From a virus (Duplodnaviria; Heunggongvirae; Uroviricota; Caudoviricetes): a DNA stretch of 33,676 nucleotides. The notes under the pieces are model-generated. The model saw nothing but the letters and a program-made list of their open reading frames with translations. It searched no databases and had not been told where the DNA came from. Shown piece after piece: positions 1 through 33,676 of the stretch. Made by a program: the position numbers and the translations under genes. Location: positions 1 to 33,676 of the IMG/VR virus record IMGVR_UViG_2690315994_000029. One strand, given 5' to 3'. How positions within the stretch are numbered: the first letter of the stretch is position 1; each line of letters begins with the position of its first letter.

Positions 1-270
<270 letters not shown>

Positions 271-475
271 TTACCGTTAAATCATTTTAAAATCAGTAAG
301 TTGTATCGAGTTTGTATGCTTTACTGTCATTAACTTACTGTATGTTGATCCAGTGTATTTAACCTTGATAAACTCAGTCCAGCAACACAAAACCGCAACA
401 CATTGCATTTTGTCCCGTAGAAAAGACTTGTATGTGTGAGCTTGTTTTCTGCGCCTACGCAGATAAGGATTGAGA

Positions 476-1873
476 ATGCCGCGCACTGTAACACATAATC
501 CGGATAGCCCCAATAATGACGATGTTTTAGCCGCATCTGAAAAATGGGACGCCTGTAAACCCCCCTATACCAGCGCACACATGAAAATCTGTGTTGCTGC
601 CGCCAAAATCATCCTCGCTGCTTCCGGCGTGGCTCGCCGTTCCAAATACGAAAAAGAGAACTATCTCCGTATCGATTTCAGCAAAGCCGGTAAGGTTACA
701 TTTTACGCCGAGTTTCCAAAAAAGATGGGCCTCAAGGGTAAAAAGCTCGGCGAGTGGCCGGAGCTCGCTATCCAGCTGGCGCGCGAAAAAGCGCTAGGTA
801 TGGCTGACTGTGGCTTGCGGGCAGAGTCAGTACATGCAGCGCTGGAAATGTACCGGGATGACCTCAAAGCCAAAGTCGCCCGGCAGAAGCTGAGCCCGGA
901 CAGTTTCACAACCTACGGGGTGCGTATCGACAGGATTAAAGCAACGTTCGGCGAGCGTGAGGTGTTCAGCGACGTAACATACAATCGGCTGGTGGAAGTG
1001 CTGGACGAGTGGATCGCCACTCGCTCGAACAATAACGCCCTGGAGTTGTTTGCCGAGCTCCGTCGGTTCTGGAAGTTCTGCGCACCTACTCTTTGCAACG
1101 GCCGCAATGTTGCCGCCAGTCTGCCAGATGATTATGTTTCCTCCCGCGTACAGAAACCTACCCCCACACGGCTTTTTACCGATATTGAATCAATCGCCCG
1201 ACTCTGGCTCAATGTTGCTGCCTGCACCTCTGTACACCAGAAGAATGCTGTTCGCTTCATGATCATCACTGGCGTTCGTCCGATTAATGTCCATAACCTG
1301 CGCTGGGACTACGTTCACGAGGAGGCTGGTGAAATTGTTTATCCGGAAGGGGTTATCGGCATGCGAGGGGCTATGAAAACACAAAAGGCTTTCCGCCTGC
1401 CGATAACGCCTGAGATCCGGCGGATTATCGACGAGCAGAAAGCCTGGCGTGATTCAGTTCCTGAGTGCAACAGGGATTATGTATTTTTGCAGCCACGTGA
1501 TCCAATGCAGTCATTTTCAAAACGATCACTGGATAAGCTGGTGAAAACATACAGCCCGGACGGGGCTGTAAAAGGAATAAAACATGATGGGACTGTTAAA
1601 GGGAAAGACGGTGCATTTAATACGATGTGCCGTAAATTCCTTAAGAGCAATGTTATTGCCTTGATGAAGGAAAGAGGCTATTCCCGATCAGACCGAAGGG
1701 AAATCAGCCTCCTTTGCCTTCACCACTCCAGCAAGTCAGATGACCCGATGGCAGAACATTACGACTTTTCTGATGAGATTTTACAGGAAGAGATTGCGTT
1801 AAAGCGCGAAGCTTTCGAGGCTCACGAGCGGAGCATACTTGCGCAGGTTGCATTGCTACGGCGGCGAGGTTAA
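476..1873 (+). CDS. int: phage tyrosine integrase (site-specific recombinase)
   Basis: ORF track 470-1873 begins at TTG; first ATG at 476 preceded by AAGGA (465-469). About 465 aa, at prophage edge next to host gene, divergent from an AlpA/Xis-like gene; C-terminal region has His/Arg/Tyr residues expected of the catalytic domain. Family not verified by search. Confidence 0.8.
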   Translation: MPRTVTHNPDSPNNDDVLAASEKWDACKPPYTSAHMKICVAAAKIILAASGVARRSKYEKENYLRIDFSKAGKVTFYAEFPKKMGLKGKKLGEWPELAIQLAREKALGMADCGLRAESVHAALEMYRDDLKAKVARQKLSPDSFTTYGVRIDRIKATFGEREVFSDVTYNRLVEVLDEWIATRSNNNALELFAELRRFWKFCAPTLCNGRNVAASLPDDYVSSRVQKPTPTRLFTDIESIARLWLNVAACTSVHQKNAVRFMIITGVRPINVHNLRWDYVHEEAGEIVYPEGVIGMRGAMKTQKAFRLPITPEIRRIIDEQKAWRDSVPECNRDYVFLQPRDPMQSFSKRSLDKLVKTYSPDGAVKGIKHDGTVKGKDGAFNTMCRKFLKSNVIALMKERGYSRSDRREISLLCLHHSSKSDDPMAEHYDFSDEILQEEIALKREAFEAHERSILAQVALLRRRG

Positions 1874-2070
1874 TACTGGCTGCGACACTTTTGAATAAAA
1901 GCGTCGACATTTCGGCGCTCATAACGAACTACTTTTGCACTGAAACGAATTGGTGCCAGGATAGCCCGATGACGATGCTTAATATTCCACTCACATAGCG
2001 TTTTCTGTGTAATACCTAACTTTTGGCATACTTCATCTGGGGTGAGTAAATCGTCGGGTTTCTCGCTCAT
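1870..2070 (-). CDS. AlpA/Xis-family helix-turn-helix protein (putative excisionase)
   Basis: 66 aa; LLTPDEVCQKLGITQKTLCEW resembles AlpA-type excisionase HTH; start ATG 2070-2068 overlaps helicase stop (ATGA); adjacent to int. Confidence 0.65.
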   Translation of the reverse strand: MSEKPDDLLTPDEVCQKLGITQKTLCEWNIKHRHRAILAPIRFSAKVVRYERRNVDAFIQKCRSQY

Positions 2071-3461
2071 GCTATACCTCTCTTTTTCATGGCATCGAGC
2101 AGGATGTCCTGCACTGTTCGTTTTGAGTTGCGCCGCTCCATCACCATTTCGTCCATAGTGTCGGCCGCAATAATGTGGTGAATAAATACCGGACGATTGT
2201 GTCCGGCCTGTATCTGCCTGGTGGGGCCGATACGTTCAATAATTTGCTGATACTGCTCCAGGTCCCACCAGTGTGAGAAAAATACCAGTATGTTTCCGCC
2301 GTCCTGCATGTTCAGACCGTGGCCCGCGCTGGCTGGGTGTGCAAAGAGAACAGGAATCTTTCCGGAATTCCAGTCGCGCAGTGTCTGTGGATCTTGGTCG
2401 AGGTGACGACCGCGAGGGAATGCTTTAAGCAAGCGTTCAAGATCGTGTTTCCAGTGATAAGCAACCAGCACAGGTGCGCCAGCTGCTTCGGTCAGTATGC
2501 TGTCCAGCGCCTGCAGTTTGGTGTCATGCAGTTCTGACCAACTTCCGGTGTCGTCTGTGTATACTGCGCCACTGGCGATTTGCAGACACTTCAGTGTCTT
2601 TGCCGCGGCGTTTGGTGCTTCGATGCCTTCGCCATTCAGCTCGAGGAACATTTCCTTTTCCATTTCACGATACTGCTGACGGGCCTTCGGCGGCATATCC
2701 ACGCGGATTACGTTATGGATGGGGTCTTTGATATCGAACCAGTCGGCCGCATCCAGCGATAGGGTCACATCGGCTAACGCTCGCTGTATTTCACCCTGTG
2801 AGTGAGCAAACGGCTCCAGTTTGGTCCAGCTCTGCCCCGGAAACTGCATCGAGTTGAACCAGCGTGAGGTAAACGCGCCGTAAGTGCGTCCGAGACGTTG
2901 CCCCAGGTCCACAAACCACGCTTGTCCCCACAAATCTACCAGGCCGTTCGGTGCTGGCGTACCGGTGAGATTTATCCAGCGCCGGACATACTTATGCGCC
3001 ACTTTGCCCAGCGCCGCCGCGCGCTTACCACCACCTCGCAGCCGGAAGGATTTTAGCCGGGTGCTTTCATCTGGAATGACAGTACCGAACGGCCATCGTT
3101 CTCCCAATTCCTCAACCAGCCAGACAAGGTTATCGTAGTTGATGGTGAACACGCTTGCGTTGCTGTTCGCCAGCGCTGCAGAGCGCGCTTTGGCGTTACC
3201 AACAATCGACTGCATCTCAATATTACGCAGATGCCCCCATTTAACAGCTTCATCAGGCCAGGTGCTTGCTGCAACGCGTAGCGGCGCGAGGACCAGCGCG
3301 GGGCGTGTTTCTGCTCCAGCCATGAAAAGATCTTCCAGCGTGGTGAGTGTCGCTACGGTTTTACCCATTCCCATACCTGCCCAGATGTTGCAGCGCATGA
3401 TGTCGATTTCGTGGTTGATAATGAGATCTTGGTAGGGGCGAGGGATAAAGTTTTGAGGCAT
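2067..3461 (-). CDS. superfamily-2 (SNF2/DEAD-like) DNA helicase
   Basis: 464 aa; Walker A GMGMGKT near N-terminus, DExx-like VIPDESTRLK, C-terminal helicase-like region; ATG at 3461-3459. Confidence 0.75.
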   Translation of the reverse strand: MPQNFIPRPYQDLIINHEIDIMRCNIWAGMGMGKTVATLTTLEDLFMAGAETRPALVLAPLRVAASTWPDEAVKWGHLRNIEMQSIVGNAKARSAALANSNASVFTINYDNLVWLVEELGERWPFGTVIPDESTRLKSFRLRGGGKRAAALGKVAHKYVRRWINLTGTPAPNGLVDLWGQAWFVDLGQRLGRTYGAFTSRWFNSMQFPGQSWTKLEPFAHSQGEIQRALADVTLSLDAADWFDIKDPIHNVIRVDMPPKARQQYREMEKEMFLELNGEGIEAPNAAAKTLKCLQIASGAVYTDDTGSWSELHDTKLQALDSILTEAAGAPVLVAYHWKHDLERLLKAFPRGRHLDQDPQTLRDWNSGKIPVLFAHPASAGHGLNMQDGGNILVFFSHWWDLEQYQQIIERIGPTRQIQAGHNRPVFIHHIIAADTMDEMVMERRNSKRTVQDILLDAMKKRGIA

Positions 3462-3571
3462 TATAATCTCGCAAATTTTTGCTAGTTAGAGGTCGCACCA
3501 GTTGGCCTGGCAATTTTTACTATTCACAGCGAAGGTAACCCACAGGGTTAAATGTAAGGATAAACAATAAA

Positions 3572-4501
3572 ATGAGTGAATTTGGTGGTCAGCAACCCGC
3601 ACCCCAACAAGTACTGGACTTAGGTGTTAGTACTGAGGGGGTTTTTAACGAAATAGAAATGGGGGTTCTTCAGAACGGGATCTCCTACCTTACGCAAAAT
3701 GGGCTGGCCAGGATTTGCGGGGTGCATCGCAGTAATATCGCGGATATTTCTCGAGAGTGGGAAGAGAGCTTCCGCCACGGAGTTTTCGCTCGAGGGCGTA
3801 TGGAGTTTATCAGCTCATATTTACAGCGTGAGCAATATAATGAGCCGACTCTTTATATCACAATCAACAAAGATGGGTCAGTCCATTATGCGTACCCAGA
3901 AGTAGTCTGTATGGCTATTCTGGAGTTCTACGCATTTGTATCTCAAAGTGCTGCAACTCCTACTGCGCTACAGTTTTTCCGCGAGCTATCCCGTGCGGGT
4001 ATGCGTGGTTACATCTATACAGCGCTTGGCTACATACCTGATGACCCTTGGCGTCATTACCACTCTCGTGTGTCAATCATGCATGGGGCAAACTCGGTTC
4101 CTGCTGGACACTTCATTGTATTCAATGAAATTGCCGGTTTAATGGTAGACCTCATCCATGCTGGATTAGCAGTAAACCAGTACACTGTACCGGATATCAG
4201 TGTGGGCCAGCACTGGGCTCGCTACTGGTCTTCTTCCAACTACGATGCGACGATTGGCCCAAGACAACGCTGCCAGCACTATTACCCTGAAGAATTCAAC
4301 CAATCCGCAAGTAATCCCCAAATGGTCTATGCATACCCTGATAATGCTTTAGCTGTATTCAGGCACTGGCTTCGTGCGGTTTATTTACCAACCAAATTCC
4401 CTAAATACCTTCTGAGTAAAGCAGGGCTATTGGCTGGCGGACAAACGGCGGCGTTGCAAATTATTGATAATTTTAATAATCGTGCATTACCTAACCCATA
4501 A
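3572..4501 (+). CDS. hypothetical protein with KilA-N/Bro-N-like N-terminal region; function unknown (candidate defence/exclusion gene)
   Basis: 309-aa ORF, ATG 3572 with TAAGGA 11 nt upstream; only plus-strand gene inside the minus-strand early operon; N-terminal segment NGISYLTQNGLARICGVHRSNIADISREW looks like a phage DNA-binding (KilA-N/Bro-N type) module; C-terminal part unrecognised. Confidence 0.7.
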   Translation: MSEFGGQQPAPQQVLDLGVSTEGVFNEIEMGVLQNGISYLTQNGLARICGVHRSNIADISREWEESFRHGVFARGRMEFISSYLQREQYNEPTLYITINKDGSVHYAYPEVVCMAILEFYAFVSQSAATPTALQFFRELSRAGMRGYIYTALGYIPDDPWRHYHSRVSIMHGANSVPAGHFIVFNEIAGLMVDLIHAGLAVNQYTVPDISVGQHWARYWSSSNYDATIGPRQRCQHYYPEEFNQSASNPQMVYAYPDNALAVFRHWLRAVYLPTKFPKYLLSKAGLLAGGQTAALQIIDNFNNRALPNP

Positions 4502-4503
4502 TA

Positions 4504-5517
4504 TCAACAGATGAGGTCGTATCCTGTGCATTCCATAAACGAGCGGATGAATGTTGCGGCAGCTGGTGCGACTATCGCGTTGCCGTAGGCGCGCAGTCGT
4601 CCCACTCTGGAGGTAATCCCATGAGCCAACGGGAATGTGCCGGATTCAACTGGCCGCCAGCGACCATCCCGGCAGAGGAGCCAGTCAGCATCATCCCAGC
4701 AGCTGTTAATCGTATTGGGCCGCCGAGGGTCGTTCCCCGTTTGGTATGATTGGCCGCTGCGCCCTCGCCACGAACTTGGTTGTTGTCGACCGTCGTCACT
4801 GTCGGCCATCCCGCTAATCTGGATAGCCCCGCTAAGGTTTCTAGACCGCGTTTTGTCTCCGGCTGTGGGTTTGTGTTGCAGGTTGGGGTGTACCACCCCG
4901 CCAGGTGAGCAAAATCCCGCAGGGAGCTGTGTAGCGTGTTGCCGGACGGTCGACGATCTCCAGACATCTTCCTCAATGCTATTGAGGCGCTTTCGCCACC
5001 GCTGTGGTCGCTCGCCGCTGGCGTCGGCCACCCAATACGCTCTATCTCGGATATGCGGGGCACCGACGCCCGCAGCCGGAAACGGGACAAGCCCAAAGGC
5101 GTAGTCCACTGCTTCCACGTCAGTTTGTACAAGATCGAACCAGGCATTGACTCCCGCAACCTGTTCGCCAAATACCAGCTCAGGGCGTCGCTCGCTGATG
5201 AGGTGGAATAGTGCTGGCCATAGGTGCCGCTCGTCATCAAACCCAGCGCCTTTACCAGCCGAGCTGAAAGGCTGGCACGGGCAACTTCCTGTCCAGACCG
5301 GTTTGTTATCCGGCCATCCGGCCAGACGCAGAGCATAAGACCAGACGCCGATCCCGGCGAAGAAATGGCACTGTGTGAATCCGCGCAAGTCGTCTGGTGC
5401 GACATCTTCGATACTCCTTTCATCAACTTCACCCGGGGCGATATGACCCGCAGCAATAAGGTTACGCAGCCATTGTGCTGCGTTAGGGTCTATTTCGTTG
5501 TAATAGGCTCCCCGCAC
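4504..5517 (-). CDS. DNA (cytosine-5)-methyltransferase
   Basis: Motifs in order: FFAGIGV (motif I), [11 protein letters not shown] (PCQ catalytic motif IV), FGEQV (ENV motif VI), AYGNAIVAP (motif X); apparent GTG start at 5517; no cognate nuclease recognisable. Confidence 0.9.
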
Positions 5518-5783
5518 AATATCCCCTCCAGATTTTTGCTATCCAGCACCACTACGGTAAAGCCCAGCGCGCGCAGTCGTCCGTGTTCACGCAGTTGGCC
5601 GGCGCGTGGTGGCTTGCCGGGTGCTTTACATTCAACGAAAACGATACGACCACCGGGTAGCAGAACAATGCGATCTGGTACAGAGCGGTGACCGGGAGAT
5701 ACAAACTTAAAGGCCACCCCGCCAGCTTTTTTCACTTCAGCGACGAGGTGCTTTTCGATAAGGCTTTCACGTTCATAGGCCAT
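5490..5783 (-). CDS. VRR-NUC domain nuclease
   Basis: IVFVECKAPGKPPRAGQLREHGRLRALGF matches VRR-NUC signature; start chosen at in-frame ATG 5783-5781 (track start 5810 would overlap the upstream gene by 38 bp). Confidence 0.7.
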   Translation of the reverse strand: MAYERESLIEKHLVAEVKKAGGVAFKFVSPGHRSVPDRIVLLPGGRIVFVECKAPGKPPRAGQLREHGRLRALGFTVVVLDSKNLEGILCGEPITTK

Positions 5784-6072
5784 CTGAATCCCACTCTTCA
5801 AAAAGCACATTCAATTCCAGTTTCTCTGCCAATGCGTTTTCTGCACGTGCGCCGGTAGAGTACTCCCACTCTTTGAGCATATAAATCGTATCGGCACAGC
5901 GAAGCATTGCGAGGCAGATGTCCATATACTGAGCCTGTGTCAAACCATCGGGTAAAGTTGCGGGGTTAAGCACAACATATCCCTTGTCCGTTAGCCTCTT
6001 TGCTGCGGAATGAAAGGCCGGGCGGTTAAATTGTTCGTAACCGCTCATAGGCCCGGCAACGTAAACGATCAT
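5773..6072 (-). CDS. DUF4406-like (nucleoside 2-deoxyribosyltransferase-like) protein
   Basis: 99 aa beginning MIVYVAGPMSGYEQFNRPAF, typical of this phage family by recollection; ATG 6072-6070. Confidence 0.55.
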   Translation of the reverse strand: MIVYVAGPMSGYEQFNRPAFHSAAKRLTDKGYVVLNPATLPDGLTQAQYMDICLAMLRCADTIYMLKEWEYSTGARAENALAEKLELNVLFEEWDSDGL

Positions 6073-6284
6073 TCTTCGACCGCCTTACGCTTTTCACGCA
6101 TATTCTGCATCAGGCAAAAATCAGATCTGCGTTCACTCCATTCCTGATTCAGTTCGTGATGTGATTCGCGGTTGGCTTTTGCCCAGACCTTCGCTGCCCG
6201 GTCATATTCGCCGGATTGTTCAAGTCGCAAAGCCTCCCTTGCAGCCCTGTAATAAAGTGGATTGTCCCGGTATTTAAATGACAT
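6069..6284 (-). CDS. ANR-family small regulator-like protein
   Basis: 71 aa, MSFKYRDNPLYYRAAREALRLEQSGEYDRAAKVW; ATG 6284-6282 with AAGGA upstream; ATGA overlap with the downstream gene. Confidence 0.5.
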   Translation of the reverse strand: MSFKYRDNPLYYRAAREALRLEQSGEYDRAAKVWAKANRESHHELNQEWSERRSDFCLMQNMREKRKAVEE

Positions 6285-6289
6285 AGGAG

Positions 6290-8353
6290 TTAATCCTTAC
6301 GGTAGTGGTACGCCTCAAAACCGCCAGCGTTCAGTGGGATATCGGGCGCCCATTCGGGGTTAGTGGAGAGAAGCGCGGAAAGCGCTTTATCGTTGAAATC
6401 TTCTGTGTCAGGTGCTTCGGTGATCACCTCGTCGTGTACCGTCAGCACAATGCTGTAACCGGCATCTTCGATAAGCGGCATGTTTCCGGCCAGAACGTCG
6501 CGGGCGGCCGCCTGGGTGACGTTCTCTACCAGCTTTCCGCCGTAGGTTTTGAGTCGTTGCCATTTACGCGAATAAGAGTTAACACCCATATAGGTGATAT
6601 CCCCTTTTTCGATAACCGGAGACGGGTAGCATACAGCGCGTCCAGATGGCAGCTGTATGCGCAGCCACGCGCCATCACGTCGGATTTTAAGATAGCCGCA
6701 ATACAATGTTTTTTGCGGTGTGGCGATTGCTGTGCGGACGGTGCACTCCAGTTCGTACCAGAAATCACAGGTCGCGGGATGCGCCCGGCGCCAGAGACGT
6801 TTAAGTGAGTCGCAGGCGATAAATACCCGTTCAGAAAGCCCGTAGGTCGATTTACGTTTAACCGATTCGTCGTACCAGCTTTTCGCCTCGCGGATAACAT
6901 CGCGGGGAATGTTTGGCAGTGCGGCGTTCGCCAGCCCGTCGAGATCGAGACCGTAAACCAGAGCAAAAGTGATGAAAGCCGATACACCTCCTCCATAACC
7001 CAGACCGAGTTCCATGACTTTACCGATCTGACGCATGTGTTTATCAACATCATCTGGTGCAATATCGAAAGCTTTTGCATACGCCAGTTTATATAAGTCC
7101 GGACCCGTTCCGGCGTCGTACTCTCTGAATGCATTCAGTTTCCATTCTTCTCCCGCCAGCCATGCCAGCATACGGCCTTCAATGTTCGACAAGTCACTTA
7201 CCACCAGCTTTTTGCCTGTTGGCGCGATAATGCAGCCACGTAACGCTGAACTGGTTAGTTCCATGATATTGTCAAACAGCAGGTCTGCACATCCGGCTTT
7301 CAGTGCTTCGATGCCTTCGTCTATTTGTTCCTGTTTTAGTGAAGGGCGGGGAAGGTTCTGGGGCTGGAATAGCCGTCCGGCCCAACGACCGGTACGTGAC
7401 GCCCCGCAGAACTGTAGCGTACCGCGTAAGCGCCCGTCGTGGCTTACGCCTTTCATCAGTGCCTTGTATTTACTGGTGCTGGTAGTACTGGCCTGCAGGC
7501 GGATAGCCAGCAGTTCTTTCACGGCAGATGGTAAATCGGGGTCGGCAATACGACGTTCCAGAGTACTGCGTTGCATGTCTGGTAGCTCCACACCGTAGGA
7601 TTCAACAATGTGCTTAATCAACGCGTCTCGTTGTGTGGCTGCCTGCACTTCGCCATCAGTCATTTCCTGTGTACGCTTTGCCAGGCGCTTTTGTTCCTGG
7701 TCTACCGCGTCGATCGCAGCGCGTGCGAGTTCCACGTCCATGCAGACGCCCCGGTCATTGATCTGCTGATCACGATGCCAGAGCGCCAGTTCTGTCCCCT
7801 GATAATTCCACTTCGGCAGACGTTTATAGACTTCGCGCATTGCCTCGATATCCAGTCCGGCGTAAGCAACAAAGCGCCGCCATTCTTCCGGGTGGGTTTT
7901 GCTGGTGGCCCGGCGCAGTTTGCTGTTTTTCGGGCGTGGCTTACAGAACAGCTGGATCAGCGCTTTACCTTCTTTGTCCTTCGCTTTGTCTTGCGGGACG
8001 CCTAGTACTTCGCAGAGTTCCCCCAGAGCCCCCGGGAGACCGTGCGCCAGCGCCTGCACCATCGTGTCGCGCCAACGTTCGACTGGCGGTGCCAGTCGCG
8101 GCATTGCATAACGCAGGACGGTGCGGTCGAAGTGAGAGTTATGAAAATAAAGCAGGGTTTCAGGGGCTGCGATTGCTTCGTATAAGCCGTGTGGAATACC
8201 ACCACCGGCAGTGATATCCCATACGTTTACTGGCCCGTCGTTGATAGCCCATGCGAACAGCATCACTTCAACGCCTTCGGCATACGCATGGGTACCGTTC
8301 GTAATAGGGATTTCGCAATAGGTTTCCAGGTCGCCCCATAGTATATTGGACAT
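6290..8353 (-). CDS. family-A DNA polymerase (Pol I-like, phage replicative)
   Basis: 687 aa; Pol A motif A-like [14 protein letters not shown], motif B-like [16 protein letters not shown], motif C VHDE; N-terminal exonuclease-like region. Confidence 0.85.
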
Positions 8354-8399
8354 GTGTTTACCTTGGTTTTTATTCTATTAACTGATTAAAAGATTAATT

Positions 8400-9029
8400 A
8401 TGCATATGATCCAATACTTGATTGACCATACAGAGCATCTGGAGAAAATAGCTGGATATATTTTTTCATGTTTGATTGTTATGGGAGTCTGGATAAGAAA
8501 GATCATTTTTAATTATAAGTATAAAGAGCCTAAATATGTCAAGAAGTTAATTTTATATTTAGTTAAGTATGAACGTTATCTGGATAAGGAGGATAAGAGT
8601 GCCATAGAAAAAAGAATAAATGATAAAATTATTCGTGATGCGCTGAAATTGCAATCTTCTTATAACCGAAGTGATGTTATTTACATTTGCAATAGATTAG
8701 AAAAAAGACAGTATATAAATCAGGTGATTAAGCTTCAGAATTATATAGAGAAAGATAACGGAGTGTTTTTCATCAATGTTAATTTTTCAGGTTTTTTATT
8801 TATTATTAGTCGTCTGTTTTCCTTTCTGTGTTTTGTGCTGTTTATCCTTTTTTCTATTATCTGCATTATTTCCATAGGGCAAAATGAAGGCCTTTTAAAT
8901 TATCTTGTGTATATGGTTATGACAATAGTTTTAGAGACTGTTGGTTTTTGGATGTATGATACTTTCCCGTCTAAGAAGAAGATCTGTGAACTAAATAAAG
9001 AATTGAGGAAGATTAAGATTCCTGAGTGA
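8400..9029 (+). CDS. hypothetical multi-pass membrane protein, AT-rich moron
   Basis: 209-aa ORF with GC visibly far below flanks (roughly 30 percent vs about 50 percent, by eye); hydrophobic segments IAGYIFSCLIVMGVWI, FSGFLFIISRLFSFLCFVLFILFSIICIISI, LLNYLVYMVMTIVLETVGFWMY; opposite strand to flanking replication genes. Confidence 0.7.
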   Translation: MHMIQYLIDHTEHLEKIAGYIFSCLIVMGVWIRKIIFNYKYKEPKYVKKLILYLVKYERYLDKEDKSAIEKRINDKIIRDALKLQSSYNRSDVIYICNRLEKRQYINQVIKLQNYIEKDNGVFFINVNFSGFLFIISRLFSFLCFVLFILFSIICIISIGQNEGLLNYLVYMVMTIVLETVGFWMYDTFPSKKKICELNKELRKIKIPE

Positions 9030-9047
9030 TTATACGCCTAATCAGCA

Positions 9048-9066
9048 GCCCGGTATTTAACCGGGC
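9048..9066. other. 7-bp GC-rich hairpin between convergent genes
   Basis: GCCCGGT-attta-ACCGGGC inverted repeat; no U-tract on either side, so terminator function uncertain. Confidence 0.4.
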
Positions 9067-9081
9067 GTCTATGAAGTAGGG

Positions 9082-9630
9082 TTAAATCAGTGCTTCAGCA
9101 TCAGCACCTTCGCTGATATCGTCGAAATCGTCAGCGCTTGCCACTCCGCCGCCAGCGAATGCATCGCCGTCTCGCAGGAACTGGACTCCGCCGAGTGAGG
9201 CATTAATGCGTTTACCGAAATTATTGTCCTGTGCCCAGATATCGATAACGGCGTTTACATAGCACCCTGCATAGGGACGTCCATCAGCCTGAATAAGTGG
9301 CGAACGATCGCGATCAAGAACAGCTGGGCGCGCTTTGTTAGCAGCATTCAGGAAGAAATTGCCGGGGAAGCCTTCATACTCTGCTTTTTCATCACCATCA
9401 TGCAGGCACAGATTGAGTTTTTTCTCCAGTTGGTTATAAATGGGCTCCCACTTCTCTCCCCATTTTTCCTTCGCTACCTGCTTCATAGCTTTACGGATTT
9501 CTTCCAGTTGTGGGTGTTTGGGTGACATTAAAAATACTGCGGAGAAACGTGGATCGCCTTCGCCGTTTACAGTTTTAGCTTCAAACAGAGACGGGAAGGC
9601 CAGACGAACATTGTTCAGCTTCAGTTTCAT
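9082..9630 (-). CDS. DUF2815-family phage protein (putative ssDNA-binding)
   Basis: 182 aa beginning MKLKLNNVRLAFPSLFEAK; AAGGA RBS; acidic C-terminal tail. Confidence 0.7.
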   Translation of the reverse strand: MKLKLNNVRLAFPSLFEAKTVNGEGDPRFSAVFLMSPKHPQLEEIRKAMKQVAKEKWGEKWEPIYNQLEKKLNLCLHDGDEKAEYEGFPGNFFLNAANKARPAVLDRDRSPLIQADGRPYAGCYVNAVIDIWAQDNNFGKRINASLGGVQFLRDGDAFAGGGVASADDFDDISEGADAEALI

Positions 9631-9645
9631 GGGTATTTCCTTAAA

Positions 9646-10947
9646 TCAGATGAGGTCTGCGGTTAGCGTATCGTCGGATACGTCGTCGAAATCATTTACA
9701 GGGTTGATATTGAGTGCGGGGCGTGGGTCTGACTCGGGAACGATGGTGGGTTTACCATCAGCTCGTGTTATCAGTGCCTCGACTTTTGACCAACGGCGCG
9801 GACTGGCCTTTTTGATAAGTTTTTCGGCTTTTGTGGGGCTAATAAGTTTAAAGTCGAATACTTCTTCAGTTTTGTACCTGAACTGGTCCTTCAGAAGTGC
9901 GCGAGCTGCCTCTTCATCACTCCAGGCCCGGTTACCTTGTTTTCCTGTTACCAGTTTAAACCCCGGTACCGGATGTCCGGCATTGAGTTCATTGTGAACC
10001 CGGTCTCGTACTGCCTTTAGCCAGGATTCAATAAAGTCGGCCTGGCTATAGATCTCCGCAAGCTGCTCAATGGTTAACAGAGGTACACGTGCGCTGGCAT
10101 TGGAGATTATTTCGCTGACAGGCTTTGTCAGATCTTCAAAATCGCTGGCCGCTGTTTGTAAATGCTGCATTTTCTGGGCAGTGCAAATAGCTTTTGCTTT
10201 ACAGAAGCGGCACTGTTTTTCTCCAGGTATGAAGTTTTCCAGCGGTAGTGTCTCAATGCCTTCGCATTCAGCAATATTGAGAACAAGGATCGCACTGGTT
10301 GCGGCCTCCAGTGCCCGTTCACCGAAAGACTGAAGTTCCTGTACGGTTAACGACCATTCTGAAACGTGGTTGAGCCTTGGCTGGTGAATAAATAATCTTA
10401 CAGTCTCAAAGTCATACAGCATGCTGAATTGTTCGAGCGCACCCAGAGCATACAGTTGTAGTTGCTCATTTTGTTCTGCATCAATGCGGACGCCTTTGCC
10501 ATATTTCAGGTCGTGGATTTGTAATTCGCTACCAGCAATGATTATGCCGTCGGCAGTTCCGAAAGATTCTTCCACACCCGTTATATGTGAGAAATCAACA
10601 CGTTGTTCAACCAATAGTTCATTATTCTGTGCAAGAGTCCAGACCGTATCAACATACCGGCCAACGGCTTCGACCATTTCATCATCCACCTGTGGGCCAG
10701 ATGTATCATTAGGATTTTCGCGAAGGGGGTATGAGCCGAGAAACATAGAAACATTGCATCCGGCGTAGTGTTCCGGGTAGCTTTGCCTGTTTCGTAGAAC
10801 TTTTTCAGCAAGCGCGTGCGCTGCAGTGCCCTCGATTGCAAAAGTTGTTTCTTTATCCGGTTGTGTGGCCTCCAGCGCCAGACTTCCTGGGCAGCGCATC
10901 CATCGATGCGCTGATGATGGAGAAAGTTGTGCATGAACGTCTGGCAT
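9646..10947 (-). CDS. DUF2800-family PD-(D/E)XK (Cas4/RecB-like) nuclease
   Basis: 433 aa; N-terminal [15 protein letters not shown] plus C-terminal [10 protein letters not shown] Cys cluster, consistent with an Fe-S Cas4-like exonuclease. Confidence 0.75.
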
Positions 10948-10949
10948 GA

Positions 10950-11852
10950 TTAACCCTCCAGTGCTTTTTCAGCCAGGGTGATTACTTCAGCGAGATTTTC
11001 ATCCGTTACTTCACCAAGTTTCCTGGCTCCCTGTTTTTCCAGAATTGCAATAGCTTCTGCCCGGTAACCCCCTTTTGCTAACTGGAGGATCAACCCTTCA
11101 GCTTGTTTGCGTAGTGCCGCGAAATCAATTGTATGGTCATCTTTGGCGTCATGATTCTGGCTGGAATTTGCTGCGTCTCTGCGTGCAAATTCTTCTTGCA
11201 GCTGAAGGTACTCAACACGGTTGATCTCGATATGGCCTTTTTTCAGCATCTCGTTCAACTTGCGTAAGGTGTGGAGTTCACTGGCTGCTGTGCCGGATAC
11301 ATTTTTGACGTAAAACGGCCCCGTGCGTTCTCCATCTTTGTTACTGGCCTTTTTCGGCTTAACTTCATCACGCCCATCCGCAGGTGCATCAAGTAGCTGC
11401 TCGGCAAAAACACGTCGCTCGCCGATGGTTGGCAGGTCGTCCCAGAACTTAAGGATGTTACGGGACAGGTCCAGGAGAGCAGGTTTAAGCAGCGCCCTGG
11501 CTCGTTTGACGCCCTGCAATGCGCTGTCGAGAGCATCAATCTGAACTACTCGTTTATCGCCTTCAGCATCACGGTAGGCAACAGCACGTTGCAGCATGTC
11601 TTCTGTGATAGGGGTGGCTACCGGGTAGAAACCAGCCAGTGCGATAACGTCGCTGAACTCCAGATCATCCAGTGTCATTGCCGCTGACATATTTTCAGTT
11701 TCAGTTGCTGTATCCCGACATTCCTGCACTCGTGAAATCGTGTCAGGATGCATAACAATGCCTGATGCCATTGTGCGGATAAGACGTTCAAGCAGCGCAT
11801 TATGTTGTGCCAGAAGTTGATTATTAAGTTCGAGACTGGTTTCTAAACTCAT
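10950..11852 (-). CDS. hypothetical phage protein
   Basis: 300-aa ORF tightly packed in the operon (ATGA overlap with the next gene); no motif recognised. Confidence 0.6.
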
Positions 11853-12019
11853 ACTGTGGTCCTCGCTACAAGGAGAATGAAAGTGATGATCAGACCGAGC
11901 GCAGTGGCAACGGCCAGACCGGTCATCAAATCGAAGTTTTTACGGCGATAACGGAGAACATCGCGCCCCGTCAGTCGATGGAGGTATTCAGGTTTCATCG
12001 GTTGTATTCCTTTTTTCAT
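11849..12019 (-). CDS. small membrane protein (first gene of early-left operon)
   Basis: 56 aa from ATG 12019 (track start 12031 is GTG); C-terminal hydrophobic helix LAVATALGLIITFILLVA. Confidence 0.45.
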   Translation of the reverse strand: MKKGIQPMKPEYLHRLTGRDVLRYRRKNFDLMTGLAVATALGLIITFILLVARTTV

Positions 12020-12054
12020 ATCGGGGAGCACGCTGTTGCGAGTGCGCTTTCAGA

Positions 12055-12222
12055 CATAAAAAAGCCCGTCACTTGAGGCGGGCAAAGGCTACACACAGCA
12101 ATTACTTGGATGTCAGCGAATGCCTGCTTTTAACCACGTCAGACGAGATGGCTCTCTCTGTACCCCTACAGCGAGAATTCGGCTAATATCTCTTTACCCC
12201 TATAGTTTTAGAGAGAATTAAG
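12055..12222. promoter_or_regulatory. putative divergent promoter/operator region (early-left operon and 12223 gene)
   Basis: Minus-strand hairpin GCCCG...CGGGC followed by a T-run (12055-12083); perfect palindrome CTGTA-cccc-TACAG at 12158-12171; TAATAT at 12184-12189. Confidence 0.35.
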
Positions 12223-12747
12223 ATGTCTGAAGAAAAAGGACTTGTACGGCGTATAACTGAGGCGGCCACTAGTGCTGGTGGTGCTTTGAAAGGTGCTGTT
12301 GATTTAGCAAAAGAAGTTAATGCGTTGCAGGTGGATTACAATGTTAAAAGTAAAACTATCGATCTACTTGATAAACTAATTGATGCGCGTACTGGACAAT
12401 TCGCACTAACGGAGCTTTTGAACGAAGCTAAACAGCGCATTGTTGAACTCGAATCCCTTCTGGAAAAGAAACAGGATTGGGATAGTGAGAAAATGAACTA
12501 TGAAATGTACCACCCGATTACCAATACGGTGGTCTATGTACTGAAGCCTACTGACGATCCTGAGTTCAAGCCTCATTATCTTTGTACTACATGCTATGAG
12601 TCGGGTATGAAGTCTATACTTCAATACCATACTTCTAATGCCGCTTATAAAATTCTCAAGTGTCATAAATGCTCCGCTGAATATAAATTTCCCCGAAATA
12701 TAGAAGTCAGTGGCAAAACTCCTGCACCGTTACAACCTGCCAGATGA
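12223..12747 (+). CDS. hypothetical coiled-coil / zinc-ribbon protein in the immunity region
   Basis: 174 aa; charged helical N-terminal half; C-terminal CTTC ... CHKC pair; GC lower than backbone by eye; convergent with cI. Confidence 0.65.
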   Translation: MSEEKGLVRRITEAATSAGGALKGAVDLAKEVNALQVDYNVKSKTIDLLDKLIDARTGQFALTELLNEAKQRIVELESLLEKKQDWDSEKMNYEMYHPITNTVVYVLKPTDDPEFKPHYLCTTCYESGMKSILQYHTSNAAYKILKCHKCSAEYKFPRNIEVSGKTPAPLQPAR

Positions 12748-13110
12748 TTAGCAGTTCTCTTTGGTGGTGGTGTAGTGGTAGATGCTGAACTTCGGATTGA
12801 CTCAATGGACTGATCTTCACCCCACCCCAAAAGGAACTAAGCGCCCCATCGTCGGGGCGTTTCAACTTGCGTGACTTATCAGTTTGTCGCGGTGTTGTCC
12901 TCTACGCTTACCGTACGCATACGGACTCGGCGCTTACCTCGATCCCATCGGGTGCTATTTCGTTTTGCCAGGAGTACTGCGGCTTACCTGTCACGCGGTT
13001 CAGTTTGTTAAAGAGCCAGTATTAAAAAACGCATTAATTATGCGATATCGTATTTATATGCGTTATGGGATTTTGTGTCAATACGAAAATGAATTATTTT
13101 GCAAATAAGA

Positions 13111-13135
13111 AAACCGCCCTTGTGGAGAGCGGTTT
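13111..13135 (-). terminator. putative rho-independent terminator downstream of cI
   Basis: AAACCGC / GCGGTTT stem; on the minus strand followed by U-rich UCUUAUUUGC. Confidence 0.45.
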
Positions 13136-13165
13136 GATCAGAAGTAAGTTATCAGACTGTAAAGG

Positions 13166-13840
13166 TTAGTACATACGTAGCGCGGATTTGGCGATCCCCG
13201 CCACGTAATGGATTTTTTCAATGTTTTCGCGTGGTACTCTGACTGGTGGATGATCTTCATTTACAGACATTAGATGGAACAGGCCATCGCGTTCGAACAA
13301 GAAGGTTTTAACCATGACCTCACCTTCCCGGGTAACCACAAGTACTTCATCACCAGGAGTGTAGTCGTGGTTGGGTTCGACGATTACGAACTCCCCCTCT
13401 TTGATTCTAGGCATCATTGAATCACCAACACATTTCAGGGCGTATGCATCTTCATCCTTTGTCGGCCAGTATATGAAACCATCACTGCTACCTACTGAAT
13501 ATTGGGTGTCGCTCCAAAGTCCTCCAACGCCTAGCTGAGTGTTTCCCAAAACAGGTACTTTATTAAACCTAAGAGAAATATACGTTTTTATACCTGTCGC
13601 GTCCTCTTTCTCCATTTCTTGAAGGCTCCTTTCTGCCAAGTCTATTGGTGACACGTGGAAGTAGTCGGCGATCTGCTTTAACGTTGCGTATTTCGGATCT
13701 TTCACCTCTCCTGATACCAGCCTGTGTAGCGTTGGTTGGTTCAGCTGTAACCGACGTGCCAGCTCAGTTATCGAGCTTATCTTGGCTTTGTCCATCAGGT
13801 ACTTGATGTTTTGAGAAAGGATATCGGTAGTATCAATCAT
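13166..13840 (-). CDS. cI: CI-like prophage repressor (HTH + S24 LexA-like peptidase domain)
   Basis: 224 aa; N-terminal HTH (ITELARRLQLNQPTLHRLVSG); C-terminal CVGDSMMPRI catalytic Ser motif and downstream Lys (VMVKTF); divergent from a cro-like gene. Confidence 0.85.
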   Translation of the reverse strand: MIDTTDILSQNIKYLMDKAKISSITELARRLQLNQPTLHRLVSGEVKDPKYATLKQIADYFHVSPIDLAERSLQEMEKEDATGIKTYISLRFNKVPVLGNTQLGVGGLWSDTQYSVGSSDGFIYWPTKDEDAYALKCVGDSMMPRIKEGEFVIVEPNHDYTPGDEVLVVTREGEVMVKTFLFERDGLFHLMSVNEDHPPVRVPRENIEKIHYVAGIAKSALRMY

Positions 13841-13981
13841 TTGGATTCATCCATGTTGTATACAGGGACGGTGATTATGCGTTATCGGATATTTTAATCT
13901 AGGATGACATAGAATTGCTGTATTGCTGAGTAATCCGTTTTCGTATAAATTTGCGCTATAGACGAAAGTGGAGACTTAAAT
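13841..13981. promoter_or_regulatory. cI/cro divergent intergenic operator-promoter region
   Basis: 141 bp between divergent repressor genes; palindromic TGTATACA at 13856-13863; possible rightward promoter TTGCTG ... TATAAA about 13923-13950. Confidence 0.5.
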
Positions 13982-14182
13982 ATGTCCGGACTAACACCAC
14001 AAGAGATGGTCAAAAGCTTGATTGATTCAGGGTATACCCAAAACCAAATTGCCGAAATTGCAGGCGTGAAGCAGTCTTCTATTAGTCGGCTTCTTACCGG
14101 GGTTCATTCTGACCCTCGCTTTTCTACAGTACGTGCGATAGAAAAACTTTTTCAGGAAGTGACAGCTAGACAAAAGGTGTAA
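13982..14182 (+). CDS. cro: Cro-like HTH regulator
   Basis: 66 aa with XRE-type HTH (TQNQIAEIAGVKQSSISRL); first gene of rightward operon. Confidence 0.7.
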   Translation: MSGLTPQEMVKSLIDSGYTQNQIAEIAGVKQSSISRLLTGVHSDPRFSTVRAIEKLFQEVTARQKV

Positions 14183-14185
14183 CCC

Positions 14186-16372
14186 ATGTCCGATAGCAAA
14201 CCATGGGGAGCTACGCCTGATGAGTGGTTTCATTTCGACCTGGTATTGGGGCGGACTGCTCATCTTCTCCCAGTTGTATGTAACCCCAGTGCGACCATAT
14301 CCCCTGATAGTAAATTGAAAGCGTTGGGTAAGACGCCGAGTCGCTATAACCGGGACCGCCAGGTCACAGGTATTGCTCAATGGACCGGGCATGTTGTTAC
14401 TGAGCATGATTTTGCCCGCTGGTCGAATGAACCGGATTATGGCATCTGCGTGCGTACAGGCCATGGCTGGCTGGCGCTGGACTGCGATAGCGAAGATGAA
14501 GACATTCAGGCAGATATTCGCAAAACACTTGTGCAACTTCTGGGTGAGTCGCCGCCGCGACGCTGGCGAGCAAACAGTAATAAGTGTCTGTATCTGCTGG
14601 CCGTTGATGGTGATTTCCGTAAGCGTATCCATCGCCTGGCGGGGGATATGGGCATTATCGAGTTGCTGGCGAACGGGCAGCAGTTCGTTGCCTGTGGTAC
14701 GCACAGCAGCGGCGCGCGTATTGAATGGGACGGTGGTTTGCCGGATGAACCTCCGGCTATTACAGGTGAGCAGCTTGAAACGCTGTGGCAGCGCCTGGCT
14801 GAACAACTCCCTGTGTCGGTAACCACCGAAGCGGGCAACACGAAGATGCGCGACCGTTCAGCATTCACGCCCGGCGCGACGGATGATACAGCTGAATATC
14901 TTGATGCCAATGGCTGGACGCTGCTGGATGGCGCAAACGGTGAACGATATATCCGCTGTCCGTTTGAAGACGGCCACAGTAGCGGAGGCGATCCAACAAG
15001 CACAGTTTATTTTCCTGCGGGAACCGCAGGCTTTGAGCAGGGGCATTTTAAATGCCTGCATGCCAGTTGCGCGCATCGTGATGACGGAGATTTCCTGAAT
15101 GCCATCGGGATCCGCAACGACGATTTCGAAGATCTGACCAGCATCGAAGTGGCGGAACCTTTACCGCTGCCTGCTTTCGAGCGTGATAAATGGGGGCGTA
15201 TCGAGGCAACCATCAGCAATGCAGCCAAAGCAGTAGTACGCTCTGATTTTGTGGACATCGATATTCGCTTTGACCAGTTCCGCGACGAAATCATGTTTGC
15301 CCCGGCAGGATCCGGACAATGGCGGGCATTCACCGATGCGGATTATGCGCGCCTGCGCATCACGATGGAAAAGCGGGGATTTAAACCTGTTGGCCGTGAA
15401 CTTATTCGCGATGTGGTGTTACTTGCAGCCGATGAACAACCATTCGATTCAGCGATCACCTGGCTGAACGGACTGGAGTGGGATGGCGTGCCGCGCATCG
15501 AATGTTTCTACCATACGCACTTCGGTACCGCCGACACGCCTTATACCCGTGCGGTGTCTATGTACATGTGGACCGCGTTGGCGGGGCGAGTACTGGAGCC
15601 AGGCATCAAAGCGGATATGGTGCCGATCCTCGTTGGTCCGCAGGGCTGCGGTAAGTCTTCCGGAGTGGAGGCACTGAGCCCTGATCCTGCGTTTTTTACT
15701 GAAATCTCTTTTGCCGAAAAAGACGATGATCTCGCTCGAAAAATGCGTGGTCGGCTGGTGGCAGAGATTGGTGAACTGCGCGGGCTTAATACCAAAGAGC
15801 TGGAGTCAATCAAAGCGTTTGTGACGCGTACTCACGAAAACTGGATCCCGAAATACCGGGAGTTCGCCACCCAGTTTCCTCGTCGCCTGGTGTTCGTTGG
15901 TACCACTAATGAGGACGAATTCCTTGCGGACAAGACTGGTAACCGTCGCTGGCTCCCCGTGGAAGTGTCGAAAGTCGACGTGAAAGCGATAAAAAGAGAT
16001 CTCCTTTTACTTTGGGCTGAGGCTCGTGAGGTGTTTCAGCGTCTGGGGGGTATCCAGTTCCGTGAGGCTGAACAACTGGCAGCGAGTGTCCATGAACAGT
16101 ACACCATCAAGGATGCTTGGCTTGAAACGGTAGAGAAATGGCTCGACACGCCCGACCTGATGACTAATGAACTTCCGCGAAATTGCGAATTTTTACGCGC
16201 AAGTGATGTTTTGCGTGATGCGATTGGGCTAAATCCTGACCGCATCGGAAAACGCGAAGAAATGCGAATTAGTAATGTTTTGCAAAATTGCGGGTATAAG
16301 CGTGCCCAAAGGCGAATTGGGGGGAAAAAATGCAAGGTTTGGGAACCGCTGGAACCACGCGGAACCACCTAG
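14186..16372 (+). CDS. primase/helicase (primase-polymerase-like N-terminus, Cys/His zinc region, D5/SF3-type P-loop NTPase)
   Basis: 728 aa; zinc-binding-like CPFEDGHSSG ... CLHASCAH; Walker A GPQGCGKSS and LVFVGTTNE; immediately upstream of iterons. Confidence 0.8.
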   Translation: MSDSKPWGATPDEWFHFDLVLGRTAHLLPVVCNPSATISPDSKLKALGKTPSRYNRDRQVTGIAQWTGHVVTEHDFARWSNEPDYGICVRTGHGWLALDCDSEDEDIQADIRKTLVQLLGESPPRRWRANSNKCLYLLAVDGDFRKRIHRLAGDMGIIELLANGQQFVACGTHSSGARIEWDGGLPDEPPAITGEQLETLWQRLAEQLPVSVTTEAGNTKMRDRSAFTPGATDDTAEYLDANGWTLLDGANGERYIRCPFEDGHSSGGDPTSTVYFPAGTAGFEQGHFKCLHASCAHRDDGDFLNAIGIRNDDFEDLTSIEVAEPLPLPAFERDKWGRIEATISNAAKAVVRSDFVDIDIRFDQFRDEIMFAPAGSGQWRAFTDADYARLRITMEKRGFKPVGRELIRDVVLLAADEQPFDSAITWLNGLEWDGVPRIECFYHTHFGTADTPYTRAVSMYMWTALAGRVLEPGIKADMVPILVGPQGCGKSSGVEALSPDPAFFTEISFAEKDDDLARKMRGRLVAEIGELRGLNTKELESIKAFVTRTHENWIPKYREFATQFPRRLVFVGTTNEDEFLADKTGNRRWLPVEVSKVDVKAIKRDLLLLWAEAREVFQRLGGIQFREAEQLAASVHEQYTIKDAWLETVEKWLDTPDLMTNELPRNCEFLRASDVLRDAIGLNPDRIGKREEMRISNVLQNCGYKRAQRRIGGKKCKVWEPLEPRGTT

Positions 16373-16530
16373 AAGAGAAGGTGGTTCCACCTTGCAGACC
16401 TTGTGGCAAGCGGGGCGGAACTACTGGAACCACTGGAACCGCCTTTCTACTAGAAACCCCATATATATATATAAGTCGATTGAGGGAAAGGTTAGGAAAA
16501 GGTGGTTCCAGGTGGGGGCAGGTGGTTCCA
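16342..16530. repeat. putative replication origin: GGAACC(A/G)C iterons flanking an alternating AT tract
   Basis: Direct copies at 16342, 16351, 16361, 16426, 16435; inverted GTGGTTCC at 16381, 16502, 16522; (AT)n tract at about 16460-16472. Confidence 0.6.
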
Positions 16531-16660
16531 CTCCGAATTAGCAACTTTTTGCATGTTGATACATGCAATATGCGGATCGGAACTGCGTTATCCACACCCA
16601 CGGATAAACAGACGTAGTTCTCAGAAAAATTTTTCGTAGCAAAACGTAGAGGTCAGAGCT

Positions 16661-17083
16661 ATGCGTAATATTCAACAGGTTTTAGAGCGCTGGGGTGGCT
16701 GGGCAGCGAGTGAAGGTGGTAGCGTCTACTTTCCTCCTGTTGCAGCCGGGTTTAAGAATCTGCTACCCGCGACGCAGTCTGGAAGGCTGAAATGCAGTGA
16801 CAATGACGGTCTTATCATCAACTCCGCTATGAGCTGCCTGAAGAAAAAAGATCCGTATCTGTGCACGCTCCTTGAGTGGCATTACGTCCAGGCCATGCCC
16901 GTGCGGGCGATGGGTGAGAAGCTCGGCGTATCTCACACCCACGTTCTGAAGAGGCTTCAGGCGGCAGAGGGATTTATTGACGGTTGCTTAGCCATGCTGG
17001 ATGTGGTGCTCGAAATGGATCAGTCGGTTCAGTCAAAGCCTCAGGCTATCAGGACTTTGCGTAGGAGCTGCTCGGCGGCATAA
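16661..17083 (+). CDS. putative late-gene antiterminator Q
   Basis: 140 aa; sits between replication genes and the terminator-flanked lysis cassette; N-terminal VLERWGGW and C-terminal HTH-like region shared with the second Q-like ORF at 22102. Confidence 0.55.
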   Translation: MRNIQQVLERWGGWAASEGGSVYFPPVAAGFKNLLPATQSGRLKCSDNDGLIINSAMSCLKKKDPYLCTLLEWHYVQAMPVRAMGEKLGVSHTHVLKRLQAAEGFIDGCLAMLDVVLEMDQSVQSKPQAIRTLRRSCSAA

Positions 17084-17114
17084 TATCCAGCAATCAATCA
17101 CGTAAGGGAACCAG

Positions 17115-17456
17115 ATGGCTCTGATCAGCGTTCGCAACAGATTTGAAAGCTTCATGGAACAGAGGTACCCAGACCTGTCGTTGCAGGTCAAAGGTAATAT
17201 TGGCGCATCAATGAAGGCTCAACTTGGCATCAGGATTGAACGAGAATTGTACAGTGAAGATGTTACTTACTGTGATTCAGCAGTTCAGTTGATGTGGACA
17301 CTCTTTCAGGCAGGTGTTCTGGCCGAACGAAGAGCTACCAGCGTTACGCTTCCTGCGCTGAAGGCAAAGCCGGATAGCTTCTACGATGCGGGTTATAACG
17401 AAGGTATTCAGGACTGTCGTAAACATCTGACGGCATCAGGCATCAAGGTAAGATAA
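17115..17456 (+). CDS. hypothetical protein
   Basis: 113-aa ORF with ATG 17115 directly after Q. Confidence 0.45.
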   Translation: MALISVRNRFESFMEQRYPDLSLQVKGNIGASMKAQLGIRIERELYSEDVTYCDSAVQLMWTLFQAGVLAERRATSVTLPALKAKPDSFYDAGYNEGIQDCRKHLTASGIKVR

Positions 17457-17524
17457 AAAATAGTTGTGGAATTCCAAAAAGCCGATTAGCCTGATATCTG
17501 TTGAAAACAGTTCATCACGAAGAG

Positions 17525-17548
17525 GCTTCCGCAAGGGGGCCTTTTTTA
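17525..17548 (+). terminator. putative rho-independent terminator
   Basis: GGCTTCC-GCAA-GGGGGCC (7-bp stem with two G-U pairs, GNRA loop) followed by TTTTTT. Confidence 0.5.
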
Positions 17549-17777
17549 TTGCCCCATTCTGGGGAAAAGTTAATAAAACAGGGCTTTCGCTGCGAAAAAA
17601 CGCTATGCAGTTTTTGCCCTTTTTTATGCACCTTTTATTCACTCGAATTTCGTCATTCTGGACCACTTAAGTTGATTAAATAGGCCTTTCATCGCAAATC
17701 TATTGCGAGCGGGGATCGTGTGGTTCCTATAACGTACATTATGTTAAATAACATCCTTTTTTAACAAATTTAACAAG

Positions 17778-17800
17778 GTTCGCTATGGCGAACTTTTTTT
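17778..17800 (+). terminator. putative rho-independent terminator upstream of holin
   Basis: GTTCGC-tatg-GCGAAC followed by TTTTTTT. Confidence 0.55.
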
Positions 17801-17901
17801 GTATTCAGGGCCCACCGAAGGACGGTTCATACCCCAATCCTACGGGCGTATACGCAGGGCCCGCCTTTCAACAACACCCCGTAATGGCGGAGGTGGGAAG
17901 T

Positions 17902-18243
17902 ATGAAAATGCACAATGCTCCTCATTCCTGGCCTGACTTACTGGAACTCTTACAAAGTTGGTGGCGTGGAGATACGCCGTTGGGCGCAGTGGTTATGTCA
18001 ATTGTTATGGCTGGCTTGCGCATTGCCTATTTTGGCGGTGGTGGCGGCTGGAAACGAAAAACGCTTGAGATTTTGCTCTGTGGTGCTCTGACGCTGACCT
18101 TTGCATCCGCTCTTGAGTATGTTGGATGGCCTAAATCGCTTTCTGTTGCCATTGGTGGTGGTGTTGGGCTGATCGGTGTGGATGCTATTCGTGGGGCTGC
18201 AATGCGAGTAATCGGTAACAAGTTTGGTGGCTCTAAGGAGTAA
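17902..18243 (+). CDS. holin
   Basis: Start MKM (dual-start-like) at 17902 with GGAGGTGGGAAG RBS; hydrophobic helices; directly upstream of endolysin; track start 17785 lies in the terminator hairpin. Confidence 0.65.
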   Translation: MKMHNAPHSWPDLLELLQSWWRGDTPLGAVVMSIVMAGLRIAYFGGGGGWKRKTLEILLCGALTLTFASALEYVGWPKSLSVAIGGGVGLIGVDAIRGAAMRVIGNKFGGSKE

Positions 18244-18246
18244 TTC

Positions 18247-18723
18247 ATGCAGACACTAAATTCCCAACGTAAAGCTTTCCTGGATATGGTGGCATGGTCA
18301 GAAGGAACGGATAACGGGCGACAACCGACACGTAATCACGGTTATGACGTTATCGTCGGAGGTGAGTTGTTCACTGATTACTCCGATCACCCTCGCAAAC
18401 TTGTCACGCTAAACCCGAAGCTTAAATCAACAGCCGCAGGACGGTATCAGCTTCTTTCACGCTGGTGGGATGCCTACTGTAAGCAGCTTGGCCTGAAAGA
18501 TTTTTCGCCAGAAAGTCAGGACGCTGTGGCGCTGCAGCAGATTAAAGAGCGTGGCGCTTTACCGATGATTGACCGTGGCGATATTCGTCAGGCAATCGAC
18601 TGTTGCAGCAATATCTGGGCGTCGTTACCTGGTGCAGGTTACGGTCAGTATGAACATAAAATCGGTGACCTGATTTCCAGGTTTAAAGATGCTGGTGGGG
18701 TGGTAAATGAAGCTGACTTATAA
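18247..18723 (+). CDS. R: endolysin, lambda R-like lytic transglycosylase
   Basis: 158 aa, near-identical over long stretches to lambda R as I recall it (NQRKAFLDM.AWSEGTDNGRQ.TRNHGYDVIVGGELFTDYSDHPRKLVTLNPKLKST). Confidence 0.9.
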   Translation: MQTLNSQRKAFLDMVAWSEGTDNGRQPTRNHGYDVIVGGELFTDYSDHPRKLVTLNPKLKSTAAGRYQLLSRWWDAYCKQLGLKDFSPESQDAVALQQIKERGALPMIDRGDIRQAIDCCSNIWASLPGAGYGQYEHKIGDLISRFKDAGGVVNEADL

Positions 18724-19231
18724 GATTGTCATCGCGGCATTTTTCTTCTCTGCCTTTGGGGCGCTCGTCTGGTCTGCAAACCATTACCACAGCAAGTATC
18801 AGGCAGAAAAGTTGCGGGCTGATAAAGCGGAAGGTGAAGCTGAATATCAAGGGAAAGTGATAGCTAATCAGGCATTAAACTTCAATCGTTTTAACCAGAT
18901 AGCAGAAAACGCAAGCCGATTAAATTCTCTGGTCGACATCGGTCACGAGAAGACAGTCATCAAATACCGTGAGGTTCTGCTCCGTGAAAAGAACTGTGAT
19001 TTCCCTGTTCCTGTTGATATTGCTGTCGGGTTGCTCAACTACGCGAACCGTTTACGCGCCAGCGCATTGCACGCCGATTCCGGGGACATTGACTCAGCCG
19101 GTGATCGTGCCACTACCACCAGAACGTTGACATATTGCCAGGCTGTTCTGTGGATTAACCCACTGTTGGCGGCCATCGAGAAGGCGAATAACCAGTTGGC
19201 TGGTGTCCGACAAATAGAACAGTCCCGGTAA
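18707..19231 (+). CDS. Rz: Rz-like i-spanin
   Basis: 174 aa; N-terminal TM helix then coiled-coil; overlaps the R stop; contains embedded Rz1 frame. Confidence 0.75.
   Translation: MKLTYKIVIAAFFFSAFGALVWSANHYHSKYQAEKLRADKAEGEAEYQGKVIANQALNFNRFNQIAENASRLNSLVDIGHEKTVIKYREVLLREKNCDFPVPVDIAVGLLNYANRLRASALHADSGDIDSAGDRATTTRTLTYCQAVLWINPLLAAIEKANNQLAGVRQIEQSR
18984..19130 (+). CDS. Rz1: Rz1-like o-spanin lipoprotein (embedded in Rz)
   Basis: Alternate-frame ORF with lipobox LSGC and Pro-rich tail (LFLLILLSGCSTTRTVYAPAHCTPIPGTLTQPVIVPLPPER); start codon uncertain (GTG 18984 assumed). Confidence 0.5.
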   Translation: MKRTVISLFLLILLSGCSTTRTVYAPAHCTPIPGTLTQPVIVPLPPER

Positions 19232-19292
19232 TAGCATTACAGAAGCTCTTCCAGGAGGGGCTTCGATAATGACCTGATAACTGGAAAATAAA

Positions 19293-19865
19293 ATGACTAA
19301 GAAGCTGAAAGCAAAACACGAGGTGTTTTGTCGCGAGTTTCTTGTCGATCTGAATGCTACACAAGCAGCTATTCGCGCAGGCTACGTCTCCAGGCGAGCA
19401 CATGTTACGGGGGCTGAACTATACGGTAAACCTGAGATACGCGCCCGTATTAACGAGCTAAAGCAGGAGCGTATTGATCAACTGGGCATTGATGCGAATT
19501 ATGTGCTGATGCGACTGGTTGAGATCGACAGGCTCGATGTGGCTGACATCCTGGAGGACGATTTAAGTATTAAGCCTCTGTCTGCGTGGCCGGAATCGTG
19601 GCGTCGGTACCTGAGTGGATTTAACCTCGCTGAAATGTTTGAGGGGCGAGGAGATGACAGAGAAATGGTCGGGATCCTTAAAAAGATTAAGTGGCCTGAT
19701 AAGGTTAAAAACCTTGAGTTGCTTGGGCGTCATGTTTCTGTTCAGGCGTTTAAAGACAACGTCAAAAATGAAGTGACTGGCGCTGATGGAGGACCCGTCA
19801 GAACAGAAATTACCAACTTAACGCCGGAGCAGGCTGCAGAGGCGTATAGAAAAATGATGGGCTAA
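19293..19865 (+). CDS. terminase small subunit
   Basis: 190 aa; N-terminal [23 protein letters not shown] typical of small terminases; directly upstream of large terminase. Confidence 0.7.
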
Positions 19866-19867
19866 GT

Positions 19868-20544
19868 ATGCCGTTACCATTCCCCTTCGATTTTAAACAT
19901 CCTGATTACCAGATGGTTTTTGAATGGCGGATGGAACGCCTACAGCGCATTCGCCAGAATCCTGAAATATTGCCCGTATTGAAGCAGTTTTACCGAACCA
20001 ATCCGGCTCAGTTCATCATCGACTGGGGCATGACAACGGACCCGCGTAATATTGATTATGGCCTGCCGGTGAACATTCCGTTTTTACTCTTCCCTAAGCA
20101 GGAGGAGTGGATCCACTGGATTATGGAACGCTGGGGCAATCGGGAGAATGGTATTACCGAAAAATCCCGTGAAATGGGGCTCAGTTGGACCGCGATCGGA
20201 CTGGCCTGCTCGCTTTGTCTCTTCAACAAAGAAATGGTTATCGGTTTCGGCTCCCGTAAAGAGGAATACGTCGACAGCACTGGTGACCCGAAAGCATTGT
20301 TCTGGAAGGCACGCAAGTTCGTGGAAACGCTACCTGTAGAGTTTCGCGGTTCGTGGAGTGAGAAGAAGCACGCGCCATATATGCGTGTTGAGTTTCCTGA
20401 AACTGGTGCCGTTATCAAAGGCGAGGCTGGCGATAATATTGGTCGTGGTGACCGTACCACGCTTTATCTGGTTGATGAGGCTGCATTCCTTCAGCGTCCT
20501 CTGCTGATTGATGCGGCGTTGTCACAAACGACGCGTTGCCGTAT
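19868..20544 (+). CDS. terminase large subunit, 3'-truncated at contig join
   Basis: N-terminal 225 aa including Walker-A-like EKSREMGLS and Walker [10 protein letters not shown]; reading frame is cut by 'n' at 20545. Confidence 0.7.
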
Positions 20545-20545
20545 N

Positions 20546-21724
20546 TGACTCACAATGGGCGGCAATTTGTTCCATTGCCCCAAAGATTGGCTGTACGCCA
20601 GAGACTCTGCGTGTGTGGGTTCGTCAGCATGAGCGGGATACCGGGAGTGGTGATGGTGGATTCACCACCGCTGAACGTCAGCGTCTGAAAGAGCTGGAAC
20701 GTGAAAATCGTGAACTGCGCCGCAGTAACGATATCCTTCGCCAGGCTTCCGCTTATTTTGCGAAGGCGGAGTTCGACCGCCTCTGGAAAAAATAATGCCA
20801 CTGCTGGATAAGCTGCGTGAGCAGTACGGGGTCGGACCGGTATGCAGTGAACTGCATATTGCCCCGTCAACGTATTACCACTGTCAGCAACAGCGACATC
20901 ATCCTGATAAACGCAGTGCCCGTGCGCAGCGCGATGACTGGCTGAAGAGAGAGATACAGCGCGTATACGATGAAAATCATCAGGTGTACGGTGTGCGTAA
21001 AGTCTGGCGCCAGTTGTTACGCGAAGGTATCAGGGTGGCCAGATGTACAGTGGCGCGCCTCATGGCGGTTATGGGACTTGCCGGTGTTCTCCGGGGTAAA
21101 AAGGTCCGTACTACCGTCAGCCGGAAAGCCGTTTCCGCAGGCGACCGCGTAAACCGTCAGTTCGTGGCAGAACGTCCTGACCAGCTGTGGGTGGCTGATT
21201 TTACTTACGTCAGCACATGGCAGGGCTTCGTCTATGTGGCGTTCATCATTGATGTGTTTGCCGGATGCATCGTGGGGTGGCGAGTCTCATCGTCTATGGA
21301 AACGACATTCGTGCTGGATGCACTGGAGCAGGCGTTGTGGGCCCGTCGGCCGTCCGGCACAGTCCATCACAGTGATAAAGGTTCTCAGTATGTATCACTG
21401 GCCTATACGGAGCGACTAAAAGAAGCAAAACTGCTGGCATCAACAGGGAGTACAGGTGACTCGTATGACAACGCGATGGCGGAGAGCATCAATGGTCTTT
21501 ACAAAGCGGAGGTAATACACCGTAAGAGCTGGAAAAACCGTGCAGAAGTGGAACTGGCCACACTCACGTGGGTGGACTGGTATAACAATCGACGATTGCT
21601 GGGAAGGCTGGGTCATATCCCTCCGGCAGAAGCAGAAAAAGCTTATTATGCTTCCATCAGAAACGATGATCTGGCAGCCTGAGTTCACAGATAAAACACT
21701 CTCCAGGAAAACCGGGGCGGTTCA
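20546..21724 (+). mobile_element. IS3-family insertion sequence (IS629/IS1203-like by recollection), 5'-truncated at contig join
   Basis: Partial orfA (20547-20795), TAATG overlap into orfB, right terminal repeat ending CCGGGGCGGTTCA at 21724; left end and first ~28 codons of orfA missing. Confidence 0.75.
20795..21682 (+). CDS. IS3-family transposase OrfB (DDE integrase domain)
   Basis: 295 aa with DDE-type catalytic region (WVADFTYV ... HHSDKGSQY ... DNAMAES); normally made as an OrfAB frameshift fusion. Confidence 0.8.
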   Translation: MPLLDKLREQYGVGPVCSELHIAPSTYYHCQQQRHHPDKRSARAQRDDWLKREIQRVYDENHQVYGVRKVWRQLLREGIRVARCTVARLMAVMGLAGVLRGKKVRTTVSRKAVSAGDRVNRQFVAERPDQLWVADFTYVSTWQGFVYVAFIIDVFAGCIVGWRVSSSMETTFVLDALEQALWARRPSGTVHHSDKGSQYVSLAYTERLKEAKLLASTGSTGDSYDNAMAESINGLYKAEVIHRKSWKNRAEVELATLTWVDWYNNRRLLGRLGHIPPAEAEKAYYASIRNDDLAA

Positions 21725-21725
21725 G

Positions 21726-21815
21726 AATGTGCTGTGGAACTGGATCCTGTTCCGTAAATTTTCCTCTCCGGAGGAAGTCGAAAATGTGGCCGCGCAGTTA
21801 CTGGAGTTTGCGTAA
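21726..21815 (+). pseudogene. 3' remnant of a phage gene interrupted by the IS element
   Basis: In-frame tail ...NVLWNWILFRKFSSPEEVENVAAQLLEFA whose stop overlaps the next ATG (TAATG), as in a packed phage operon; 5' part is not in the window. Confidence 0.35.
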
Positions 21816-22105
21816 TGGTGGATTTACGTAAAGCGGCGCGGGGGCAGATGTGCACCGTCAGAATTCCTGGCTACTGCAATCACAATCCCGAAACTTCTGT
21901 GCTGGCGCATTACAGGCTGGCGGGGACGTGCGGAACAGCGACAAAACCACACGATATGCAGGCAGCGATTGCCTGTAGCTCATGCCACGATTTAATCGAC
22001 GGGCGGGTAAAAAACAGCGATTACACCAAAGAAGAATTACGCCTGATGCATGCAGAAGGTGTTTTTCGCACACAAGAAATCTGGAGAAAGGAAGGTTATT
22101 TATGA
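21815..22105 (+). CDS. YbcO-like (DUF1364) nin-region protein
   Basis: 96 aa; DLRKAARGQMCTVRIPGYCNHNPETSVLAHYRLAG ... IACSSCHDLID resembles E. coli DLP12 YbcO as I recall it. Confidence 0.65.
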   Translation: MVDLRKAARGQMCTVRIPGYCNHNPETSVLAHYRLAGTCGTATKPHDMQAAIACSSCHDLIDGRVKNSDYTKEELRLMHAEGVFRTQEIWRKEGYL

Positions 22106-22656
22106 TTTACCCAACAAATACAGGCAAAAGCGGGGAACACCTTCGTCTCTCCACGCTGGAAAGTGTCTGGATTCAGGGAAAACTGCGCATGTGGGGGCGC
22201 TGGTCGTATATTGGCGGCGGTAAGACGGGAAATATGTTCAACCAGTTGCTGACCTCTAAAAAGCTGACAAAAACGGCAATTAACGAGGCGCTCCGGAGGA
22301 TGAAAAAAGCAGGTCTGGACAAACCTGAACTTGAGGCTTTTTTGCGGGATATGATCAACGGCAAGCAAAAAAGCTGGCTGGTGCATTGTACTGATGCAGA
22401 GGCGTTATGCATTGATCGGGTGATTAGTGAAGTGCTGGCAGAACACCCAGGATTGATTTGTATCCTCCGGCAAAGATATGAAGGGCGGGGGATGAGTAAG
22501 CGCAAAATGGCTGAATTGCTAAATGATGCACACCCTGAGTGGTGTTTTCGGACGTGCTGCAGTCGGGTAGATGTATGGCTAAATCTTGCTGAATATATGC
22601 TCTATCTGCCGATGCGTGATGCATTCTCTTCCGGGTATTTAAAAACTGTCTGTTGA
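22102..22656 (+). CDS. putative Q-like late antiterminator (second, divergent allele)
   Basis: 184 aa from ATG 22102 (AAAGGAAGG RBS, ATGA overlap with previous gene); shares the W-G-x-W N-terminal motif and C-terminal HTH-like region with the 16661 Q-like protein; followed by a terminator. Confidence 0.5.
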   Translation: MIYPTNTGKSGEHLRLSTLESVWIQGKLRMWGRWSYIGGGKTGNMFNQLLTSKKLTKTAINEALRRMKKAGLDKPELEAFLRDMINGKQKSWLVHCTDAEALCIDRVISEVLAEHPGLICILRQRYEGRGMSKRKMAELLNDAHPEWCFRTCCSRVDVWLNLAEYMLYLPMRDAFSSGYLKTVC

Positions 22657-22744
22657 CTCAATCTGTTATCCGGGGCTATATTCCTCACGCGCCAGCAAAA
22701 TCTGGCGTCGGGATTAGGAACCCCGGATAGAGACCGCGACAGAC

Positions 22745-22766
22745 ACACGCCGCGAGCGTGTTTTTT
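22745..22766 (+). terminator. putative rho-independent terminator (tR'-like) after the Q-like gene
   Basis: ACACGC-cgcga-GCGTGT followed by TTTTTTATT; preceded by hairpin CGCCAG-caaaat-CTGGCG at 22690-22707. Confidence 0.55.
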
Positions 22767-22929
22767 ATTGTCGTATGCACGCGCACATCTGAATTATGGT
22801 GGGGCGTATGGGGGAGCTGAAAAGCTCGCCGGTTGGTTTCCCGGTAGTTCCTAACCCTGTACGTCTCACCACCCGATGATTAGGAACCTGACGGTGGTGA
22901 TGGTTTAGAAACCACCAGAGGGCGTCATT

Positions 22930-23511
22930 ATGACAACTCAAATTTCTGTTGAAACTCTCTCCCCGATCACCCATAACCAGATTCCTGTTATTACCACCGA
23001 ACTTTTGGCGCAGTTGTACGGTGCTGAAGTTAAGAACATTCAAAATAACTACGCCAGAAATGCTGAGCGCTTTATTGAAGGAAAGCATTTTTTCAAAGTG
23101 GCTGGCGATGCCCTGAAAAATTTGCGGGTAGCTTTAAACTACTCACAAAATTTGCAACCATCTTTAAGAGGGTTACAAATTTCCCCGAAAGCCCGCTCCC
23201 TCATCCTCTGGACAGAACGCGGAGCAGCCCGTCATGCCAAAATGCTCGAAACCGATCAGGCGTGGGATGTGTTCGAAAAGCTGGAAGACTGCTATTTCAG
23301 ACAAAAGGATCCGTCAGCGCCAGTTTCATGCCAGAAAAGTTACGACACGCGAGTTCTCTGTTATCAGCGAGGCGGTGTCACTGTTTCCACAATTCAGTTA
23401 CGGGATGATGATATTGTTATTTCCCTTGAGTCATGGCTGGAACTGGCGAGAGCCAATGGTTGGTTTGTTGTTCGCAGAGATAAACTGGTGGAAAGGTTGA
23501 TGCAGCTTTAA
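22930..23511 (+). CDS. ORF6N-domain protein (antirepressor-like DNA-binding cargo gene)
   Basis: 193 aa; N-terminal ITTELLAQLYGAEVKNIQNNYARNAERFIEGKHFFKV matches the ORF6N domain pattern as I know it; sits in the Q-to-holin slot. Confidence 0.65.
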   Translation: MTTQISVETLSPITHNQIPVITTELLAQLYGAEVKNIQNNYARNAERFIEGKHFFKVAGDALKNLRVALNYSQNLQPSLRGLQISPKARSLILWTERGAARHAKMLETDQAWDVFEKLEDCYFRQKDPSAPVSCQKSYDTRVLCYQRGGVTVSTIQLRDDDIVISLESWLELARANGWFVVRRDKLVERLMQL

Positions 23512-23606
23512 AAAAGTTCTTGCATTTTTGCACATAAACTGCTTCAATTCCGGTACGCTTCGCAAAGCTGTATCGCGAGGCGAATCAAGCGCATGAACTT
23601 TACCAG

Positions 23607-23635
23607 AACCCGCCATTGAGCGGGTTTTGTTGTTT
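23607..23635 (+). terminator. putative rho-independent terminator
   Basis: AACCCGC-cattga-GCGGGTT followed by TTGTTGTTTC. Confidence 0.5.
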
Positions 23636-23858
23636 CTGACGGATAGAAAAATGAAATAGCTAAATAAAAAGAATGCATTGGATGCCATATATTGGCAACG
23701 TGACGACAGCGTTAATCTGGTCGGGCTCCCATGGCGACGTAGTGAGGGAGAGGAAGCGTAAAGCATCACTGAGTTACGGTTGGCACCCGGTTTAACGCGT
23801 AAGTGGCCTGATAAAGAGATAGTGCGCCGCGGCACTCACAGCGGCAACGATTAACTGA

Positions 23859-23885
23859 CCTCGGCATTTGCCGAGGTTTTTTATT
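23859..23885 (+). terminator. putative rho-independent terminator
   Basis: CCTCGGC-attt-GCCGAGG followed by TTTTTTATTT. Confidence 0.6.
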
Positions 23886-24006
23886 TAAGGCCGCAGACAG
23901 GCCCATTTAGTGCAACGCCTTTCCCCGTTTCCGCTCCTGGAATATTCGGGGATTTTTTATTCCCTCAATTTGCACCCGCGATATGTGCGAGGTGAGAGAT
24001 GATGAA

Positions 24007-24342
24007 ATGCCTCATAACCCAAATACCTGGCCGGACTGGCTGGAGTTGTTTCAGAGCTGGTGGCGTGGAGACACACCGCTGGGTGCAGTGATTATGTCGA
24101 TCGTTATGGCTGGTTTGCGCATCGCCTATTTTGGCGGTGGTGGGGGCTGGAAACGAAAAACGCTTGAGATTTTGCTCTGTGGTGCCCTGACGCTGACCTT
24201 TGCATCCGCGCTTGAGTATGTCGGATGGCCTAAATCACTTTCTGTTGCCATTGGTGGTGGGGTGGGGCTGATTGGTGTTGATGCTATTCGTGGTGCGGCA
24301 ATGAGGGTCATCGGTAACAAGTTCGGTGCCCATAAGGAGTAA
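24007..24342 (+). CDS. holin (second copy, divergent N-terminus)
   Basis: Identical to the 17902 holin from WWRGDTPLGAV onward except for the last residues; different N-terminus; start ATG 24007. Confidence 0.65.
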   Translation: MPHNPNTWPDWLELFQSWWRGDTPLGAVIMSIVMAGLRIAYFGGGGGWKRKTLEILLCGALTLTFASALEYVGWPKSLSVAIGGGVGLIGVDAIRGAAMRVIGNKFGAHKE

Positions 24343-24345
24343 TTA

Positions 24346-24822
24346 ATGCAGACACTTAATTCCCAGCGTAAAGCTTTCCTTGATATGGTGGCATGGTCAG
24401 AAGGAACGGATAACGGGCGACAACCGACACGTAACCACGGTTATGATGTTATTGTTGGTGGCGAACTGTTCACTGATTACTCCGATCACCCTCGCAAACT
24501 TGTCACACTAAATCCGACACTCAAATCAACAGCCGCCGGACGTTACCAGCTTCTTTCACGCTGGTGGGATGCCTACCGCAAGCAACTTGGTCTGAAAGAT
24601 TTTTCTCCAGAAAGCCAGGATGCTGTAGCGCTGCAGCAGATTAAAGAGCGTGGCGCTTTACCGATGATTGACCGCGGCGATATTCGTCAGGCAATCGACC
24701 GGTGCAGCAATATCTGGGCGTCGTTACCTGGTGCAGGTTACGGTCAGTATGAACATAGAATCGGTGACCTGATTTCCCGATTTAAAGAAGCTGGTGGGGT
24801 GGTAAATGAAGCTGAGATATAA
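24346..24822 (+). CDS. R: endolysin, lambda R-like lytic transglycosylase (second copy)
   Basis: 158 aa, about 95 percent identical to the 18247 copy by eye. Confidence 0.9.
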   Translation: MQTLNSQRKAFLDMVAWSEGTDNGRQPTRNHGYDVIVGGELFTDYSDHPRKLVTLNPTLKSTAAGRYQLLSRWWDAYRKQLGLKDFSPESQDAVALQQIKERGALPMIDRGDIRQAIDRCSNIWASLPGAGYGQYEHRIGDLISRFKEAGGVVNEAEI

Positions 24823-25198
24823 GCTGGTTATTGTTGCCTTCTTTGTTACCGTCATCGGTTCTTTTATCTGGTCTGCCGGGCATTACTACAGCAAATATCA
24901 ACACGAAAAGGAGCGTGCTGATGAGGCTGTACGAAATGCTGAATCTGCAACAGCCATTACCAGTAACGTCCTGCAATCACTGCAAATCATCAATACAGTT
25001 ATAGAGGCTAACCAGCATGCAAAACAGCAGATCGCACTGGAGTCACAGAGAACCCAGGAAGATATCAAAGTGGCTGTTGCGGATGATGATTGTGCTGTTC
25101 GTATCGTTCCTTCTGGCGCAGTTAAGCGGTTGCACGAATACGCGAACGGTATACGTGTCGGTGCCGGTCGTTCCGTTACCAGCCAGTCTGACGGATGA
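24806..25198 (+). CDS. Rz: Rz-like i-spanin (second, divergent copy)
   Basis: 130 aa; N-terminal TM helix plus coiled coil; overlaps the R stop. Confidence 0.7.
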   Translation: MKLRYKLVIVAFFVTVIGSFIWSAGHYYSKYQHEKERADEAVRNAESATAITSNVLQSLQIINTVIEANQHAKQQIALESQRTQEDIKVAVADDDCAVRIVPSGAVKRLHEYANGIRVGAGRSVTSQSDG

Positions 25199-25361
25199 AA
25201 CACCCCAGCCAGATTTACCCGACCCGTTTACGTGGGGAGCCAGCATTAACCTGAATGTTGCGTTGTTGTCAGCGTTAGCACAGTGCAACAGGGATAAGGC
25301 TGATATCAGGACTTTTGAGAAAAATAGGGCAGCACAAACTAATGGCACGATTAAACGTTGA
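25083..25361 (+). CDS. Rz1: Rz1-like o-spanin lipoprotein (overlapped, extends past Rz)
   Basis: Alternate frame; lipobox LAQLSGC and Pro-rich PVVPLPASLTDETPQPDLPDP; start taken at MMIVLF (25083). Confidence 0.5.
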   Translation: MMIVLFVSFLLAQLSGCTNTRTVYVSVPVVPLPASLTDETPQPDLPDPFTWGASINLNVALLSALAQCNRDKADIRTFEKNRAAQTNGTIKR

Positions 25362-25527
25362 AGTTATCCCACCAGACAGCGAAACGATGAACGGGATTTT
25401 TGCAGAGATTGAACGTAAATATGCGCATCAGCCGATGACGCCAAAAGTTATCGATGAAATGCAACGCGAAGCGGCGCGCCTTGTACGGCGAGCGACAAAC
25501 ACGAAGGTTACGTTCGTTCGGGACTGA
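25342..25527 (+). CDS. small hypothetical protein
   Basis: 61-aa ORF from ATG 25342 in the extra segment that prophage B has between Rz and the conserved hairpin; weak RBS. Confidence 0.3.
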   Translation: MARLNVEVIPPDSETMNGIFAEIERKYAHQPMTPKVIDEMQREAARLVRRATNTKVTFVRD

Positions 25528-25664
25528 CATTACAGAAGCTCCTTTGATAAGGAGCTTCGATAATGTCACTAAGAGGAAAAATTCATGGCAAAACCGGACT
25601 GGGAGGCCATCGAATCGGTGCCCCGGGCCAGATTGCTCTCTCCGTTAAATCAGAACTCAAAATC

Positions 25665-26120
25665 CTATCCGTGGAAAATATTTGCATCCAAATCATCTAT
25701 GAGATTAGACCTAACTGATTCATAATTTTTCCCATATGCGGCCCCTTTACCTGAATGGGTTACATGCCCAATAGGACCGTACAGAAGTATAGAGATTGTG
25801 AATGATATTTCATCAGAAATGCCGCCTATCTTTTGAAACCAAAGTTCCGGGTTACGATTCCGGTCGGTTACAACGTCAAATACAAGCGCGATAAGATCTG
25901 GGAGATAGTACATGTTAAATCCGCCTTTTGGGGTCAACTCGAGATTCAACAGGGCTTTGATGGAGGGATAATTGCTTACATCATCCTGAATGCCATTCTT
26001 AAGAGTTGTAAACACAAAGTTCAGCATTTCAGCAACTTTATCTTTGTTTGGTTCTACTCCATTTCTGAAGGACCGCTCTCCAGATTCATATTTTTCAACA
26101 CAAAAATCTAATAAATTCAT
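25665..26120 (-). CDS. hypothetical soluble protein, low-GC moron between lysis and terminase genes
   Basis: About 151 aa (ATG 26120 with GGGGA RBS; track start 26126); opposite strand to the late operon; GC visibly lower than flanks; no motif recognised. Confidence 0.6.
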   Translation of the reverse strand: MNLLDFCVEKYESGERSFRNGVEPNKDKVAEMLNFVFTTLKNGIQDDVSNYPSIKALLNLELTPKGGFNMYYLPDLIALVFDVVTDRNRNPELWFQKIGGISDEISFTISILLYGPIGHVTHSGKGAAYGKNYESVRSNLIDDLDANIFHG

Positions 26121-26142
26121 TATCATTCCCCGAGGTAACTAA

Positions 26143-26694
26143 ATGGCGCTCACCGACAAACAAGAGATGTTCTGTCGCGAGTACCTCATCGATTTAAACG
26201 CCACGCAAGCGGCTATTCGGGCGGGGTACAGCGCTAAGACAGCTAACCGTACCGCATCCGAAAACCTGTCAAAACCTGACATCAAGTTAAGAATCGCCGA
26301 ACTGAAAGCGCAACGCAATGATCTTGTTGGTATTAATGCAGAATATGTACTTAATCGCCTTATTGAAATCGACCAGATGGATGTGCTTGACATTCTCCTG
26401 CAAAACGGTGAGCTAAAACCCATTAAAGACTGGCCTAAGGTATGGCGCACAACGCTATCAGGAATGGATGTCGTGGAGATGGTATCCGCAGATAGCGCCG
26501 CACTTCTGAAGAAAATCAAATGGCCTGATAAGGTTAAAAACCTTGAGTTGCTTGGGCGCCATGTTTCTGTTCAGGCGTTTAAAGACAACGTCAAAAATGA
26601 AGTGACTGGTGCTGACGGAGGACCAGTCAGAACAGAAATTACCAACTTAACGCCGGAGCAGGCTGCAGAAGCGTATAAAAAAATGATGGGCTAA
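26143..26694 (+). CDS. terminase small subunit (second allele, mosaic)
   Basis: 183 aa; N-terminal two thirds diverged from the 19293 copy, C-terminal ~60 aa near-identical. Confidence 0.7.
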
Positions 26695-26696
26695 GT

Positions 26697-27562
26697 ATGC
26701 CGTTACCATTTCACTTCGATTTTAAACATCCTGATTACCAGATGGTTTTTGAATGGCGGATGGAACGCTTACAGCGCATTCGCCAGAACCCTGAAATATT
26801 GCCTGCACTAAAACAGTTTTACCGAACCAATCCGGCTCAGTTCATCATCGACTGGGGCATGACAACGGACCCGCGTAATATTGATTATGGCCTGCCGGTG
26901 ACCATTCCGTTTTTACTCTTCCCTAAGCAGGAGGAGTGGATCCACTGGATTATGGAACGCTGGAGCAATCGGGAGAATGGTATTACCGAAAAATCCCGTG
27001 AAATGGGGCTCAGTTGGACCGCGATCGGACTGGCCTGCTCGCTTTGTCTCTTCAACAAAGAAATGGTTATCGGTTTCGGCTCCCGTAAAGAGGAATACGT
27101 CGACAGCACTGGTGACCCGAAAGCATTGTTCTGGAAGGCACGCAAGTTCGTGGAAACGCTACCTGTAGAGTTTCGCGGTTCGTGGAGTGAGAAGAAGCAC
27201 GCGCCATATATGCGTGTTGAGTTTCCTGAAACTGGTGCCGTTATCAAAGGCGAGGCTGGCGATAATATTGGTCGTGGTGACCGTACCACGCTTTATCTGG
27301 TTGATGAGGCTGCATTCCTTCAGCGTCCTCTGCTGATTGATGCGGCGTTGTCACAAACGACGCGTTGCCGTATTGACCTGAGTTCAGTTAACGGCATGGC
27401 GAACCCGTTCGCTCAGAAGCGTCATGGCGGGAAGATACCGGTATTCACATTCCACTGGCGGGATGATCCTCGCAAGGATGAAGAGTGGTATCGCAGGGAA
27501 TGCGAGAAAATCGATAATCCGGTGGTGGTGGCACAGGAACTAGATCTGAACTACAGCGCATC
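26697..27562 (+). CDS. terminase large subunit, 3'-truncated at contig join
   Basis: Same N-terminal sequence as 19868 with a few substitutions; cut by 'n' at 27563. Confidence 0.7.
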
Positions 27563-27563
27563 N

Positions 27564-29018
27564 CTAATAAATTCATTATCATTCCCCGAGGTAACTAAAT
27601 GGCGCTCACCGACAAACAAGAGATGTTCTGTCGCGAGTACCTCATCGATTTAAACGCCACGCAAGCGGCTATTCGGGCGGGGTACAGCGCTAAGACAGCT
27701 AACCGTACCGCATCCGAAAACCTGTCAAAACCTGACATCAAGTTAAGAATCGCCGAACTGAAAGCGCAACGCAATGATCTTGTTGGTATTAATGCAGAAT
27801 ATGTACTTAATCGCCTTATTGAAATCGACCAGATGGATGTGCTTGACATTCTCCTGCAAAACGGTGAGCTAAAACCCATTAAAGACTGGCCTAAGGTATG
27901 GCGCACAACGCTATCAGGAATGGATGTCGTGGAGATGGTATCCGCAGATAGCGCCGCACTTCTGAAGAAAATCAAATGGCCTGATAAGGTTAAAAACCTT
28001 GAGTTGCTTGGGCGCCATGTTTCTGTTCAGGCGTTTAAAGACAACGTCAAAAATGAAGTGACTGGTGCTGACGGAGGACCAGTCAGAACAGAAATTACCA
28101 ACTTAACGCCGGAGCAGGCTGCAGAAGCGTATAAAAAAATGATGGGCTAAGTATGCCGTTACCATTTCACTTCGATTTTAAACATCCTGATTACCAGATG
28201 GTTTTTGAATGGCGGATGGAACGCTTACAGCGCATTCGCCAGAACCCTGAAATATTGCCTGCACTAAAACAGTTTTACCGAACCAATCCGGCTCAGTTCA
28301 TCATCGACTGGGGCATGACAACGGACCCGCGTAATATTGATTATGGCCTGCCGGTGACCATTCCGTTTTTACTCTTCCCTAAGCAGGAGGAGTGGATCCA
28401 CTGGATTATGGAACGCTGGAGCAATCGGGAGAATGGTATTACCGAAAAATCCCGTGAAATGGGGCTCAGTTGGACCGCGATCGGACTGGCCTGCTCGCTT
28501 TGTCTCTTCAACAAAGAAATGGTTATCGGTTTCGGCTCCCGTAAAGAGGAATACGTCGACAGCACCGGTGACCCGAAAGCATTGTTCTGGAAGGCGCGCA
28601 AGTTCGTGGAAACACTACCTGTAGAGTTTCGCGGTTCGTGGAGCGAGAAGAAGCACGCGCCATATATGCGTGTTGAGTTTCCTGAAACTGGTGCCGTTAT
28701 CAAAGGCGAGGCTGGCGATAATATTGGTCGTGGTGACCGTACCACGCTTTATCTGGTTGATGAGGCTGCATTCCTTCAGCGTCCTCTGCTGATTGATGCG
28801 GCGTTGTCACAAACGACGCGTTGCCGTATCGACCTGAGTTCAGTTAACGGCATGGCTAACCCGTTCGCTCAGAAGCGTCATGGCGGGAAGATACCGGTAT
28901 TCACATTCCACTGGCGGGATGATCCTCGCAAGGATGAAGAGTGGTATCGCAGGGAATGCGAGAAAATCGATAATCCGGTGGTGGTGGCACAGGAACTTGA
29001 TCTGAACTACAGCGCATC
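27564..29018. repeat. redundant copy of 26108-27562 (overlapping contig joined by 'n')
   Basis: Sequence after 'n' 27563 restarts at CTAATAAATTCATTATCATTCC and repeats the small and large terminase 5' parts. Confidence 0.85.
27599..28150 (+). CDS. terminase small subunit (redundant copy)
   Basis: Identical protein to 26143-26694. Confidence 0.7.
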
Positions 29019-29237
29019 AGCGGAAGGCGTTCTGATTCCATCCGAATGGGTACAGGCTGCCGTTGATGCGCATATCAAACTGGGTATCCAGCCAACAGGC
29101 AAACGACTTGGCGCGATGGATGTCGCCGACGAAGGCAGGGACAAAAATGCCTTTTCCACCCGTCATGGCTTCCTCCTGGAAAATGTGCGGGAATGGTCCG
29201 GTGTGGGCAGCGACATTTATCAGTCCGTCGAGAAGGT
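28153..29237 (+). CDS. terminase large subunit, partial (to 'n' at 29238)
   Basis: 361 codons through Walker motifs and into the nuclease-like domain ([16 protein letters not shown]); the 738-aa track ORF is an artefact fusion across the 'n'. Confidence 0.7.
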
Positions 29238-29238
29238 N

Positions 29239-29830
29239 GAGAAGAAGCACGCGCCATATATGCGTGTTGAGTTTCCTGAAACTGGTGCCGTTATCAAAGG
29301 CGAGGCTGGCGATAATATTGGTCGTGGTGACCGTACCACGCTTTATCTGGTTGATGAGGCTGCATTCCTTCAGCGTCCTCTGCTGATTGATGCGGCGTTG
29401 TCACAAACGACGCGTTGCCGTATTGACCTGAGTTCAGTTAACGGCATGGCGAACCCGTTCGCTCAGAAGCGTCATGGCGGGAAGATACCGGTATTCACAT
29501 TCCACTGGCGGGATGATCCTCGCAAGGATGAAGAGTGGTATCGCAGGGAATGCGAGAAAATCGATAATCCGGTGGTGGTGGCACAGGAACTTGATCTGAA
29601 CTACAGCGCATCAGCGGAAGGCGTTCTGATTCCATCCGAATGGGTACAGGCTGCCGTTGATGCGCATATCAAACTGGGTATCCAGCCAACAGGCAAACGA
29701 CTTGGCGCGATGGATGTCGCCGACGAGGGCAGGGACAAAAATGCCTTTTCCACCCGTCATGGCTTCCTCCTGGAGAATGTGCGGGAATGGTCCGGTGTGG
29801 GCAGCGACATTTATCAGTCCGTCGAGAAGG
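29239..29830. repeat. redundant copy of about 28646-29237
   Basis: Sequence after 'n' 29238 restarts inside the large terminase at GAGAAGAAGCACGCGCC. Confidence 0.8.
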
Positions 29831-30369
29831 TCTTCGGCTTTTGCGAACAGGACGATCTTGAAGAGTTTCGCTTTGACGAGGACGGGCTGGGCGCTGGCGT
29901 TCGCGGCGATGCGCGCGCTATCAACGAACTGCGTAACGTTGCGCGCCGACCGTCAATACTCGCCACACCGTTTCGAGGTAGTGGCGCGGTATTTGATCCG
30001 GATGATGAAGCTGTTCGCGGGGACAACGGGCAAGCCGCACGTCTGAACAAGGACTTCTTCGCTAACGCCAAAGCCCAGAGCTGGTGGCGGTTACGTAAAC
30101 TTTTTCAGAATACCTGGCGCGCCGTGGTTGAAGGTATGGCTTACAACCCGGACGAAATCATCTCAATCAGCAGTAGCATGGCACTCAAAGATAAACTCAT
30201 CATCGAGCTTTCGCAGCCGACCTATTCCATTAATGGTGTGGGAAAAATCGTTATTGATAAACAGCCTGATGGAACCCGATCGCCAAACCTTGCCGACTCG
30301 GTGATGATCAACTATGCCCCAATGAATTCAGCCCTGAACATCTGGGAGCTGCTAGGGAGACAGGCCTGA
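29239..30369 (+). CDS. terminase large subunit, 3' fragment
   Basis: In-frame continuation ending ...[10 protein letters not shown]; stop TGA 30367-30369 overlaps the next ATG. Confidence 0.65.
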
Positions 30370-30420
30370 TGGCACGAAACAAACAAGCCCTGCGGCGAAC
30401 TGCGCAGGCNNNNNNNNNNN

Positions 30421-31395
30421 CAGTTAACGGCATGGCGAACCCGTTCGCTCAGAAGCGTCATGGCGGGAAGATACCGGTATTCACATTCCACTGGCGGGAT
30501 GATCCTCGCAAGGATGAAGAGTGGTATCGCAGGGAATGCGAGAAAATCGATAATCCGGTGGTGGTGGCACAGGAACTAGATCTGAACTACAGCGCATCAG
30601 CGGAAGGCGTCCTGATTCCATCCGAATGGGTACAGGCTGCCGTTGATGCGCATATCAAACTGGGTATCCAGCCAACAGGCAAACGACTTGGCGCGATGGA
30701 TGTCGCCGACGAAGGCAGGGACAAAAATGCCTTTTCCACCCGTCATGGCTTCCTCCTGGAAAATGTGCGGGAATGGTCCGGTGTGGGCAGCGACATTTAT
30801 CAGTCCGTCGAGAAGGTTTTCGGCTTTTGCGAACAGGACAACCTCGAAGAGTTTCGCTTTGACGAGGACGGGCTGGGCGCTGGCGTTCGCGGCGATGCAC
30901 GCGCTATCAACGAACTGCGTAACGCTGCGCGTCGACCGTCAATACTTGCCACACCGTTTCGAGGTAGTGGCGCGGTATTTGATCCGGATGATGAAGCTGT
31001 TCGCGGGGACAACGGGCAAGCAGCACGTCTGAACAAGGACTTCTTCGCTAACGCCAAAGCCCAGAGCTGGTGGCGGTTACGTAAACTTTTTCAGAATACC
31101 TGGCGCGCCGTGGTTGAAGGTATGGCTTACAACCCGGACGAAATCATCTCAATCAGCAGTAGCATGGCACTCAAAGATAAACTCATCATCGAGCTTTCGC
31201 AGCCGACCTATTCCATTAATGGTGTGGGAAAAATCGTTATTGATAAACAGCCTGATGGAACCCGATCGCCAAACCTTGCCGACTCGGTGATGATCAACTA
31301 TGCCCCAATGAATTCAGCCCTGAACATCTGGGAGCTGCTAGGGAGACAGGCCTGATGGCACGAAACAAACAAGCCCTGCGGCGAACTGCGCAGGC
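30421..31395. repeat. redundant copy of about 29435-30409 (variant allele)
   Basis: After n-run 30410-30420 the sequence restarts at CAGTTAACGGCATGGCG; differs at a few positions (e.g. EQDNLEEF vs [14 protein letters not shown] vs RNVARR). Confidence 0.8.
30423..31355 (+). CDS. terminase large subunit, 3' fragment (variant allele)
   Basis: Frame from VNGMANPF to GRQA stop. Confidence 0.6.
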
Positions 31396-31888
31396 TACAG
31401 CTGATGGTTATGAGAATTTTATTGCCCGCGTAGGGATGCAGACACCTAACCAGCACTCAGCATCCACCTACCGGGCTAATTTCACCAGTCGTAACCGCAT
31501 GCTGGTGGAATGGTCCTATCGTTCATCCTGGATCATCGGCGAAGCAGTCGATGCTATCCCGGATGATATGACCCGCAAAGGCATTCGCATCACTTCGGAA
31601 ATTGATGCAAAAGATCGTGGCATTCTCGAATCACAACTGGATGAGTTGCAAATCTGGGATGCGCTGAATGACGTGCTGAAATGGTCGCGCCTCTACGGCG
31701 GCGCGGTGGGTTTCATCATGATTGAGGGGCAGGCACCAATGACCCCGCTGCGACCCGAAACCATCGGTAAGGGCAAGTTTAAGGGGATTCTCCCGCTCGA
31801 CCGCTGGATGATCGACCCGGTACTGACCCGCCGCATTAAAGATATGGGGCCGGACCTGGGTAAACCTGAGTTTTACGATGTGGTGACC
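31355..31888 (+). CDS. putative portal protein, 5' fragment
   Basis: ATG 31355 overlaps terminase stop (ATGA-type); 178 codons then n-run; portal assignment by position only. Confidence 0.5.
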
Positions 31889-31899
31889 NNNNNNNNNNN

Positions 31900-33367
31900 C
31901 AGTTAACGGCATGGCGAACCCGTTCGCTCAGAAGCGTCATGGCGGGAAGATACCGGTATTCACATTCCACTGGCGGGATGATCCTCGCAAGGATGAAGAG
32001 TGGTATCGCAGGGAATGCGAGAAAATCGATAATCCGGTGGTGGTGGCACAGGAACTAGATCTGAACTACAGCGCATCAGCGGAAGGCGTCCTGATTCCAT
32101 CCGAATGGGTACAGGCTGCCGTTGATGCGCATATCAAACTGGGTATCCAGCCAACAGGCAAACGACTTGGCGCGATGGATGTCGCCGACGAGGGCAGGGA
32201 CAAAAATGCCTTTTCCACCCGTCATGGCTTCCTCCTGGAGAATGTGCGGGAATGGTCCGGTGTGGGCAGCGACATTTATCAGTCCGTCGAGAAGGTCTTC
32301 GGCTTTTGCGAACAGGACGATCTTGAAGAGTTTCGCTTTGACGAGGACGGGCTGGGCGCTGGCGTTCGCGGCGATGCGCGCGCTATCAACGAACTGCGTA
32401 ACGTTGCGCGCCGACCGTCAATACTCGCCACACCGTTTCGAGGTAGTGGCGCGGTATTTGATCCGGATGATGAAGCTGTTCGCGGGGACAACGGGCAAGC
32501 CGCACGTCTGAACAAGGACTTCTTCGCTAACGCCAAAGCCCAGAGCTGGTGGCGGTTACGTAAACTTTTTCAGAATACCTGGCGCGCCGTGGTTGAAGGT
32601 ATGGCTTACAACCCGGACGAAATCATCTCAATCAGCAGTAGCATGGCACTCAAAGATAAACTCATCATCGAGCTTTCGCAGCCGACCTATTCCATTAATG
32701 GTGTGGGAAAAATCGTTATTGATAAACAGCCTGATGGAACCCGATCGCCAAACCTTGCCGACTCGGTGATGATCAACTATGCCCCAATGAATTCAGCCCT
32801 GAACATCTGGGAGCTGCTAGGGAGACAGGCCTGATGGCACGAAACAAACAAGCCCTGCGGCGAACTGCGCAGGCTACAGCTGATGGTTATGAGAATTTTA
32901 TTGCCCGCGTAGGGATGCAGACACCTAACCAGCACTCAGCATCCACCTACCGGGCTAATTTCACCAGTCGTAACCGCATGCTGGTGGAATGGTCCTATCG
33001 TTCATCCTGGATCATCGGCGAAGCAGTCGATGCTATCCCGGATGATATGACCCGCAAAGGCATTCGCATCACTTCGGAAATTGATGCAAAAGATCGTGGC
33101 ATTCTCGAATCACAACTGGATGAGTTGCAAATCTGGGATGCGCTGAATGACGTGCTGAAATGGTCGCGCCTCTACGGCGGCGCGGTGGGTTTCATCATGA
33201 TTGAGGGGCAGGCACCAATGACCCCGCTGCGACCCGAAACCATCGGTAAGGGCAAGTTTAAGGGGATTCTCCCGCTCGACCGCTGGATGATCGACCCGGT
33301 ACTGACCCGCCGCATTAAAGATATGGGGCCGGACCTGGGTAAACCTGAGTTTTACGATGTGGTGACC
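31900..33367. repeat. redundant copy of 30421-31888
   Basis: After n-run 31889-31899 the sequence restarts at the same CAGTTAACGGCATGGCG breakpoint. Confidence 0.8.
31902..32834 (+). CDS. terminase large subunit, 3' fragment (redundant)
   Basis: Identical protein to the 29239-30369 fragment over the shared part. Confidence 0.6.
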
Positions 33368-33676
33368 ACAGCAACGGGAATTCCTGCCTGGCGCATTCAT
33401 CACAGTCGCCTGATTCGCTTTGATGGCGTCACGCTGCCATTTCAGCAGAAGATGACCGAGAACGAATGGGGAATGTCGGTTGTAGAGCGTATCTGGGATC
33501 GTCTTACCGCGTTCGACAGCGCTACTGTCGGCGCGGCGCAGCTGGTCTACAAAGCGCATTTGCGTACCTACAGCGTGGAGAAACTACGCGAGCTTATCGC
33601 ACTTGGTGGTCCTGCGTATGAAGCGTTGCTGAAGAATATTGACCTGATTCGACAGTTCCAGAGCAATGAAGGCATG
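32834..33676 (+). CDS. putative portal protein, 5' part (runs off window end)
   Basis: ATG 32834; open frame to the last base; by position immediately after the large terminase. Confidence 0.5.
   Translation, partial: MARNKQALRRTAQATADGYENFIARVGMQTPNQHSASTYRANFTSRNRMLVEWSYRSSWIIGEAVDAIPDDMTRKGIRITSEIDAKDRGILESQLDELQIWDALNDVLKWSRLYGGAVGFIMIEGQAPMTPLRPETIGKGKFKGILPLDRWMIDPVLTRRIKDMGPDLGKPEFYDVVTTATGIPAWRIHHSRLIRFDGVTLPFQQKMTENEWGMSVVERIWDRLTAFDSATVGAAQLVYKAHLRTYSVEKLRELIALGGPAYEALLKNIDLIRQFQSNEGM

Follow-up and report, generated by a model that had tools for sequence, protein, structure and literature searches.

Organization of the locus

The window analysed here, a 33,676-nt stretch of DNA corresponding to the IMG/VR record IMGVR_UViG_2690315994_000029, begins in yfhL and then runs into the genes of an E. 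coli prophage that is integrated beside this gene (Table 1). The genes are arranged in the order SNF2 helicase, bstA (the gene under study), methyltransferase, VRR-NUC, DUF4406, a small regulator, PolA, DUF2815 together with DUF2800, and a cI-like repressor, after which comes a VapE-type primase; terminase genes are also found in the window. The presence of the integrase, SNF2, VRR-NUC, PolA, cI-like, VapE, and terminase genes shows that this bstA gene, as described for the BstA family, is carried by a prophage.

The bstA ORF encodes 309 aa followed by a TAA stop codon (4499-4501), and ATG 3572 is its sole in-frame start. Its stop lies only 2 bp from that of the oppositely oriented methyltransferase gene (4504-4506 on the minus strand; 337 aa). 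Both the 309-aa plus-strand ORF and this tight stop-to-stop junction, which had been pointed out in the original prediction, are real features of the sequence. On the other side, a 110-bp gap with a GC content of 0.38 separates bstA from the start of the SNF2 helicase gene at 3461. This gap also holds the ribosome-binding site that had been assigned to bstA, namely a Shine-Dalgarno-like AAGGA read from the sequence 11 nt 5' of the ATG; a second bstA allele, carried by related prophages, keeps the site as TAAGGA. The original prediction went wrong in taking bstA as the sole gene on the plus strand within the minus-strand block, in which a RefSeq-annotated ORF of 209 aa (8400-9029, plus strand, GC 0.30) is also located, between the PolA and DUF2815 genes.

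Table 1. Features of the bstA locus and the surrounding prophage, in window coordinates
Feature	Position	Strand	Basis or remark
Integrase	470-1873		
HTH_17 excisionase-like gene	1870-2070		
SNF2-type helicase	2067-3461	-	
Variable cassette (moron slot), SNF2 helicase to methyltransferase	3444-4516		Homology breaks vs 21KM1392
Gap expected to house the bstA promoter	3462-3571	+	GC 0.38; hairpin; imperfect repeat
Candidate aba, AACCCACA (3537-3544) and AACCCGCA (3594-3601)	3537-3601	+	Family-typical place and spacing
Shine-Dalgarno-like AAGGA	3556-3560	+	Sequence; kept in second allele
bstA CDS	3572-4501	+	Single start; PADLOC, PHROG, BTP1 identity, pN/pS
N-terminal domain, about residues 17-152	3620-4027	+	Beta-hairpins and helices; putative DNA-binding; KilA-N-like at fold level only
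C-terminal BstA domain, about residues 156-305	4037-4486	+	Putative effector domain; no nuclease fold matched
C5 cytosine methyltransferase, neighbour only, outside the BstA system	4504-5517	-	PF00145, phrog_363
Family-A DNA polymerase (PolA)	6290-8353		
cI-like HTH/S24 repressor	13166-13840		

The 309-aa protein is a member of the BstA family

The 309-aa protein matched the PADLOC BstA model (PDLC02356) over nearly its full length (E = 2.2e-110; residues 10-303 against model positions 4-289 of 292) as well as PHROG 6287, which is annotated as 'BstA abortive infection system, replication inhibitor' (E = 7e-98). A tblastn search of phage genomes revealed 38% identity to BstA of the Salmonella phage BTP1 (residues 19-308, 94% coverage, E = 6e-54), while the top phage match was found in Pseudomonas phage PseuP_222 (50% identity). 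A large protein collection contained 329 homologues, and PF26567 was present on all 120 homologues among the matches listed (120/120). Some homologues are named 'BstA-like C-terminal domain-containing protein' in their source, and one recent RefSeq annotation gives the same name to WP_001288450.1, which is 100% identical to the window protein (tblastn). Pfam and NCBIfam scans assigned no family to the ORF, PF26567 being apparently absent from the Pfam copy used. The label 'PI-PLC domain-containing protein', given by PGAP in one genome, was discarded, as it had no support from any fold or HMM result.

When the window protein, BTP1 BstA, and 17 other members were aligned, the invariant residues were seen to fall in both halves of BstA, and the window protein retained all of them. 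Furthermore, comparison with a 97%-identical copy in another locus (L054) gave a pN/pS of 0.14 for bstA, indicating that the gene is under purifying selection. These results strongly support the assignment of the 309-aa protein to the known BstA family, of which it is a clear full-length member. This agrees with one of the two readings offered in the original prediction, namely a BstA-type prophage abortive-infection protein.

Domain architecture and the putative DNA-binding N-terminus

An AlphaFold2 (AF2) model based on 66 sequences (mean pLDDT 85.7) consisted of a disordered tail (residues 1-15) followed by two folded units that are separated near residues 153-160. The N-terminal domain is composed of beta-hairpins and helices, and the C-terminal domain is mainly helical with two short hairpins. 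The two-domain layout of BstA, about 300 aa with a boundary near residue 155, is present in the window protein according to the AF2 model, PF26567, and the alignment.

The N-terminus had originally been described as KilA-N/Bro-N-like. With a limit of E<=1, the KilA-N (PF04383) and Bro-N (PF02498) HMMs did not match the window protein, and with a limit of E<=5, they matched none of 19 diverse BstA proteins including that of BTP1; the sole Pfam match of the window protein was Phage_CII (E = 0.015), which falls below the cut-off. In a Foldseek comparison with viral models, the best E-value was 1.4e-3, and antirepressor, KilA-N, and Bro proteins were over-represented among the weak matches. The N-terminal domain thus bears a weak fold resemblance to antirepressor, KilA-N, Bro, and APSES DNA-binding domains. 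Because the HMMs were silent and the Foldseek matches weak, the N-terminus is KilA-N-like only in a loose and remote sense, any similarity being weak and confined to the fold level. The KilA-N-like label given to the BstA N-terminus by Owen et al., derived from HHpred, was used in the same loose, remote sense (PMC8585504). The N-terminal domain of the window protein is putatively DNA-binding. As for the C-terminal domain, where the original prediction had proposed to look for a nuclease fold, none was matched, and a profile search of PDB sequences found nothing for BstA.

The weak fold resemblance described above, together with the location of bstA within the replication module, would also fit a KilA-N/antirepressor-type protein that regulates the prophage's own life cycle, as an anti-repressor or a replication regulator, instead of serving in defence. 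We consider such a role very unlikely. The homology of the window protein to shown Abi effectors extends over the full length and includes the C-terminal domain (PMC8585504). In addition, bstA is dispensable for the prophage family, since three isolated phages (vB_EcoM-611R5, 689R2, and 606R2) and 21 E. coli prophages lack it, and its GC content (0.47) is below that of the flanking SNF2 (0.55) and methyltransferase (0.59) genes, as a moron would show.

The adjoining methyltransferase is independent of bstA

The product of the neighbouring gene is, as originally proposed, a C5 methyltransferase (PF00145, E = 9e-12; phrog_363, E = 3e-90), which was also recognized by PADLOC methyltransferase models. 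Two convergent genes with stops 2 bp apart, one of them for a bona fide C5 methyltransferase, could be taken as a Type II restriction-modification pair, in which the 309-aa protein would be the endonuclease that cuts unmodified incoming DNA and the convergent methyltransferase would protect the host and prophage DNA. This was the second reading of the original prediction, and the distribution of the two genes contradicts it. Of the 36 matching E. coli genomes, 21 contain no bstA and yet carry a methyltransferase about 97% identical to that of the window, and E. coli 21KM1392 has a 106-aa gene in place of bstA. Nine IMG/VR contigs (L055-L063) carry the second bstA allele, 64-65% identical at the protein level, against VRR-NUC, with the methyltransferase absent. 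In L054, the 97%-identical bstA is paired with a methyltransferase that is merely 77% identical, and the corresponding slot of vB_EcoM-611R5 contains neither bstA nor the methyltransferase. Across the family, PF00145 was the downstream neighbour in just 1 of 85 dereplicated BstA loci, which is the window itself. Moreover, three BstA homologues gave phage defence when expressed alone, with no methyltransferase, in LT2 and MG1655 (PMC8585504).

Since bstA and the methyltransferase assort independently, are paired at a single one of the 85 loci, and no nuclease fold was matched, the restriction-modification reading was rejected, and we hold it to be extremely unlikely. The methyltransferase, judged by synteny, is an unrelated neighbour of the BstA gene and behaves as an orphan phage methyltransferase.

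The bstA gene occupies an exchangeable slot of the replication module

Among 5426 complete E. coli genomes, 15 contained the 2056-bp region comprising the gap, bstA, and the methyltransferase gene (3462-5517) at 99.3-99.9% identity, ETEC H10407 and O103:H2 12009 being two of them. The nearest isolated phages are the above-mentioned vB_EcoM-611R5, 689R2, and 606R2, which show 96.9% identity over 74% of positions 2067-12000. In E. coli 21KM1392, this prophage is likewise integrated at the yfhL site, and the 106-aa slot gene is on the plus strand. Homology between the 21KM1392 prophage and the window stops at about 3444, in the first SNF2 codons, and returns at about 4516, in the last methyltransferase codons. 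The synteny comparison that had been proposed to detect an insertion therefore reveals that bstA is part of an exchangeable, lower-GC cassette.

The 2-bp junction is accounted for by the same boundaries, because the right edge of the recombination slot sits inside the last methyltransferase codons. Equally tight junctions were found for the replacements in this slot: the overlap is 4 bp in 21KM1392 and, in L058, 12 bp with VRR-NUC. The contigs bearing the second allele (L055-L063) belong to the same prophage family, their SNF2 and PolA proteins being 79-96% and 71-98% identical, respectively, and have this allele in the same slot, while further relatives contain a 305-aa minus-strand gene there. 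On the basis of these sequence comparisons, bstA is a moron that occupies a variable slot within the replication module. As a separate observation, other slots of this PolA/SNF2-type prophage family contain SIR2 (PDC-S25) and TIR-like candidate defence genes.

Genomic position and antisense arrangement

The bstA gene of the window is not directly downstream of a repressor gene, a location that is typical of the family without being required; upstream it is adjoined by the opposite-strand SNF2 gene, and 9.6 kb separate it from the cI-like gene. Across the BstA family, the gene upstream is most often an S24 or HTH repressor, and among 84 BstA loci, an S24 peptidase was the neighbour in 18 and SNF2 in 5. 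The five phage homologues are all located downstream of cI, four of them directly and that of PseuP_222 after one intervening gene.

No convincing sigma-70 promoter was found on the plus strand of the 3462-3571 gap by scanning, by eye, or by conservation between the two alleles. The gap contains a terminator-like hairpin (3490-3508) and an imperfect direct repeat (3474-3491 / 3512-3529). Downstream of bstA, the plus strand has no terminator-like site before 5733, which makes an overlap of the bstA and methyltransferase transcripts plausible; the original prediction had put this more strongly, holding that these transcripts must overlap. Because bstA is antisense and has no terminator, transcription of the early operon must cross about 1 kb of antisense bstA before reaching SNF2. 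As a speculation, such antisense transcription could lower bstA expression on induction.

A question raised by this arrangement is whether bstA is an inactive passenger, that is, a BstA homologue that is silent or has lost its function in a non-canonical position. The gene has no recognisable promoter or terminator, and the aba-like repeats at its 5' end are degenerate (see below). Furthermore, some bstA copies reside in decaying prophages, since ETEC H10407 carries the same prophage with pseudogenised SNF2 and PolA genes. Against this, the ORF is intact with the low pN/pS reported above, every family-invariant residue is kept, and related prophages have maintained two diverged alleles in this one slot. 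We find it very unlikely that the gene is an inactive passenger.

A family-wide direct repeat and a candidate aba element

The aba element of BTP1 is 63 bp long and consists of 29 bp of upstream sequence and the first 34 bp of bstA (PMC8585504). Its terminal CCCGCC direct repeats are spaced 56 bp apart with the start codon between them, and aba is lost when either one carries a G-to-T substitution (PMC8585504). Every BstA homologue tested has its own cognate aba, and the direct repeats are mentioned in Owen et al. 2021 (text and supplements) for BTP1 alone (PMC8585504).

In all five phage-borne homologues (5/5), the start codon lies between the two copies of an exact direct repeat spaced 56-57 bp apart. 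The repeat survey covered 123 further loci, which were fetched and anchored on the invariant Met30 codon (window 3659), giving 89 loci after dereplication. Exact repeats of at least 6 nt were present at offset 57 in 44 of the 89 loci and at offset 56 in 8, against a background of about 3 per offset; 50 of the 89 had a repeat at one or the other. Clustering of the proteins at 70% identity left the repeat in 22 of 42 representatives, whereas other offset pairs averaged 2.6 and reached 10 at most. In 23 of the 50 repeat-bearing loci, the upstream copy lay beyond any possible in-frame start, indicating that the signal is at the DNA level. An enrichment of repeats at offset 27 was attributed to a coding GIE...GIE motif and not to a DNA element.

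The repeat words vary by lineage, with 55 distinct words, and a C-rich core such as GGCC(A/G)CC is common to many of them. An A/G mismatch between the two copies is common across the family, and long exact repeats, e.g. TAACTCCGGCCACCCC, were seen in the L016 homologue. The aba element may thus be no peculiarity of BTP1, and its possible family-wide form would be two copies of a lineage-specific, mostly C-rich word of 6-16 nt, 56-57 bp apart, with the first copy located 112-135 nt 5' of the Met30 codon and kept whether the stretch is coding or not. Such a form would suggest that BstA reads two phased half-sites.

The corresponding pair in the window straddles the ATG, with AACCCACA and AACCCGCA lying 57 bp apart from start to start and matching at 7 of 8 positions. 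The pair reads AACCCRCA, with A3542 and G3599 at the R position, and its first copy is 122 nt 5' of the Met30 codon; both this distance and the spacing are the family mode. The downstream copy, which encodes residues 8-10 within the disordered tail of the AF2 model, lies inside CCCGCACCCC, an exact word that is repeated in L022. In the second allele (L055-L063), the upstream copy is AGCCCTCA, and the two alleles share the upstream block GTA(A/G)CCC(A/T)CAGGGT.

A score as high as that of the window repeat arose in 106 of 5000 shuffles and at 23 of 894 genomic control positions, corresponding to a p-value of about 0.02-0.03 given the family prior. Unlike the 50 of 89 loci mentioned above, the window pair contains no exact repeat of at least 6 nt. 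Because the match is weak, its offset ranking only fifth among offsets without the family prior and the repeats being weak throughout the clade that is >60% identical to the window (longest exact match 3-5 nt), we refer to this stretch as a candidate aba, with the chances for and against about evenly balanced.

In the SNF2-slot clade, which includes the window, bstA is antisense in the early operon and has no terminator, so induction could silence it. The two lines of thought may be joined in a broader proposal, in which the aba repeat pair would be family-wide and the degenerate repeat of the SNF2-slot clade would be partly replaced by convergent-transcription silencing of bstA on induction. 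Taken as a whole, we regard this proposal as rather doubtful.

Proposed function and significance

Proteins of the BstA family are made in the lysogen, localise to the replicating DNA of the infecting phage, and block phage DNA replication (PMC8585504). This abortive infection costs the infected cell, and the resident prophage escapes via the aba DNA element (PMC8585504). Homologues that are about 40% identical to BTP1 BstA, namely BstA-Ec and BstA-Kp, still defend (PMC8585504). The phages lambda, phi80, P1, and T7 are sensitive to BTP1 BstA, and T4 and T5 are insensitive. The ORF of the window is very probably a BstA-family abortive-infection protein, encoded by a moron of the E. coli prophage beside yfhL.

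We infer the phenotype, the lysogen expression, and the aba function of the window allele from its homology to the three BstA proteins examined in Owen et al. 2021, as follows. BstA would be made in the lysogen and, upon infection by a heterologous phage, would go to the replicating phage DNA and block its replication, so that the infected cell would die and no progeny would be released. Such activity would involve the putative DNA-binding N-terminal domain and the C-terminal effector domain. The prophage's own lytic replication would be spared by a cognate aba overlapping the bstA 5' end, for which the repeat pair described above is the candidate.

It is clear from sequence comparison that the window gene belongs to an already-known family and, by homology, would be an ordinary defence gene in an unusual position. 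The 'hypothetical protein' encoded in the 15 E. coli genomes mentioned above appears to be a BstA defence gene with a misleading methyltransferase neighbour, and it lies outside the cI-adjacent hotspot stressed by Owen et al. (PMC8585504). The repeat 56-57 bp apart across the bstA 5' end offers a sequence rule for locating the cognate aba, which eases testing, in many homologues, how aba DNA neutralises BstA. A limited literature search found no later mechanistic or structural work on BstA.

Comparison with known systems

The window protein resembles BTP1 BstA in its length (309 vs 307 aa), its 38% identity across both domains, its carriage by a prophage, and the AAGGA ribosome-binding site. 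The two loci are also alike in having a C-rich direct repeat that flanks the start codon, with a spacing of 57 vs 56 bp and the sequences CCCRCA vs CCCGCC. They differ in that BTP1 bstA comes right after cI and is itself followed by a Rho-independent terminator, whereas the window gene is 9.6 kb from the cI-like gene, is antisense in a replication operon, was found to have no terminator, and has an imperfect repeat (7/8). BstA-Ec (E. coli NCTC10963) and BstA-Kp (K. pneumoniae 52.145) belong to the same family as the window protein. The window allele is nevertheless different from the BstA-Ec of Owen et al., because the latter comes from an 897-nt gene and is 298 aa long instead of 309 aa.

A similar arrangement is that of the second allele (L055-L063), which shares with the window the slot beside SNF2, the orientation, the ribosome-binding site, and the upstream block, but is 64-65% identical in protein sequence and abuts VRR-NUC without a methyltransferase. 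The locus also looks like a Type II restriction-modification system, being a convergent and tightly packed pair that includes a C5 methyltransferase; unlike in such a system, the two genes show no co-inheritance, no nuclease fold is matched, and the BstA family acts without a methyltransferase. Finally, similar to lambda RexAB and other cI-N morons, the window gene would provide a prophage abortive-infection function from a mosaic hotspot (PMC8585504), although it has no sequence relation to them and its slot is a different hotspot, belonging to the replication module of a prophage of the PolA/SNF2/VapE type.

bstA and its neighbours in related prophages

In the same prophage of ETEC H10407 (locus L001, NC_017633.1 2981000-3001055), the SNF2 gene carried an internal stop and the PolA gene was frameshifted, while bstA was intact. 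An intact bstA was also found in strain EL361 (locus L003), where it was the methyltransferase gene that was frameshifted. The gene states of these two strains are consistent with a defence gene outliving its prophage, as well as with independence of bstA from the methyltransferase.

The methyltransferase of the window (4504-5517, minus strand) has a GTG start that overlaps the end of the VRR-NUC gene by 28 nt. Its NEID-type motif (YYNEID, residues ~5-10) precedes the FxGxG motif (FFAGIG, residues ~52-57), and its PF00145 match is limited to residues 76-171; the N-terminal part of the protein is possibly permuted or divergent, an arrangement typical of phrog_363. The gene upstream of BstA encoded an IS1595-type transposase in 9 of 84 loci and a P63C-domain protein in 4 of them, and in one related prophage (locus L058) bstA was followed by VRR-NUC and then, two genes downstream of bstA, by a HATPase_c gene.

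A second plus-strand moron

No family was found by Pfam or PADLOC for the 209-aa ORF that forms the second plus-strand moron of the window. The corresponding position of the phage vB_EcoM-611R5 holds a 630-nt plus-strand hypothetical gene, and this phage also has a TIR-like gene in a different slot. In E. coli 21KM1392, the PolA/DUF2815 slot is instead occupied by a minus-strand SIR2-family gene, for which PADLOC gives a match to its candidate system PDC-S25 (E=5e-157).

Terminase region

The terminase region (window 26108-33367) lies in tandem duplications with repeat units of 1456, 1479 and 986 bp, which are adjoined by N runs. The small terminase gene is present in two identical copies (26143-26694 and 27599-28150), and the large terminase in full as well as truncated copies. 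These duplications have the look of an artefact, introduced by scaffolding or assembly of a draft genome, rather than of biology.

A direct repeat near the 5' end of bstA

Two small palindromes and an imperfect 18-nt direct repeat upstream of bstA may be regulatory sites.

Coordinates of features in the window and in locus L058
Feature	Location	Strand	Remark
Direct repeat of bstA, candidate window counterpart	window 3537-3601
Palindrome TAACCC-ACA-GGGTTA	window 3536-3550		overlaps upstream copy of bstA repeat
Palindrome GCAAATTTTTGC	window 3471-3482		adjoins SNF2 start
Imperfect 18-nt direct repeat	window 3474-3491 / 3512-3529		bstA upstream region
209-aa ORF, second moron	window 8400-9029	+	between PolA and DUF2815 genes; GC 0.30
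N runs	window 30410-30420 and 31889-31899
Single Ns	window 20545, 27563 and 29238
HATPase_c protein	L058 5702-6727	+	weak PADLOC DrmA match, E=3.5e-9

Among the 89 dereplicated BstA loci (set L004-L131), 50 had a direct repeat with a spacing of 56-57 bp near the 5' end of bstA, against a background of ~3 loci per single offset. The repeat was kept in 22 of the 42 clusters formed at 70% identity, for which each pair of adjacent offsets gave 2.6 on average as background. The repeat word itself is lineage-specific. The upstream copy is non-coding in 23 loci, and both copies are coding where the N-terminus of the BstA homologue is long, as in the homologue P0060 (SPAT...19 aa...SPAT). Such a repeat, at this spacing, is a family-wide feature of bstA; the only case with such repeats described in Owen et al. 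2021 (PMC8585504) is that of BTP1, the Salmonella prophage of the founder BstA.

What the first reader, a model, noticed from the sequence alone, without database searches (positions are those of the whole stretch)
8354..9081. AT-rich single-gene island encoding a multi-pass membrane protein inside the replication operon
The 209-aa ORF at 8400-9029 has strikingly low GC (A/T-rich codons throughout, Lys/Ile/Asn/Tyr-rich protein) against a roughly 50 percent GC backbone. It is on the opposite strand to the flanking DNA polymerase and DUF2815 genes and is bounded by short AT-rich spacers and a GC hairpin (9048-9066). That is the signature of a horizontally acquired moron. Predicted topology is one N-terminal and about three C-terminal helices around a charged loop. 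Single membrane proteins in this position are often superinfection-exclusion or abortive-infection effectors, but I recognise no family.
Basis: seen in the sequence. Interest (0 to 1): 0.7.

Follow-up and report, generated by a model that had tools for sequence, protein, structure and literature searches.

The report
Prophage cargo-slot membrane protein, function unproven
A very AT-rich gene sitting backwards inside an E. coli prophage's replication operon is a swappable cargo cassette that encodes a three-pass inner-membrane protein from a rare, uncharacterised family; it most likely protects the lysogen from other phages, but nobody has tested this.

Summary
ORF 8400-9029 (+) has 29.5% GC against a 50% backbone, the lowest 630-nt stretch in the window. 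It lies antisense between a family-A DNA polymerase gene and a DUF2815/Enc34-type SSB gene.

It is a real gene. About 35 relatives at 17-43% identity in Enterobacterales keep the same architecture: TM1, a ~90-aa cytoplasmic helical domain, a TM2-TM3 hairpin, and a conserved cytoplasmic tail with invariant N199 and L202. That makes three TM helices, not four.

It is cargo, not core. Of 159 E. coli genomes with this prophage backbone, 67 carry this allele and 13 carry an allele about 20% identical, in the same slot and orientation. Others carry a SIR2 protein (PADLOC candidate PDC-S25), a BRO-N protein, or Nmad5 plus other genes. Relatives occupy other accessory slots, including P2's S-V (orf30) slot, and solitary chromosomal islets. 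No partner gene is conserved.

Pfam, NCBIfam, PADLOC, PDB sequences and fold searches gave nothing specific. It is not homologous to P22 SieA or SieB, though it shares SieA's topology class and sieB's gene arrangement.

Best reading, inferred only: a single-gene, membrane-acting phage-exclusion or abortive-infection protein.

The parts
6290..8353 (-). Left backbone flank: family-A DNA polymerase gene. Its start codon (8351-8353) is the left edge of the variable slot.
   Evidence: PF00476 at 4.9e-14. Homology with other prophage variants ends at 8341-8360.
8347..8376 (+). Candidate sigma-70 promoter for the ORF: -35 TGGACA (overlaps the polA ATG), 18-nt spacer, -10 TATTCT. It would give a ~15-nt AU-rich leader with no Shine-Dalgarno sequence.
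   Evidence: Consensus scan, 9 of 12 matches. The number of such sites in the region is not above the shuffled expectation, so this is weak evidence.
8354..9047 (+). Cassette-specific DNA (the swappable cargo): left spacer, ORF and 18 nt of 3' spacer.
   Evidence: Backbone/cassette junctions mapped against five variants. GC.
8400..9029 (+). ORF of 209 aa (= WP_000551021.1 in ETEC H10407): a three-TM inner-membrane protein of a rare family and a member of phrog_10579. Start at 8400 or 8406. The N-terminal 27 aa are conserved in relatives, so the M28 start implied by the PHROG profile is too short.
8448..8510 (+). TM1 (aa ~17-37). The preceding N-tail is net -2 and predicted periplasmic.
   Evidence: Kyte-Doolittle hydropathy and charge counts. 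AF2 helix 11-36.
8511..8783 (+). Predicted cytoplasmic domain (aa 38-128): four helices (44-56, 63-82, 90-99, 103-111) and a beta hairpin (116-125). It has 20 K+R against 12 D+E. Conserved residues: L54, Y57, Y60, R90, L112, I125.
   Evidence: AF2 run with the family alignment, pLDDT 79. Conservation. Charge counts.
8784..8963 (+). TM2 (aa ~129-160), a 4-5-aa periplasmic loop (GQNEG), then TM3 (aa ~165-188, with E178 inside the helix).
8964..9014 (+). Conserved cytoplasmic C-terminal helix or tail (aa 189-205): P190, I195, N199 (invariant), E201, L202 (invariant), K204. This is the most conserved part of the family.
   Evidence: region mean 0.57, against 0.35-0.38 for the TM segments.
9048..9066 (.). 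GC hairpin GCCCGG-TATTTAA-CCGGGC between the convergent 3' ends. It is a backbone element shared with the BRO-N and SIR2 variants and has no U-tract. Role unknown; it could be a weak or bidirectional pause site or an RNA-stability stem.
9082..9630 (-). Right backbone flank: DUF2815 / Enc34-type ssDNA-binding protein gene. Its stop codon is the right edge of the slot.
   Evidence: PF10991 at 7.6e-44. Junction.

Best explanation
The island is a single-gene cargo cassette in a recombination hotspot, the polA/SSB junction, of a temperate E. coli myovirus-type prophage integrated next to yfhL.

It encodes a ~23-kDa inner-membrane protein. The predicted topology is N-out/C-in: TM1, a ~90-aa cytoplasmic helical domain, a TM2-TM3 hairpin with almost no periplasmic exposure, and a conserved basic cytoplasmic tail.

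Proposed function (inferred, not shown): it is made in the lysogen from its own promoter and acts alone at the inner membrane to exclude other phages. The version I favour is that the cytoplasmic domain and tail sense an infection cue or hold the TM hairpin closed. On triggering, the protein oligomerises into a holin-like lesion that collapses the membrane potential and aborts the infection. The alternative version is SieA-like: it interferes with the incoming phage's DNA-delivery conduit in the inner membrane.

The gene's antisense placement inside the early lytic operon would let convergent transcription switch it off when its own prophage is induced. This step is also inferred.

Shown here: real gene, membrane architecture, cargo status, hotspot, solitary occurrence on mobile elements, absence of known homologues. 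Inferred: expression pattern, anti-phage role, pore or blocking mechanism.
For: Cargo and hotspot:
- Backbone identity breaks at 8353 and at 9048 or 9082.
- Alternative cargos in the same slot are SIR2 (PADLOC candidate PDC-S25, 4e-157), BRO-N, Nmad5 plus an 89-aa two-TM protein, and Nmad5 plus a 229-aa protein plus IS1.
- A 199-aa protein with the same architecture, about 20% identical, sits in the same orientation and is also AT-rich.
- Allele counts are 67 and 13 of 159 backbone-bearing genomes.

Real gene and family:
- HMMER over 1.84 billion representatives finds only 10 relatives; profile searches find about 30 more.
- All are 198-218 aa (one 261 aa) and collinear.
- pN/pS is 0.38 between the two E. 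coli alleles.

Contexts of relatives:
- P2-like prophage between gpS and gpV, which is P2's nonessential orf30 slot.
- Lambdoid prophage just upstream of Q, beside GAPS4-type PDDEXK, Dcm+HNH and HD genes.
- Antisense between RecT and a PAPS-reductase gene on a phage-like contig.
- A CP4-57-like island, a contig with a TraG_N gene nearby, and a Xenorhabdus variable region with HicA and Tad2-like genes.
- Solitary chromosomal islets.
- No conserved neighbour anywhere.

Architecture:
- AF2 model with pLDDT 79 and three TM helices.
- Positive-inside charge pattern.
- Cytoplasmic tail and domain more conserved than the TM segments and loops.

Precedents:
- The same prophage carries BstA (PADLOC 2.2e-110), a validated prophage abortive-infection protein, also counter-oriented in the early operon at 3572-4501 (PMC8585504).
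- P22 sieB is counter-oriented in the PL operon with its own promoter.
- P22 SieA is a three-TM inner-membrane protein with three sequence types under 30% identical and a conserved cytoplasmic C-terminal motif (PMC10883804).
Against: - There is no functional evidence of any kind, and no paper mentions the protein.
- No PADLOC model matches. The only trace is one relative (P0010) hitting candidate PDC-S47 at E = 4e-4.
- The hotspot also holds non-defence cargo (BRO-N, Nmad5), so guilt by association is only moderate.
- Several relatives sit in plain chromosomal islets with no phage or defence neighbours.
- The promoter call is no better than chance, and there is no canonical terminator.
- Structure searches return only generic helical bundles.
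- Nothing here discriminates abortive infection from an injection block.
Confidence: 0.45

Rival explanations
1. SieA-like superinfection exclusion. The protein sits in the inner membrane and blocks assembly or function of an incoming phage's DNA-delivery channel. Infected cells therefore survive, without cell suicide. This is a sub-variant of the anti-phage reading and is listed separately because it predicts different phenotypes.
For: - Same topology class as P22 SieA: TM1, charged cytoplasmic loop, TM2-TM3, conserved basic cytoplasmic tail (PMC10883804).
- Like SieA, the family splits into three sequence types under 30% identical with conserved TM predictions.
- It sits in prophage accessory slots.
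Against: - No homology to SieA: hhalign probability 0.3%, hmmsearch negative.
- Periplasmic exposure is minimal, and the conserved residues are on the cytoplasmic side.
- The family also occurs outside prophages in varied hosts, which fits a generic function better than exclusion of one phage lineage.
Confidence: 0.2
2. A membrane protein with a function unrelated to phages that benefits the host or the element. Examples are a lysogenic-conversion or stress-tolerance factor, an entry-exclusion protein against conjugation, or a membrane toxin or addiction module kept silent by H-NS.
For: - Solitary chromosomal copies lie next to metabolic or fimbrial genes.
- One copy lies near a TraG_N gene.
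- One relative gives a weak TraS hit at E = 0.1.
- Low GC (0.28-0.34) in every host is typical of H-NS-silenced foreign genes.
- No defence model matches.
Against: - P0004 is divergent from, not downstream of, the TraG_N operon, so it is not in the traS/eex position.
- There is no antitoxin-like partner and no room for one: the spacers are 46 and 52 nt.
- It recurs in prophage accessory slots next to defence genes.
Confidence: 0.2
3. A phage-beneficial lytic-cycle accessory, such as a membrane anchor for the replication complex or a lysis-timing (holin or antiholin-like) factor.
For: - It lies between replication genes.
- It has the three-TM, N-out/C-in topology with a basic C-tail seen in class I holins.
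- There are sub-threshold holin hits: phrog_2508 at 0.066, and Phage_holin_3_6 for 4 members at E >= 0.25.
Against: - It is antisense to the replication operon.
- It is absent from, or replaced in, more than half of otherwise 97-99% identical prophages.
- The prophage has its own lambda-family holin/endolysin cassette elsewhere.
- Relatives occur outside phages.
Confidence: 0.07
4. Not a functional gene: a chance ORF in an AT-rich spacer, or a decaying remnant.
For: - No Shine-Dalgarno sequence.
- No Pfam domain.
- pN/pS of 0.38 rests on only 13 substitutions.
Against: - Collinear homologues at 17-43% identity exist in four or more genera, with conserved length, TM pattern and invariant residues.
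- A relative has a clear Shine-Dalgarno sequence.
- The ORF is intact in 67 genomes and 3 induced phages.
Confidence: 0.03

Closest known systems
P22 SieA (superinfection exclusion, inner-membrane protein; PMC10883804)
   Same: A single prophage-encoded gene in an accessory position. Predicted three-TM inner-membrane protein ordered TM1, charged cytoplasmic loop, TM2-TM3 hairpin, short basic cytoplasmic tail carrying the best-conserved motif. The family splits into three types under 30% identical that keep the same TM pattern.
   Different: No detectable sequence homology (hhalign probability 0.3%, hmmsearch and blastp negative). The cytoplasmic loop is about 90 aa with predicted helices and a hairpin, against about 45 aa in SieA. 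The tail motif differs: P-x4-I-x3-N-x-E-L-x-K against FxRYPxEAxxFNK. It lies in a replication operon, not the immI region. It is also found outside P22-like phages and outside phages altogether. Function untested.
P22 / lambda SieB (abortive exclusion; counter-oriented gene in the PL operon)
   Same: Gene arrangement. A small membrane-protein gene sits antisense inside an early lytic operon; in P22 it has an annotated promoter of its own. It would be expressed in the lysogen, with an abortive-infection-type outcome proposed.
   Different: Not homologous (hhalign probability 0.1%). SieB has its hydrophobic segment(s) only near the N-terminus, followed by a C-terminal soluble domain. No Esc-like internal start is conserved in this family (M28 is not conserved).
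BstA (prophage abortive-infection protein; PMC8585504)
   Same: Encoded in this very prophage at 3572-4501, also as a counter-oriented single gene within the early operon. This shows that the element carries defence cargo in this configuration.
   Different: BstA is a soluble KilA-N-like DNA-associated protein, unrelated in sequence and architecture.
P2 hotspot cargo: Orf30 (S-V slot) and old/tin/fun-type morons (PMC9122126)
   Same: A 38%-identical relative occupies exactly the P2 S-V slot, where P2 carries the nonessential orf30. The concept is the same: a fixed phage slot holding interchangeable accessory or defence genes.
   Different: P2 Orf30 itself is unrelated (hhalign probability 0.9%). 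The polA/DUF2815 slot of this prophage lineage did not come up in the literature searches run here.
Class I holins (lambda S type)
   Same: Three TM helices, N-out/C-in, basic cytoplasmic C-tail. The lesion-forming mechanism is proposed by analogy.
   Different: About 100 aa longer, with a soluble domain inserted between TM1 and TM2. Not in the lysis cassette. Only sub-threshold holin profile hits.

Membership tests
PHROG phrog_10579 (unknown function) | Significant match to the profile over its full length | tested here: met
   E = 2e-109; profile positions 1-182 of 182 match aa 28-209. The family has no assigned function.
Moron / phage cargo cassette | Present in some, and absent from or replaced in other, closely related phage genomes at a fixed position | tested here: met
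   67 of 159 backbone-bearing E. coli genomes carry it. Five other cassettes were seen in the same slot, with junctions at 8353 and at 9048 or 9082.
Moron / phage cargo cassette | Nucleotide composition distinct from the surrounding genome | tested here: met
   GC 0.295 against 0.50, about 4.6 sd low and the window minimum. The same holds for relatives in hosts with flank GC of 0.42-0.56.
Moron / phage cargo cassette | Autonomous transcription unit with its own promoter and terminator | tested here: inconclusive
   A 9-of-12 sigma-70-like site lies at 8347-8376, but such sites are not above the shuffled expectation. No U-tract terminator was found, and the hairpin belongs to the backbone.
P22 SieA family | Sequence homology, including the cytoplasmic FxRYPxEAxxFNK motif | tested here: not met
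   hhalign probability 0.27%; hmmsearch score below 0; best blastp E = 0.04 over 61 aa of TM region.
P22 SieA family | Three-TM inner-membrane topology | tested here: met
   By prediction only: hydropathy, charge bias and the AF2 model.
P22 SieA family | Blocks DNA injection by superinfecting phage | not testable with these tools
   Needs infection, K+ efflux and DNA-entry assays.
SieB (PF14163) | Match to the Pfam model, or homology to P22 SieB | tested here: not met
   No Pfam hit. hhalign probability 0.1%.
Known or candidate defence systems in PADLOC-DB v2.0.0 | A match to any model | tested here: not met
   No hit at E <= 1 for the window protein. Across 25 family members, only P0010 hit PDC-S47 (E = 4e-4, aa 18-94), and there were three chance-level hits.
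SLATT / two-TM pore effectors | Match to Pfam SLATT families or to the PADLOC SLATT model | tested here: not met
   No Pfam hit. One member hits RTasSLATT at E = 0.085.
Holins | Match to a holin family above threshold, and location in a lysis cassette | tested here: not met
   phrog_2508 at E = 0.066; Phage_holin_3_6 at E >= 0.25. The prophage's holin/endolysin cassette lies about 9 kb away.
CorA-type channels | C-terminal two-TM hairpin with a GMN loop motif, and a specific fold match | tested here: not met
TraS/Eex conjugative entry exclusion | Pfam TraS match, and position immediately downstream of traG | tested here: not met
   One member hits TraS at E = 0.1. P0004 is divergent from, not downstream of, the TraG_N gene.

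The most novel reading that the evidence does not exclude
The ORF founds a previously unrecognised family of single-protein, membrane-embedded anti-phage sensor-effectors. It would be a holin-like three-TM module gated by a cytoplasmic (possibly winged-helix-like) domain and a conserved C-terminal latch. The family circulates as a self-contained cassette among the accessory slots of unrelated temperate phages: the polA/SSB slot described here, the P2 S-V slot, and the lambdoid region upstream of Q. Its antisense placement in the early operon would provide self-immunity through convergent transcription on induction. The polA/SSB junction would then be a new defence hotspot for discovering further systems; it already holds SIR2/PDC-S25, with TIR/PDC-S35 on the other side of polA.
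Probability: 0.2. Interest if true: 0.7.

Novelty: new variant of a known kind. Interest (0 to 1): 0.5.

Why it matters
If the protein is an exclusion or abortive-infection factor, three things follow.
- It adds a compact (630-bp), partner-free membrane defence module to the repertoire. It is carried by clinically relevant E. coli lineages (ETEC H10407, O103:H2, O45:H2), where it could limit phage therapy or shape prophage competition.
- The comparative result stands on its own. The polA/DUF2815 junction of this prophage lineage is a cargo hotspot with at least six interchangeable cassettes, including a SIR2 candidate. It can be mined in the way the P2/P4 hotspots have been.
- The family is rare (about 35 clusters among billions of proteins) and matches no known structure, so its mechanism would be new information about how a very small membrane protein can sense or block infection.

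If it has no phage phenotype, it is one more uncharacterised moron.

Tried and rejected
- **Family searches.** Pfam, NCBIfam and PADLOC scans of the ORF and of all 25 aligned relatives gave nothing above threshold.
- **Solved structures by sequence.** A profile search of PDB sequences gave nothing below E = 1.
- **Structure prediction.** The single-sequence AF2 model was poor (pLDDT 56). The model built with the alignment was usable (pLDDT 79).
- **Winged-helix impression.** The order helix-helix-helix-hairpin looks winged-helix-like, but no search confirmed it, so I make no such claim.
- **Specific candidates.** Homology to P22 SieA, P22 SieB and P2 Orf30 was tested and rejected. I could not build a SieA profile because every SieA in the phage collection is at least 98.8% identical.
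- **Thoeris idea.** I considered that SIR2 and TIR flanking polA form a split Thoeris system. TIR also occurs with the membrane ORF and with Nmad5 cargo, so the two look like independent cargos.
- **Partner genes.** A toxin-antitoxin pair or a small partner ORF or RNA inside the cassette is unlikely. The spacers are 46 and 52 nt, no ORF of 50 aa or more lies on the other strand, and Rfam finds nothing there.
- **Other collections.** There was no match in plasmids. The IMG/VR scan found only 97-100% identical copies, and the alignment was too divergent for a pattern scan.
- **Literature.** Searches by accession, PHROG id and phage names found nothing.

Full report
**1. The observation**

ORF 8400-9029 (+) encodes 209 aa.
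- Its GC is 0.295 (GC3 0.33), against a window mean of 0.500 (sd 0.045 for 630-nt windows). It is the single lowest stretch in 33.7 kb.
- It lies antisense between a family-A DNA polymerase gene (6290-8353, PF00476) and a DUF2815/Enc34-type SSB gene (9082-9630, PF10991). A DUF2800 PD-(D/E)XK nuclease gene follows.
- The left spacer is AT-rich (GC 0.22). The right spacer is not (GC 0.50). It contains the GC hairpin at 9048-9066, which folds well (dG -19.4 kcal/mol, z -3.4) but has no U-tract on either strand.

**2. Where the window comes from**

- The region is 100% identical to chromosomal prophages of many E. coli strains, including ETEC H10407, O103:H2 12009 and O45:H2.
- It is 98% identical to three sequenced phages, vB_EcoM-606R2, -689R2 and -611R5.
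- In H10407 the prophage is integrated next to yfhL. It reads: integrase, SNF2 helicase, a counter-oriented gene, Dcm, VRR-NUC, DUF4406, ANR, polA, the ORF (WP_000551021.1, 'hypothetical protein'), DUF2815, DUF2800, repressor/Cro, VapE primase, Q, lysis genes, then structural genes.

**3. It is cargo in a hotspot**

- Of 5,426 complete E. coli genomes, 159 carry the flanking backbone and 67 carry this ORF.
- Backbone identity (97-99%) ends at the polA start codon (8353). It resumes at 9082, the DUF2815 stop, or at 9048 in variants that share the hairpin.
- The same slot holds other cargo in other strains:
  - a BRO-N protein;
  - Nmad5 plus an 89-aa two-TM protein;
  - a 229-aa protein plus Nmad5 plus IS1;
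  - a 493-aa SIR2 protein that matches the PADLOC defence candidate PDC-S25 at 4e-157;
  - a 199-aa protein (WP_096845875.1).
- The 199-aa protein is on the same strand and is also AT-rich (GC 0.33). It has the same TM1, charged domain, TM2-TM3, basic tail layout, and aligns collinearly at 18-23% identity. That allele is in 13 genomes. Half of these prophages therefore carry one of two very divergent alleles of one family in this slot.
- A second slot, between the ANR regulator gene and polA, holds a TIR protein (PDC-S35, 1e-108) in some variants. These include phage 689R2, which also carries the membrane ORF.

**4. It is a real gene of a rare family**

- A word-indexed search of 5.8 billion clusters found only its own cluster and two fragment clusters of 75-83% identity.
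- Full HMMER over 1.84 billion representatives found ten relatives, at 43% down to 25% identity.
- Profile searches added Xenorhabdus (212 aa) and Enterobacter/Klebsiella/Pluralibacter (199 aa) subfamilies.
- The 25-sequence alignment is collinear. N199 and L202 are invariant. R90, I125, I195 and K204 are nearly so.
- The N-terminal 27 residues are conserved, and a Rahnella relative has a clear Shine-Dalgarno sequence before the equivalent start. The long reading frame (start at 8400 or 8406) is therefore correct, not M28.
- Between the window allele and the phage allele there are 5 synonymous and 8 nonsynonymous changes. That gives pN/pS 0.38, against 0.08 for polA and 0 for DUF2815. This indicates purifying but relaxed selection, from small numbers.

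**5. Architecture**

- Hydropathy gives TM1 at about 17-37, one long hydrophobic helix at about 129-160, and TM3 at about 165-188.
- AF2 with the family alignment gave pLDDT 79 and pTM 0.57. It predicts helices 11-36, 44-56, 63-82, 90-99 and 103-111, a beta hairpin at 116-125, then helices 132-160, 165-188 and 192-202.
- Charge bias indicates N-out/C-in, with the 90-aa domain in the cytoplasm: N-tail -2, after TM1 +4, TM2-TM3 loop -1, C-tail +3.
- The C-tail is the most conserved region (0.57), then the cytoplasmic helices (0.47). The TM helices and the periplasmic loop are least conserved (0.35-0.38).
- So there are three TM helices, not four, and the functional surface faces the cytoplasm.

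**6. Genomic contexts of relatives**

- P0005 (38% identity) lies between gpS and gpV of a P2-like prophage, exactly where P2 carries the nonessential orf30.
- P0007 lies directly upstream of the Q antiterminator in a lambdoid prophage, beside GAPS4-type PDDEXK, Dcm+HNH and HD genes.
- P0008 is counter-oriented between RecT and a PAPS-reductase gene on a phage-like contig.
- P0024 is at the edge of a CP4-57-like island with CbtA/CbeA, antirestriction and RadC genes.
- P0004 is near a TraG_N operon.
- P0010 is in a Xenorhabdus variable region with HicA and Tad2-like genes.
- Other Xenorhabdus, Pluralibacter and related copies are solitary islets next to housekeeping or fimbrial genes.
- No neighbour is conserved, so the protein works alone.
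- Gene GC is 0.28-0.34 in all but one context, whatever the flank GC (0.42-0.56).

**7. Comparison with what is known**

- No Pfam, NCBIfam or PADLOC family matches. The only named membership is phrog_10579, of unknown function.
- P22 SieA is the closest analogue in architecture. It is a three-TM inner-membrane protein with three sequence types under 30% identical and a conserved cytoplasmic C-terminal motif (PMC10883804). It is not homologous.
- P22 sieB is the closest analogue in gene arrangement. It is counter-oriented inside the PL operon and has its own promoter. It is not homologous either.
- P2 Orf30 is unrelated.
- Within the same prophage, 3572-4501 (+) is a full-length BstA (PADLOC 2.2e-110). 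BstA is a validated prophage abortive-infection protein (PMC8585504) and is also counter-oriented in the early operon.

**8. Interpretation**

Shown:
- a real, solitary, horizontally exchanged cargo gene;
- encoding a three-TM protein with a cytoplasmic domain;
- sitting in a hotspot that elsewhere carries defence candidates;
- on an element that carries another defence gene in the same configuration.

Inferred:
- It is expressed in the lysogen and excludes other phages at the inner membrane.
- I favour a sensor-plus-lesion (abortive-infection, holin-like) mechanism, for two reasons: conservation is concentrated on the cytoplasmic face, and the family is not tied to one phage lineage.
- A SieA-like injection block is the main alternative.
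- A role unrelated to phages cannot be excluded.

No literature mentions the protein.

**9. Verdict**

The function is a well-motivated but untested hypothesis. The finding is of moderate interest: it offers a candidate new single-gene membrane defence or exclusion family, and a prophage cargo hotspot that did not turn up in the literature searches run here.

Noticed in passing
window 3572-4501 (+): A 309-aa ORF, counter-oriented between the SNF2 helicase and Dcm genes, is a full-length BstA homologue (PADLOC BstA at 2.2e-110, profile positions 4-289 of 292). BstA is a validated prophage abortive-infection protein with a cognate aba self-immunity DNA element (PMC8585504). It is annotated only as 'hypothetical protein' in H10407.
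   Followed up: partly
window 20508-21700 (Rfam ALIL at 20750-20866): Collinearity with the H10407 prophage ends at 20544, inside the large-terminase gene (19868-20548, truncated). An IS3-type element follows, with two overlapping ORFs and an ALIL frameshift pseudoknot (120.9 bits). This copy of the prophage is therefore probably defective.
   Followed up: partly
window 22676-22876 (+): Rfam finds isrK (69 bits), C4 antisense RNA (67 bits) and the c4-a1b1 target (48 bits). This is a P1/P7-type antisense immunity (antirepressor control) module, sitting in DNA that is not part of the H10407-type prophage.
   Followed up: no
window 26100-33676: Four to five tandem, partial, 95-100% identical copies of the large-terminase region lie here (start-to-start spacing 1456, 594, 986 and 1479 nt), plus a second lysis cassette at ~24023-24823 (91% identical to the first). 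No complete E. coli genome holds this arrangement collinearly; the best matches cover 85-89% in 7-9 pieces over about 8 kb. It could be a real amplification, an IS-mediated rearrangement or an assembly artefact. Unresolved.
   Followed up: partly
L005 (E. coli Rb-50, NZ_AP025682) 1464-5923; L027 (phage vB_EcoM-689R2) 3105-3866: In some variants polA is flanked by a TIR protein (PADLOC candidate PDC-S35, 1e-108) on one side and a SIR2 protein (PDC-S25, 4e-157, with a weaker ThsA-like hit at 5e-18) on the other. TIR also occurs without SIR2, so they look like independent cargos in two adjacent hotspots, not a split Thoeris system. This was not tested further.
   Followed up: partly
L003 2011-2280 (+) (E. 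coli 85.0412): In the Nmad5 variant of the slot, an 89-aa protein with two hydrophobic segments is encoded counter-oriented right next to the polA start, in the same position and orientation as the ORF studied here. It has no family hits. Small counter-oriented membrane proteins recur at this junction.
   Followed up: no
window 12223-12747 (+): Another counter-oriented gene with moderately low GC (~0.42) lies between the early-left operon and the repressor. It encodes 174 aa with a coiled-coil N-terminus and a Cys-rich C-terminus, and belongs to phrog_1244 (unknown function, 1.8e-43). It is possibly further cargo.
   Followed up: no
window 2067-3461 (-): The SNF2-type helicase ORF is intact here (464 aa). 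The corresponding gene in ETEC H10407 is annotated as a pseudogene with an internal stop. It gives weak PADLOC similarity to DpdE, ZorD and DrmD helicase domains (E of 1e-12 to 1e-8), as expected for a generic SNF2 fold.
   Followed up: no

Follow-up and report, generated by a model that had tools for sequence, protein, structure and literature searches.

The open reading frame at positions 12223-12747 (plus strand, ATG start, 174 aa) of a lambdoid-type E. coli prophage integrated beside yfhL encodes, as judged by homology searches, a full-length homologue of the Rip1 protein of phage HK446. Rip1 (ring interacting pore 1) was reportedly described for HK446, together with its solved structure (PDB 9oox), by Patel et al. 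in Nature in 2026. The stretch of prophage DNA analysed here, which will be called the window, comprises 33,676 nucleotides. Comparative evidence places the self-contained rip1 cassette, about 12113-12860, in the slot that sieB occupies in lambda and P22, and the sequence of the 418-bp gap that separates the gene from the cI-like repressor (12748-13165) identifies it as the control region of the prophage early left operon. Both statements together constitute the best explanation of the region, and a probability of about 0.8 is assigned to them.

The 174-aa protein matched the Rip1 of PDB 9oox over nearly its whole length, both in a phmmer search (E 8e-45, residues 3-159 aligned with 3-160) and in a profile search (E 8e-68), and BLASTP identity with HK446 Rip1 was 46.8% across 158 aa. 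The AlphaFold model (pLDDT 78) shows helices at residues 2-34 and 39-90 followed by a beta-rich domain (93-157), and Foldseek aligned it with 9oox_M with an E-value of 4e-11, a TMt of 0.86 and an rmsd of 2.1 Å over 121 columns; besides 9oox, no match in the PDB had an E-value below 0.3, the next unrelated one being at 0.35. The shared fold is accompanied by the two-part build of Rip1: an N-terminal amphipathic, helical half (residues 2-90), in which the peak hydrophobic moment of the whole protein falls at residues 7-24, and a C-terminal four-cysteine ribbon domain (93-157). The latter contains two CxxC pairs, C121-x2-C124 and C147-x2-C150, that are invariant or near-invariant among 52 homologues, and W86, Y93, Y105, C121 and C124 are invariant in the alignment of Rip1 homologues. 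By analogy, we infer that the published roles of the N-terminal helices and of the C-terminal domain are carried out here too.

The gene product corresponds to WP_001288046.1, which is annotated as "hypothetical protein". Its PHROGs match is phrog_1244 (E 2e-43), a family of unknown function. Pfam and NCBIfam scans of the protein gave nothing significant, including no match to SieB (PF14163). No system was matched in a PADLOC scan with the 2023 models, a library that precedes the description of Rip1 (top model PDC-M27A, E 0.035). A zinc-finger regulator of the DksA/TraR or Ogr/Com type, combining a coiled coil with four cysteines, was also considered and was dropped, since Rip1 was matched and no such Pfam family was.

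The ORF is under strong purifying selection, with dN/dS values of 0.06-0.12 against its homologues, and 61 homologous clusters were found. The original prediction, made from the sequence alone, had proposed a coding gene on the strand opposite to cI, with a helical N-terminal half, a CxxC ... CxxC pair and a GC content below that of the backbone. All of this holds: GC is 41.0% (GC3 33.7%), whereas the window as a whole has 50.0% and the adjoining left operon 48.9%. The prophage itself looks damaged in its downstream part, since an IS3-family element has split its large terminase ORF at about 20544 and the sequence past this point is rearranged. The gene could, for this reason, be regarded as a decaying or inactive remnant, but this is extremely improbable given the selection on the ORF, which is intact and which 27 complete E. 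coli genomes of diverse lineages carry with 99% or full identity; WP_001288046.1 is unchanged in prophages of ETEC H10407, O103:H2 12009 and IAI1. Moreover, cryptic prophages usually keep their defence genes.

According to the review PMC13434031 (section 5), which summarises the work of Patel et al., Rip1 is a pore-forming abortive-infection defence that is triggered by small-terminase or portal rings and that invaders escape by mutations in their own genes. The same review describes the binding of Rip1, as a roughly 12-mer, to ring-shaped packaging proteins of the phage and the opening of membrane pores. Sensing of the small terminase is also reported in PMC13601566, and PMC12908700 is a further source on Rip1. 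Transferred to this prophage, these reports would predict that the lysogen makes Rip1 from a sieB-type promoter and that the protein is harmless alone. Late in infection, the small-terminase or portal ring assembled by a superinfecting phage would become surrounded by the C-terminal domains of about 12 docked Rip1 molecules, whose N-terminal amphipathic helices would then form a membrane pore. Cell death or lysis would then occur before progeny are finished, that is, an abortive infection.

With respect to genomic position, the gene had been assigned to the interval from the left promoter to the repressor, in a slot like that of rexAB. This placement has to be revised, because the candidate left operators and left promoter (OL/PL, 13040-13094) lie between rip1 and cI and thus separate them, with rip1 on the opposite strand. 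The arrangement is that of lambda sieB, which is located downstream of PL on the opposite strand, as the rip1 homologue is here. In HK446, gene 37 is likewise downstream of PL and convergent with N. In nine further prophage contexts the Rip1 homologue is always found to the left of cI, and eight of these have it in opposite orientation to the neighbouring leftward early genes; the exception is Edwardsiella, in which it shares the strand of the closest gene to its left. In Citrobacter the rip1 homologue directly follows sieB, in tandem behind one promoter module. The gene behaves as a single prophage gene that has no partner, with its own promoter region and terminator and with neighbours that vary between contexts. 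At least two rip1 alleles, only about 44% identical, occupy the slot, in cassettes encoding 174-aa and 189-aa proteins (the latter WP_001288043.1), and relatives such as YeP4, CB9615 and B379 lack rip1.

Since Rip1 proteins bind packaging rings and form pores (PMC13434031), the homologue might serve the lytic cycle of the prophage itself, as a lysis-timing or packaging-linked pore on its own ring, instead of defence. The homologue of the Pseudomonas Mu-like phages is indeed located within the late/packaging region. However, this role is highly improbable here. The gene is in the immunity-left region in this prophage and in the nine further enterobacterial contexts, all of which save Edwardsiella have it opposite to the neighbouring early genes, and its absence from the close relatives YeP4, CB9615 and B379 indicates that it is dispensable for phage growth. 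In addition, the upstream element, where present, has a sieB-type promoter, as in the prophage-expressed sieB of P22, and the phenotype given in PMC13434031 is defence, with escape mutations in genes of the invader.

The preferred reading of the gene as a prophage-expressed defence also draws on its upstream region. The sieB-type promoter and leader module (12113-12222, plus strand) was recognised by homology to the regions upstream of sieB: 105 nt upstream of rip1 are 81-82% identical to those of lambda and P22 over about 96 aligned nucleotides. The annotated 'P sieB' of P22-pbi (AF527608) covers the homologous 31 nt, its counterpart being 12159-12189 (TGTACC ... TAATAT), and the -10 hexamers align (TAATAT, 12184-12189); the -35 is non-canonical. 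The module also contains an inverted repeat (GCCTG 12122-12126 / CAGAC 12140-12144), the direct repeats ACCCCTACAG (12162-12171) and ACCCCTATAG (12196-12205), which are rigidly spaced and co-vary with each other, and a Shine-Dalgarno sequence GAGAGA (12211-12216). Of 29 distinct rip1 upstream regions that are complete, from several genera, 27 retain it, and among the relatives examined it is present only in those that are rip1-positive. Among 81 viral contigs with the repeat-flanked element, SieB-like ORFs follow it in about 55 and Rip1-like ORFs in 19.

In P22, sieB is a prophage-expressed gene (PMC10883804). Because the upstream region is homologous to that of lambda and P22 sieB, including 'P sieB', expression of rip1 in the lysogen is likely, from a plus-strand start expected near 12196. 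A structured 5' untranslated region was also considered. RNAalifold predicted zero pairs for this region in 28 sequences, whereas a hairpin plus pseudoknot drawn by hand is 89% paired but shows no more than three compensatory cells; given the homology to a mapped sieB promoter, the reading of the element as a DNA-level promoter is more economical. With homology, slot and promoter taken together, there is good support for the proposal that the gene, like sieB, serves exclusion or defence and is expressed in the lysogen, but its "unknown type" can be replaced by Rip1.

The gap begins with the rip1 3' untranslated region (12748-12840, plus strand), which diverges, as the ORF does, when the cassettes of the 174-aa and 189-aa alleles are compared, and carries, right behind the stop codon, a motif CTTTGGTGGTGGT.TAGTG that is shared with Edwardsiella. 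It is followed by a GC-rich hairpin (12841-12860) with six G-C pairs and the loop ATCGTC, found in the sequence and in folds of both strands. This hairpin is probably the rip1 terminator, and leftward transcription must read through it. High identity with related phages restarts just upstream of it, at about 12830. At the opposite end, the intrinsic terminator of the cI-like repressor (13111-13135, minus strand) was detected by a terminator scan as ten pairs followed by a T-run, and next to it lies the repressor gene itself (13166-13840, minus strand), which encodes an HTH and an S24 peptidase (Pfam PF00717, E 5e-18; PF13443, E 4e-12). The length of the gap and both hairpins had been located correctly beforehand, as had the lack of a convincing ORF: none is conserved, and the alignment with the Yersinia phage YeP4 over 12954-13112 differs by 14 nt in length.

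A near-consensus candidate PL is present at 13053-13081 on the minus strand, with a -35 TTGACA (13081->13076), a 17-nt spacer and a -10 TATAAA (13058->13053), and its predicted start is near 13046. It was read directly off the sequence, since the promoter scan demands T at position 6 of the -10 and hence missed it. Promoters resembling those of sigma70 were found 25-60 nt upstream of boxA in seven of the eight loci examined, and lambda and HK446 have PL at the equivalent position. The candidate OL operators are ATGCGATATCGTAT (13040-13053), ATGCGTTATGGGAT (13058-13071) and ATACGAAAATGAAT (13081-13094), and candidate OR operators are found at 13877-13890 and 13933-13946, in the interval that separates cI from the cro-like gene. 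An unbiased repeat search ties the OL repeats to the cI-cro intergenic region (family D1, inverted pair I1). The pattern ATRCGNNANNGNAT, which was derived from these same sites, matches only at OL and at 13877-13946 in the 33.7 kb, against 0.7 matches expected.

An rrn-type boxA, GCTCTTTAACAA, is located at 13005-13016 (minus strand), about 30 nt past the predicted start. It is the sole match in the window, and at least one match, with one mismatch allowed, occurred in 6 of 100 shuffles. Its sequence equals the core of boxA in the rrn leader of E. coli, a core present in 7 copies per genome in 5426 genomes. In 9 of 11 related loci, some of them with unrelated immunity regions, the repressor-side spacer contains a single copy of the exact 12-mer, on the same strand. 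As for a lambda-type nut site, PL and rip1 have no ORF between them, and inspection by eye of 12842-13004 revealed no convincing boxB-like hairpin; likewise, no N-like protein was recognised. Complexes of boxA and Nus factors are known mainly for countering Rho, not strong intrinsic terminators like that at 12084-12058.

The conserved block 12842-13004 would form the untranslated leader of the early left transcript (minus strand). It is 95-98% identical in three related prophages that differ in their immunity regions and either have or lack rip1, and its right-hand part is 72% identical in YeP4, which lacks rip1. In YeP4 and the E. coli relatives lacking rip1, promoter, boxA and leader are kept directly upstream of the left operon.

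Alternatively, the gap could encode an independent small regulatory RNA, which would agree with the 95-98% conservation of the 175-nt block 12842-13016 across differing immunity regions and slot contents, and with a plus-strand fold that is marginally more stable than shuffles (z = -1.7, 5/100). Nevertheless, this is very unlikely. The identity is weak evidence of constraint because the related prophages are so similar overall, the block is not bracketed by a promoter-terminator pair, and it is explained as the 5' leader of a transcript from PL bearing boxA. Neither a tRNA search nor an Rfam search of the gap (E up to 5) returned any match, and the minus-strand fold of 12830-13048 showed no gain over shuffles (z = +0.77), so that a put- or nut-like structured RNA was also dropped. 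The gap is neither a non-coding stretch lacking explanation nor an evident small-RNA locus, but the control region of the early left operon, which, read leftward from cI, would present the cI terminator, the operators with PL, boxA, the untranslated leader and the rip1 terminator hairpin.

On the left, the cassette is bordered by an element (12054-12112, minus strand) that combines an RprA-like 3' domain (AAUUGCUGUGUGUAGCCUUUGCCC) with a strong intrinsic terminator (12084-12058, a GC stem plus U6), immediately upstream of the first left-operon ORF. The Rfam match to RprA (RF00034) reaches 45.5 bits (E 6e-5 in 196 nt), whereas the gathering score is 70, and its high-confidence alignment is limited to the 3' half; a similar match, at 47-55 bits, was obtained in four related prophages. 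The block 11951-12112 is common to rip1-positive and rip1-negative relatives. A literature search on RprA-like RNAs yielded only a paper about a chromosomal RprA homologue of Erwinia, and nothing prophage-borne. The first ORF of the early left operon (11849-12031, minus strand, 49-60 aa) precedes genes for a 300-aa protein, DUF2800 and DUF2815 proteins and a DNA polymerase. A BstA gene is also present in the window.

The terminator directly before this ORF, and the fact that no N-like antiterminator gene was found, would fit a PL that makes only a non-coding antisense RNA of about 1 kb against rip1, ending at 12084-12058 and being the source of the RprA-like 3' fragment, in the manner of the sas antisense RNA that controls sieB of P22 (PMC12197685, PMC7067206). 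Such a restricted role for PL is quite unlikely. Relatives that lack rip1 retain the same order of promoter, boxA, leader and terminator, and in lambda and HK446 transcription from PL passes through the equivalent slot. Besides, the approximately 55 nt from the terminator to the annotated start of the 49-aa ORF1 (about 11998) are devoid of anything resembling a promoter, which leaves the left operon with PL as its only evident promoter.

With PL as the promoter of the left operon, Nus factors (PMC12360218) acting at boxA could, upon induction, make its transcription resistant to termination, so that it would run antisense through rip1 and then through the RprA-like terminator into the replication genes. 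This convergent transcription would probably lower Rip1 synthesis during lytic growth of the prophage itself, by analogy with sieB and sas of P22. In this particular prophage, which looks damaged downstream (the large terminase ORF is split), regulation linked to induction may be moot.

A more elaborate proposal, unlikely when its parts are taken jointly, is a sieB-style self-protection circuit around Rip1. Its first part would be a portable promoter module whose co-varying repeats, at about -34 and +1, are read by one factor. In the second, a convergent PL armoured by boxA would silence rip1 upon induction, and the prophage's own terminase and portal rings, the small terminase being encoded at 19293-19865, would then trigger no suicide. 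In the third, the PL leader, ending in a mimic of the RprA 3' domain, could, on induction, supply the host network with a small RNA that binds Hfq. If true, such wiring would be undescribed for Rip1.

The comparison shows the classical sieB position to be a swap site at which the unrelated abortive-infection genes sieB and rip1, as well as the divergent rip1 alleles, are exchanged behind one promoter module. This suggests a search rule for exclusion genes, namely to inspect the sequence downstream of sieB-type modules, and the slot offers natural allele pairs for mapping the choice of trigger by Rip1. A "hypothetical protein" of well-studied E. coli strains, WP_001288046.1, can now be given a function class. 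The boxA-bearing leader, in turn, points to a way in which lambdoid prophages that lack N might carry transcription across a long untranslated stretch, including a defence gene in antisense orientation.

Several known systems can be compared with this region. The left-hand element matches the best-conserved part of RprA almost perfectly over its 3' 50 nt, and both the AAUUGCUGUGUGUAG.CUUUGCCC segment and the terminator are included in this match. However, the 5' half of RprA, through which it base-pairs with the rpoS leader, is not conserved, and the element ends a phage leader away from the rprA locus, with no promoter of its own found. The boxA resembles nutL/boxA of lambdoid phages in lying about 30 nt past an early leftward promoter and the rrn boxA in its 12-nt core, but it is of the perfect rrn type and not of the weaker CGCTCTTA type of lambda.

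Lambda RexAB shares with Rip1 a lysogen-expressed abortive infection encoded in the immunity region and killing through damage to membrane integrity. In contrast, the rex genes lie between cI and OL/PL and are co-transcribed with cI on the lambda map, whereas rip1 lies beyond PL on the other strand, and there is no homology between them. SieB of lambda and P22 (PF14163) is closer in arrangement: both genes are convergent with PL in the slot downstream of it, their promoter and leader modules are 81-82% identical, and both would belong to the class of prophage-expressed abortive exclusion acting midway or late in infection. However, SieB is an integral membrane protein related to Rip1 neither in sequence nor in fold, and an internal Esc start and the sas RNA are documented for P22 sieB.

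Among Rip1 proteins, the homologues of the Pseudomonas aeruginosa Mu-like phages JBD30, DMS3 and D3112 (orf25 group) are about 30% identical to the one described here (tblastn E 1e-13) and are also single prophage-encoded proteins. They differ in being encoded between the terminase subunit genes of the late region, not in the immunity-left region, and in having escape mutations in the portal and not in the small terminase, as stated in PMC13434031. The nearest known system is HK446 gp37. The differences concern 53% of the residues, in several lineages most strongly those of the C-terminal, ring-contacting domain, and a C-terminal tail that is 10 residues longer here. The host phage is also of a different type: its replication module is DUF2800/DUF2815/PolA/VapE, and the interval from PL to rip1 contains no N gene. 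Both proteins share 47% identity (E 8e-45), a predicted fold (TM 0.86) and the two-part build. Both are also encoded by single-gene cassettes just downstream of PL, on the strand opposite to the PL operon and behind a conserved upstream promoter element that is 75% identical.

The 174-aa ORF at 12223-12747 (+) exists as described in the original prediction, with a lower GC content than the backbone (41.0% GC and 33.7% GC3 vs 50.0% for the window) and two CxxC pairs in its product (C121-x2-C124 and C147-x2-C150). No model in Pfam, NCBIfam or PADLOC (2023) matches the protein, and its PHROGs family, phrog_1244, is labelled "unknown function". Among Protein Data Bank (PDB) sequences there is one strong match, chain L of 9oox, "ring interacting pore 1 (Rip1)", with E values of 8e-45 (single sequence) and 8e-68 (13-sequence profile), residues 3-159 covered and 46.8% identity over 158 residues. 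The AlphaFold model (mean pLDDT 78; 52 homologues used) contains helices at 2-34 and 39-90, in agreement with the helical N-terminal half foreseen from the sequence, followed by a beta-rich domain at 93-157. Foldseek comparison of this model with the PDB returned 9oox_M (E 4e-11, target-normalised TM 0.86, rmsd 2.1 Å) and no other match with E < 0.3. By tblastn, the protein is also ~30% identical to orf25-type genes of the Pseudomonas Mu-like phages JBD30, DMS3, MP38 and D3112. By every criterion testable here the gene belongs to the Rip1 family, and it is no SieB-family member. It had been proposed as a defence gene of unknown type: homology to Rip1 argues for defence, while the type now has a family, a structure and a mechanism, all published in 2026.

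Database searches identified 61 homologous protein clusters, with sources including Escherichia, Citrobacter, Edwardsiella, Tatumella, Pantoea, Providencia, Arsenophonus, Photorhabdus, Xenorhabdus, Yersinia, Rahnella and Morganella, as well as more distant ones. The homologue alignment shows no variation at W86, Y93, Y105, C121 and C124, and almost none at C147 and C150. When codons were compared with those of seven homologous loci, dN/dS values of 0.06-0.12 were obtained wherever substitutions suffice to measure them. The alternative that the ORF is non-coding and bears no signature of selection is therefore contradicted both by its conserved homologues and by these values. Positions 1-20544 of the window are 99.8% identical to the yfhL-adjoining prophage of E. 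coli O103:H2 12009. Identical copies are present in ETEC H10407, among others, and IAI1 has one with 99% identity. The annotation of the 12009 prophage gives the ORF no name beyond "hypothetical protein" (WP_001288046.1).

The Rip1 gene of HK446 (gp37) lies downstream of the annotated PL, convergent with N, on the strand opposite to the early left operon; the same place is held by sieB in lambda and P22. A Rip1 homologue is found to the left of a cI-like repressor in nine further contexts (Edwardsiella, Pantoea, two Arsenophonus APSE-like prophages, Citrobacter, Morganella, Yersinia and two E. coli prophage types), and in eight of them the neighbouring early genes, which run leftward, are on the other strand. 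The exception is Edwardsiella, in which the nearest left-hand neighbour is on the same strand. The RexAB-type slot originally assigned to the gene does not apply, since the predicted OL/PL falls between rip1 and cI. One Citrobacter locus (L012, 4324-5495) has a single sieB-type module followed in tandem by sieB and rip1, both on one strand, which together make up a two-gene exclusion cassette.

Conservation across genera is higher in the 105-110 nt ahead of rip1 than in the protein itself, and this stretch has a fixed layout: ACCCCTACAG, 12 nt, TAnnnT, 6 nt, ACCCCTACAG, ~4 nt, GAGAG and the ATG. A scan of viral contigs yielded >120 loci with both repeats. The downstream ORF is Rip1-like in 19 of the 81 matches examined; in another ~55 it encodes a membrane protein whose N-terminal sequence is that of lambda SieB or related to it. 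Window positions 12117-12222 are 81-82% identical to the lambda and P22 sequences upstream of sieB; the "P sieB" of the P22-pbi GenBank record is the stretch equivalent to 12159-12189, and in the alignment its -10 falls on TAATAT (12184-12189). Ranade and Poteete (J Bacteriol 1993) reportedly mapped the P22 sieB start site and inactivated the promoter via its -10. P22 sieB is among the functions expressed from the prophage (PMC10883804) which, taken together with the promoter homology, makes it very probable that rip1 is expressed in the lysogen from a sieB-type promoter.

The direct repeats flanking the sieB-type -10 (12162-12171 and 12196-12205) change together between lineages, including the upstream regions of the related loci L014 and L041. 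For instance, Morganella has CCCCCACAA twice and one viral contig has CCGCAACGT twice, both with a perfect TATAAT. Such co-varying pairs suggest that one factor reads both repeats; to our knowledge, no factor that does so has been described.

The gap between rip1 and the repressor gene (13166-13840, minus strand; HTH plus S24 peptidase) spans 418 bp (12748-13165), up to the repressor stop codon, and contains the two hairpins already noted there; tRNA and Rfam searches found no tRNA or Rfam family in it. An unbiased repeat search showed that 13039-13074 and 13081-13104 share repeats with the cI-cro intergenic region. The pattern ATRCGNNANNGNAT, defined post hoc, occurs in the whole window only at 13040-13094 and 13877-13946, with 0.7 matches expected. 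Among its gap copies lies a candidate PL predicted from sequence (TTGACA-17-TATAAA, 13081 to 13053, minus strand), and ~30 nt downstream of it a boxA, GCTCTTTAACAA (13016 to 13005, minus strand), the sole such site in the window.

This sequence is the boxA core of E. coli rrn leaders (7 copies each in 5426 genomes), and boxA recruits NusB/NusE, assembling Rho-resistant transcription complexes (PMC12360218). Nine of 11 related loci, including Edwardsiella, Arsenophonus and Yersinia prophages with immunity regions unalignable to that of the window, contain the exact 12-mer once, placed and oriented alike; of 8 loci examined, 7 have a sigma70-like promoter ahead of it. Such sites (L003 6720-6731, L006 8504-8515, L007 8255-8266, L008 3553-3564, L009 3708-3719 and L011 3664-3675), like that of the window, follow a leftward promoter by 25-60 nt and belong to the early-left leaders of prophages without an N gene there.

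Promoter, boxA and leader stand directly ahead of the left operon in the rip1-less Yersinia phage YeP4 and E. coli B379. The rip1-less E. coli O55:H7 CB9615 keeps a long unannotated spacer, in which no exact boxA match was found; at 4316-4510 (minus strand of L010) this spacer holds an unannotated 64-aa ORF with a CxxC...CxxC arrangement, and L011 has a 68-aa ORF at 3238-3444 (minus). Long non-coding spacers, of 370-740 bp, are usual in this phage group. From cI leftward, the gap comprises the cI terminator, the predicted OL/PL, boxA, the leader, and the probable rip1 terminator hairpin with the rip1 3'UTR. The leader block (12842-13004) is 95-98% identical whatever the immunity type. Just past the rip1 stop, the motif CTTTGGTGGTGGT.TAGTG (12759-12780; ~6535-6560 in the Edwardsiella locus L003) is common to E. 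coli and Edwardsiella, which otherwise differ in the 3' region; it is partially complementary to the sieB-type promoter repeats.

Judged from pairwise comparisons, the rip1 cassette (~12113-12840) is an insert within the predicted PL leader, with boundaries at 12112/12113 on the left and ~12830, just upstream of the hairpin, on the right. Both flanks are 97-98% identical in phages vB_EcoM-606R2, 689R2 and 611R5 and in many E. coli prophages, yet the rip1 allele there has 189 aa and is only ~44% identical; identity is lost ~38 nt into the ORF and regained at ~12830, just ahead of the hairpin. In this allele and a related clade the C-terminal domain retains 25-40% identity vs ~50% for the helices, which fits a changing trigger specificity without proving it.

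Other parts of the window may also carry cargo. A 309-aa protein (3572-4501, +) matches the PADLOC BstA model (E 2e-110), a second prophage-borne abortive-infection defence; its gene is on the opposite strand, between DEAD-box helicase and cytosine methyltransferase genes. A 209-aa ORF (8400-9029, +), with no Pfam or PADLOC match, lies in a 28% GC island, on the strand opposite to the flanking replication genes, and is a candidate further cargo gene. Collinearity with the reference prophage stops at 20544, within the large terminase gene, where an IS3-family element begins (ALIL pseudoknot 20750-20866), followed by a DUF1133/Q-like gene, isrK, a C4 antisense RNA with its a1b1 target, an ORF6N gene and many repeated copies of terminase-region fragments, 97-99.8% identical (for instance, 26108-27562 = 27564-29018 and 30421-31888 = 31900-33367). 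Either the prophage is rearranged and defective in 20545-33676, or this part is an artefact of assembly.

The primary work on Rip1 (Patel, McCarthy, Taylor et al., Nature 651:1060, 2026) is summarised in a 2026 review (PMC13434031), and two further papers agree with its account of Rip1 (PMC13601566 and PMC12908700). According to that summary, Rip1 is a single prophage-encoded protein, non-toxic alone, with homologues widespread in proteobacteria, chiefly in prophages; escape mutations map to the portal in Pseudomonas phages and to the small terminase in E. coli phages. Twelve monomers surround an 11-mer small-terminase ring, the N-terminal part being an amphipathic helix and the C-terminal half contacting the ring. 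The resulting complex is a pore: liposomes lose dye through it, and cells are perforated and lyse prematurely. By homology, this mechanism would carry over to the window allele: Rip1 would be made in the lysogen from the sieB-type promoter, the small-terminase or portal ring of an invader would nucleate the Rip1 ring, and its N-terminal helices would form a pore, so that the infected cell would die before release.

On induction PL would fire, and a boxA-modified polymerase would cross the untranslated leader, continue antisense through rip1 and enter the replication genes. Such antisense transcription should lower Rip1 synthesis during the prophage's own growth; the analogy is with P22, in which the antisense RNA sas provides the bypass of the phage's own SieB (PMC12197685, PMC7067206). 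A strong intrinsic terminator (12084-12058) stands just ahead of the first left-operon ORF, and we found no N-like factor or boxB accounting for read-through of it.

Just upstream of that ORF there is an RprA-like element (12054-12167, minus; conserved core 12054-12112). Against Rfam RF00034 it reaches 45.5 bits, short of the gathering score of 70, and it recurs in four related E. coli prophages at 47-55 bits. Its 3' 50 nt are close to identical to the most conserved part of RprA (AAUUGCUGUGUGUAG.CUUUGCCC plus terminator), whereas the rpoS-pairing 5' half of RprA is not conserved. A literature search on RprA-like terms found no report of a prophage-borne copy. The Rip1 family, its structure and its mechanism were already published in 2026, with homologues reported as widespread in prophages; what may be new is the promoter module and swap site shared by sieB and rip1, the leader with its rrn-type boxA in relatives lacking N, and the RprA-like element.

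Follow-up and report, generated by a model that had tools for sequence, protein, structure and literature searches.

Repeated terminase and portal gene fragments at the end of an Escherichia coli draft scaffold: very probably unmerged assembly pieces of near-identical prophages

Results

The window, i.e., the whole 33,676-nucleotide stretch of DNA analyzed here, corresponds to positions 26044 to 59719 of the 59,721-base draft scaffold CYBJ01000030.1 (GCA_001284825.1) from an E. coli strain close to the O103:H2/O45:H2 strains. The scaffold stops 2 bases past the window, so the pile-up of repeats described below lies at the scaffold end. According to a letter count over the whole window, it contains 25 Ns, all of them at five joins and none elsewhere. 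These joins separate six pieces, referred to below as A to F, all on the plus strand. No papers on GCA_001284825 or CYBJ01 were found in the searchable literature, and the assembly pipeline is undocumented there.

Piece A (positions 1 to 20544) consists of the yfhL flank and prophage 1, with genes running from the integrase (470 to 1873) through terS (19293 to 19865) to codons 1 to 225 of terL. It breaks off in mid-terL at position m 6828 of the merged coordinates (m), immediately before the variable site m 6829. The single N at 20545 then leads from mid-terL into the interior of an IS3-family element, and the matches to terL and to the insertion sequence (IS) each end at this N. Piece B (20546 to 27562), a fragment of prophage 2, starts inside orfA of that element (20546 to ∼21724), which lacks its first ∼130 nt; the HTH_Tnp_1 match begins at profile position 26. 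It continues with the YbcO/DUF1364, DUF1133, and ORF6N genes, a lysis cassette, a 153-aa minus-strand open reading frame (ORF), terS (26143 to 26694), and terL codons 1 to 288. Pfam matches in this piece are HTH_Tnp_1, rve, YbcO, ORF6N, and Terminase_2. Insertion of the IS element into terL was considered as the cause of the first join and rejected, as the join enters the IS interior and no terminal inverted repeat is found there abutting terL.

The remaining pieces cover the same packaging genes again. Past the single N at 27563, the sequence jumps back by 1,455 bases to the counterpart of position 26108, 35 nt upstream of terS. Piece C (27564 to 29237) thus carries a second terS copy and terL codons 1 to 361, and only its last 219 bases are new; it is 99.5% identical to 26108 to 27562 and ends just before the variable site m 7237. 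By chance, the reading frame runs on through the single N at 29238, yielding a 738-aa pseudo-TerL. Piece D (29239 to 30409; terL codons 165 to 540 and portal codons 1 to 13) begins just after the variable site m 6643 and shares 99.3% identity with the last part of C and 99.8% with the first part of F. Beyond the 11 Ns at 30410 to 30420, piece E (30421 to 31888) begins 975 bases back and covers terL codons ∼230 to 540 and portal codons 1 to 178. Piece F (31900 to 33676), which follows the 11 Ns at 31889 to 31899, begins at the same base as E, covers terL codons ∼230 to 540 and portal codons 1 to 281, and stops 2 bases short of the scaffold end. It is 99.25% identical to E and contains the portal protein matches phrog_146 (PHROGs) and Phage_portal_3 (Pfam). 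A packaging (pac or cos) end was also considered for the shared start of E and F. Such sites are expected in or upstream of terS, and this explanation was rejected because E and F start at terL codon ∼230. All the N positions listed in the first-pass annotation proved exact, and the sequence does restart at each of them, but not always inside a terminase gene, as had been stated: at 20545 it enters the IS3-family transposase gene, and at 27563 it returns to the 35-nt point upstream of terS.

Self-BLAST and ungapped comparison revealed that each piece after 27563 begins inside its predecessor and extends further. Positions 26108 to 27562 correspond to 27564 to 29018 with 7 mismatches in 1,455 bases, 28645 to 29237 to 29239 to 29831 with 4 in 593, and 30421 to 31888 to 31900 to 33367 with 11 in 1,468; the segment from 29435 to 30409 matches both 30421 to 31395 (13 mismatches in 975) and 31900 to 32874 (2 in 975). 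The near-exact repeats reported earlier at 27564 to 29018, 29239 to 29830, 30421 to 31395, and 31900 to 33367 are therefore present, with a single end corrected to 29831. Identities in the overlaps range from 98.7 to 99.8%, and the shifts between copies are irregular (1456, 594, 986, and 1479 bases). The 7,569 bases from 26108 to 33676 fold onto a single 3,054-base path, on which terS (183 aa) and terL (540 aa) are both intact, matching six complete genomes, and are followed by the first part of the portal gene. The order terS-terL-portal agrees with the domain assignments (Terminase_2 and Phage_portal_3 in Pfam; phrog_51 for terS, phrog_2 for terL, and phrog_146 for the portal protein in PHROGs).

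Complete genomes contain this module in ordinary form. Each of the best 40 complete E. coli genomes spans all 7,569 bases with only 3,020 to 3,054 bases of its own DNA. Among 381 carrier genomes, none has more than two copies of the terL/portal stretch, and the close relatives 12009, SJ7, FWSEC0003, 2000-3039, 99E2750, and UTAK-4 each have one, so that the arrangement seen in the window is missing from completed genomes of this lineage. Approximately 9% of the module-carrying genomes have two or three copies of the module (438 genomes, 478 places). The 500-base span across the join between A and B was covered to at least 80% in none of 5,426 complete genomes, and a search for this join among IMG/VR viral contigs gave no match.

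Piece A is colinear with the yfhL prophage of E. coli O103:H2 strain 12009 (NC_013353.1, from about 3,186,200 downwards), with 99.76% identity and no gaps over 20.5 kb (positions 19001 to 39544 of locus L001). The two share the integrase, the replication module, Q, the lysis cassette, and terS. In contrast to the window, where prophage 1 is broken at terL codon 226 by the scaffold join, strain 12009 has single copies of terS, terL (1,623 bp, 540 aa), and the portal gene, followed by uninterrupted head and tail genes. Piece B is colinear with lambdoid prophages of OkiPb01676 (98.5% identity over 3,843 bases) and CFS3292, and the collapsed 3,054-base path is 98.7 to 99.1% identical to A41 and CFS3292. 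The lambdoid prophages of all three strains carry the same terS (Terminase_2)-terL-portal (DUF1073) module but lack the IS3-family insertion that precedes the YbcO-like gene in the window copy.

A total of 41 sites vary among the window copies, all of them biallelic. Three of the seven piece ends directly adjoin a variable site (binomial P = 3.5e-5), and a fourth, the end of D at m 7814, adjoins a site at which six natural haplotypes disagree with the window. The codon differences in a 14-residue protein segment, noticed earlier, are real; the first form is found in D and F and the second in E. The earlier estimate of at least two alleles holds as a lower bound but falls short as a count: the patterns at m 5963 to 6643 and m 6997 to 7180 cannot be explained by only two haplotypes without chimeric pieces, so at least three to four copies of the module would be needed, or else some pieces represent a chimeric consensus.

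Phasing of pieces C to F was compared with the haplotypes of 12009, UTAK-6, CFS3292, A41, 14EC029, and OkiPb01676. By similarity, E resembles a continuation of A: it is nearer than D or F to the haplotype of the yfhL prophage of 12009 (6 mismatches in 1,468 bases against L001 39556 to 41023), and it is 99.6 to 99.7% identical to many complete genomes, while the best complete-genome match of F is 99.2%. By allele phase, G6856 is common to B, D, E, F, and OkiPb01676, and the T6829/G6856 alleles of OkiPb01676 both occur in the window. Piece C combines 12009-like alleles with a B-type terS. Similarity and allele phase thus contradict each other, and a confident assignment of C, D, E, or F to prophage 1 or prophage 2 was rejected.

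Discussion

Taken with the genome comparison, the structure of the region leaves little doubt that positions 27564 to 33676 are unmerged, overlapping contig pieces from near-identical prophages that were strung together with Ns. The first-pass annotation had already proposed an assembly artefact rather than a tandem array, and this is borne out by the draft nature of the source scaffold, the collapse to single-copy DNA, the absence of the A/B join elsewhere, and the piece ends at variant sites. Its wider statements need narrowing. The description as redundant terminase/portal fragments fits C to F; it does not fit 20546 to 27562, where a real, internally colinear part of another lambdoid prophage is found. 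Likewise, gene order and copy number to the right of 20545 are untrustworthy at the joins and over ∼4.5 kb, to which the spurious part is limited; for piece B, only its placement after A is unsupported.

The likely course of events can be outlined as follows. The source genome would carry the module in at least two near-identical prophages, prophage 1 beside yfhL (piece A) and prophage 2 with the IS3-family insertion (piece B), and a short-read assembler would have been unable to phase the copies. Each piece may then have been extended up to a base at which the copies disagree, or to a mosaic boundary, and a scaffolder may have chained the pieces with placeholder Ns, leaving the overlaps unmerged. 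C, D, E, and F would be four extra, mutually overlapping pieces of one 3-kb terS/terL/portal module, and some of the pieces are probably chimeric consensuses of different copies. The A/B join, from mid-terL to the IS interior, would be a repeat-induced false link.

Variant sites are where an assembler halts in an unresolved repeat. GapFiller grows edges one base at a time, halts at ambiguous "allelic" bases in repeats, and leaves a gap open when its size does not fit the estimated one (PMC3446322); both SSPACE and GapFiller work greedily and are able to produce false joins (PMC5320598). The window resembles SSPACE-, GapFiller-, or IMAGE-type artefacts in having an N at every join and flanks duplicated across an unclosed gap, as well as halts at copy-ambiguous positions and false joins of repeat-ended contigs (PMC3446322, PMC5320598), which points to greedy edge extension of this kind as the probable software behavior. 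A single gap-filling step at default limits would be expected to leave fewer than the five unresolved joins seen here in succession, with overlaps of 0.6 to 1.5 kb. Two observations count against an artefact. No complete genome has a 100% match to any piece, E and F included, and for E and F this is unfavorable. The 11-N runs, whose length equals the true distance of 11 nt from the end of A to the start of E and F, come after D and E rather than after A, a placement for which no simple scaffolder model stated accounts.

A variant of the same idea is reference-guided ordering of separately assembled overlapping contigs with N spacers, in place of paired-read scaffolding and gap filling. The overlaps of about 600 to 1,500 bases far exceed typical k-mer overlaps, and the 11-N runs reproduce an exact reference distance, both of which would suit such ordering. 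It is nevertheless unlikely, since the order A, B, C, and so on matches no complete genome, piece B, which belongs to another prophage, sits in mid-terL, and variant-adjoining ends are better explained by greedy extension; it would likewise be an artefact. Another possibility is that the pieces were misassembled but their alleles came from a mixed or contaminated culture of two strains with related prophages. The biallelic state of all the variable sites and the single module copies of close complete relatives agree with this. Against it, A and B have different unique flanks, as is usual when one genome contains two prophages, ∼9% of carrier genomes have two or three module copies, and the allele patterns exceed two haplotypes if no piece is chimeric, all of which makes a mixed culture very improbable. 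Nor is any mixture evident in the chromosomal part of piece A, although a consensus sequence cannot reveal one.

Genuine, irregular tandem amplification of terL/portal in a prophage, with the Ns as ambiguous base calls at junctions, is the least probable alternative and can be practically discounted. The frame-preserving join at 29238 with its continuous ORF and the slight divergence of the copies, as in diverged duplicates, are what it would predict. However, a tandem duplication has a constant unit and reproducible head-to-tail junctions, whereas every junction here is different and marked by Ns, twice by 11 of them; the copies are cut at different points with irregular shifts, and the other joins give nonsense fusions. 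The ends adjoin variant sites, the repeats lie at the terminus of a draft scaffold, the best 40 complete genomes stack all the pieces on ∼3 kb, and no genome exceeds two terL/portal copies. There is also a slim chance, somewhat better than that of a mixed culture, that the four allele combinations of C, D, E, and F are all real, which would imply at least four prophages with the module and gene conversion at the ∼100-bp scale; the scaffold would then preserve, in scrambled form, an exceptionally large set of prophages that recombine with one another.

Under the favored explanation of unmerged assembly pieces, the region holds no new biology. It is an ordinary artefact whose significance lies in data hygiene, and the real sequence in it comes from two related E. 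coli prophages with a near-identical packaging module, a situation common in such strains. As the first reading had supposed, ORFs that span the joins are artefactual: the 738-aa ORF at 28153 to 30369 can be decoded as two overlapping TerL parts, residues 1 to 361 and, after an X, residues 165 to 540, with residues 165 to 361 duplicated internally. The public gene calls of the source record include this 738-aa "TerL," a fusion of portal residues 1 to 13 with TerL residues 231 to 540, and cut-off fragments of 318, 183, and 307 aa. Entries of this kind can give rise to spurious "long terminase" or "fusion" families and falsely raise prophage gene counts, and scans for tandem arrays or new domain fusions should mask sequence near N joins.

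Fragmentation of the terminase-portal region

The 25 Ns in the window, three single ones at positions 20545, 27563, and 29238 and two 11-N runs at 30410-30420 and 31889-31899, split it into six pieces, designated A to F from left to right (A, 1-20544; B, 20546-27562; C, 27564-29237; D, 29239-30409; E, 30421-31888; F, 31900-33676). According to self-BLAST and ungapped comparison, the pieces after B start within the preceding piece and extend beyond it. The end of B (26108-27562) recurs as the start of C (27564-29018) with 7 mismatches in 1,455 positions, and the end of C (28645-29237) as the start of D (29239-29831) with 4 mismatches in 593. The remainder of D (29435-30409) is repeated at the start of both E (30421-31395; 13 mismatches in 975 positions) and F (31900-32874; 2 in 975); E and F share their first base and differ at 11 of 1,468 positions (30421-31888 versus 31900-33367). 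The N positions and overlaps listed in the first-pass annotation are thus accurate almost to the base, and the amino acid differences that it quoted between the copies were found as well.

The repeated genes, recognized with Pfam and PHROGs, come in the order terS, terL, and portal and encode the small terminase subunit (Terminase_2, phrog_51), the large terminase subunit (phrog_2; 540 aa after collapsing the pieces), and the portal protein (Phage_portal_3/DUF1073, phrog_146). Open reading frames that span the joins are artefacts, as had been suggested earlier. The 738-aa ORF at 28153-30369 decodes as TerL residues 1 to 361, an X, and TerL residues 165 to 540, its frame being preserved only because two bases and one N make up a codon. 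The 318-aa ORF consists of TerL residues 1 to 288 followed by read-through into noncoding sequence, the 328-aa ORF of portal residues 1 to 13, XXXXX, and TerL residues 231 to 540, the 183-aa ORF of portal residues 1 to 178 with a short junk tail, and the 307-aa ORF of TerL residues 234 to 540. All five are among the gene calls of the public record.

Comparison with complete genomes

The truncated 307-aa ORF, which follows the last N run, was found on exactly one public contig, the Escherichia coli draft scaffold CYBJ01000030.1 (GCA_001284825.1; 59,721 bases). The window represents its positions 26044-59719 (identical over the 11,766 bases compared), so the pile-up of pieces stops 2 bases short of the scaffold end. 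Over its left 12 kb, the window matches E. coli O103:H2 12009, O45:H2 FWSEC0003, UTAK-6, and their relatives, all with complete genomes, at 99.7 to 99.8% identity. Strain 12009 is colinear with all 20,544 bases of piece A (99.76% identity, gap-free), including yfhL, integrase, the replication module, Q, the lysis genes, and terS, with an identical layout of 470-17456 in prophage 1, the piece A prophage adjoining yfhL. After terS, the 12009 prophage has one 1,623-bp terL and one portal gene, followed by the head and tail genes.

Collapsing the pieces into a single path (B and the tails of C, D, and F) yields, from the start of C, 3,054 bases with intact terS and intact 540-aa terL. In a search of 5,426 complete E. 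coli genomes with the 7,569 bases at 26108-33676, the 40 best matches each account for 99 to 100% of the query with only 3,020 to 3,054 bases of their own DNA, in five stacked alignments. This stacking upholds the earlier view of an assembly artefact as opposed to a tandem array. The stretch comprising the 3′ end of terL and the 5′ end of portal is present in 381 genomes, in a median of one and a maximum of two places per genome, and in one place only in the close relatives 12009, SJ7, FWSEC0003, 2000-3039, 99E2750, and UTAK-4. The repetition of terminase and portal genes does not reflect the real genome; it is a commonplace scaffolding artefact of a publicly deposited draft assembly. Redundant sequence makes up ∼4.5 kb of 27564-33676.

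The warning that gene order and copy number to the right of 20545 cannot be trusted holds overall but not for the interior of 20546-27562. Piece B is a real, internally trustworthy fragment of a second prophage (prophage 2), misplaced only in following A. With a 500-base query spanning the first join (20545), coverage of 80% or more was not reached in any of the complete E. coli genomes searched, and matches to terL and to the insertion sequence (IS) both end at the N. Besides order and copy number, the allele phase inside single pieces may be unreliable, too.

Piece ends and variable sites

When all pieces are placed on a single coordinate, m, the variable sites 6643, 6829, and 7237 lie directly before the start of D (m 6644), directly after the end of A (m 6828), and directly after the end of C (m 7236), respectively. 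Thus, three of the seven piece ends abut a variable site (binomial P = 3.5e-5, given that 19 of 1,888 positions are variable). The end of D (m 7814) directly precedes a site with T in E and F versus C in six natural haplotypes, and C starts at m 5563, no more than 35 bases from the onset of homology to other prophages in most complete genomes. GapFiller extends sequence one base per step under a majority-ratio rule, halts in repeats at bases that are ambiguous (“allelic”), and leaves a gap unclosed when its size departs from the estimate (PMC3446322); the Sanger assembly-improvement paper describes SSPACE and GapFiller as greedy, with false joins possible (PMC5320598). Halting exactly where repeat copies differ is the behavior of greedy edge extension, from which we infer that such extension was part of the pipeline behind GCA_001284825.1.

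An 11-N run comes immediately before each of E and F, whose common first base is m 6840. The real spacing between this base and the end of A is exactly 11 nt, the length of both runs, yet they sit after D and E, not after A. In E. coli OkiPb01676, which carries a similar lambdoid prophage, additional differences at m 6832 and 6835, within these 11 nt, hint at a small variant cluster beyond the assembler's power to resolve.

Number of module copies

Pieces A and B carry different unique flanks; therefore, at least two prophages have the terS-terL-portal module. Within m 5963-6643, three patterns are seen: that of A, that of B (B-type, then A-like), and that of C (B-type, then different). Farther on, two biallelic blocks, m 6997/7030 and m 7132/7180, occur in all four combinations (TT and AA in C, TT and GG in D, AC and AA in E, AC and GG in F). 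Judging from these alleles, either the strain holds three to four or more copies of the module or some pieces are chimeric consensus sequences. Chimeric consensus is the likelier of the two, because complete genomes hold at most two copies of the terL-portal stretch. Part of the unusual alleles are genuine: T6829 and G6856 are also found in the OkiPb01676 prophage, which is 98.5% identical to B. Evidence for assigning C to F to given prophages was contradictory, and no assignment was made.

The holin/endolysin regions of prophages 1 and 2 (17924-18845 and 24023-24944, respectively) are 87% identical, versus about 97% for their terL genes, which are identical from m 6420 on. This contrast is modular mosaicism; the assembler confused the two prophages because of the shared identical terL stretch.

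Gene content of the prophages

Sequence restarts had been placed inside the terminase genes at every N, which is not the case for B. This piece opens inside orfA of an IS3-family element (20546 to ∼21724; HTH_Tnp_1 in orfA, then rve in orfB), so that the element is missing its first ∼130 nt. In RefSeq, its relatives carry the annotation “IS3 family transposase” and “AL1L pseudoknot”, and we presume it to be IS629-like. Across E. coli genomes, copies of the element number in the thousands (24,196 places in the first-join search). Its right end abuts a 3′ remnant of a DUF1367-family gene, so that prophage 2 carries it as a true insertion. The element is followed by YbcO/DUF1364, DUF1133, ORF6N, the lysis cassette, a 153-aa minus-strand ORF (25665-26126), and terS. 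The 153-aa ORF has a GC content of ∼0.40 to 0.43, versus ∼0.50 nearby, and had no match in Pfam or PADLOC. Its product is the hypothetical protein WP_159375970.1 of E. coli strains CFS3292 and A41, and it is missing from the otherwise similar OkiPb01676 prophage. The ORF resembles a moron-type cargo gene.

Prophage 1 (470-17456), located next to yfhL, pairs its lambdoid late region (Q, lysis, and packaging) with a non-lambda replication module that encodes a DEAD-box helicase, a cytosine methyltransferase, VRR-NUC, a 687-aa DNA polymerase, DUF2815, DUF2800, and a 728-aa VapE-domain protein.

Follow-up and report, generated by a model that had tools for sequence, protein, structure and literature searches.

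Positions 22653-23511 of the window, by which we mean the whole stretch of viral DNA that was analysed (33,676 nucleotides), very probably hold a c4/IsrK-type RNA-controlled antirepressor cassette that lies between a Q gene and the native leader downstream of Q. The cassette is composed of a sigma-70 promoter, an IsrK/c4-a1b1 leader RNA that runs up to a terminator, a C4 antisense RNA, and a gene for an ORF6N antirepressor, referred to below as ant. A repeated motif upstream of ant, TTAGGAAC, is one of two RNA-RNA recognition sites in an antisense RNA switch that silences the antirepressor gene, and is not a protein-binding site. The kind of system is already known (the P1-c4 or Salmonella-IsrK type); the E. 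coli member is new, without being a new kind of system. This analysis establishes the matches to RNA families, the folds, a complementarity that is three-way and accompanied by covariation at both sites, the insertion boundaries, and the protein family.

The cassette and its place downstream of Q

All features treated here lie on the + strand, and every feature listed in a preliminary description of this DNA is present where that description put it. The gene upstream of the cassette (22102-22656) encodes a Q-like antiterminator, with matches to Pfam DUF1133 (2e-106) and Phage_antitermQ (3.3e-06) and to PHROG 753, 'anti-termination protein Q-like' (5.9e-80), and its stop codon (TGA, 22654-22656) falls within the -35 hexamer of the cassette. 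The gene at 23983-24342 encodes a lambda-family holin. In prophage A the equivalent slot does contain a 113-aa ORF (17115-17456), which has no Pfam match and lies between a PF06530 Q gene (16661-17083) and a holin gene (17785-18243). The earlier interpretation is supported in so far as ant and its upstream region form a separate, self-contained insert between the Q and holin genes, with a promoter and terminator of its own; prophages with a DUF1133-type Q gene but no cassette give the boundaries of the insert. In these prophages the sequence that begins here at 23512 follows directly after the Q stop codon, and in cassette-less relatives the match to the Q-like protein is confined to residues 1-176/177. 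The right-hand boundary is therefore the start of the native Q-proximal leader (23512-23640), for which the terminator scan gave a terminator at 23604-23629; a consensus scan found no promoter for this native unit, either here or in cassette-less loci. The same cassette is encountered elsewhere, after ninE in VT2-Sakai and adjoining an integrase gene in locus L074.

Matches to isrK, c4-a1b1, and C4 all score above the Rfam gathering scores and occur in the canonical order. The sigma-70 promoter that precedes them (TTGACT-18-TATATT, 22653-22682) agrees with the consensus at 10 of 12 positions and is the sole promoter-like site in 22000-24400; TTGAC and the -10 positions show no variation among 32 cassettes, whereas the spacer changes with the genomic context. 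It is followed by an IsrK-like leader RNA (22689-22766), a c4-a1b1 element plus intrinsic terminator that carries the putative decoy sites a1 and b1. The full isrK model (RF01394) matches 22689-22766 with 69.4 bits against a gathering score of 50, and c4-a1b1 (RF03163) matches 22676-22729 with 47.8 bits against 46.7, a margin of just 1.1 bits.

The leader folds into three hairpins. The first (22689-22708) contains the inverted repeat CGCCAG-N6-CTGGCG that had been noted at 22690-22707; its loop, GCAAAAUC, is invariant (the P1 counterpart is GCAAAUUC), and all seven of its pairs are kept throughout 32 sequences (100% paired), 3 of them with compensatory changes. The second, with a stem of 22709-22712 paired to 22722-22725, presents the first TTAGGAAC copy, a1 (22714-22721), in its loop, and b1 (GAGACCG, 22730-22736) follows as a single-stranded segment complementary to the loop of C4 hairpin 2. 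The short leader RNA would end at an intrinsic terminator (22745-22766) that was found by the terminator scan within the isrK model match; it consists of a terminator-like stem (22745-22761) followed by a T run. The 3' end of Gifsy-1 IsrK is the homologous terminator (PMC4825925).

The position of this promoter raises the question of what drives it. One could argue, and we hold this to be possible if on balance unlikely, that it is a Q-dependent late promoter and the leader a counterpart of lambda 6S RNA or StxS, with Q-modified RNA polymerase reading past the leader terminator and on through C4 and ant into the lysis genes. In favour of this, no other site between Q and the holin gene resembles a consensus promoter, this one begins at the stop codon of Q, and Q genes of three unrelated families have the cassette directly downstream; against it, the same cassette works in Stx phages at a long distance from Q and pR', upstream of both in the nin region. 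IsrK has been described as originating from an antitermination-regulated promoter (Sy et al. 2020, PMC7547250), and IsrK supplied in trans raised an anrP transcriptional fusion 8-fold (PMC4825925). Nevertheless, the native Q-proximal leader and its terminator are kept downstream of ant, and isrJ lies directly after Q in 45 cassette-less Q82-type loci; the cassette therefore looks as if it had been inserted upstream of a native late leader. Dependence on Q would concern transcriptional input only and is compatible with an RNA-controlled antirepressor cassette.

The C4 RNA and its recognition sites

The C4 antisense RNA (22792-22876) matches Rfam C4 (RF01695) with 67 bits against a gathering score of 45. 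Its fold (MFE -42.9 kcal/mol, z = -4.5) consists of a long outer stem around two hairpins and an internal loop, and each of its three helices is preserved in full across 32 sequences (100% paired), although 10 of the pairs have changed on both sides. Two segments, a' and b', are unpaired in this fold. The loop of hairpin 2 contains b' (UGGUUUC, 22834-22840), which is complementary to b1 and b2, and the internal loop contains a' (GUUCCUAA, 22847-22854), the inverted copy of the motif, immediately 5' of the 3'-strand CCC; the a' of P1 (CTGTCAA + CCC) occupies the equivalent place in its C4. The third TTAGGAAC copy, a2 (22880-22887), is situated 4 nt past the 3' end of C4. Further downstream, GGTGGTGA (22893-22900) is complementary to TCACCACC in the C4 3' strand (22866-22873); this complementarity is found in 32/32 cassettes, with one co-varying position (A:T in 22, G:C in 9, G:T in 1), and it is possible, judging from the sequences, that the two form an alternative helix that places a2 in a loop. 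Finally, b2 (GAAACCA, 22908-22914) can form 7 bp with b' and ends 3 nt 5' of the Shine-Dalgarno sequence GAGGG (22918-22922). The overlap of b2 with the Shine-Dalgarno sequence that is seen in P1 and in other alleles is absent here, and direct occlusion is accordingly less obvious than in those cases.

The three motif copies noticed earlier are thus the a1, a', and a2 pairing sites of a c4-type antisense RNA, as indicated by the Rfam matches and by covariation that includes a G-U wobble, and not places where a dedicated regulatory protein binds. The window contains TTAGGAAC three times and no more (22714-22721 +, 22847-22854 -, 22880-22887 +), all within 175 nt, and the two direct copies have 11 nt in common (GATTAGGAACC); shuffled versions of the window contained 0.64 copies on average, and 1 of 100 reached three. 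The repeat is far above chance, and it co-varies three ways across relatives. In 32/32 distinct cassettes both a1:a' and a':a2 are 100% paired, with 5 of the 8 pairs changed on both sides in each case, and the observed covariation score was reached by none of 500 shuffles. The L074 variant of a1 keeps its pairing by means of a G-U wobble. The second triple, b1/b'/b2, is likewise complementary in 32/32, with a b1 complementarity of 6-8 nt per sequence (cognate mean 7.25 nt, non-cognate 5.2 nt). Cognate and non-cognate complementary runs measured 7.2 and 3.95 nt at the a site, and 7.3-7.8 and 5.2 nt at the b site. The b sites were scored by per-sequence complementarity, as the MAFFT alignment showed register shifts between alleles. 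The 100% pairing figures refer to intact cassettes, since alignment A1 was made without recombinant or disrupted relatives: L051, with an insertion between leader and C4, and L057, L062, and L064, with different downstream DNA, were left out, as was L056-58 (version as L058_2427), and the related L065, with an IS1 in ant, was kept. In an independent species-wide set, scored by an allele-based test, an exact triple was present in 83 of 122 leaders from other species, representing 16 alleles, compared with 4 of 1220 in the non-cognate control.

Experimental work on Gifsy-1 showed that mutations G28A and G31A are compensated by C162U and C159U, which is evidence of RNA pairing (PMC4825925); in our alignment G28/G31 and C159/C162 map onto a1 and a'. 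When C4 was cofolded with the leader or the ant 5' UTR, the a and b pairings were not recovered, loop-loop contacts not being representable in such folds, and segment duplex energies were used instead (a':a1 -16.4, a':a2 -10.1, and b':b2 -12.1 kcal/mol).

The cassette most likely works as follows. The sigma-70 promoter at 22653-22682, presumably constitutive, would start transcription at about 22689, and most transcripts would end at the terminator (22745-22766), yielding a leader RNA of ~78 nt that would display a1 in a hairpin loop with b1 just 3' of it. Read-through transcripts would bear C4, followed by a2, b2, the Shine-Dalgarno sequence, and ant; C4 would expose a' in its internal loop and b' in its hairpin loop, and would pair with a2 and b2 beside the ribosome-binding site so that ant is left untranslated. 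The short leader would be a mimic that offers the same two sites and competes for C4, and in this way it would set the threshold and could de-repress ant, whose product would inactivate a prophage repressor and reinforce induction. Translational repression by C4 is taken by analogy from P1, and activation by the short leader in trans, together with prophage induction by the protein, from Gifsy-1. Three points we infer: the processing of C4 at this locus, the predominance of ribosome-binding-site occlusion over coupling to an upstream ORF, and the choice of target repressor. Excision of C4 from the transcript and action in trans would be consistent with the conserved C4 3' CCACC of the cassettes and with the stable STnc1160 species of Salmonella.

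For Gifsy-1 a different account has been published, in which activation is ascribed to orf45 translation coupled to anrP and not to relief of C4 repression (PMC4825925); the leader would open the orf45 start within the C4 region, translation would be coupled into ant, and any role of C4 as a repressor would be secondary. As an explanation for the present cassette this appears improbable to us. The counterpart of orf45 here (22796-22879, inside C4) does retain both AUGs, which are 12 nt apart and conserved at 22796 and 22808, but with its 27 codons it comes to an end 50 nt short of the ant ATG. Across the 32 cassettes the ORF ranges from 14 to 49 codons with a variable end and differing C-termini, and it ends at the ant ATG in Gifsy-1 only, though the ORFs of L065, L049, and L036 enter ant in frame. 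Conservation of the N-terminus is explained at the RNA level, because the same nucleotides make up the C4 stem on its 5' side. In Gifsy-1, mutation of the first AUG or insertion of a stop codon lowered activation, and 30S binding was shown (PMC4825925); such AUG mutations would, however, alter C4 as well. For the C4-based switch it counts that short IsrK supplied in trans increased anrP translation 139-fold, and against it that constitutive STnc1160/orf45 strengthened rather than weakened IsrK toxicity (PMC4825925).

The antirepressor and a possible RNA address

The 193-aa ORF6N protein of the preliminary description is encoded by ant at 22930-23511 (Pfam ORF6N, E 3.5e-20). It was regarded there as cargo in the slot where Stx genes sit, but the gene is a phage regulatory gene for a conserved antirepressor rather than a Stx-like host-benefit gene: the full-length product matches PHROG 2379, 'anti-repressor', at 1.6e-91, and is 54% identical to Gifsy-1 AnrP (E 1e-67), with the first 27 residues identical and ORF6N in both. 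The identical protein is encoded on 284 contigs. Its C-terminal third is divergent from AnrP, and its C-terminal half has no Pfam match and no match in a PDB sequence search, only PHROG families of unknown function; an AlphaFold2 model built with 18 close homologues had a mean pLDDT of 41, too low to be of use. Of two findings named in advance as counting against the earlier interpretation, one was obtained and the other was not: the protein belongs to the conserved antirepressors and its function is known from close relatives, but the motif did not prove to be a chance occurrence.

ORF6N is a putative DNA-binding domain related to KilA-N, and the 70 C-terminal residues belong to no known family and differ from those of AnrP; the protein might be conceived of as a regulator that binds DNA in the manner of KilA-N, or as an inhibitor of growth with some other target. 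We consider this very doubtful in view of the full-length PHROG match and of what is known of relatives. Expression of AnrP raises antQ and induces the Gifsy-1 prophage (PMC4825925), and deletion of ant in phi24B lowers late-gene expression after induction, this Stx-phage homologue aiding derepression (PMC3064807). Moreover, the same regulatory RNA module controls ant in P1.

That the TTAGGAAC copies are DNA operators of a dedicated regulator, as first suggested, is extremely improbable. Three copies, two direct and one inverted, do crowd into 175 bp near a promoter and a gene start, and clusters of this sort often consist of operators, but none of the copies overlaps the promoter hexamers. 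The inverted one falls in a loop left unpaired by the fold of C4, an RNA that matches a curated family and whose helices show compensatory changes; an unrelated triple (b1/b'/b2) repeats the geometry of one antisense and two sense copies; one variant matches only through a G-U pair, which is meaningful in RNA and not in DNA; and the compensatory mutations made in Gifsy-1 established that the RNA pairs at exactly these positions (PMC4825925).

The RNA sites themselves vary considerably. The 32 E. coli and Salmonella cassettes contain 5 a alleles and 5 b alleles in 13 combinations, and at least 16 a alleles exist across species. One IMG/VR contig carries a pair of cassettes that agree in the a allele and differ in the b allele, and another carries two that differ in the a allele. 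This diversity, together with the variable upstream ORF, suggests specificity classes and a mechanism more general than the published one. It is tempting, although we advance the idea only tentatively, to view the a and b sites as a combinatorial RNA 'address' that decides which co-resident prophages share one antirepressor switch. Under such a scheme C4 from one prophage would silence ant in any allele-matched prophage, leader RNA made in a burst by one prophage would lift the repression of every matching cassette, and the RNA sites would define induction groups within polylysogens; in most members the general mechanism would then be that the leader mimic titrates C4, rather than orf45 coupling. 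Antirepressors decide when prophages awaken, and close copies of the cassette are present in Shiga-toxin phages. The RefSeq annotation of the locus marks an 'ORF6N domain-containing protein' alone and no RNA genes, so that E. coli annotation gives no sign of a complete RNA switch, although the identical protein is found on hundreds of contigs.

Relation to known systems

The closest comparison is with the antQ-isrK-orf45(STnc1160)-anrP region of Gifsy-1 (Hershko-Shalev et al. 2016, PMC4825925), where the same three Rfam elements occur in the same order before anrP. The promoter hexamers, the leader hairpins, the terminator, and the place directly after a Q gene are alike, and in Gifsy-1 the isrK match overlaps c4-a1b1 and orf45/STnc1160 coincides with the C4 match. 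The two differ in their alleles, the a site being TTGGCGT(C) in Gifsy-1 and TTAGGAAC here, and the b site CGGTGAT in Gifsy-1 and GGTTTC here, and no cross-reaction is therefore predicted. The Gifsy-1 Q is of the Q82 type, whereas the Q here is an unrelated DUF1133 protein without similarity to it, and the Gifsy-1 orf45 has 45 codons and reaches anrP, whereas the 27-codon counterpart falls short of ant. Moreover, isrJ is located downstream in Gifsy-1, but searches downstream of the present cassette found neither isrJ, at E values up to 1, nor a tRNA.

For the immI region of P1 and P7, Citron and Schuster are said to have reported the c4 antisense RNA, icd, and ant1/ant2 in 1990. The P1 C4 is cut from the primary transcript by RNase P and acts in trans, and the heteroimmunity of P1 and P7 provides a precedent for a/b allelic specificity. 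According to the GenBank annotation of P1 (NC_005856), the RNA architecture is the same as here and an antirepressor is under antisense RNA control in both: a1 lies in a leader hairpin loop with b1 after it, a terminator-like hairpin is present, b' lies in a c4 hairpin loop, a2 is 3 nt past c4, and b2 is at the Shine-Dalgarno sequence. The immI region has an icd-like ORF between C4 and ant, whose translation ant expression requires, whereas the ORF list of the window contains none in that interval; P1 Ant has a KilAC domain (PF03374) in place of ORF6N and is unrelated (BLASTP against P1 Ant1, E 8.5); no C1 operator is known at the promoter here; and P1 is a plasmid prophage, whereas the host element here is a lambdoid prophage.

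More distant resemblances can be drawn with three other phage systems. The CI RNA of satellite phage P4, with seqA, seqB, and seqC, is a processed small RNA in which one antisense segment lies between two targets on the same transcript, a likeness that the authors of the Gifsy-1 study also noted (PMC4825925). The outcome in P4 is premature transcription termination of replication genes rather than antirepressor control. In the sar/ant arrangement of P22 immI, a lambdoid-phage antirepressor is held by a small antisense RNA, as here, and the Stx-phage versions of the cassette carry the C-terminal domain of the P22 antirepressor. However, sar comes from the strand opposite to ant and spans the start of that gene, whereas the antisense segments here are on the strand of their target and would act through loop contacts. 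Finally, lambda 6S RNA/StxS is an abundant short RNA of lysogens, made from the late promoter pR', a constitutive promoter next to Q, and ended by an intrinsic terminator, and in these respects it is like the predicted leader (PMC7547250); the leader, however, belongs to a mobile cassette that also occurs away from Q, and the native Q-proximal leader persists downstream of it. The RNA module is a member of the c4 antisense RNA systems (Rfam clan CL00128), although the genes it regulates are not those of P1, and the recognition of TTAGGAAC as the a1/a'/a2 sites joins the literatures on P1 c4 and Salmonella IsrK.

RNA elements of the cassette

The cassette is carried by prophage B between a Q-like gene (DUF1133 at 2e-106; PHROG 'anti-termination protein Q-like') and a lambda-family holin gene, and its ORF, ant (22930–23511, + strand), encodes 193 aa with an ORF6N domain (Pfam E 3.5e-20). 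A consensus scan placed a sigma-70-like promoter, TTGACT-18-TATATT, at 22653–22682 (+), the sole promoter-like site between Q and holin, with the Q stop codon inside its -35 element. Three plus-strand Rfam matches exceeded curated thresholds: c4-a1b1 (22676–22729; 47.8 bits against a gathering score of 46.7), isrK (22689–22766; 69.4 against 50) and the C4 antisense RNA (22792–22876; 67 against 45). The leader contains hairpin 1, CGCCAG-N6-CTGGCG (22690–22707, +), and the isrK match ends with a terminator-like hairpin and T run detected by the terminator scan (22745–22766, +). The window contains exactly three copies of the motif TTAGGAAC (shuffle expectation 0.64), at 22714–22721 (+), 22847–22854 (-) and 22880–22887 (+), all inside 175 nt. 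The first copy (a1) forms the loop of leader hairpin 2, the inverted copy (a') lies within an internal loop of C4, and the third (a2) begins 4 nt past C4; the predicted C4 fold (-42.9 kcal/mol, z = -4.5) leaves the inverted copy and the C4 hairpin-2 loop unpaired. A second set of plus-strand sites consists of b1 GAGACCG (22730–22736), b' UGGUUUC (22834–22840) and b2 GAAACCA (22908–22914), with 3 nt separating b2 from the Shine-Dalgarno GAGGG (22918–22922). In RefSeq, the E. coli CS6L locus L001 (NZ_CP158447; 99.4% identical) has no RNA gene over leader and C4 (L001 9051–9336), the sole annotation at its cassette being 'ORF6N domain-containing protein'.

Pairing and covariation of the a and b sites

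An IMG/VR search with the window protein returned 80 loci, almost all with the upstream module of about 280 nt. The alignment comprised 32 distinct cassette versions, VT2-Sakai and Gifsy-1 among them; its figures refer to intact cassettes, since L051, L057, L062 and L064, four relatives that are recombinant or interrupted, were left out. The a1:a' and a':a2 helices have 8 pairs each, 5 of them with changes on both sides, and 100% of cells are paired; in the L074 leader the match is kept via a G-U pair. The C4 helices are 100% paired with 10 compensatory pairs. The observed covariation score was not attained in any of 500 shuffles, and pairing fell to 32–46% on sliding the partners. Five a alleles are represented: TTAGGAAC, TTGGAAC, TTGGCGT, TTAGCAC and TTGAGAC. 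Because of register shifts between alleles, the b sites were tested sequence by sequence; in all 32 cassettes, which hold five b alleles, the C4 hairpin-2 loop is complementary over 6–10 nt to the leader and to the ant Shine-Dalgarno stretch. Complementary runs averaged 7.2 nt in cognate versus 3.95 nt in non-cognate combinations for a, and 7.3–7.8 versus 5.2 nt for b.

An independent set was obtained by searching one genome per species for the invariant leader pattern, with about 17 chance matches expected; at least 120 loci were recovered, mostly from Enterobacterales, with some Cellvibrionaceae and other MAGs. An exact triple was present in 83 of the 122 leaders with enough downstream DNA, covering 16 different 7-nt alleles, as against 4/1220 in the non-cognate control. 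Every feature listed in the preliminary description (ORF, hairpin, terminator, three motif copies) is present in the sequence, and its view of a separate insert that has a control region of its own stands, but the repeats, which it suggested to be a binding site of a dedicated regulator, are RNA pairing sites.

Some further features of these cassettes were noted. The loop of leader hairpin 1 (22695–22702), GCAAAAUC, has no part in the a/b pairing, is invariant in 32/32 cassettes and reads GCAAAUUC in P1; at about +8 to +13 it has CAAAAT, which looks like a -10 element. In C4, TCACCACC (22866–22873), the 3' stem strand, is also complementary to GGTGGTGA (22893–22900), 3' of a2, in 32/32 cassettes with one position co-varying, and P1 has a similar pair; judged from sequence, the alternative helix TCACCACC:GGTGGTGA would present a2 in a loop. 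Two cassettes share a single contig in L049 (463–760 and 3725–4010; same a allele, different b) and in L267, a Pseudomonadota MAG (3533 and 7458; different a alleles).

Placement and insertion

The cassette is found directly 3' of Q genes from three unrelated families (DUF1133, PF06530, Q82-type); the same cassette follows ninE in VT2-Sakai and L076 and adjoins an integrase in L074. The equivalent slot of prophage A, between a PF06530 Q gene (16661–17083) and a holin gene (17785–18243), holds an unrelated 113-aa ORF without family, as had been described. In cassette-less DUF1133-Q phages the Q stop is directly followed by the sequence found here 3' of ant (23512–23640), so that the cassette is an insertion of about 880 bp between Q and its native short leader; Q similarity to these phages stops at residue 176–177. 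This conserved unit, with a strong terminator at 23604–23629, is probably the native Q-proximal leader, but in a promoter scan it showed no consensus promoter. Similar stretches at the two cassette ends (22638–22658 and 23506–23526; TTTAAAAA...TTG) resemble CAAAAAATAGCTTGAT, present once, at the Q stop codon, in phages lacking the cassette, and suggest a duplication of the target site on insertion.

Sy et al. stated that the IsrK promoter is a Q-dependent late promoter (PMC7547250), and the cassette promoter might be read likewise. This reading is weakened by the native leaders (23512–23640 here, isrJ in the Q82-type), which sit directly after Q in cassette-less phages. Among Q82-type loci (L163–L242) the isrJ region, consisting of TTGCAA-17-TATATT, an RNA of about 75 nt and a terminator (Gifsy-1 isrJ, L083 33380–33512), starts right after Q in 45 cassette-less loci and lies after anrP in 32 cassette-bearing ones. 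Since it follows Q directly in the former, the native short late-leader RNA of this Q family looks like IsrJ, not IsrK.

Other elements were noted nearby. The approximately 340 nt before the holin gene (23640–23983) contain no convincing ORF and end with a strong terminator (23857–23878), over which lies their sole RNA-family match, a sub-threshold OmrA-B (25.3 bits, E 0.038). An IS3-family element (20545–21690), with an ALIL frameshift pseudoknot at 20750–20866 (120.9 bits), lies between a truncated prophage A terminase gene and the YbcO and Q genes of prophage B; the window has a single N at 20545 and N runs at 30410–30420 and 31889–31899. Among the relatives, L078 carries a pertussis-toxin-S1-like gene (5995–6732; Pfam 1.8e-17) 3' of a cassette located after a PF06530 Q gene, and L065 an IS1 transposase (3491–3994) in the 5' end of ant.

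Relation to P1 immI and Gifsy-1

In phage P1, according to the GenBank annotation of immI, a1 is TTGACAG, b1 is GTTAGTGC and c4 is 77 nt long, with a2 3 nt past c4 and b2 at the icd Shine-Dalgarno. As a' (CTGTCAA, then CCC) and b' (a hairpin loop) occupy equal positions in P1 and the window, the repeated motif corresponds to a1, a' and a2 in P1 terms.

The closest characterised relative is Salmonella Gifsy-1, with the same three Rfam matches upstream of STM2616 (AnrP), to which the window protein is 54% identical; the presumed cargo gene is an antirepressor gene of known type. The 125 N-terminal residues (ORF6N) are shared at 98–99% identity by proteins with other C-termini. The VT2-Sakai protein has a P22 antirepressor C-terminal domain. 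In the window protein the C-terminal third matched no known family in Pfam, PHROG and PDB sequence searches, and the structure prediction for the protein was unusable at a pLDDT of 41.

In Gifsy-1, transcripts from the isrK promoter mostly end at the terminator, and the mRNA formed by read-through is translationally silent; anrP translation rises 139-fold when short IsrK is supplied in trans, and AnrP in turn increases expression of antQ and leads to prophage induction (PMC4825925). Mutations G28A and G31A were compensated by C162U and C159U (PMC4825925); by position these fall in TTGGCGT and ACGCCAA, the Gifsy-1 a1 and a', and the pairing implied by the motif has thus been shown experimentally in the homologue. 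Its authors likened the locus to P4 seqA/CI/seqC and noted that STnc1160, a processed RNA that is stable, maps to the position of orf45 (PMC4825925), where the Rfam C4 match also falls. In lysogens, transcription of IsrK and STnc1160 is high under every condition tested (PMC7067206), and in the Stx-phage copy late genes are expressed at a lower level after induction when ant is deleted (PMC3064807). In Gifsy-1, IsrK was more toxic when STnc1160 was constitutive (PMC4825925), a result at odds with simple titration.

An ORF starting at a conserved AUG in C4 has 27 codons in the window, stopping 50 nt before ant, its frame shifted by an extra A:U pair in the a site. Across the 32 cassettes it spans 14–49 codons with varying ends, terminating at the ant ATG in Gifsy-1 only and running in frame into ant in L065, L049 and L036; thus the RNA is conserved and the peptide is not. 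For this reason we infer that the general mechanism would be occlusion by C4 as in P1, which the leader mimic relieves, and that ORF coupling would be a peculiarity of Gifsy-1.

The window differs from Gifsy-1 in that the Q gene upstream of its cassette is not related by sequence to the Gifsy-1 Q and in that the Rfam scan found no isrJ downstream of the cassette. The a and b alleles also differ, so that cross-reaction is not expected; the cassette, which carries a/b alleles of its own, is a new member, from E. coli, of an already known type of system.

What the first reader, a model, noticed from the sequence alone, without database searches (positions are those of the whole stretch)
25528..26142. 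Low-GC 153-aa moron between lysis and terminase genes, present in prophage B but absent from the homologous junction of prophage A
The window allows an internal comparison. In prophage A only 61 bp (19232-19292) separate Rz from the small terminase. In prophage B the same conserved boundary hairpin (25534-25557) is followed by a minus-strand, low-GC ORF (25665-26120) before the small terminase (26143). It is therefore an insertion relative to A, on the opposite strand, with its own RBS. No TM segments or known motifs. B also has an extra ~330 bp between Rz and the hairpin, holding the Rz1 extension and a possible 61-aa ORF (25342-25527).
Basis: seen in the sequence. Interest (0 to 1): 0.6.

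Follow-up and report, generated by a model that had tools for sequence, protein, structure and literature searches.

The report
Orphan accessory gene beside prophage terminase
A real, conserved 151-residue gene of unknown function sits backwards between the lysis and DNA-packaging genes of an E. coli prophage, in a slot where related prophages carry other unrelated genes and where known phages keep anti-phage defence genes; it is a reasonable but unproven defence candidate.

Summary
A minus-strand ORF (25665-26120, 151 aa, not 153) lies between the lysis cassette and the small terminase (TerS). Its GC is 39% against about 49% for the flanks. Prophage A lacks it: there 61 bp separate Rz from TerS.

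It is a real gene (dN/dS about 0.2, conserved Shine-Dalgarno). It belongs to a rare family: 26 clusters among 1.84 billion representatives, and 6 of 5426 E. coli genomes. It has no Pfam, PHROG, NCBIfam or PADLOC match. The confident all-alpha model (pLDDT 89.8) has no convincing fold relative.

In most of the roughly 20 loci examined the gene lies between lysis and TerS, antisense to the late operon, often 22-23 nt from the TerS start. With about 95% identical flanks, other E. coli prophages carry an unrelated 182-aa gene there. Other Terminase_2 prophages carry further unrelated genes in the same TerS-adjacent position.

It is not a simple insertion. A relic of a second TerS type (25585-25632) shows the gene arrived together with its packaging module.

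The layout matches phi80 Tai/Ati and JBD26 Tab/anti-Tab, but profile comparison excludes Tai membership.

Most likely it is a lysogen-expressed accessory gene, probably anti-phage. Its function, promoter and terminator are unproven. Interest is moderate.

The parts
25665..26120 (-). 151-aa gene of an uncharacterised, rare family (exact protein WP_053897622.1, 'hypothetical protein'). Soluble, mildly acidic, with a compact all-alpha fold.
   Evidence: ORF. All homologues start at this ATG. dN/dS 0.20-0.25. 26 clusters at 50% identity in 1.84 billion representatives. AF2 pLDDT 89.8, pTM 0.87. No Pfam, PHROG, PADLOC, NCBIfam or PDB match. pI about 5. Cluster names.
26121..26142 (.). 22-nt divergent intergenic region with back-to-back Shine-Dalgarno sequences (CCCCGAGGT: GGGGA for the minus-strand gene, GAGGT for TerS).
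   Evidence: Sequence. The same 22-23 nt spacing is found in Klebsiella and other E. coli loci, and a purine-rich SD is conserved across homologues.
26143..26694 (+). Small terminase subunit (Terminase_2). Its first ~90 nt (26143-26232) are 91-99% identical at the DNA level across genera in cargo-bearing prophages. This stretch may hold the cargo promoter or may be a recombination linker.
   Evidence: Pfam PF03592, E 7e-40. Sliding identity profile. About 55 nt of this 5' end travels with displaced copies of the gene in L013, L019 and L020.
25585..25632 (+). Relic of the 5' end (MAKPDWEAIES...) of a second small-terminase type (HK639/SEN34-like), preceded by its RBS AAGAGG at 25572-25577.
   Evidence: tblastn of the L020 copy of this relic (MTKPDWEAIE...) hits N-termini of annotated small terminases. 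The intact gene is found in E. coli PEC122. The relic is also present next to the gene in Klebsiella and L020.
25525..25568 (.). Strong hairpin at the end of the lysis module. It has no T-run on either strand, so it is not a canonical intrinsic terminator.
   Evidence: -26.2 and -26.5 kcal/mol, z -9 and -10. No terminator-like site found. Inner stem shared with prophage A.
25342..25527 (+). 61-aa late-strand ORF (phrog_12811), the last gene of the lysis module. Not specifically linked to the cargo.
   Evidence: PHROG E 2e-39. Present with the unrelated 182-aa cargo and with no cargo. Absent from Klebsiella and Rahnella loci that carry the gene. No similarity to AtiEcA.
25619..26142 (.). Variable segment of the slot: the stretch that differs from E. 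coli C/B-type prophages, whose flanks are about 95% identical.
   Evidence: Alignment. Flank matches end at query position 319 and resume at 834-844.
19232..19292 (.). Homologous junction of prophage A without cargo: hairpin followed directly by a 66%-identical Terminase_2 TerS.

Best explanation
The ORF is a functional accessory ('moron'-type) gene. It occupies the cargo slot immediately upstream of the packaging module of lambdoid prophages and is transcribed against the Q-dependent late operon.

It belongs to a rare, uncharacterised single-domain family with a compact all-alpha fold. The invariant residues are mostly hydrophobic or structural (F68, F81, L93, W94, G115, plus D75 and N88). 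This points to a binding protein rather than an enzyme.

The gene travels as a unit with the 5' end of the Terminase_2 small-terminase gene. It is swapped between prophages by recombination at two short conserved sequences: a relic of another TerS on one side and the ultra-conserved TerS 5' end on the other.

The position, orientation and polymorphic slot match phi80 Tai/Ati, JBD26 Tab/anti-Tab and Listeria TerI. By that analogy, the most likely function is a protein made constitutively in the lysogen that protects the lysogen from other phages. It would probably act by binding a protein of the invader. Transcription of the late operon during induction may oppose its expression.

Shown: real gene, family, fold, slot anatomy, polymorphism, synteny.
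Inferred: lysogen expression, defence role, binding mechanism.
For: Real gene:
- dN/dS 0.20-0.25.
- Conserved start and SD.
- Confident AF2 model.

Foreign and rare:
- 39% GC against 49% for the flanks.
- 6 of 5426 E. coli genomes.
- 26 clusters at 50% identity.

Conserved position and orientation:
- The gene lies between lysis and TerS, antisense to the late genes, in E. coli, Klebsiella, Rahnella, Rouxiella, Pseudomonas-phage-type and metagenomic viral contigs. These prophages have two different TerS families.

Polymorphic slot:
- Unrelated genes sit in the same TerS-adjacent position and orientation, 19-24 nt from the TerS ATG: 182 aa (phrog_30882), 177 aa (YkgJ/CxxCxxCC) and 144 aa (phrog_29029).

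Precedents with the same architecture:
- phi80 taiEcA is divergent, lies upstream of the packaging module, interrupts the Q operon and is expressed in the lysogen (PMC11364771).
- The TerI locus has a conserved promoter and alternating unrelated defence genes (10.1101/2025.02.27.640495).

One non-prophage copy:
- In Aeromonas a family member lies 49 nt downstream of a PADLOC candidate defence pair (PDC-M43A/B) and beside an AriA/mad3-like ABC ATPase.
Against: - There is no experimental or homology-based link to defence. PADLOC gives no hit, and the gene is absent from the DefensePredictor supplements and from searched full texts.
- No convincing sigma-70 promoter was found. The best candidate is TTGACA-15-TACGGT about 125 nt upstream inside TerS. 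It has a suboptimal spacer and is weaker in Klebsiella.
- No intrinsic terminator was found.
- No conserved late-strand partner that could act as counter-defence was found.
- The Aeromonas association is a single case with unvalidated candidate systems.
- Many morons at this kind of junction act on host physiology rather than on phages. Lambda bor is an example (own knowledge).
Confidence: 0.45

Rival explanations
1. It is a lysogenic-conversion or other accessory gene unrelated to phage defence. Examples would be a modulator of host physiology or virulence, or an anti-defence protein that helps the phage itself. It would sit at a permissive module boundary simply because insertions there are tolerated.
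For: - The module boundary is demonstrably recombinogenic, with relics of two TerS types.
- All alternative cargos are of unknown function.
- Lambda bor occupies a comparable position and orientation and is a serum-resistance lipoprotein (own knowledge).
- The family is mildly acidic and small, as many inhibitors are.
Against: - There is no signal peptide, lipobox or TM segment, so it is not Bor-like (sequence).
- Anti-defence genes are normally in early operons on the lytic strand, not antisense to late genes.
- The closest architectural precedents with known function are defence genes.
Confidence: 0.3
2. It serves the phage's own lytic cycle or its regulation. Convergent or antisense transcription across the TerS start (an excludon or non-contiguous operon) could keep packaging genes silent in the lysogen. 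Alternatively the protein could modulate the terminase.
For: - The gene start is only 22 nt from the TerS start, so any promoter must lie inside TerS and its transcript origin overlaps the late mRNA.
- The first 90 nt of TerS are abnormally conserved at synonymous sites in cargo-bearing prophages.
- The gene and TerS are co-inherited between genera.
- In phi80, Q expression lowers TaiEcA (PMC11364771).
Against: - Prophage A, PEC122 and many other relatives do without it.
- Unrelated proteins replace it in the same slot.
- The protein sequence itself is under purifying selection.
- Copies exist away from any terminase in Aeromonas, Serratia and Castellaniella.
Confidence: 0.15
3. It is a spurious or decaying ORF in junk DNA left by recombination at the module boundary.
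For: The surrounding DNA does contain relics (25585-25632), and the window is a messy scaffold.
Against: - Full-length homologues of 139-157 aa occur in several orders of Proteobacteria.
- dN/dS is 0.20-0.25.
- The SD is conserved.
- The model has pLDDT 89.8.
Confidence: 0.02

Closest known systems
Tai/Ati tail-assembly-inhibition system of phage phi80 (orf63 taiEcA, orf64 atiEcA; He et al. 2024, PMC11364771)
   Same: - A single gene upstream of the packaging module, downstream of the lysis genes.
- It is divergent to, and interrupts, the Q-dependent late operon.
- It is a patchily distributed 'moron locus' cargo in lambdoid prophages of Enterobacterales.
- It has no PADLOC or DefenseFinder match.
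   Different: - There is no sequence relationship: hhalign probability is 1.8% between the family profiles.
- The sizes differ: 151 aa against 204 aa.
- The Tai alignment has an invariant RNDLAHN motif that is absent here.
- No AtiEcA-like neighbour is present.
- Function is untested here.
Tab/anti-Tab of Pseudomonas phage JBD26 (Patel et al. 2024, PMC10884400) and TerI/anti-TerI of Listeria phi10403S (bioRxiv 10.1101/2025.02.27.640495)
   Same: - A small orphan protein encoded on the strand opposite to a lytic operon, next to or near the terminase genes.
- In those systems it is constitutively expressed in the lysogen.
- The TerI locus keeps a conserved promoter region while unrelated genes alternate downstream of it. 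This resembles the conserved TerS 5' end with alternating cargos seen here.
   Different: - Tab is 83 aa and lies between TerS and TerL.
- TerI is 65 aa and lies in the early module of a Gram-positive phage.
- Both have a dedicated counter-defence gene on the lytic strand, and none could be identified here.
- Sequence similarity to Tab and TerI was not tested because their sequences were not held.
Classical lambdoid morons at the lysis/packaging junction (e.g. lambda bor; concept of Juhala/Hendrix 2000, own knowledge)
   Same: - Present in one phage and absent from the same junction of a relative.
- Atypical base composition.
- Opposite strand, between Rz and the packaging genes.
   Different: - Bor is a lipoprotein, whereas this protein has no signal sequence.
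- The flanking promoter and terminator expected for a moron were not found.
- The gene was acquired together with the packaging module rather than as a free-standing insertion.

Membership tests
Tai (tail assembly inhibition) family | Sequence homology to TaiEcA and its homologues | tested here: not met
   hhalign of the 30-sequence family profile (A3) against TaiEcA alone gave probability 0.65%. Against a 12-sequence Tai profile (A6) it gave probability 1.8%. tblastn of the protein against 50,697 phage records, which include phi80, found only Pseudomonas phage PseuP_222.
Tai (tail assembly inhibition) family | Location upstream of the packaging module, divergent to the Q-controlled late operon | tested here: met
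   Window anatomy. The same holds in most of the loci examined. Compare the phi80 map and the paper.
Tai (tail assembly inhibition) family | Adjacent late-strand counter-defence gene (Ati-like) | tested here: not met
   The 61-aa late-strand neighbour shows no alignment to AtiEcA. It also occurs with an unrelated cargo and with no cargo and is absent from Klebsiella and Rahnella loci. A non-homologous counter-defence gene cannot be excluded.
Tai (tail assembly inhibition) family | Blocks tail assembly of invading phages | not testable with these tools
   Needs plaque assays and electron microscopy of lysates.
Moron (Hendrix/Juhala sense) | Extra gene present at a junction where a related phage has none | tested here: met
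   Prophage A has 61 bp with no gene. PEC122 has orf61, the hairpin and TerS with no gene between them.
Moron (Hendrix/Juhala sense) | Base composition different from the surrounding phage genes | tested here: met
   39.0% GC against 49%, which is the lowest 1.8% of windows.
Moron (Hendrix/Juhala sense) | Own promoter and own terminator flanking the gene | tested here: inconclusive
   The consensus scan found none upstream of the gene. A PWM scan gave one candidate inside TerS (TTGACA-15-TACGGT, score 9.8 against a 90th percentile of 8.6), and it is weaker in Klebsiella. The downstream hairpin is strong but lacks a T-run.
Moron (Hendrix/Juhala sense) | Expressed from the repressed prophage | not testable with these tools
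   Needs transcriptome data or a reporter in a lysogen.
Known or candidate defence systems (PADLOC-DB 2.0) | Match to a model of a known or candidate defence protein | tested here: not met
   No hit at E <= 1. The Aeromonas homologue also has no hit.
Bor-like lipoprotein morons | N-terminal signal peptide with lipobox | tested here: not met
   The N-terminus MNLLDFCVEKYESGERSF is hydrophilic and has no lipobox. GRAVY is -0.20.

The most novel reading that the evidence does not exclude
The gene founds a new family of prophage-encoded single-protein immunity factors with a previously unseen all-alpha fold. It would interfere with virion assembly or DNA packaging of competing phages. Self-immunity would come not from a separate counter-defence gene but from co-inheritance with a compatible small-terminase allele. 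That would explain the gene's tight physical linkage to the TerS start and the ultra-conserved TerS 5' end, which would also carry the promoter shared by all cargos of the slot.
Probability: 0.12. Interest if true: 0.7.

Novelty: new member of a known kind. Interest (0 to 1): 0.4.

Why it matters
If the protein is an anti-phage factor, three things follow.
- It adds a new orphan-fold family to the small group of prophage genes that sit antisense in lytic operons and protect lysogens (Tai, Tab, TerI).
- It marks the TerS-adjacent slot of Terminase_2 lambdoid prophages as a place to mine. At least four unrelated uncharacterised families alternate there. One of them, a 182-aa protein, is present in E. 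coli B, C and E2348/69.
- The anatomy gives a concrete example of how such cargo moves: as a block with the packaging module, using short conserved terminase 5' sequences as recombination linkers.

If the protein is not a defence factor, this is one more hypothetical moron, of limited interest.

Tried and rejected
Searches that found nothing for the 151-aa protein:
- Pfam, PHROGs, PADLOC and NCBIfam on the protein itself, and Pfam on all 30 family members.
- Profile search of PDB sequences: best E 0.1, not meaningful.
- Foldseek against BFVD: nothing below E = 1.
- The AFDB50 library was unavailable.

Hypotheses tested and rejected:
- Tai membership.
- The E. coli C 182-aa cargo as a homologue of this gene or of Tai.
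- The 61-aa ORF as an Ati-like counter-defence gene.
- A DNA-mimic reading. The family pI is about 5, with 15-25 acidic residues against 10-20 basic ones, so it is not strongly acidic.
- The FDAARGOS_1059 'short' junction as an ancestral empty site. It is a deletion derivative of the 182-aa type.

Inconclusive or failed:
- Promoter and terminator searches.
- The search for related loci with the wide alignments failed for lack of conserved columns. A narrower alignment worked.
- Accession searches in full texts and in the DefensePredictor and Tai supplements found no mention.

Full report
**1. The observation**

The window has a minus-strand ORF at 25665-26126 (153 aa from the first ATG). Every homologue begins at the second ATG (MNLL...). 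That ATG has a GGGGA Shine-Dalgarno 6 nt upstream. The gene is therefore 25665-26120 and encodes 151 aa.

Its GC content is 39.0% (GC3 36.8%). The neighbouring prophage genes are at 49%, and only 1.8% of equally long windows are as low.

The protein has a single copy in the window, and prophage A has no equivalent.

The boundary hairpin is shared by A and B. In B it extends to 25525-25568. It folds at -26 kcal/mol with z about -9 on both strands, but it has no T-run.

The 61-aa ORF (25342-25527) is a genuine conserved phage family, phrog_12811.

One caveat applies to the 'internal comparison'. The window is a scaffold with N joints at 20545, 27563, 29238, 30410 and 31889. It contains several redundant copies of terminase sequence, for example 26108-26407 = 27564-27863. 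An IS3-type element follows the first joint. A and B are thus two related prophage sequences from one assembly, but their adjacency is unverified. The stretch holding Rz, the ORF and TerS (20546-27562) has no N.

**2. It is a real gene of a rare orphan family**

- A word-indexed search of 5.8 billion proteins found 7 relatives, in Klebsiella and Serratia.
- An exhaustive profile search of 1.84 billion cluster representatives found only 26 clusters. Most are about 140-157 aa and match over nearly their full length.
- The exact protein is WP_053897622.1, 'hypothetical protein'. Its 90% cluster also includes Salmonella sequences.
- Informative pairwise dN/dS values are 0.20-0.25.
- The family alignment has invariant F68, D75 and F81, and near-invariant N88, L93, W94 and G115. 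These lie in a motif D-x-(I/V)-A-L-(V/I)-F-(D/E)-V-V-T-E-x-N-R-N-P-x-L-W. Few polar residues are invariant, which argues against an enzyme.
- The proteins are soluble and mildly acidic, with pI about 5.
- With 14 sequences, AlphaFold2 gives a confident model (pLDDT 89.8, pTM 0.87) of seven helices.
- Pfam, PHROGs, NCBIfam, PADLOC and PDB sequence profiles give nothing.

**3. Where the family lives**

In most of the roughly 20 loci examined, the gene lies between the lysis cassette and the small terminase, antisense to the late genes.

- E. coli, Klebsiella and one further viral contig (L021): 22-23 nt from the TerS ATG.
- Rahnella: 37 nt.
- Other viral contigs and Rouxiella: 126-1221 nt.
- Pseudomonas phage PseuP_222 and related contigs: the gene again lies next to TerS, although TerS there belongs to a different family. 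A 63-71-aa ORF sits between them.

There are three exceptions:
- A Serratia prophage remnant next to an integrase.
- A Castellaniella prophage, where the gene is convergent with the spanin gene.
- An Aeromonas chromosomal island. There the gene follows, on the same strand and 49 nt downstream, a pair matching the PADLOC candidate system PDC-M43A/B. It is also next to an AriA/mad3-like ABC ATPase.

**4. The slot is polymorphic**

- Among 5426 complete E. coli genomes, 6 carry the window's arrangement at more than 99% identity.
- Many more, including E. coli C, B/BL21 derivatives and E2348/69, have flanks about 95% identical. These hold an unrelated 182-aa minus-strand gene (phrog_30882) 19 nt from the TerS ATG.
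- Strain SCU-124 has a YkgJ/CxxCxxCC-type 177-aa gene there, 24 nt from TerS.
- Viral contig L020 has a 144-aa gene (phrog_29029) 22 nt from TerS. The family member is displaced 1.2 kb upstream.
- One genome has a deletion derivative.
- None of these cargos has a known function.

**5. How the junction was built**

Immediately after the hairpin, B keeps an RBS and the first ~45 nt (MAKPDWEAIES...) of another small-terminase type.

- A tblastn search with the L020 copy of that peptide (MTKPDWEAIE...) hits the N-termini of annotated small terminases of HK639, SEN34 and others.
- E. coli PEC122 shows the intact state: orf61, hairpin, this TerS, TerL, with no cargo.
- E. coli and Klebsiella prophages share a continuous ~85% identical block. 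It starts inside this relic (window 25591) and runs through the gene into TerS. Their lysis modules are different.

On the other side, the first 90 nt of the Terminase_2 TerS are 91-99% identical at the DNA level across genera. The rest of the gene is 50-80% identical, and prophage A's TerS is only 56-76% identical in that stretch. Displaced copies of the gene in L013, L019 and L020 still carry about 55 nt of this TerS 5' end upstream of them.

The gene is therefore not a free insertion relative to A. It is part of a block (relic, cargo, TerS start) that recombines via short conserved terminase sequences. The 61-aa ORF belongs to the lysis module.

**6. Expression signals**

The gene has a conserved Shine-Dalgarno. 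Because it starts 22 nt from the TerS ATG, any promoter must lie inside TerS.

- The consensus scan found none there.
- A PWM scan gave one candidate, TTGACA-15-TACGGT, about 125 nt upstream. It is above the 90th percentile for the window, has a short spacer, and is degraded in Klebsiella.
- The abnormal synonymous-site conservation of the TerS 5' end is compatible with an embedded promoter shared by all cargos. It is equally compatible with a recombination linker.
- No intrinsic terminator follows the gene. The strong hairpin 97 nt downstream could stop or stabilise transcripts from either side, but this is inference.

**7. Comparison with what is known**

Three studied systems have the same architecture.

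- In phi80, taiEcA (orf63, 204 aa) lies upstream of the packaging module and divergent to the Q-dependent late operon. It is made in the lysogen and blocks tail assembly of other phages. Most Tai homologues are in phage moron loci, predominantly upstream of the packaging module. A small late-strand gene, atiEcA, gives self-immunity (PMC11364771).
- Tab of JBD26 is a minus-strand 83-aa gene between the terminase genes, with a late-strand anti-Tab (PMC10884400).
- TerI of Listeria phi10403S is transcribed from the opposite strand of a lytic module. Its locus keeps a conserved promoter region while unrelated genes with the same activity alternate downstream (10.1101/2025.02.27.640495).

I tested membership in Tai directly.
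- The family profile against TaiEcA and against a 12-sequence Tai profile gives hhalign probabilities of 0.65% and 1.8%.
- The 182-aa cargo is not Tai either.
- The 61-aa ORF does not resemble AtiEcA.

So the gene works in a place, and probably in a way, like these systems. It is not a member of the Tai family. No paper or supplement searched mentions the protein.

**8. Verdict**

Established:
- a real, conserved, compositionally foreign accessory gene;
- a rare orphan family with a confident fold that has no convincing relative;
- a polymorphic cargo slot next to the small terminase;
- a recombination history that ties the cargo to the packaging module.

Inferred, at about 45% confidence:
- expression in the lysogen;
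- an anti-phage role exerted by protein binding.

Rival readings:
- another kind of accessory function, about 30%;
- a role in the phage's own regulation or packaging, about 15%;
- a spurious ORF, about 2% and effectively excluded.

For a specialist, an unknown moron at this junction is expected rather than surprising. The value lies in a well-delimited candidate and a minable slot. Interest is 0.4, and the novelty class is a new member of a known kind.

Noticed in passing
window 20545, 27563, 29238, 30410-30420, 31889-31899; repeats 26108-26407 = 27564-27863, and 20360-20544 = 27189-27373 = 28645-28829 = 29239-29423: The window is a scaffold of contigs joined by N. Terminase sequence is repeated three to five times after 26108, and an IS3-type element (orfA/orfB, 20508-21682) lies at the first joint. 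The tandem 'prophage A - prophage B' layout and the long fused terminase ORFs are probably assembly artefacts.
   Followed up: partly
window 25572-25632 (+): An RBS plus the first ~45 nt of a second, HK639/SEN34-type small-terminase gene (MAKPDWEAIES...) survive as a relic right after the hairpin. The same relic lies next to the gene in Klebsiella prophages and in contig L020. It looks like a recombination linker between lysis and packaging modules.
   Followed up: yes
window 26143-26232 (+): The first 90 nt of the Terminase_2 small-terminase gene are 91-99% identical at the DNA level across E. coli, Klebsiella, Rahnella and viral contigs. The rest of the gene is 50-80% identical, and prophage A's TerS is only 56-76% identical here. 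Displaced cargo copies keep about 55 nt of it upstream. It may be an embedded promoter for the divergent cargo or a recombination hot sequence.
   Followed up: partly
L003 3361-3909 (E. coli C); also E. coli B/BL21 derivatives and E2348/69: An unrelated 182-aa minus-strand protein (WP_000762846.1, phrog_30882, unknown function) fills the same slot in E. coli genomes, including common laboratory strains. It has no Pfam, PADLOC or NCBIfam hit and no relation to Tai.
   Followed up: partly
L020 4802-5236 and L024 1976-2509: Two further alternative cargos were seen 22-24 nt from the TerS start, in the same orientation. One is a 144-aa protein (phrog_29029) whose sequence looks like a PD-(D/E)xK nuclease core (my reading, not tested). 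The other is a 177-aa YkgJ/CxxCxxCC cysteine-cluster protein. A CxxCxxCC gene also lies near the family member in the Serratia remnant L007.
   Followed up: partly
L010 3549-5420 (Aeromonas hydrophila): A family member lies 49 nt downstream, on the same strand, of two genes matching the PADLOC candidate defence pair PDC-M43A/B (the second has an HATPase_c domain). It is beside an AriA/mad3-like ABC ATPase. It may be a third gene of that candidate system.
   Followed up: partly
window 18707-19231 (A) versus 24806-25361 (B): The two prophages have different spanin layouts. B has a 130-aa Rz with an overlapping Rz1/LysC that runs past its end. A has a 174-aa Rz whose in-frame C-terminus resembles the C-terminus of B's Rz1, plus a short lipobox ORF (LLSGC) in the +1 frame. 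phrog_214 covers both arrangements.
   Followed up: no
window about 8250-9000: This is the lowest-GC spot of the window (27% GC in 456-nt windows). It overlaps a 209-aa plus-strand ORF at 8400-9029, outside the prophage regions.
   Followed up: no
alignment A6 (phi80 orf63 family; L025 3366-3980): The TaiEcA family alignment shows an invariant R95-N-D-L-A-H100-N stretch, i.e. an Rx4H pattern like the HEPN motif. I did not check whether the Tai paper reports it.
   Followed up: no
L001 3616-3831 and L011 4647-4838: In the Pseudomonas-phage-type loci, a conserved 63-71-aa ORF on the same strand sits between TerS and the family member. It has no PHROG, Pfam or PADLOC match and could be a partner protein in that branch of the family.
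   Followed up: no
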